Shown in pieces: positions 1-32,109 of a DNA stretch of 32,109 bases. Location: assembly GCA_051941275.1 (NCBI GenBank), contig JAVEBF010000085.1:1-32109 (forward strand). The letters are read 5' to 3'. Each line of letters opens with the position of its first letter. The stretch's first letter is position 1. Below the pieces are notes generated by a model. The model saw only the letters and a list, made by a program, of their open reading frames with translations. It did no database searches and was not told the origin of the DNA. Both the position numbers and the translations under genes were made by a program. Source of the DNA: Dirinaria sp. TL-2023a (lineage: Eukaryota).

Positions 1-195
1 CTATCGAAGACTCTCAGAGCGCTCTTTCCCAAACGGGAATGCTTGAAGCAGACAGTCTCCAATAAAACGTAAGTGCCATCTGCAAGTTGAAGGCGAAAGG
101 AAAGTGCGAATGTACGGTAACGTCAGTCATAGATCAAGTCCACGCTTTCGAAATCCAGTGTCTAATATAATATCTGGATCTTTGACGGCATCAAG

Positions 196-1249
196 ATGGA
201 GTTTAGCTCACTGTATCAGCAAGTAGAAGCCAAGTGGCAGAACGCTTTTCCCGGCTTTTACAGCAAAGTTTGGAATACCCCCGGCGCCCAAGATACTGTG
301 ATACCAGATGTCGAGTTGCACTATCGTCTGACCTCTTACCCTGACCGCCTATCTATGGCTCAAGCGCATTTGACGGCATTCGAAAATGAAAATCTTGAAG
401 TAGATGGCTGGATTAATGTACATGTTGCCAGCGAAAGGGCACTTAAGCCGGCCTACATCAATCTGTTTTTTCCCTCGCAGGGAAGCATCGTGTGTGTCGA
501 CAACGACAAAAGAGAGTAAGTCAGGCGTGGAGATTCATGCCTCTTCAACACCTTCATCGGCACATCAGGGTCTCACATTGAATTACAAAGCTTGAAGAGT
601 CCTGACTGTATAGTCATATCGGACGGCCTTTGATTGATGGGATCCATCGATACCCACCCACAAGCAGCATCATGTACTATCTTTCACCCCGCTCTGACAC
701 GTTGACGCACTCCCGTTGGTCCGAAAGAAGCAGCGCTAATCTCATACTCTGATTAGGGACAAGAACGAGGGTCCCGATCGCCTACAGATGAGCCAGCTGT
801 TGTTCGATGTTTATCAATTGACCGCTGTAAGATGCCATCAACCTGTGTCTGATTTGAGGACGATATGGCGGTTTTGGATTATAAACCGCGACACTATACA
901 TCTGATTGGCGAGGCCAGAGCATCTAGGAGTCCCAGAGAAGGGGCTTTCTATACCGAGTACCGCTCAATCGACAGTGGTTTTTATGCATTTCTTGGCTCT
1001 CCCAATGGAACAGGAGTAGTCCGAATGCTCACAGATCACTGCAATGCACTTGGGAGGAAGACAATTGCCTGTAGTCGGGTACCCAAGGGCATTGACATGG
1101 CTTCGCCGACTTTTTATCTTGTTTTGGCGGACTCCCCAGTAGCAGCTACAAAGTCGAAGTGGTCGGTTGCATGGCACCGACGAGACGCAGCAAAGCGTCA
1201 GAAGCTCGGCCAGATTGGGACGACGGGCCACGGTGTTTCGTACTTGTGA
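196..1249 (+). CDS. Hypothetical fungal protein, 2 exons (196-515, 757-1249), ~270 aa
   Basis: GTAAGT donor at 516, GCTAAT branch site at ~735 and TAG acceptor ending 756 splice the 107-aa and 153-aa ORFs in frame (...DNDKRE|DKNEGPDRLQMSQ...). The C-terminal FYAFLGSPNGTGVVRMLTDH...LGRKTI resembles a recurring motif of uncharacterised ascomycete proteins. An upstream exon (GTAAGT at ~69) cannot be excluded. Confidence 0.75.
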
Positions 1250-1536
1250 TTTCTGATCGGTCCTCGATGCCGGGAGTAGCGCTTTAGCGAAACGGAAGAG
1301 GTGTTCGTGATGGACTAATTAGGCATATTTTTGGTGACCGCGGGGGCAAAAATCCGACTGTGCATCTGCGAGTGATAGCTCAGAGGACCTCCATCCCTAG
1401 GTAGCTAAGCTGAGCGGTATACATACATCATAAAGAGGGTATGAACAACAAAAGAGGATCTGCGCAACAGAGATAGATCTGATCCAGATTATCGGGGTCA
1501 AAAATCATTGAACCTCACTGAGCAGAGAATCGAGCG

Positions 1537-1679
1537 CCAGCATCTAGTTCCAGTATCTAGTCTCAGCGTACGAGTCCGACATACAAGTCCAGAACACAAC
1601 TCCAGCACAAAACCCCATCACACAGTTCCGTCACACAAGTACAGCATACAAGTCCAGCATATGAGCCCAGCTACAGACG
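1537..1679. repeat. Degenerate 13-bp tandem minisatellite, ~11 copies, consensus CCAGCATACAAGT
   Basis: Units read directly: ccagcatctagtt, ccagtatctagtc, tcagcgtacgagt, ccgacatacaagt, ccagaacacaact, ccagcacaaaacc, ccatcacacagtt, ccgtcacacaagt, acagcatacaagt, ccagcatatgagc, ccagctacagacg. Confidence 0.85.
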
Positions 1680-2782
1680 GCGTTGGTTCACGTAGTCAAG
1701 CTCGCGACTGGTAAGCACCCTTGAATAGACCAGCTTTCACTCCAAATAGCACCCGCCGAAGGTTTATAACTCGACAGTCATCGATTCGACCACCTATTCT
1801 CGGGAGAGCATACCAGCTTGAACCTCAGTGTGGCTGGAACGTCCGACTGAGGAGAACCCCCTAGGCCAACCCATGAGAGTACGGTAGACATGGCTGCGCT
1901 TTGGAACCTGGGCGTCGATGAGTATTAAGCAACTACATATTTTGGCCCTACCGAACCAAATAGCTGAAGCTCTTATATCTAGATCTGAAGAAAGATGGAT
2001 GGGTGGTGAAGGAGGAGAGAGGGCTAACAAAATCAGTGTTAAGCTCCTATCTTTTACGACCTTCGGCATTATTTTCTGCGAGTACGAATCCGCCCATTCC
2101 ACTATTCGTGTCGGTTAGAAGATATGGGAAGGTGGGCTTTTCTTGTGTTCCCACGGGCATGAAGAGAGATATAGGTTCGAAGGGATGAACGCATGTCAAT
2201 TTCTAAGGCGGATTTTGTATGTACACTTGCGGGTATGCCCAAAAATTTGGCGAATTAAAAGGTCATACAATGAAAGCCGGTTGCAACTACATCATCTTCC
2301 TAGCATAGGGTTGCTGCTTTTATCTTAACTGTCTCTTCGCCGGACGGCAAGATTGTTTCCAGGTGTATCAACTGAGGAGTAATTAACTTGACAAATCGAG
2401 TTACTTATCTAATTAAGCAGCCCCTTGATTTAGCTTCTTATTTGGTTTGGTCTCTGGCTCTAGTCGAACAATACTTCTGATTAATATTTCCTGACACTTG
2501 AGCCTCTCCCCTGGTCACGCTATGCATTATAGACTGGATCAAGGATGATGATGATACAGGTAAGACTTATCATGGTCGCCGACCAAAGGATATCCAACAA
2601 ACGATCAAGAGCTGGAGATGAGATGCAGCGAAGTCCTGCAGCCATTGGCTCGTCAATGTCGGGTTGCTTAGTGATGTCTTTTGGATGTGCATGACAGCGA
2701 AATCGTTCTTTCCTTGCTCGTATGAAGTTGCCTGCTTTTTTTGACGCTATTGCGGATGACAATGTACGCCGTCGAATCAGAG

Positions 2783-3955
2783 TTAGACCGAAGCTTCCAA
2801 TTGCTTCTCCAGTGGGTCGGCAGCCTTTGTTTCTTTGTCTTTGTCGAGAACATCGTGCGGAGCCGTTAAAGGGTTTGACTTTGGGCTCAGCGGTTCACCC
2901 AGCGTTCCCAACATATACTTATCCCTTTCATTACTTCGCCGGTACCGGGCAAACTTGGGATCATCGATCATACCAGCAGCGGTCATCTTTCGCGTGACTA
3001 TCAGAGTAAGTGGCGGTAGCAGATCTTCCCCCTCTGCAAGTTTGACCCAAGTACTCGACGAGTTCCGGATGTCTGGTCCAGTATATCCCAGAAGTTTGGC
3101 GTACCTCGTATTGTATCCTGGAGCTGCACCTTGTTCATCCATCACGCTCGGGTCTCGTTGGCTTTCCGGAAATGCAGCCTTCTCCCTCGATTCGAGGGAT
3201 GTAATGAAGTCTATGGCTGAGGAGAGGGTGGTGGTTACGATTTCGATATCTTCGTGGTGGGGGAACATGTCGGATTCAAGCTTGGGAGATATATCGTCGA
3301 AGGTAATTGGCGCGCTCAATTTTGATGGAATAGCTGTGCGAAGCAGGTGAACTATCACATTTGATTCTGAGGAGCGAGTATCGACAATCATGATCAGAGC
3401 TTGAAAGAGGGGCCGGAGTTTGAAGTACATGTTCTGCCTTCTGTTGATGCCAAAAGCGCCATGAACTTCGGAATAAGGATCGTCGATTTCCATCCCTCTC
3501 GAGTCCTTCTTCCTGACACACAATGGTAGACATGCTTCTACATGGTCGCACCATGCCTTGTGAATCTTCGTGATAACTTGAATGGTTGGCTTTTGCTCGT
3601 TAGATGGGATTTCGATACGGATGAGCTTAGCAAGGAAATTGCCGAAGTCGATATCGACATTGTGATTGCGAAACCATTGCTCGTAGATTGTGAATATGAT
3701 GTCGCCGCGAAGTGCTTTCTCCTCACTATAGGCACCTTTGTGGCCTTCAAGGCGAGGAGTGATGGTGTAGATCGCCGTAGACTTGTTGCAGCTATCCTGG
3801 ATATGTCCGAGGTGGACCTGCGGAATAGGCATCGAAAATGGCAGATCAAGAGGCTCAAAGCCAAAGAAGTAGTCCTGACGGCGGCGATGAACTTCCTCCT
3901 GGTGGTGTCGAACCGTGCGAATGATTTCTTGATTGGTCAACTGATGGCGTGGCAT
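2783..3955 (-). CDS. Hypothetical protein, intronless, ~390 aa (MPRHQLTNQEII...)
   Basis: Uninterrupted 396-codon ORF with the first ATG at 3955 and a globular-protein-like composition. No domain recognised. Confidence 0.75.
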   Translation of the reverse strand: MPRHQLTNQEIIRTVRHHQEEVHRRRQDYFFGFEPLDLPFSMPIPQVHLGHIQDSCNKSTAIYTITPRLEGHKGAYSEEKALRGDIIFTIYEQWFRNHNVDIDFGNFLAKLIRIEIPSNEQKPTIQVITKIHKAWCDHVEACLPLCVRKKDSRGMEIDDPYSEVHGAFGINRRQNMYFKLRPLFQALIMIVDTRSSESNVIVHLLRTAIPSKLSAPITFDDISPKLESDMFPHHEDIEIVTTTLSSAIDFITSLESREKAAFPESQRDPSVMDEQGAAPGYNTRYAKLLGYTGPDIRNSSSTWVKLAEGEDLLPPLTLIVTRKMTAAGMIDDPKFARYRRSNERDKYMLGTLGEPLSPKSNPLTAPHDVLDKDKETKAADPLEKQLEASV

Positions 3956-4429
3956 GATAGCTCGATTCCTCAAACCAGGTGTTGTAGGATAAGTAAAGAT
4001 GAAAGGTGAATGAGTGCCGATATTGTGCCTGAGATACCGGAAAAGTCGCGACTACCTTCGCAATCATGGGGTATGCAGGAGTTGTGAGGATTGTTTTGAA
4101 AATTTCGTAATGTTGAGAAAAGCTTCTCGGTGGTAGCGTTGCTCGATCAGGCTAGGCTCAAGTGGCGCATAGAAAGTCTAGGAAGTATCTGGCTTGTCGA
4201 GGTAAAGATATCATCCGCCGTGATAACCTGGTGAAGCCATATCGGATGTTTGATTGCGTATCAGTACCTGCAAGATAAAATTTCACGAGATCAAAACCTT
4301 AGCCAAGTACTCGTACATTCATACCGCAATGTCGCTTAGAATTCATGGATCTCTGCCCCCAAAATGAGGGAGGAGCTCCTCCTCTGCAGTAAGATTTTGA
4401 AAAAAAAAAAAAAGCAAAAATTCAGGGGG

Positions 4430-7000
4430 TCGTACCTTACCAAGCTCCTTCTGACCTTCCGAGCGAGAGGCGCTGGGCTCAAGCTTTATGGATTTGGGTC
4501 TTGTTGGTTTGTTGACCTGGTTTCAATCATCAAAGCGCCGACCACTTCGCCCGTTTGCTGGAACATCATAATGACTTTTATATTGCAGGTCCAATGATAA
4601 GACACCCTTCCATAAATCAACGATCGTATCAAATCTAATACGCTTCATGAATAGTTTGTTGGATAATTCGTATGTTTCGTTAAAGCCTCCTGTGAACTTG
4701 TGCGTGCTGGATGATTGCGAAAGCAATGAGCGCGCGTAGCAAGGACTTTCAGGCTCACGCCACGCCGCGGAATAGGGTTCTGAATACTCACAGTATATGT
4801 AATTGGCCGACGGAAGAACCTCATCAAACTATTTGAAAAGGACAAGTCTCGAATCTGATGGCGTTAGTAAAGATATGTCGCGCTCTTAGCTTTCTATTAG
4901 AGAATCCTTTTCAACGGTTTTTTTTCACATGAAGGTAAGGTAGCTCTCCAAAAAGAAAACACAAAAGAGCTCAAAGCTGAGGGGACAACGGGGTATTAGT
5001 ATAGCACGTGTCTTGAGATGCTTCAGGGTCAGCTCTGAACGTTCATGATCCTCATCTCCCGCGCTGAGTGAGGTATAACAAGTACCTATATGGGTTTTCT
5101 GTCCTTTGAAAGCAACACAACGGTACAATAGTTTTGAGCCGAGGATACCTAACTCAATCTGCAAGGCACTGAGGTATACCAGCCAGGAACATCCAACTTC
5201 AGACCTAATGTGACTAGTGTGAGAAGAGGATCATCTACTGTTGTAATCCTAGGAATTGGCAATTCACCCAATAATGATGCATCGGGAGGTTGCAGCAGTG
5301 GCGTTGCCCTCTTACTGCGAAAGTTTCCTTCGTGAGTAGATGCAAGCCGCAGAAGCAACGCTAAGAAATCATGATGGAAGTCGGGGAAAATATCCTCCAT
5401 CTCGGCTTTAGAGGCTACAAATTTTAGTTCTTCCAAATCAGGTTCGGACGACGATTTTTGGGAAACGCACTCATGATACGGATGAATAGCATGTAATCCG
5501 TCATTTTTTGAATGGCTGCAAGCTCGAGAGGCACAAATCCTGCGAATATCGCCCACCGCCTAACACGTCTGTAGCTGTTGAGGGCCCTGACTGCAACAAT
5601 GATGCTGGAACTAGGAACCACGTTGAGCTAAATACCTCGGGCTATTTCGAAGTATAGACATATATACCAGGGATTTGGATTTGAAATATCATCATCACGG
5701 CCGCTATCAGTTCCGAACCATTGATGGCTTTCAATTTGGCGGCACTATTACATTGTGAGAAAACTAGCGTAGAGTAATCGTTGTCATATTGTCGATTCGA
5801 CGAACTTGTTTCCATCTCAAATAGAGAATGTCTACTTCTGTTGTCAGCAGTTCCCCGTGCTGAACCACTGCATACAGGTCCCGATCCTGTTTGTGGGCGG
5901 GGAGTTGAGGAAATAGTTCGGTGATTCTTTTTGGATCAGTCTGCTCTAACGGCCTAGCGAGATCAAAAAGAGTGTGCACGAGCGCGAAGTCAGCTGCGAG
6001 AGCATTGGGACAGATATGGACGGATGGAGGCCTATATCGAAGTTTCAATGCTGCCGGATTCTCAGGTCCTGAGTCCCTCACATGGAATTTGGTATTTCTG
6101 ATGCAGTAGAAACGCCGTTCACGCTCTGTACTATTGGACCCCTGTTGCCAACGACGACGGGAAGATAATTTTCTGGATGAAGACTACGGAGACCTAAGAT
6201 AAAGCTTATTAGAGCTAGTACAGAAATTTTTCTCTAGGCACAGTCATGTCATGGTAAGCAGCCAGAGGGTTGTTGCTATGTTCAGGAACAACAGACAATG
6301 TGGAATAGGAAGTGAATTCTGGTGGATGCGTACAATAGTCTTGCTCGTCTGCGCAAATATAGTCTGTACTGGGTGCCATTGTGGTATTGCGTATCTCACT
6401 ATCCACAATCGTCCACCCCATCGCGTGATTGATATTGTGCTATTAATGCCGACTTAAAGGGAAATAAACCCCATGTGAAGCAAAAGAAGATACTTTGCAA
6501 TATCGTGTTCAGCTGGCAAGATTGTAGAACAAAATTGTGATTTCAGAAATACGCAAGAAGATAGTGTAGAGATGGTAGGTGCGCTCAGAGTCGTGCTTTC
6601 CTCCCCATAGTGAGTGGCCGGCGCAAATGACTTACTGAAAGCCGCCTTCATGGTCTCCAATTTCCCATCTGTCAGAAATCATAAGTACCTAGCTTTCAGG
6701 CGCAAAAGAGTCCCAAGCTATTCTCGATCGCCCCCAAGTCTGACATAGCAAGCTTAGAATATGGTGGAAAAATGGCCGACAAGCCATGCAGATTCAAATA
6801 ATTGTACTTCATTGATCCGTGTGCAATGGCAAGGAACTTGACCTCCTTGATTTCCAGATCTCAAGCTTTGCTGCTAAGATTGATCGCCGTGTAATCCTCC
6901 TTCTTTTCACATATTTCTATTAGTGCAAAACTGAGAAATTCGTCGATTTCATCCTGTGAGATTTACTTTGATCTTGGTTTCTCGAAGCTCGGCGTATTTT
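4430..7000 (-). pseudogene. Large fragmented gene relic, unidentified
   Basis: Chain of adjacent or overlapping minus-strand ORF pieces (5764-6081, 5424-5621, 5149-5556, 4925-5164, 4645-4845, 4523-4726) with protein-like sequence that switches frame (e.g. ...IMSAFPKNRR / PDLEELKFVASK...), plus intron-like signals. Boundaries are approximate. Confidence 0.35.
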
Positions 7001-7309
7001 GAGAGTGGTTCAAACTATGAGGTCTATGCGTTAGCCTTATTTGTTGATTACCTGAGTAGAACACCGTTTAATAACAAGCATTAATGGCAATTTCACGAGC
7101 TCCGAGGTTCAGCATAAAGCTTCATTCTTGTACGACTTAAATCAGCTCTATCCGTGTAGTAGCCGTAAGTTAGCAAATCCTTCATTCAAAAGCAAGGGAA
7201 AGAATAGACTTTTTTCAAGTGAACTCAAAACCAACCGCGGTATTAATGTCGTACCTCACATAGAAGCCCAACTCGATCTCGTCAATCCGTTCCATTTTGG
7301 CTCTTCGAG

Positions 7310-7750
7310 CTACGCCAAACACATGACTGCAGATGCCGTTGTAATAGCCATCATATACGCAAAGCCTACAAAGAGTACTAGAAGGCTTTCCACTAGTGTT
7401 CTTCCCGTTCCCATCACGCGATTTGAGCTCACAACATCCTTTCCACCCTTAGTTTCCACCGTTTCATGACGGCCAGCAGCGTATTGCAACCCCAGCCAAG
7501 CCGCCGCAAAGGTCAACTTCGGAACATCAGCGTTAGCCATGCCGATGTAGCCTTTTTTGGATTTGGCTTTTTTCGCAAATGTTATACATACGACATTGCA
7601 CATTCAACTCCTTGAATCGTGTCATCTGACCCGAGCAACTGCAGCAGATTCCGTAACACTATCTCTCAGTCGTTCGAATCCATCTCGGCGATCCAAAAGC
7701 GAGTCTGTATCCAATCGTAGACAACGTGCAATTCTCCAGAAAAGGAATGC
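7310..7750 (-). pseudogene. Possible relic of a small membrane-protein gene
   Basis: One frame with internal TGA stops, a GTATGT...GCTAAC...AAG intron-like segment and hydrophobic stretches (LTFAAAWLGL, LLVLFVGFAYMMAITT). Confidence 0.3.
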
Positions 7751-10700
7751 TTGACGCTGACCACAGATATATTTAGGTCTTAGTGAAATGCATGGTAGCT
7801 GGCGATGCGTCGTATCCGTTGAGCCTTGCGATAGGGCATGATTTTATAGCAAGCATTGAACCAAGCTTATGCTCTTGCCAAAGTCCGCTATACTGGGAGA
7901 TTTCCCCAGGCTGCGCGTTCCAGAAGTATGCAGTAGCCATCACTCAACAGTGAGTGCCAGGGGCGCGAATTTGGTTACTTCCAATGGCTTTAGCTCTCGA
8001 TTCATGTCTTAACCCGTGGTTGATTCCAGATTGCCCTGGCCTCTGCGCTTCGGTACCATGCATTCCCAGGTGATCTGCATCGATACCTTGCGCAGCCGTG
8101 AATTCGAATAGCAACCTGGAAAGATTTGATTTCGTTTTCAAGGCAAAATTGTAAAGTCGGGATTGTGGCCTTTGGCCGTCGGCTTTTAGGTGACATGGTA
8201 CATACTGAGTACCTAATGAAGTACACGGTACGTACACATACAACAAGAATAAAAGCATCAAGGAAGGAAATTCTATATTCGCAGAGGGTATGAATACGGG
8301 CAGCGAAGGACGTAGCTAGCTTTGGGGAAAGTTTTTAAATGCTAGAGCCTGCAGTCACACATTTCCGCCTCGTCCTGGCATGTAAGTACGTTAAGAGCGA
8401 TTACTGTTGCCGTATTGGCATCTTACATGGTGTTCGGAAGACACTGAGATCCCACAGACCCTTCTCGACGCATTGAGTACTAAGTTTAACGAGCACTTCG
8501 TAGCATGTATGGGGAGCCTGGTTGCATTCTGAGACATCATCCGTTGCTCCAATAAACCATTTTGAAAGCATACTTCTCCCGTACCTACCCAACCCAGATA
8601 TCCAGCCATATAAGTTGAGGAAGCGCTCGCGCGGTCATGATCAGGCCTGCACCATAGCATTTCACTTTTGAAGTTCAGAATATGTGTCGGAACATGACTT
8701 TTACTATCTGGCTGGCACGAGCAGCGCGAGTATGTGCTGGCGGTGCGAGGCGGCTCTTCGAATGGTCATTGGGGCGACTTCCACCCTGGCAAGGGTTTTT
8801 AGCGTGATCCCACATACTACTCCGTACACGTAATGATCATTTTTTGTTCGAATAATTCAATGGATTGCAACAAAAAAAAAAGGATTTTCTGGCAATAGGA
8901 GGAAAAGCTACCTTATGGCAGAGATTTCTCAGGTAAGTGCAAGCGGTGAACCTAGCGGCTTGAGAGGTCGGGCCGAACCCTGACTGAGCCCTGATACCTT
9001 ACCGTACCTTTTCTAGAAGCCGCACAGATGCAGCATGCCTACTTGTACGCTATAGGGTTCTGATTCGATTGTGACCTCCACAATTGACTAGTGACACTGA
9101 CTACTGCGCCTGGTTTCTTTGGAATATGTAAAGTTGGATTCGCTTTGGCGGCACAAAGACCAACAGGTACCCTCAGCAATGAATGAAGCGGTCTGAACCA
9201 CATTTGCCTATACTCTGTCATTGAACTAGGATTGCTCATAGAGACACAAGGGGCATTTGCCATAGGTAGAGCCTCCTTCACGGATCCTTCAGCTGAGCGC
9301 GTGCGAATTACCCCCCTCTAAGGTCCCTAATGCCCAGACAAGGATAGGCTCCTCAATTCCATGCCCGCTGGAACTTTGAAAATCCAGGCGCGGTGTAACT
9401 GTGCGTCAGCACCATATCTGCGCCAGCTCCCTGCCAGCTTCGCTTATAAAATGCTTTCTCCGTCTGAGTGTGCAGTACCGTAAAATAATAGATATCCGTA
9501 TGGTTCGAATAATTCCTAATGATTCCTAAGCGAGGGCATGATCCCCGCTAGACTCAGGATTGGATACGTCGATCCGTTTTGTGTGATCCTATACATTCTG
9601 AATAACCACATGGTTGGATTTAGATGACCATCGTTATTGTTGAGCTGTTAACTCTCTAAATTCTCTAAATTGGCGATATTTGATGCTACCGAGCTTAGCA
9701 TATACTCCGAGCAGGGCGTGAAATGTCCTCCATCTGGTTCCCTACTATCAGTGCAGCACGCAAACAGGCAGCTGCAAATACCGAGTACGCTGCACGGCAC
9801 ACCCCGCCGACAAATTTCACATGTTGTATCGAGCAAACCTTGCCCAACGCCTCTAATACATAGAAATTCGCAAGAAATGTCGACCAGAAGGTCCCGGATA
9901 GACGTCTTCTCAGAAATATGCTTTCTCGTTAGCATGCATCTTGAGTGACAGCCTCTTGGATGCTAGGCTAACTTGTTTCCTCCTCATCAGTGGCGTCGTT
10001 CCGACAGTCTGAGGACCTTTTAGTACGTCTGCGCATAAAATCAAAGATTGTTCTTGCTGATTGGTGTTACATGATAATCATGGAATATCATCGCATCTTC
10101 TGAACAAGCACTCATATCCGCACATAACCCTAATGAGAAGGTCATGTAGAGAGATATGTGTCAATTATATAAGGAATGTAGGTGCCGCCTGGATGGTGCC
10201 CTCATCATCCATGAGAAAATGAAATAACTGCAGAACCTCACCTAACACCATATAATAACAAGTCCTTGATCTGCCGGGTTTTTCTAAACCTTAAGCCCAA
10301 GGCTGGATATCGATGGAATGGAGAATAGCAATACACTTTCCCCTCGCTTTAAAACAATCGCCTTAAATAAGAGCGTCTCTTAGGACCTTCTTTGTCGATA
10401 AACGGTGGTTGATACACTGCAGATGCAGCAGCATGGCCGACATTTGGAGTAATCGATGATTCATTGCTTTCACTTCTAATTTCATCTTCACAAAGTATCT
10501 TGGGAGGGAAGAGTAGCTGAGGACTTTTTCCCAGTTTAATGACGAACAAGAAGCGTGCTGGGGGGTAGAAGAGATTCTCACTGAAGCTGATGATCTTGGC
10601 AAGTAATAGTTTCTTTCAAAGGCCCGAAGATGAGGACACCGTTGATTGTGCTTTCTATTGAATCGATGGTGATTGCCCGACTGAAGGTGGTAATTCCCCC

Positions 10701-11307
10701 ATAGCTCGCTTTTGAATAATGCATTCTACAGGATAAGGATTATCATTCTTGTTATGCAGCTCTTTAGAGGCTCCCTCATCACCTAAAATGATCTTCGTAG
10801 TACCACACGCCTTTATTTAGTTGCCAGGTACATCTCTAACATGGCTGGCTGCGAAAAAAGTGAGCATTGCTGAAACACCTTCTTAAAAAATAATATACTT
10901 ACAATGTAAAGATTTCGACACGGCAAATGATCACCGCTATCCATCCCCTGAGGCTGCTGGCTGCCCGTAGGCATCGGCTAGGGATCTTCGTAAGAATGCA
11001 GATATCCACAAAATCTTCAACTTCTACGTACCCTGTGCCCCTTGCTATAAGTGTAGCATCTGGGTGATTTATCAGCGATTTTTCAAAACTGACGTTTGAG
11101 TCTTCGTTAAAAACGAATCTTTAAAAAAAATTTTCATAAAAATCGATCTTTTAACTGAAATTTTATTTTTCGAAAATTGAGTGTTTTTCGAGAGCTTTGC
11201 ATTTATCTCTCAGCGACGTTGATAAATCGTTTTTTACGATTTTAATAATTTCGATCATATTAGTAAACCATTCGTTAAAAACGATGATATTTTAATGATT
11301 AACTCAT

Positions 11308-11934
11308 TCATGAATTTTTTGATTTTTTTCTGCTCGACGTACAATGATCTGCGATCATGACGTCGCAAATCAAACAATCGTGATAGTTTTTGAAAACATT
11401 TCTAAAAAAAAATAAAAACGAATGTGATGAAGAGTTTAAATAATTACGAAAAATTTTGATTGAGTTGACTTCACGGACGAAATATGTCGAGAGAAAAATT
11501 GAAATTTTCATATTCTTCGATTTAATTATTCACGTGTTTCTGCGTTAAGTTACTTTCAACGCTAATTTTACGTTTTCGCTTTTCTCGAGCAAGTACAGCC
11601 GAGTTCTTTTCTCAGAAATCGTCGCTCTTCGAGAAGAATTAAGCTTTCGATGGTTTATTCGTACTTTTGGAGATCTTGGCTGTCTAAAGTCTCTTCAAAC
11701 GATACGTGTAATAAAAAAATTCTCCCTGATTCGTCCGTTCATGCCCAAAATCTCGTATCTATGTCTCAAGTCAGCGAATTCTTCATACGACGAGCTGTCT
11801 CGATCTCGTTCGAGCTTCAGAACAGTACGAACTATCGATCCTGAGCGTAGCGTAGAGATGTAGATCAGATCTTTCGGATCGATCATAAACAAATCGTCGA
11901 ACGATGACGATCGTCCAAGACAATAACAATACAT
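11308..11934 (-). pseudogene. Degenerate ~210-codon ORF, unidentified
   Basis: ORFs 11695-11934 and 11308-11511 are in the same frame (starts 423 nt apart) and are separated by only three stops (TGA, TAA, TGA). A CLICD...HC motif lies near the end. Confidence 0.45.
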
Positions 11935-12014
11935 ATCTTTAATTGTGAAATAAAATGATGAGATTCGTTTCGCTGACTTTTAATTCGAATCTATTTTTCC
12001 CATCATTATTCAGA

Positions 12015-12695
12015 ATCTGTGAGTTAGCTTCGATCTCATCCTTTCTCTTTTTCATCTCTCGATATTTCTTGAACGACGAAAGAGAAAAAAGAGAGAAAGA
12101 TCGAGATCGATTTTCTTGAGTTAAACTCTAATTCGAACGGGAAACTCTCGTCTCTCTTTTTATAAAAGTTGCATCGTCTTGAACTCTCATCTCTTCACTT
12201 ACAATTCTCGCATATTGAATCGAAATGATCGAGAGCGCTTTTGTATTGAGAAAAAGAGTGCGACGACTGATGACGAGAATTCTGACAGACCGTACAGTCT
12301 GAGCCGCTCAGCCGACCTCGGCTCTGTATGAGGAGAGCGTTGATATACGAGTGGCGATGGCTGAGAACTTGATCTGTTGGGATCGTCTCGAAATCATACT
12401 CTACTGCTCGTCCTGACATCACCAAAACGGCTCTGAACTGCCCGCTGTGAGCGAACGCGGTCAGTCGGTTCTCACCCACTGCTAAAAATCCTATGCCTGG
12501 TTTGGAATTCTTAACCGTTGTAGTGACTGACAGGGTGGTAAAGGGCGCGGGGCCCGGCCGATCAATTCAGCTTCGAATACTCGAATGTGAAACGTGGAAG
12601 AAGTATACTGACGTCTTCGAATACTACTCGCTGGCTGAGTAGCTCTTCAAAGTTTGGATCTATCGGTCTGATAAGCTTCGAGGAGACAGACATCA
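12015..12695 (-). pseudogene. DUF3716-like Cys-rich protein, inactivated
   Basis: SYINALLIQSRG...CTVC...SFSQY...DHFDSICENCK*RD...RC matches the recalled DUF3716 pattern (SYINALLIQSRG, CxxC, PFPxC, GHFGGxCGNCKWRD..RC), with the Trp codon read as TGA at 12195-12197. The 5' end is uncertain. Confidence 0.7.
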
Positions 12696-12840
12696 TTTGA
12701 ACCCTTTAAGTATGCGACATTGGCGATGTTCTGATATTTTTTATTGTGAAATTCTTTTTATCTGAAAAGTCAAGCGAACATTGAAAAAATAAAAAAGAGT
12801 CTGAAAATGATCATCTCGAAAACTATTCAGTAATTTTCTC

Positions 12841-13900
12841 TCATAGTGACGCTCTATTTTCTGCCTGTAGGATAGCGTCAGCTACGATAGGTTGGGGTGT
12901 CATATCAGAACTTACATCGGCGAGCCTGATCCCTCAGGTTAGAAGATTGACGTCGAGGATTAAAAAGCGGACAAATTCTGTACACGAAGTCACAATCTCA
13001 TCTGTGTTAATGTCAAATTTTGCTCGAAGCCGTGCTTGCTCTATCGAAAGTATAGTTGCATTTGAATCAACTCAGATGTAATGCTGAAATTCGTCTAAAT
13101 GAAGCACAATCTCGATCATGAATCGAGCTTCAATGTCAGACGCGATGTAGAGAGTATTGTAAATTGTGGCGGCATGAAGAATCAGCACGATACGTCGATC
13201 GAAAACTTCGAATCTCGTTGCGATCTAGATTAGCTATTCGTCGAACGCGTCGCTGCTGAATGTCATCGAGTGATGATGCGTCGGTCGAATTCAGTTGTGC
13301 TTGCATTCAGTCGTCTTTCAAGCTGATTGCGCTGAGCGTAATTCAAATAGTGATTCCGCGGAGATTGCATTTCGTGTGCGTGTCGTTGTAGTCACTGACG
13401 TGAGCGAAAGACCTCGTAATGGTCAGTCGTGGTTCTAGGAGCGTTGGATGAGGTCCTGAGAATCTAGAGTTGTTCGGCAGCAGAGGCATTGCTCATTGAG
13501 CGTCAACTGCATGGATGCAATCGAGATGGAACAGGTGACTGCAGATTGTGGGACGCACAACGCCGACGTCGAGACTCTGAATAGATCTCGGAGTCTGTCG
13601 TTCATTCATAATATTATTCGAAAAGAAAAAGAAAAAAAAATCGATCAGAAACGCATGTACGAAATTCCTGCGCTGAATCGCCGCTCAAGCGATGGCGAGA
13701 GACGGACCATTCTGCTCTATCTCAGAAGTAGTTTTTCTTCTGTCGCTTGAGACTTCTTTTTTGATCTGCAGTCGATGTCTTGGACTCCTTGGCTGATTTT
13801 AGAATGCCACGATTAGTAAGAACGAAGTAGAACGTCGATGACGCGGACAGCTGTGTACTTTGTAGTACTCTTAAACTTGTGATTGGTTCTTTTGACTCAG
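12841..13900 (-). pseudogene. RING-H2 zinc-finger (E3 ligase-like) gene relic
   Basis: Minus strand at ~13545-13474 reads CSHLFHLDCIHA, then after a frameshift LTLNEQCLCCRTTL, i.e. the C-x-H-x-F-H-x2-C-I...C-P-x-C-R half of a RING-H2. A stop-interrupted frame continues to ~12841. Confidence 0.6.
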
Positions 13901-13979
13901 TACGGAGAGTCACAATATACTGGGCGGAATCCAGTTAGCATTTGCAGTCGATGTTGAGCCTGTAGCCTATGTTCAGCAT

Positions 13980-15150
13980 CGAATTCACGTAAGCTGGGGA
14001 TGATTCAATCACGATGATAATTCTGTCTCGGGAAATACATCATGATCGTCATTTGAGTGTTGATTCTAAATCTTGAGACTCCCTCAAGCGCTCATTCTCC
14101 AATTTCCAATACTAATATAACTCTGGGAAGGGTGATATATTTTGATCGATTCGCTAGAGATTTGCTCTCCATGATGCGTAGAATGAACCCGGAGAGTGTC
14201 ACTGGCGGACGCCTCAGTGTTGCATGATCGACTAGTATGTTGGAAATAATGAGGCACTTTTCTGTCATGTGAGACGACTTTTTCGATAAGTTTTGCGAAT
14301 AGTAAGAGGTCGGGCACTGATCATAGGTGTCTAGTATCTTTTCTCAGGTAGTTTCATAGAGGATCTCGTAATTATTCTCGTCGCGCTGCAAGCGCTTTTG
14401 ATAGAGTCTCGTGTCAAGCATGACATCGCCGATGTGCACAGCTATTGAAAATAAACTCAGACGAATGAACTGATTATCGAGTTTCTCAATCCATCATTCT
14501 TTATTGCTTATTGAGCTGATGGGAAATAAGAGAGGAGTGATGGTTCGAATGATTCCACAGATCACGAGCAACAATGGAGAACAGATTTTCAATATCTCTA
14601 AGGTAGGTGAAATTTCTTAGATAAGATATCCATGAAAAACTGCTGAGCTGAAGGAATAGAGGTGCGAAAGCATCACATTTGATGCACTAAAACATAGCGA
14701 CCCCATCCAAAATGTTCAAGGAGCTTTTCCTCCTGATAACCAAATTTCCTGCTCAATGGTACTAAACAGTAAAGACAAATTAGAAGATTCGATTGCCTTC
14801 GTTCGTCCATCATACCACGAGATAGAAATTCCTCGTCCTGCATGACGGGAAATTATTAAAGACGTAGACTGAGAGCGAGTTCTCTTCAGCGGCAGAGATG
14901 GACTCGCGCGTTTACAAAAGGGGCAGCCACCCACAAAGGGCAGAGCTTCTCATGCTGTGCCAACGCGTTACCTTTATCCCAATTATTCCGTCGTTGATCT
15001 TTCATTCGATTCTGGATTTGAGGTCTGTAGATTCGAGAAATGGACACAATCTGGGACTTGTGGCCGTTCGTTGCCATGGTCTCTTTTTCCTGAAAGCGTC
15101 AGCGCGAGTGGGAATGAGCTTGAAAATGGTTGTGAAGGCTAGCTGATGAC
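13980..15150 (-). pseudogene. Degenerate ORF, unidentified
   Basis: Long protein-like frames interrupted mostly by TGA or TAA (e.g. ...HA*HETLSKALAARRE*LRDPL*NYLRKDTRHL*SVPDLLLFAKLIEK...). The true frame is ambiguous. Confidence 0.35.
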
Positions 15151-15499
15151 GACACGTACATAAGTTCGAACGTATTTACTCTCTATTTTCTCTGAATTTT
15201 CTTTTTCATCCTTGACTTTTGAATCTTTGTTTTTTCTTCGCCTTTTTCTTCTTCTTGGTCTCAGAATTCGTTTGTTACAGATCTTTCGTGCTTGAGTCGA
15301 AAGTATCGATTCAATTTGAGTTTAAAAGAATAAGCAAACATTATAAAGTCAATTATAAATGCATTTAAGCTCATCTCATCGATTTATGCCTCCGATCCGT
15401 GCCAATCAATATTCTTTGAGAGATTCAAAGAATTCGTTTTTGACATATGAGTGCAAGATAAACTTGATCTCTAATAGCGTTTGGCTTTTAATCGCCGCA

Positions 15500-16240
15500 A
15501 GAGATCCAATTAACTTCCAAAGAAGCGACTAGTCGTAGTGGAGATCACATATGAGAAGAAAATAAGTGAAAGTACGTGAAGGTTCTTTCTCCTGTAACGC
15601 GCCCAAGAAGACCCAATGCTAGGTTCAACTCATGGATCATCTTTTGGGAACTTTTCAAACAGAGAAGCAAATTCTCGTCTAGCGGCAAAATAAGGGAGAC
15701 CTAAACTCCTATTTCGTAAGAGTGGAGTTCTGGTTGAAACAAATGAATATTTTGATACATCAAATATCTGTTAAGAATCAAGATTAGATTGAGCTGAAAA
15801 ATTGCTGTGGCTCAATGAATTTGCATTGCGGAGTAATTCTTCGTAAGCCTTGCGTATGTGTCAGATATAGCCTGCAAGACCGATCGAAACCGGATTTAGA
15901 CTGCTCTCTGCCCTTTCTAGCTTGTCTGTTGTCGAAGCAGAGTTCAGCTCCAAAGAAAAGATCAATGTCTGACCTATATAGAGAACGATTTCTTCCGACG
16001 ACATGCTCATCAGAGCATGGTACAAAAACAACTAATTTGTTGAACCCATAGTACTGTGCAGCGAGGAATTAGATCTTGCGTCACTGAACTCTTAGCAATT
16101 TTATCAGAGGCCGAGTAACTCCAGATTACGATATGTGTCACCCTGACTGACTCTGCATCAAACCATCCCTTTGCGATGGGACACCAAAACTCTTTCCCTG
16201 GACCTTTTTATCTTCCTGAGTTTAAAGTAAAGCATTTCTC
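15500..16240 (-). pseudogene. Fungal HNH-endonuclease-like (HNH_2 type) gene relic
   Basis: Minus strand ~16192-16127 reads EFWCPIAKGWFDAESVRVTHIV, followed after a frameshift by MGSTN*LFLYH. This fits the recalled WCPI...AAHIVP...NGLxLH pattern of fungal HNH proteins. Confidence 0.45.
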
Positions 16241-16247
16241 ATCTGGG

Positions 16248-16272
16248 TCAGCACGTTTGACAAACGTGCTGA
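16248..16272. repeat. Perfect palindrome, 12-bp arms with 1-nt spacer
   Basis: TCAGCACGTTTG-A-CAAACGTGCTGA. Confidence 0.9.
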
Positions 16273-16650
16273 TGATATATATTCCAGCATCAGCGCTAGT
16301 TTAATGATTAAGTTTGTTTTCTTCGCCGCGGAGAACAATATGAGAATAAAATGACGTTCCGTAAAGGGATATATTATTTATATCGGCTGACCGAGCAGTG
16401 CTAATCAGAAAGCTATCAGTTGCTGGATGTATGGGCTATAAAGTCCAAAATGTATGAGCTACTTCAAGTAACTTAAATGCGAAAGATCAAAGTTTGAAGG
16501 GAAATTCATAAGAAAAAGAGTAATTTCTTTATCAAATAATATATAAATTATTGCGTTGTGTTGAGATCAGTCTTGATGCAAAAATAAAGTTGTTGACTAT
16601 AAGTAAAGAGTAGAAAGAAATTTCATTCGTATTTCGTTTTACGCTACTTC

Positions 16651-16817
16651 TGTCATGCGATGGGGAGAAGGGAGGGGTCCCCGGTCCCCGAGCGCATACC
16701 AAGTCCTAAGATATATAAGTGATAATAGTAGTAATTATTCCAGTTAGAATAATTACTGTAGTCTCTTGATCCAGGTAAAATAGCAAGTACTATTACCCTT
16801 GACTAGCCGGTTTTACA
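16651..16817. mobile_element. Solo-LTR-like short insertion
   Basis: Begins TGTCA and ends TTACA, with an internal TATATAA box and an 11-bp hairpin (AGTAATTATTC-cagtta-GAATAATTACT). It retains G and C runs, unlike its flanks. No matching 5-bp TSD. Confidence 0.4.
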
Positions 16818-17023
16818 CATAATTTTTGTTTTGTTCATTACTCAAATCGAAATCGTGATCTCGTGAATCGTCATGTCGATCGATGACATTAAAATGATTT
16901 GATGAGTTCAGCGTCATGGTAAGTAGATTTTCATTACTCGTCTACCTCTCACCTTATGTCATGATGAATTACTATCAAAAAGCAAAAGAGAAGAGTCAAC
17001 ATTGCGAGCATTTATATGAGCTG

Positions 17024-17130
17024 AAAATAGATTCTGAGCACGCCTCGATTCGAACTCACGCCACGGAGAAACTCCGGGCGCAATGCTGTTAGACAGCAAC
17101 AACCTTGCATTTTGCACCAAATGGGATCCC
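17024..17130 (-). other. tRNA-like / Pol III-type structured element (pseudo-tRNA or SINE head)
   Basis: A-box-like TGGTGCAA (17119-17112), B-box-like GAGTTCGAATC (17057-17047), two hairpins between them and a downstream TTTT. No proper acceptor or T stem. Confidence 0.3.
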
Positions 17131-17299
17131 TCATTCAGAATGGTATTATTGTTATATATATTAACAAAATTTGTTCGACAGAGAAAGTCTTGACTTTATT
17201 TTGATTTGCTGAGCTAGCGGGGGAAGAAAGCTGTGTGTTTAACTTTTTTAGAGATGAACGAATAAAACCACGACCGTTCGAACCATCAGCTGGAATATC

Positions 17300-19900
17300 T
17301 GGTGATACGCTAGATAGCACAACAAGTAGATCAACTCGCTGAATGTTTGGTGCGCCAATTCGCTATTTGTCAGTCAAAATTCGCTTAAATGGAAATTTTT
17401 TGGAACTGTTTGACGGCTGGTTCGAAACACCTAACAGCGTGGTTAGTCATGCTATGAGAGATACGTAATATAAGCTGCTCGAATCTGATGAAAGAATTGT
17501 TTTCTTTCGACCTAAGTTGCGAGAACTTAAAATTAAGTGACGACTTTCGTTTTGAAATATCATCTTTGCTGATTTTATGCGAGCATATTTATGTTCAGAA
17601 TGAATCCCATAGAGACATTTCCATGGATTCGACAGTGCGCTTGGTCTGATACGAAGATATTAGTGCTTGGTAGGATTCAAATCTGGAGACTTCGCATTGA
17701 TGCTCAGATCCCTTAAAGTTGATACTGTACTTGGCTAGCTGATGTAGTGGTTGAAAAACTCTTCGAGTTGACATGTTATATCGCCGAGAGAGAGGCTTGC
17801 AAGTTTATTGTAATGTTTGGTGGAGAACATTGAACATTCGTGTTGAAAGTTCTCTACTGCAGCATGGCTACGACCCTGAAATTTGCTAATGAATCCAATG
17901 AATATTGCAGAACTCATTCATAACGCGCTCTGTATCTTATGTCGATGCCCATTATGAGTTCAACGATGTCCATAGTCTGGATCGACTTGTGAGAAGCCTT
18001 CTAGTCTCGTTGAAAAGATAGTCCACAACGAAGCGAACATTATGTGGAAGCTGAGAAATGCGGCTTGGAAGACTTAAAAATTGATCGTGTCCAGATTGCA
18101 GAGGGATGCCAAATGGTGCCCTCATCTTCCGAGAATTTTGTGCTCTGCGATATAGACTAGATCTCTGCTTCGCCGAGGAAGTGTCTCAATTTCTCAGTCC
18201 AAGGTCAATCTCTTTCTGCCGGAGCAAGAAGGAAGCTTTATAAATAAGGTCGATGCAAGAAAGATCTTGAAAGTGCTCTCAGCCGTGAGCAGTTTGCTGC
18301 TTGTAGTCCTTGTTCCCATGATTATATAGAAAAATTATTTCATGTCAAGAAATGCTGATGGAGATTTCTGGCAGGAAAATGATGGATTTCTTATTCCAGA
18401 AGTGATACTAAGGTCAGGTGAGCGTTAGCGAGACATGTCTTGTAAATATCTTGTGCAGAGACCACAAGTAACCTCGTGATCATAGAAATGAGTAAGAAAG
18501 AGTCACTTCTGGTCTCCTCATAAAGATGCGACCTTCCATCCATTCCCTGAAAAAAGGGGAAGAAATACGACAAGTACCGCATAAGAGTCAGCTGGGCTCC
18601 GTACTCATCCTGAGAATCATAGCAGTATCTCTGATCAAGTGATGCAGCTCTCGCCAGCGTCGATGCTGTCTATGAACCAACAACGAAAGCAAAAAGTAAA
18701 TCAATCTCGCTATCGACGATGAGAAAAGAAGTATTTTGGACTCGCTTATACAGTTTCTATCGTATCCTAGATATGAATGAAGTGGTGGTATCTGTTCAAG
18801 CCGATATAGTCTTCAGGAACATCTGCGGACTCAAGAAATTAATGACATCGTTGTAATAGAGTATATCTTGCCGATCATCTTTAAATTATATATAAAAATT
18901 TCTCCACATGTCTTGAACTAGCAAAGTGTTTTCGTACTTCGCTCCTTGGTCGAGATCAAGACTTCAGTAGCCAGCGACTTTGCTGCCCTTTTCTTACGAT
19001 AAGTTTCATCGATTCAAGATGGTCGTCGTGAGAAGTAACGAATAGCAAGTTTCGGCGATTTGTTTTCTTATTGCAGTGACTTTCTGAATTCATCCTTTCC
19101 TCTAATTCTTGCGTTATGATTGTAAATGCTGCTTCGCATTGCTCTTCAAAGTCTGCGATATAGTTCTTCGAATCGATGAGATTCTATAAACTCAATCTGT
19201 ATCTTCTGCTTATAGAGTTTTTTTCGATATCTCCTGATGCGAGTGCCTCCCAAAACCAATCTCCAAGCAAGAGCCTCTTAAATCGCCCTCTGAGACTTGA
19301 CGAAGCTTGAGATCAGCGCCTTGGGTCCAGAAAGCTTTGTACTTTAGCATACAACCGTTCACCGCTTTAAATTTGAATGAGGATGTGGAAGTGAATCAGC
19401 ACGGCATCAAATTTTCTTTGCTGGCTAGTAAATTATGTCTCTCGGGCGAACCTCGAAGCCTCAACAGTAGTATATCATAGATATTGGAAATGTAAGGAAG
19501 TCTGTTAGACTGTCAAATTAAGTCATCCACAACTTGGTTCCTCTGGTTCGTTTGTAAGGCATGATGGTAAATCATCCTTGATGAATTCTTTTGTTCTGCT
19601 ACTCCGTGTTGTGATGTTTGTCACCACACAGGCCGCGTCCATGGTTGGATTTGCTGGCATGGCTTTTACCACACATTTAAAGCTATGAGTTGTTGTGCAG
19701 CAGCCCCTTGCACTTAACACAAATTTTGCATGTTCCATTTGAGATCGGCTCTGGCTCTCTTGCTGGCGTTGTTAGCGACCTCTAGAGCACTATCCTCCTC
19801 TTCGGTATTTGAACTGGAATAGACATTTCACGGTGGAACAATCGCGATTGAGCTGAGGACTAGCAGAAGAGCGGATGCTTGAGACAAAGACCGTTATATC
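17300..19900 (-). pseudogene. Heavily degraded, probably multi-exon gene relic(s), unidentified
   Basis: Minus-strand branch/acceptor signals (CTAACAG at ~19505; GCTAAC..CCAG at ~19775) and protein-like fragments (LLLGDWFWEALASGDIEK; NYIADFEEQCEAAFTIITQELEE) broken by stops and frameshifts. Confidence 0.3.
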
Positions 19901-20200
19901 TATCAGTTTCATCGAGAAGCCATTTGTCCTTTGTTCGACTCTTTTAGGCGTATTTGATCGAGTAGAAGATTGAAAAAAATCGAGCATTTGTGAGAAATTT
20001 ATAGTTTACGAATTAAACGAGAACACGATATGTAAATGTGTGAGACGAGTTTTGACGTAAGAGAATGATTTACGTATAGACTTTCGCGGAAAAACTGAGT
20101 ACAATTTTCGAGACTTGAGATGGTTCTCAGCGTTGAAATGTGGTGGCAGCTTTTGGTGTGATTGATGAGTTGGTTCGATATGACCTCGTTTGATAGTCTT

Positions 20201-20860
20201 CTAACTGCACACCTTGGCGAATTCCTGTACGAGCTCCTGTGTGGCGTGAAAATGTTAGCCATTCGCCCCCGGCAGTATCAGAATTAGTTTACCTCAAAAT
20301 CACAGTCATCCATACTACCGAATACGAGATCTTTTCCCAGCTTCTTCATGGTCACTCTCGGACTCGATATGCCAAAGTCAACTCTAGCCAAGAAAATAGG
20401 ATCATCTCGGACGTCAGTAGCATTCAGTATAGCTCTGAAATTGAGGGAATCGATGCGTCCACTGCGCCTTGCTCCCTCAGCTTGCGAGAACGTTACAGGC
20501 TAACCTGTTGCGCAGTAGCTGCAATGTCCACAACCGGTTTTTGGGACTGATGCCTCATCACCGAAGTGTTTCGCGAGGGCATGGCTCAAGCAACTATTCG
20601 CTGTGATCACATTGATGACTTTCTGAATTTTAGCCATGTCATCTTCCTCTTGCTTCTTGAATTTGGTATTTATTAAAGTAGCCACTTTGTCTTTGTATCT
20701 TTCGCTCTTCTCGAAATTCTTCAATAGGCGAAAGCGATGTATAACACCGCTTGGTTGTAGCTCGATGGTTCCCGAGTCATTCCAATCTTTCAACTTTCTA
20801 ATGGCATCTGATCGGTCGAAGAATCGGAACCTGCGAAACCTCCCTCTTTTGCAACCAACG
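20201..20860 (-). pseudogene. 3' fragment of a fungal RecQ-family helicase (Zn-binding and C-terminal region)
   Basis: DRSDAIRKLKDWNDSGTIELQPSG...CLSHALAKHFGD...CGHCSYCATG*PVTF...RDDPIFLARVDFGISSPRVT...VFGSMDDCDFE, then a GTAAAC...GCTAAC...CAG intron and ELVQEFAKVCS*. There is an in-frame TAG at 20500-20502, and the helicase core is absent upstream. Confidence 0.75.
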
Positions 20861-21888
20861 ATAAAGTAGGTTCTAACTAGCGGGATCGGGTAGACATGCA
20901 GTGTTCTCGACAGGTAAGGCTGTATTATGGAGAATAACGGGTACTGTACGTAGAGCGCACTTCCAGCACATAAAAGAGTTTTCTAGCGCTACAGGCAACG
21001 CCAATCCTATTAGACGCCAACAACATCTTCGTAGGGTGAGCGCCACCTCAAAGCTCCGCGAATGTACATGATCCCGGATGGTGCTGCGTAATGCTAGGTA
21101 AGTGCACTTTTTATAAAGGGGTCAGCTACTACCTGATTTCTCTCTATCGGAGACTGGATCAGCAGATCTTTCGGAAGTAGAGAATTCGCAGTCTATAAAT
21201 TTATCGTGAGTCCTCGCAGGTCTACCAAAAAAGCGGCGTTACAATCACCATCTTGACATACCGTACAAGGTCCGATGGCGAGAGTACTTCAAACTGCATA
21301 GATGTGTTCAATGGAGTTGGGAACGACTTTACGAGGGACCTTGAGAACATGCGAAGCCCTCTTGTCGCGCTTTTAGACTTCCTCAATCCGCTGAAAACCG
21401 CACTCAAGAAAGATTACTTGGTCCACCTACCCACTCAACCCAGGTATCAGCGGCGTATGTAGAGGAAGTAGTTGGTACTTAAGATAGCTTTTTATCCCTC
21501 GTATTGCTTAGACCGTTATGCCTAGACCTACGTAGTTGCTTGCGTTGTCGACGTGGCTATGACTAAGATATGATTGTCGAAAATTCTATTATTAAGGTAT
21601 CGAATGCACTTCGTGGAAAAATTTCAACTTTGTTTTTGAGAGTTTCCGACACTAAAGCTGAAACATCGAGCTTCCACATCCTCGAAATCACAAGAACTCT
21701 CCTCACAGTAGACGCGCTTCCCGTAGGAAACCAGATCATAATATTGAACTCGTTAATGACGACTGTGTAAGTTCTTTAGGTTTATTTTGCTTCCAATGGC
21801 GAAGATCCCAAGGAAGTTTTGGATTGGTCAGAATACAGTCGTACTGAAATATTTGGGTTTTAGAGCGTTACATTTCTGGATGCAGTGG

Positions 21889-24800
21889 TTATTTGGCACC
21901 TGCGGCCTTCAGTCTCTTAACCACAGCTAGATGACCTTCTCTTGCTGCCCTTTGAAGTGCTGTTCCGCCACCAAGAAAACGAGTAGAAACAGCATTGACA
22001 TCAATCTTTTCTTGTAGCAGTCTCTCCACCACCGCTAGATGACCTTCTTCTGCTGCTAGTTGAAGTGCTGTTCCGCAACAATCAAACCTAGCAGAAACAG
22101 CATTGACATCAGCCTTCTCCTGAAGCAGTCTCTCCACTACAGCTAGATGACCTCCCTGTGCTGCTAATTGAAGTGCTGTTCTGCCACCTTGAGGATAAGG
22201 AACAGCATTCACGTCAACCTTCTCTTGTAGCAGTCTCTCCACCACAGCTAGATGACCTTCTTTTGCTGCCATTTGAAGTGCTGTTCCGCAACCATCAAAA
22301 GTAGCAGAAACAGCATTGACATCAGCCTTCTCTTGAAGCAGTCTCTCCATCACGGCTAGATGACCTTCTTTTGCTGCTGAGCGAAGTGGCGTGATGCTAC
22401 CATAAGAAGCATTCACGTGAACCTTCTCTTGTAGCAGCCTCTCCACCACCGCTAGATGGCCTTGTTCTGCTGCTGCTTGTAGAGCAAAATCCAGCATAAC
22501 TTGCGAAATATCTTTCGAGTCTAGACAGGCCTCTAGTAACTGTAAGTATCCATTTGCTGCTGCGCCTCCGACCAACGTTTGAAGGTTCTCTTCGGAAAGC
22601 CTTCTACTGGAACCTATAATCAGCTGCGCTAACGAACAGTGATTAAAATCTACTATCCATTTCAGAATCGTAATAGAGCGCTTCTCCAAGTCCTCAGATG
22701 TCCAGGGAATGTTAATTAGGCTGTCTTGTCGATCTATATCCTTAATCAGCTTGCACCAGAGTCTCCACAGCTTCTCAGAACCTGGCATGATTCTTTGCTT
22801 TGTATGTTCGAGCCAGAATTGACGTGAATAAGATAAAAATGAGTACTGTCTCAGCACGTTATATTGGCGACTAGCTTCAGTATCCCCTATTGCTTCCTCC
22901 AATAGACGTTTTACTGGCTGATCGGACTTATTTCGCCGTCTTAATAAAGTCAGAGCAATTTGGTTGGCGGATCTTCCAGTTGGTAGGCTATTCTTTACGA
23001 CCATAGATGGTATGCCAGTAGCTTTGATATCCATTCCGGGTGTACGCGCCACTTGAGTATTGAAGACGGGAAAGCTAAGGTATGTAACACAGATCGCACC
23101 TGCGTCTGCGTCGGCCTTTTCTAAATTGATATCATGACTCCGAGATTTGACGGTGGCTCCCGAACATAGATATTGTTTAACACTACCATGCGTGAAATGT
23201 ATTGTTTCGTGTTCCTCATCAACGAAGACTAGATTGCCGCAACATGCTACCGCTTTCTTCATGTCATTGACAAAACAACTAGCATTCCAGGTATCTTGTA
23301 AAGGCTCGATTTCAATTGCTTCTCGAAGCTCTTCGATTGTAAGAGGACGTTTCGCAACAGCCGCCCAGCGAAAAATTTGATTTCCAACCTCAATATCATC
23401 AGCTGGGGTAAACTTAGAGAGAATCCTCTCATATGTTTCTGGTAGATCTCGTGGAAGGTGCCTCAAGGCGGCAAGGATCTGACTGTCTGAATTCTTCTCG
23501 CGTAATGTTTGGAGTTGGAGTTTGACCCATAAGAACCTTTCTGCGTAAGTTGAATCCTGTTATTCCATTTTTGGGGCTTCATACATGCCGTGAGCTTCCT
23601 TCTCAAGATGATCTGTAATCGACAATATCAGAGTCGGATCGCTGATTTGCAATTCTGGTGAATCCCCTTCTAGCCACTCGCCGAGTGTGGTGTTGACAAA
23701 TTGGCGAATATCAACAGCAATTCGTGATTGACTTTCGGCAGTATCTAAGCTGACATGCTGCTGGGGTCGGAATTGGAGGGCAAGCCAACTTGGTACGTTT
23801 GGACGACTGGACCAAAATAGTTTAATATGCAGAAGGGGGGAACTTAAGAGGCTATAGAGCGCCTCAGCGACCTCCTTAATTTGAGCTTCGCTACATTCGT
23901 CTAGCCCGTCCAGTACGATAAAGTATTGGTGAGCGTTATTCAAACTAGCTTCGAGAAATTTTATGATAGCTGTTCCGTCTGCATTTTCGAGGTCGAACTC
24001 GCGAAAGGCATCTGCAGGTAAATCATTCACAAATTGTCGAGCAATAGTCCCAATAATGGTCGTTGCTTTGAGAGATTCCTGGTCATCAAAACGACAGAAG
24101 AAGAAGCTCGTCACATTCTTTGGCGATACAGATTCCATTATACTGGCAGTCACACAAGCGCTTAAGGTATTTTAGCAAGTTTTGCGGATAGGGATTCGGG
24201 TAAATGAACCTTATGATCGATTTCCCTGAACCCACTGTTTTCCAATGTAAGCATTGCGAATGCAACAGGGACTCTTATGAGCCTACATTTGCCAGAGCAC
24301 CAAAGGACTTTCGGATCTTCTTCTTTCCATGTCTTGAACGCTAGGTCCTCCAGTACCCAATTCGACGTACCAGGTACGCACTCCTTACGAATCTGCTTGT
24401 AAGTCCTCTGATAATTGTAGGTAGAGAGACTCTTCAAGACTTGTCGTTTCCTTTTCTCCAATCTCCGACGATGGATTTCTAATCGCGAATCGTTCACTTT
24501 CTTGTTATCCCGATAGAAATTGTCCATCCATTTGGCTATGTTTTTCCGATGACCATCAGCCTCCAAACGTTCTCTAGCTTGGAGCTCGTTCTCCTGCTTT
24601 TTGGCTTGCTTTGATGCCAGAGATGCTTCATCGCGAACTTCTTGGCCTAATGCTGCAATTTCCCTTTCATGAGGCCCAAACTCGGTCTTGAAGGAGCTCA
24701 GTAACATCTTAGGCAGCTTCCTATATGCTAGAAATATATCAATTTACGAACTGGTAGAAGAGTATTCAAAAATGAAAAGGCGGGTATAATACCTGACTCT

Positions 24801-25349
24801 CGAAGAAACTGCGTTGAGTGCTTATAAAGCTGAATAATAGCGGCGTAATAATCACACAACGCTTTTCGTAATCTTGTCGAAGGATACAAGAAGCTCAGCT
24901 CCTGTATCTGGGGACACTGCCTTCCTAAGGTCATGAGCAAAGTGGACAGTTGGTCAAAATAGGACGAAAAGTTGTTTGCAGCCTACAACAGTCAGATACA
25001 GTACTCGGGCCAGGGGACAAAGTATCACCAGTAGAGTCAGCTTTACACCTCCCCAGACCAGAGCCGCAAATTCAGGATGAGAGCTGACAAATGTATCCAC
25101 AACTTTGGAGAATTGCTGTATTGATTCAAGGAAAGTTATGAGCCTCGGACCCATACATTGACGGCGATTTCTACTGCAATCTCTGTCAATGAGGGTGGTG
25201 AAATTGATGGCAGCCGCAGTATCTGGCAACCCTTGATTGTGAAGTTGATTTCTATCTTCATCAGAAAGAATCTTCTCGTAGTCGGCTAGTGCTTGAGCCA
25301 GTTTGGTTTCGGGATCCAGCGGCGCAGTGTTAGCGCCCACTAAAGCCAT
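21889..25349 (-). CDS. Fungal NLR-like protein: N-terminal helical domain + NACHT NTPase + ankyrin repeats, ~1066 aa, 6 exons
   Basis: Exons 25349-25029, 24982-24793, 24727-24287, 24234-24210, 24160-23585 and 23536-21889 have GT-AG ends and sum to 3201 nt, in frame. Motifs: Walker A GKLGSGKS, FFFCRFDD, Walker B IVLDGLDEC, GMFLWVKLQL, LPRDLPETYERIL, FTHGSVKQYL and C-terminal ankyrins. Confidence 0.92.
21900..22490 (-). repeat. Six highly similar ankyrin repeat units (96-108 bp) within the NLR
   Basis: CTAGATG(A/G)CC recurs at ~21927, 22035, 22143, 22248, 22356 and 22452. The protein unit is TALQxAAxEGHLAVVERLLQEKxDVNAV. Confidence 0.9.
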
Positions 25350-26635
25350 AACGATGGTGAATGTGCCAATAATACTAGTGGAGTGGGCAAATACTGCTTA
25401 ATAAAATTCATATATACAAGCAACAAATCTGACTTTGTCGCTGTAGAGGGGCTTTTACAGTCAAATTTTGCTGTGTTCAAAGCTCAAAGTCAAGGCTGAG
25501 ATGAATCAGCCAGGGAGCTGTGATGACTTGGGTGCCTGGACGAGTATCAGCGAGTCAGCCCAAGGCCGAGTACTGTTCGCTTGTCGACCAATCAGAAGAG
25601 ATGCTACACCCGCTCCAGTATGCTGTAGTGGCACGAGTGTACCTAAGGTAACCCTGGCCTTCTCCGTCAACCATTCCAGACGCCTGCATAAGGAATCCAT
25701 CAACAGCGACTCACAATAGACAGCCACTCTACACGAAATGAATTGTATCTTGCTTATGACGCCCTCCTAGAAGTAGAATCCCGTTACCTTATTGAGTATA
25801 TGTCTCTTGATTGGCCAGGAAGAACCATGCTGTGGACATTTGAAAAGGCTCACAAGGTACTCGCGCTGGCACACAATCATCGCCGAGGAAATTAAACCCA
25901 TCAGTCTGAAAGCCTGGATATATATAAGTATGTTCAGGCTATTAAGCCTCGTAATCTACGTTCCAAGCGATGAACCACGATGATGAGAGCGCGGCGGCAT
26001 TTTGGACGCTCTCATCGGGCACAAGTAGTATAGGTGCAAGTATCGTAAACGTTGCTTGCATTGTTCAAGGGGCTCAGATTTCGCCGCCGCAAGATCTGTG
26101 ACTTCTACCAACTTGTGGTTATGAATTTGTTCAATAATCCTCTCAATTCCTGTTTTTGCCCTTTGCAGAGCCAAAATTTGTCGAGTCTTACTTTTCTCGA
26201 GATCGATAAGTGTGTCCCAAAGACGCGGAATGTGGCATGTGTGCAGGACAGACTACGTATGTATGTAGTCAATAGTGTGGCAATTTGCGTTGTACATGGT
26301 CCATGGCAGCATGATTGCTTGCAATACATGTAACCAGTATGTTACGAGACAGTATACAAAAGGCCATTAGAGCTGCCTAAATAATTAGCTTTGGCACCGT
26401 GGCTTGGCTCGATGACGACGGTGCAGATCGAGCGTACTTCGACGAGCAATGTAGCTCTACCAGCACACTGGGCCAAGGCTTATTCATTAAGATAGGTCAT
26501 GGAGTGTCGGAATGGATTTGTATGGTGGTAGATATGTAGTGAACTGTCTCGTTTCATTTACCTCCAGTGGTGATCGAACCGATTTCCATACCCGTCAGCT
26601 CGGTTCCTCATTGCTTGCGCATTATTTGTAAGGTC

Positions 26636-27292
26636 TCAGGCTGAAAAACCCTGCGCCCTTGCCTGAAGGTAGTCCTTGCGGAACTGATTCGATTCCGTTT
26701 CCTCACTGCGGTTCAGAGACGCCCACTTGGGCTGGGTCTGGAAGAGCCGCATGGCATGAATATACTATAGGCGATCAGCATCAAGTGATAAACTGCGTAC
26801 AAGTCGAGGCGAGAGAGACTGACATTCTCCTCGTCGACGGTGAACCGATGATAGATCCCCGCGGGCAAGATCAATAAATCTCCCGGCTCAGCACTGATTC
26901 GCACCCACTTGTCGTCCTTGTCTCTGACGTCAAAGTACCCAGTACCCTTCAAGATGTATCGGATCTCCTCATCTTCATGCATATGTTCATCGTAGAACGC
27001 CTTGATTTTTTCCTCGTAGACTGCGCCCAAAGCTTCGGGTGAGACGGTGATTTGGTCGCGGTTGGCGTAGTTGCGGGTCTTGGCAAGGCTCTCCACTTCG
27101 GCCGCTGATGATGGGGACGACGGCGGGAAAGTGTAGTAGAGCACACCGAGGGGAGAGAGATAGTTGTTCGGGAGCTCCTTACCGGAGTCGTGGGGGAGGC
27201 GGCAATCGTCCTGGCATTTCAGCGTCAATCTCTGGTAAAGCAGTAACAGGCTTGCGGCATACGGGCTTGTCGTCGTGATAATACAACTTCAT
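26636..27292 (-). CDS. ADI1: Acireductone dioxygenase (ARD, cupin; methionine salvage), 181 aa, 3 exons
   Basis: Exons 27292-27263, 27210-26824 and 26764-26636 splice in frame. Motifs: [64 protein letters not shown]. Confidence 0.95.
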
Positions 27293-28825
27293 TGTGGAAG
27301 CTGCTTCTCTACTTTCCTATGACCTGTTGTTGTGTCAAGGTCGCAGAGACTCTGAGACTCAAGTTGTAGTGACCATTAGACTGGGAGGGTGTGTGCCTGA
27401 GACACACTAGTAGAGGCAAGCAAACTTCGCGGAATTACCCCACTTTTGTGACAGTGAGTGTGAAGATTCAACGACGCTGTTCAATTGGAGCTCATTCATT
27501 GTTGCGAGAAACATTGGCAGCCTCGTCAGAAAAGCGTTGCGATTCCTTGTAGCACGGTTACGGTTGCCTCCCCTCACCCATCACTATCTATCTTCTTCAT
27601 TTAGAGCGGCCAGCTTTCACAAGAGCGCCCAGTGGCCTCAGCGCACTTCGTCTGAGTCTCGCTGTCGCCTCAATACGGCGGTACGATATTTCTTTAAGGT
27701 CCAACAGGCTTCATTCACAGGTACTCGGCCTTGTGAAAGGTGTGATCAAAGCCACTGACGTAGCGCTCCTCGAGGCATGTCGAGTTTGCTACTTTAGCGT
27801 AGTGCCTCGTGCTTACATATCGACTGCATGCAGCAGCATGAGATACCTTGCACAATACGAAGAATAAGCTTCTAAATCTCCGAGACGAGGCAAAAGTTGC
27901 CGTTGCTGTACGAGTCAAGTAACACGCCTCATGCAGGACGCCAATTATGAAACGCCAAAAACTATATACAGAGGTACTCCCGAGCTTCTGGCTAGCGCGA
28001 TCATTGCCAATGGTGCTTAGTAGACAATAGTCTCAGGAAGTAGGTGGGCAATATCTTATGATTATCACCAATTTGCTCCAATTTGCTACCTGATCTTCAA
28101 CCAGCCGAGACCCCTTCCCCCCCTCCCAAAGCCGTGTACTCGTACGACCCTGGCAGCTCACACATGACATTTTTCACGTTCACCAGTGCTTATGGCGCCT
28201 TACTGCATGAACCACGATAGATCTCGAATTGGCCAGCTGAGGCATTATGCGCGGATCTATCAATCCCGCGTCTCATTCAGGTACTTAGCCTAGTCCTTAA
28301 TTTAATCTACTTAACCTTATCAGGCTTTTGACTACTAGAATGTCCTTTCACTAAGCAGTAACAGAGCGGACCCAAAGACTATTTGTGAGTGGAATCCAGA
28401 GGCTTCTCGACAACAATCTAGCACAGCACAGCCGAAGATAAAGAGCTTGTGAGGAAGGCATGAGTACGACAGCGTATTACTACTGTATGGCGTCCCCGTG
28501 TACATCATCTGAGAACATTTCCTGTCTAGAGGAGGTGTGCCACTTGTTTTTAATGGCCGAGAATAGGGTTGTAAAGCTGCCTTGGAAAGGCTGGCCTGCA
28601 TTGTAATGCATGAGATCTGATTTTCTGATTCGTGGATAACATTACGTCCCACGAGGCTCGGGCTGAAACTGAAAGCTTTGCCACAAGACTGCTGATGGTC
28701 CCATCACCGTGTTTATGCCGAAAGAGGAAAGTGAGAGCCGCGGATCAGATTATTATACTGAGGTCTTCCACAGTATAAAGTTCTCACGATGGCGAATGAG
28801 AGTCAACTCGGCCATAACATTAGAC

Positions 28826-30210
28826 ATGTCTTTCCAAACACCAGTGTATCCAGGAATCGACCTTAATGCGGATCAAGGGCCTCAATTGAATGCTGTTGGC
28901 ATCGCATTCATAGTGCTATCGTTTGTTACCCTTGTTCTCCGTTTGATATCCCGCCTAAGGACGAAAGTTCCAATTGAAGCCGATGACTGGCTTATAGTTG
29001 CAGCTGCGGTTTGGATTTCTTAGAAGGAAATGACCACCTGCAGTAGAAGCTGATAATTCTGCTTTAGATCCTTTCTTGGGGCTATACCGCGACAGCAATA
29101 GTTGAAGTTCAGTATAATTTCTACGGTCAGCACATCGGAAAGTCGGATGCGTACCATCTCGAGGAGTTCAATAAAGGACTTTACGGCCTAGCTATTGTTT
29201 ATCCTCTTGCCCTGACTTTCAGCAAATTGTCGCTGCTGGCACTGTATTGGCGCATCTTTCGAGTGACCACTGCGAGGCTGCCATTGCAGATTGTGGCGGC
29301 AGTTAACATAGGGTGGATGCTTGCTGCGGTAAGTCGATCTGACATTTTCGAGGCCAATAGACTAGCTCCTGATATTAATACAGACCCTTGTCGGCATATT
29401 CAGCTGCATCCCGGTCCGAGGATTCTGGGAACTGACAGTAAAAAGCCGCTGCATTAAGTATCCCGTGTTCTTTACTTCGAATGAAGCTTTTACAATCGCG
29501 CTGGACTTGGTCGTTCTACTCATGCCAGTATACTTCATCGCCCAGCTTCAGCAATCCCTGTCACAAAGGATCTCCATAAGCAGTACGTTTCTTCTGGGTC
29601 TAGTGTTCGTATCTCCAAGGGGCTTAGGGGGACGTATGCTGAGCCATCTTCCAGTGTAACGGTGGTCTCGGCTGTGCGATTGTGGCAACTCGTTCTTGCC
29701 CAGCGCAAACCTGGTTTCGATCCAACATGTATGGACCTGCTTCCAGCTCAATCCTCTGTGAACAATACAGCTGACTCTGTCCCGGCATAAGTCAACGAAA
29801 CTCCTGCAGCGTTGTGGGCCATCATTGAACTCAACCTCTGGGTTGTTGTTGCTTCGATACCTTCGCTTCGTCCTCTCGTAACGAGAACACTTCGTGATAT
29901 TCGTCAAAGCAGGGCTCAGCAACGGGCCAAGAGATACACGGATGGTTCAGGATCCGGGAAAAGTTTCAAGCGCGGTATTTGGCCCACCAAGGGCCCCTCC
30001 ACACAATCAGATGATCGCTTGGCGTTAGACTCGGACAGAGTTGTGGCAGACCCTTCGCATTCTATGCATAATTACAATATCAAAGTCTCTGCCCGGGGTC
30101 CAAGGGAGCGTGGATGGACGCCGCTCGGCGTGGCTGGAAATGGCGAGGAGCTTTTACAGTTGCAAGATCTTGGTGCCATACAGGTAGATCGGGAAATTCG
30201 AGTCTCCTAA
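28826..30210 (+). CDS. PTH11-like integral membrane GPCR (fungal rhodopsin-like domain, no CFEM), multi-exon
   Basis: LVLRLISR...DDWLIVAAA, YGQHI, SKLSLLALYWRIF, IFSCIPVRGFW...C, ALDLVVLLMP and WAIIELNLWVVVASIPSLRPL, joined by short introns (e.g. 29009-29067). Confidence 0.92.
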
Positions 30211-31010
30211 AATTCAGGTAAGATTGTGTCCTTGGCGCGTTCTCGGGGAACAGTCTCAAGCGGTAGAAATGGCCGCGCAAGACAAATTTTGACCCTGGGT
30301 TGTTGGTATCGCACTCTCACTGCGAAGCATTTCTTCCGCCAGAACACGCCATGTCAGTGCTAGTTGGATGGACAGAATATGTAATCTGACTAAGATATTT
30401 CGGACACGTTCGGTCTCGTGTAATACTTAAGCTTGGCGCCCTAGAAAGGGCGCCTTTTGCCTCGCCGGTTACATTATACGGTGTTTGCACCAAGGCACAG
30501 CCAGCTAAGGTAAGGTAGGTAAGGTACCTCAAAGAGCAGTGTGGGATGGCACTGACCACAATGGAGTACGGGCTGGGCTAAGCCCTAAGGTTTCATATTT
30601 CCCGTCGGGAAGGAAATGACGAAACGGGTTTTTAATTGGTCAACCGTACGCGGGGCCTTGGCACGATTTGTTTCATGAGACGGATTCAACCTACATGTAT
30701 CTTCCATGTACGAGCTTACGTTACCCACCCGAGCAAATTCACGTCGTCGAGGGTAACACTAGGTAGATTTATGTTTCCCAAGGTAAGCTGCTTATCTTAC
30801 AATTGGCTAGGAAAACGATATTCGCAACCCTAAGGAACGCAACGTAGGTTGAAGCCTGCCACATCTACTTTATTCCTCTCATGCTAGCGGTTTGATTGGA
30901 GCGAGTGATCTTATCATTGTGAATTCTCCTCTCTATTGCATTATTTTCCCGTGAACAGGAGCGTCGAAGCCAGGCTCAAAGTTAAGGCCAAGACCTGCTC
31001 ACGTCCCGGA

Positions 31011-32003
31011 ATGACCAGCAGTGGAAAAGATCTCTTGCCAAAGGGAAACGTAGGAATCTTCAAGAACGAAATGGCAGGACACTTCGGTGAACGATCCGAG
31101 ATCCACTCGTTCAACGGCTTCTTATTTGACCTCGACGGAACTATCATCGATACCACCGAAGCTATAACCAAACATTGGACCAAGTCAGTCACGTCCTCTT
31201 TCTTAATTTGCTGGAAGACTCATTCAACTGCTACACGCTCTTCAACGTCATGTTTTGTAAACGAACACTGAAATCCCGCCGTTTTCTAGAATTGGGGCCG
31301 AACTCGGTGTAGATCCCAAGGTCATCCTGAATAGCTCCCGTGGCCGCCGCTCAATCGACACCATCAAACTCTATGATGCTTCGAAAGCTAATTGGGACTG
31401 TAAGTCCCTTACCCGCCATTTCCCCCAAAAAGAAAAAAAAAAAAAAAAGCTCAGCCAAACTTCTGTCCATTAACATTCAAAACTCCAGACATCCGCCACA
31501 TCGAAACCCAAATCCCACCCACCTACGGCTCTTCAGCCTCCGAAACCCCCGGCTCGCGGTCTCTGCTCCAGTCCCTCCAAGAAGCCCACGCCCCCTGGGC
31601 TCTCGTCACATCATGTACCCGTGCCCTGCTCCACGCCTGGCTAGATCTACTGACACTACCCACCCCCGCCATCTCCGTCGCAGCCGAGGACGTACCCGTC
31701 GGGAAACCCGATCCAGCTTGCTACATCCTCGGGTGCGAGCGTATCGGGTGCGCTGGGCAGGGGGTGCTGGTGGTCGAAGACTCGCCTTCGGGGGTGGCGG
31801 CGGGGAAGGCTGCGGGATGTAAGGTCCTGGGTCTTGCGACTACGCATGGGGTGGAGAAATTGAGGGATGAGGGGGCGGATTGGATTGTAAGGGATCTGAG
31901 TAGTGTAAGGCTTGTTGAGGGCGGAGAGGGGAGATATACGATCTTGATAGGTGGGCTGTGGGAAGATGCTTCGTTGGGGCAGGATTCAGGAACCGCATCA
32001 TAA
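31011..32003 (+). CDS. HAD-superfamily phosphatase, glycerol-3-phosphatase / 2-deoxyglucose-6-phosphatase-like, 3 exons
   Basis: Motif I FLFDLDGTIIDT, motif II ALVTSCT, motif III GKPDPACY and motif IV VVEDSPSGVAAGKAAGCKVLGLATTH, with two GT-AG introns. The start could alternatively be the ATG at 31071. Confidence 0.9.
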
Positions 32004-32109
32004 GCATTCACCACTACGCACACAGTACCTTCCATATTTCGTTGTGACTAAATGTGTCTGTGTCTGTCTGTATCGATTGTAAAATTGGGTTTCAAGAAAA
32101 GAAAAGAAA

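Follow-up and report, generated by a model that had tools for sequence, protein, structure and literature searches.

The window analysed here, that is, the whole stretch of 32,109 nucleotides, holds between 11.06 and 20.1 kb an island without long open reading frames, in which pseudogene relics are the only remains of genes (Table 1). A relic of the DUF3716 family lies towards its left side, and the fragment of a RecQ-family helicase gene sits at its right edge. Six-frame Pfam scans of 10.5-21 kb found no transposon protein domains, no terminal repeats were found within the window at the blocks described below, and neither blastn nor a comparison in purine/pyrimidine letters, which is blind to transitions, found any island segment repeated in the window.

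Table 1. Features of the CC/GG-poor island and its right edge (positions in the window).
Feature	Position	Strand	Basis or remark
Main hypermutated block	11064..12290	both strands affected	last GG before the block at 11063, left edge sharp
DUF3716-family pseudogene relic (putative)	12039..12566	-	Pfam PF12511 and homologues
Spared segment, normal in composition, with a mutated block on either side	12291..12600		CC+GG 14 and 22 per 150 nt
Second hypermutated block	12601..13350		CC+GG 24 vs 62.9 expected, z -6.2
Weaker, patchy continuation	13351..20110		150-nt bins, shuffles, gap list, fit
Strong patches within the continuation	15151-15450, 16500-16662, 16801-16950, 19051-19233, 19947-20100
RecQ-family helicase gene, 3' fragment (about the last 170-180 codons)	20201..20820	-	PF16124

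The island is marked by the loss of CC and GG. In 11101-11580 a direct count gives one CC (at 11268) and one GG (at 11475) together with 29 CG, 34 TC, 37 GA, 11 TCA and 17 TGA, matching exactly the hand count of the first-pass annotation (one CC, one GG, about 29 CG). When the CC/GG-free gaps of the window are ranked by length, the top 12 (109-207 nt) are all in 11.06-20.1 kb, and outside it no gap exceeds 71 nt. Sliding 500-nt windows gave observed/expected ratios for CC+GG of 0.28-0.62 across 11001-14500 and of 0.65-0.90 from there to about 20.5 kb, with island ratios of 1.2-2.35 for CG, 1.4-1.75 for TC+GA and about 0.5 for TA. Compared with 2000 mononucleotide shuffles, CC+GG numbered 2 against 16.3 +/- 3.5 in 11101-11550 (lowest shuffle 5), 20 against 70.5 in 11101-12300 (z -7.2) and 494 against 741 in 11075-20110 (z -11.2), far below what base composition predicts, and flank windows of 450 nt (n=415) held at least 28, with a median of 45. 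Both strands are affected in 11101-12300 (CC 13 and GG 7, TC 123 and GA 110), and the blocks keep a GC content of 0.25-0.46. The erasure of CC/GG with survival of CpG and CpA, as first annotated, is thus borne out by counts and shuffles, as well as by the pyrimidine shares given below. In 55 loci of related fungi, each of at least 4 kb, no 450-nt window carried the signature, the lowest CC+GG observed/expected ratio being 0.52.

The loss is distributed unevenly. Successive 150-nt bins of the main block hold 0, 1, 1, 4, 6, 3, 3 and 1 CC+GG, its CC/GG-free gaps are 11063-11268, 11268-11475 and 12140-12290, and about 94% of CpC has been lost in 11101-11550. Its borders at about 11063 and about 12300 are sharp, the latter lying inside a gene. 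Near-saturated loss adjoins untouched DNA, and normal stretches of 150-450 nt within the island (12301-12600, 14701-15150 and others in 150-nt bins) separate the patches, several of which are just 110-160 nt long. The first-pass list of patches held in these bins for 12601-13350, 15151-15450, 16501-16650, 16801-16950 and 19951-20100, but its patch at 16.4-17.0 kb is interrupted by 16651-16800, which is normal (22 CC+GG).

The sequence context of the change was determined on the purine/pyrimidine skeleton, by comparing C/(C+T) before a pyrimidine (Y) with C/(C+T) before a purine (R), so that no ancestral GC content had to be assumed. Before Y this share was 0.11 (11101-11550), 0.28, 0.31, 0.23 and 0.20 in the blocks versus 0.36-0.64 in the flanks (n=139 windows), and before R it was 0.46-0.55 versus 0.42-0.59. 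Across the main block the values were 0.11-0.28 before Y and 0.48-0.55 before R, in the second block 0.31 and 0.51, and the spared segment (GC 0.53-0.54) had 0.48 before Y. In pyrimidine tracts of at least 4 nt the internal C share was 0.22-0.30 in blocks versus 0.43-0.45 in flanks, while the last base was C in 0.55-0.63 versus 0.50-0.51. Among YCGR sites, which make up a similar share of CG sites in blocks and flanks (0.34 and 0.27), the blocks contain CCGG 0, CCGA 1, TCGG 4 and TCGA 37 times, and the flanks 27, 63, 74 and 117 times. NTC and TCN are enriched 1.22-1.91-fold over the flanks (TCG 1.91-fold), while CTA, CTG and CTT stand at 0.72-0.91 of flank frequency and CTC at 1.29; since the products are NTC and TCN and not CTN, the mutated C is the one that has C as its next base. 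This 3'-neighbour rule is of the kind shown by RIP.

Forward simulations run from two independent ancestor proxies agree with such a rule. The fitted mutation probabilities for the main blocks were 0.74-0.76 at CpC, 0.22-0.24 at CpT, 0.08-0.14 at CpA and 0 at CpG, and for 11101-11550 they were 0.94, 0.65-0.66, 0.17-0.22 and 0-0.01. For CpC they came to 0.35-0.39 over the whole 13351..20110 stretch and 0.76-0.78 in its small patches; for CpG neither fit exceeded 0.09. Intensity is thus graded (CpC from 0.35 to 0.94). The loss of the fit fell from 0.385 without mutation to 0.017 when all four rates were free; it was 0.040 with CpC only, 0.124 with a uniform rate and 0.324 with CpA only; as controls, 12301-12600 fits zero mutation and the left flank gives 0.04-0.09 in all contexts. 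In the simulation the order of susceptibility is CpC far above CpT, then CpA, with CpG close to zero. The annotated preference for CpC, possibly CpY, is supported: CpC is favoured and the preference extends to CpT, in the simulation, in the pyrimidine shares and in the relic considered next. Its statement that neither CpA-type RIP nor CpG methylation-deamination fits also stands, given the poor CpA-only fit and the absence of CpG loss.

The relic at 12039..12566 offers a comparison with homologues, and by sequence similarity it is a putative pseudogene of the DUF3716 family. Its Pfam PF12511 match (E 7.8e-4 / 2.9e-3; 19.8 bits) is below the gathering score of 22, phmmer lists 154 relatives at E<=1e-3 and 28 at E<=1e-10, and tblastn with homologues covers 12536-12144 in a single frame. 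The N-terminal half (above about 12300) is normal in composition and the C-terminal half, with the zinc motif, is hypermutated. Of the family motif C-x2-C ... PF ... C ... G-x-C-x-N-C-K-W, Cys, Asn and Lys are still in place in the relic; G and P have been replaced, and so has W, the invariant Trp having become a stop (TGG>TGA at 12195-12197). The G>D, G>E, P>S and TGG>TGA changes, which the first-pass annotation had deduced from the family consensus, are thus seen against real homologues. In 12161-12300 none of 9 conserved G/P/W columns is kept, compared with 13 of 23 columns with other residues (Fisher p = 0.004). For this one relic, compared over about 45 codons with 79 homologues that are only 35-45% identical, C>T/G>A alone explains 12 of the 19 differences at conserved columns of the hypermutated half and the reverse alone 1 of 19 (binomial p = 0.003). 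The 13 single changes read from the codon table fall at CpC (7), CpT (3), CpA (2) and CpG (1), CpC being the commonest context; the coding strand carries 4 of them and the opposite strand 9. Differences of other types are not raised (7/32 columns in the mutated half versus 12/44 in the normal half) and there is no frameshift. Judged from this alignment, C-to-T polarity is demonstrated in this one relic. Moreover, DUF3716 homology continues unbroken where composition changes at about 12300, which marks this border as the product of mutation and not of an insertion.

As a control for this comparison we used the RecQ fragment, which is only mildly affected. RecQ homologues (617-953 aa) match the window by their C-terminal ~170 residues only, at 20811-20290, and an in-frame TAG (20500-20502) and a putative 56-nt intron (20237-20292) can be read from the sequence. 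Conserved G/P/W are kept here in 14 of 15 columns, against 0 of 9 in the relic (p = 8e-6). In our own reading of the alignment, the few transition-type differences of this fragment are mostly at CpG and CpT, not at CpC.

Taken together, the change is mutational and not native composition, and the claim that C>T/G>A struck both strands is upheld by the relic against its homologues and by the composition tests. We are highly confident that this is a real, context-specific and localized hypermutation, and consider it an even question whether it is RIP-like in the sense of being repeat-triggered; the most likely class is a RIP-like variant preferring CpY. The host is a Lecanoromycete-like (lichen-forming) ascomycete, and the island is best explained as dead DNA with gene fragments inside, struck on both strands by a localized, transition-only hypermutation that turns C into T in front of a pyrimidine (at CpC far more often than at CpT) and leaves C before G or A alone. 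Such CpY-restricted change makes CC/GG vanish, lets TC/GA, TT/AA and TCGA build up, and leaves CpG at its original density. We infer duplication as the trigger, and likewise the identity and timing of the enzyme: the actor may be an enzyme of DNA-methyltransferase fold or similar that works before meiosis on duplicated DNA and reads the +1 base in the order C > T >> A, G where the canonical preference is A. Against a RIP-like cause speak the lack of a second copy in the window and of transposon domains in the Pfam scans, the canonical look of published Lecanoromycete RIP, the CpA preference that a k-mer survey found common to RIP-like defences, and the CpG and CpT contexts of the few transition-type differences in the RecQ fragment. 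Short patches and graded intensity also fit less easily with RIP in its classical form, which acts on a defined duplicate.

These same two features, with the absence of a partner copy from the window, would suit a local process that no repeat triggers, in which a context-biased lesion accumulates unrepaired in silent chromatin and the borders are those of chromatin domains, not duplicate ends. The lesion could arise by DIM-2-like non-CpG methylation followed by deamination, or as O6-alkylated G after a purine, mispairing with T. CpC plus CpT is exactly the context of SBS11, according to passages of PMC12556801, and one patch, 19951-20100, is strand-coordinated (GA 22, TC 3; the same asymmetry holds for 19947-20100). 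We regard such a process as somewhat unlikely, in view of the very sharp edges at about 11063 and, inside a gene, about 12300, the near-saturated loss beside untouched DNA with normal 150-450 nt segments within the island, and the lack of excess in other substitution types; moreover, nothing known would restrict chemical alkylation to 1-kb blocks. A second alternative, neutral decay of aged, non-functional DNA with a genome-wide spectrum dominated by CpY>TpY and with flanks kept normal through selection only, would agree with an island that has no long reading frames and only pseudogene relics, and with the window-wide composition, in which CC/GG are mildly low (0.85-0.91) and TC/GA high (1.17-1.18). 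We find this improbable: none of the 139 flank windows, many without recognisable coding sequence, comes near the block values, one and the same pseudogene has two sharply different halves, with no extra transversion-type differences or frameshifts in the mutated one, and the signature is missing from every window of the 55 related-fungus loci.

An inserted element that is intrinsically CC/GG-free and TCGA-rich, with no mutation, could account for the sharp left edge and for blocks that are outliers at base level. Against it, DUF3716 homology does not stop at the border, the deviant codons are what CC>TC and GG>GA changes should make of G, P and W conserved in the family, no terminal repeats were found, and two of the three blocks fall inside the flank distribution of RY 4-mers (4/81 and 30/81 flank windows are at least as distant), which makes native composition very improbable. 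We give equally little credence to a sequencing or assembly artefact, for example modified C miscalled as T in one chromatin domain, as both strands are converted, edges are sharp, CpA cytosines are intact and the loss is near-complete (2 versus about 45 expected CC+GG in 450 nt); no platform error is known to take this form. CC is a target motif of APOBEC3G, and APOBEC-like editing of single-stranded DNA or retroelement cDNA might for that reason be considered. APOBEC3G, however, deaminates the 3' C of CC, giving CT/AG on one strand, whereas here the 5' C is lost, CTN is not enriched apart from CTC, both strands are changed, and no reverse-transcriptase relic appeared in the six-frame Pfam scans of 10.5-21 kb. 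APOBEC3G-type editing is contradicted by product spectrum and two-strand pattern, and we hold editing of this kind to be barely credible.

RIP is the textbook fungal genome defence, and its chemistry is still unproven. Its context preference serves both detection, through TpA/ApT indices, RIPper and AT-rich k-mers, and reasoning on chemistry. TpA-based indices are indeed blind to the present pattern, as had been predicted: in the island the composite index is negative, with TpA/ApT at 0.56-0.59 and (CpA+TpG)/(ApC+GpT) at 0.98-1.29. With GC remaining moderate and TpA low in the footprints, a RIP scanner or k-mer survey that looks for AT-rich products would pass them over. We tentatively suggest that some lichen-forming ascomycetes may possess a genome-defence mutator unlike every described RIP system, which erases CpC more than CpT and never CpG or CpA, perhaps modifies G after a purine, and has been overlooked by scanners. 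If so, RIP surveys across fungi under-count such lineages, and either the way the enzyme reads the +1 base is open to radical evolutionary change or some other enzyme or lesion is responsible; the system would offer a natural setting in which to find out whether C or G bears the lesion, given the O6-alkylguanine context. For lichen genomics, the pyrimidine C share before Y versus before R, or (CpC+GpG)/(TpC+GpA), could serve as a marker.

Among known systems, RIP of Neurospora crassa and other Pezizomycotina, which depends on RID and/or DIM-2 and on the sexual cycle and mutates both copies of duplicated sequences, resembles the island in its C:G>T:A transitions only, on both strands, in kb-scale blocks with sharp edges, in genes killed without frameshifts and in the decisive role of the base 3' of C. 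In Neurospora, CpC is the least favoured RIP context, whereas the island has CpC far above CpT with CpA and CpG spared, TpA that is not raised and negative indices. In the UV dipyrimidine signature C>T falls at the 3' C of TC/CC and TC is depleted; the island's TC+GA ratio of 1.4-1.75 rejects it. Deamination of 5-methylcytosine at CpG is likewise rejected, by CpG ratios of 1.2-2.35 and a fitted CpG loss of 0. Passages of the RIPCAL paper (PMC2621366) and of a kingdom-wide k-mer survey (PMC12543289) give CpA as the canonical preference, the latter as common to RIP-like defences, and published Lecanoromycete RIP looks canonical, as in Xanthoria, where low-GC regions were called by RIPper (10.1101/2025.11.25.690456). 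TE-derived sequence of Cladonia rangiformis peaks at about 16% GC in an excerpt of PMC12542154, compared with 0.25-0.46 in the island blocks. A context-specific C>T process with a target other than CpA is described, in passages of PMC4014442, for repeats of Basidiomycota (Pucciniomycotina), where RIP-like hypermutation acts at CpG / TpCpG; that process destroys CpG and TCG, while the island has TCG 1.9-fold up and CpG observed/expected rising to 2.1-2.35, and we reject it on the TCG enrichment. The closest likeness in context, and in context only, is SBS11, attributed in passages of PMC12556801 to O6-methylguanine mispairing (temozolomide), with C>T at CpC and CpT, identical to G>A after a purine; this match was not considered in the first-pass annotation. 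SBS11 reflects chemical damage spread over the genomes of treated human tumours, and the island consists of sharp-bordered blocks of a fungal germ line near saturation; within the window the genome-wide spread expected of chemical damage is not seen, flank windows being normal. The shared context of O6-alkylguanine mispairing nevertheless implies that the lesion in the island could be on a G after a purine, and not on C.

The island, the CC/GG-poor stretch at 11.06-20.1 kb, had been described in the first-pass annotation as RIP-like hypermutation in which CC and GG were erased while CpG and CpA were kept, and the hand count given there for 11101-11580 (1 CC, 1 GG, 29 CG) proved exact. A sliding 500-nt check agreed with it, the ratio of observed CC+GG to that expected from base composition being 0.28-0.62 in 11.0-14.5 kb and 0.65-0.90 up to ~20.5 kb; 500-nt windows of the island had corresponding ratios of 1.2-2.35 for CG, 1.4-1.75 for TC+GA and ~0.5 for TA. 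The depletion was particularly strong in 11101-11550, with a CC+GG count of 2 against 16.3 +/- 3.5 in 2000 shuffles and at least 28 in each of 415 equal-sized windows from the flanks (the rest of the window). All 12 of the longest CC/GG-free gaps (109-207 nt) lie inside the island, the longest outside being 71 nt. Bins of 150 nt show the island as a mosaic of depleted blocks and patches parted by normal segments.

Features of the island and its right flank (blocks, patches and normal segment by CC/GG content)
Feature	Position	Strand	Basis or remark
Strong block	11064-12290		CC/GG depletion, 150-nt resolution
DUF3716-family ORF relic	12039-12566	minus	six-frame Pfam scan
Normal segment between blocks (example)	12291-12600		
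Strong block	12601-13350		CC/GG depletion, 150-nt resolution
Smaller patch	15151-15450		CC/GG depletion
Smaller patch	16500-16662		CC/GG depletion
Smaller patch	16801-16950		CC/GG depletion
Smaller patch	19051-19233		CC/GG depletion
Smaller patch	19947-20100		CC/GG depletion
RecQ-family 3' fragment	20201-20820	minus	last ~170-180 codons; RecQ zinc-binding region
NLR gene	21889-25400	minus	NACHT_N/DUF7708, NPHP3_N/NACHT, GPI-inositol-deacylase-type winged helix, ankyrin repeats

Some parts of this map have peculiarities of their own. At 12020-12120 a TC-rich pyrimidine run is immediately followed by a GA-rich purine run that is approximately its inverted complement, and block 11551-12300 is for this reason an outlier even at the purine/pyrimidine level. 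Within 16500-16800, a 162-nt AT-rich and TA-rich stretch without CC/GG adjoins a short GC-rich island carrying GGTCCCC twice (16676-16690); being so rich in TA, the stretch resembles a canonical RIP product more than the remaining island does. The main blocks are strand-symmetric, and patch 19951-20100, just downstream of the stop of the RecQ fragment, is strongly asymmetric (GA 22, TC 3, CC 0, GG 1).

The trinucleotides point to the first cytosine of CpC as the one that changed. All NCC and CCN were at 0.35-0.58 of their flank frequency in the island; the products of a change at the first C were enriched relative to the flanks (ATC, GTC, CTC and TTC 1.22-1.42; TCA, TCT and TCG 1.40-1.91) and those of a change at the second C were not (CTA, CTG and CTT at 0.72-0.91 of flank frequency). 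Since transitions keep the purine/pyrimidine skeleton, the ancestral composition need not be guessed when C is expressed as a share of pyrimidines. Before a pyrimidine (Y) this share was 0.11 for 11101-11550, 0.20-0.31 for the remaining blocks and 0.36-0.64 for 139 flank windows, and before a purine (R) it was 0.46-0.55 in the blocks, like the flanks (0.42-0.59). Likewise, internal positions of pyrimidine tracts had a C share of 0.22-0.30 in blocks vs 0.43-0.45 in flanks, and the last position kept its C (0.55-0.63 vs 0.50-0.51). In forward simulations acting on both strands with four context rates, and with the flanks or, alternatively, seven loci of related lichens as ancestor, the main-block dinucleotide spectrum was reproduced by mutation probabilities of 0.74-0.76 for CpC, 0.22-0.24 for CpT, 0.08-0.14 for CpA and 0 for CpG. 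The extreme patch was fitted by 0.94 for CpC and 0.65 for CpT, the remaining island by 0.35-0.39 for CpC, and control segments by ~0; CpA-only, CpG-only and uniform models fitted the spectrum poorly. The skeleton test and the simulations thus bear out the suggested preference for CpC, and possibly CpY, with CpG and CpA kept. The TCGA motif is only apparent, a by-product: YCGR made up a similar share of CG sites in blocks (0.34) and flanks (0.27), and its members were CCGG 0, CCGA 1, TCGG 4 and TCGA 37 in blocks and 27, 63, 74 and 117 in flanks. A TCGA-cluster pattern was rejected as unspecific, with 3 of its 7 window matches in the island and 83 matches in the related loci.

The probable relic of a DUF3716-family (PF12511) gene allowed the depleted DNA to be compared with homologues. 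Reading stops as X, a six-frame Pfam scan of 10.5-21 kb found this domain and RecQ_Zn_bind only, and no transposon domain. The relic had 154 relatives at E<=1e-3; a close intact paralogue was not found by a word-based search, which gave one match at 41% identity, and an exhaustive search found nothing above ~45% identity across most of its length. The homologue alignment, 12536-12144 in one frame, runs across the composition border at ~12300, so that this border falls within what was once an uninterrupted gene and does not mark the junction of an insertion. The relic was compared with 79 homologues at columns whose consensus residue reached a frequency of 0.45 or more. Conserved Gly, Pro and Trp, whose codons carry GG or CC, were kept in 0 of 9 columns of the CC/GG-poor half (12161-12300), as against 13 of 23 for other residues (Fisher p = 0.004); the RecQ fragment, lying in mildly affected DNA, kept Gly/Pro/Trp in 14 of 15. 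The polarity of change, which is based on one relic of ~45 codons and on homologues only 35-45% identical, was strongly skewed: of 19 differences, 12 are explained by C>T or G>A alone and one by the reverse change alone (p = 0.003). Manual codon-table reading placed the 13 single changes, on both strands, at CpC (7), CpT (3), CpA (2) and CpG (1), the seven at CpC being P>S twice, P>L, G>D twice, G>E and W>stop. The P>S, G>D, G>E and Trp>stop changes that had been noticed from the sequence alone are thereby recovered at CpC. Differences of other types were not commoner in the mutated half (7 of 32 vs 12 of 44 columns in the normal half) and no frameshift was found in the relic. The damage in excess therefore consists of transitions alone, which is what an enzymatic burst, and not slow decay, would leave.

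The island itself resembles a graveyard of gene fragments, since it has no long ORFs, no transposon domains, no terminal or internal repeats within the window, no tRNA or Rfam family, only trivial tandem repeats, and a truncated RecQ piece at its right edge. RecQ homologues of 617-953 aa match the window only with their last ~170 residues, and the fragment contains an in-frame TAG (20500-20502) and a putative 56-nt intron. The nine transition-type departures of the fragment from the family consensus are without exception G>A on the coding strand; manual reading puts most of them at CpG and CpT. Such a graveyard could have arisen from duplicated or transposed segments, though it is no proof of them. 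Within the window, a repeat search and blastn at word size 9 gave only the NLR ankyrin repeats as second copies; in a transition-blind purine/pyrimidine alphabet the best non-ankyrin match reached 73.8 bits, a score inside the range of the top matches from 5 block shuffles (61.9-91.7 bits, one per shuffle).

The DNA of the window is nuclear and comes from a filamentous ascomycete. Right of the island are the NLR gene and genes for an acireductone dioxygenase, a fungal-rhodopsin-domain protein and a HAD hydrolase. For the dioxygenase, identity is 99% to a protein whose sole known source is a Logan contig and 77-82% to proteins from Letharia, Gyalolechia, Mycoblastus, Usnea, Psora and Lecanora; the RecQ fragment shows 56-61% identity to Teloschistales proteins. 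These identities place the host among the lichen-forming Lecanoromycetes or their close relatives. The NLR gene has six tandem ankyrin units of 105-108 nt (64-90% identity to a reference unit), low CpG (obs/exp 0.32 in 22001-22500) and N-terminal domains in separate frames, through introns or breaks. On the left flank (1-10700), of normal composition, none of eight ORFs of 120-422 aa had a Pfam match, and a protein atlas search with one flank ORF gave no usable match. Among 80 related lichen-type loci (800,064 nt), which hold 2-3 RecQ-type loci per assembly prefix, no synteny with the window was found beyond the RecQ fragment, whose neighbourhood shares nothing with their RecQ loci. The 55 of at least 4 kb served as a negative control for the signature and say nothing on repeats in relatives; it was absent from every 450-nt window (lowest CC+GG obs/exp 0.52), and no window had GC <0.35.

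What could have produced this pattern? At least one result contradicts each of the following: neutral decay with a genome-wide mutation spectrum that is biased, native base composition, a sequencing or assembly artefact, and APOBEC-like editing. The main rival, which we consider possible though rather unlikely, is a local process without a repeat trigger. For O6-methylguanine mispairing (SBS11) the described signature is C>T at CpC and CpT (PMC12556801), and since the context is the same, the primary lesion could sit on a G after a purine. The operating features of RIP are present, the context differs and, as had been predicted, standard RIP indices miss the pattern, being negative here; for these reasons a RIP-like process that prefers CpY is in our view the most likely cause, at about even chances, with a duplication trigger that we wholly infer.

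The finding rests on one locus. The literature searched, outside which lie subscription-journal surveys (Clutterbuck's), yielded no CpC-dominant repeat-associated hypermutation in any fungus; RIPCAL, in the text available, merely defines the corresponding index (PMC2621366). The island resembles RIP in that the change comes in sharp-edged blocks, consists of transitions only, acts on both strands and follows a 3'-neighbour rule. It differs in context, which in canonical RIP is CpA (PMC2621366; PMC12543289). Basidiomycete processes strike CpG or TCG (PMC4014442), and among lichen fungi the RIP called by RIPper in Xanthoria (10.1101/2025.11.25.690456) and the TE-derived sequence near 16% GC in Cladonia (PMC12542154) are both canonical in look.
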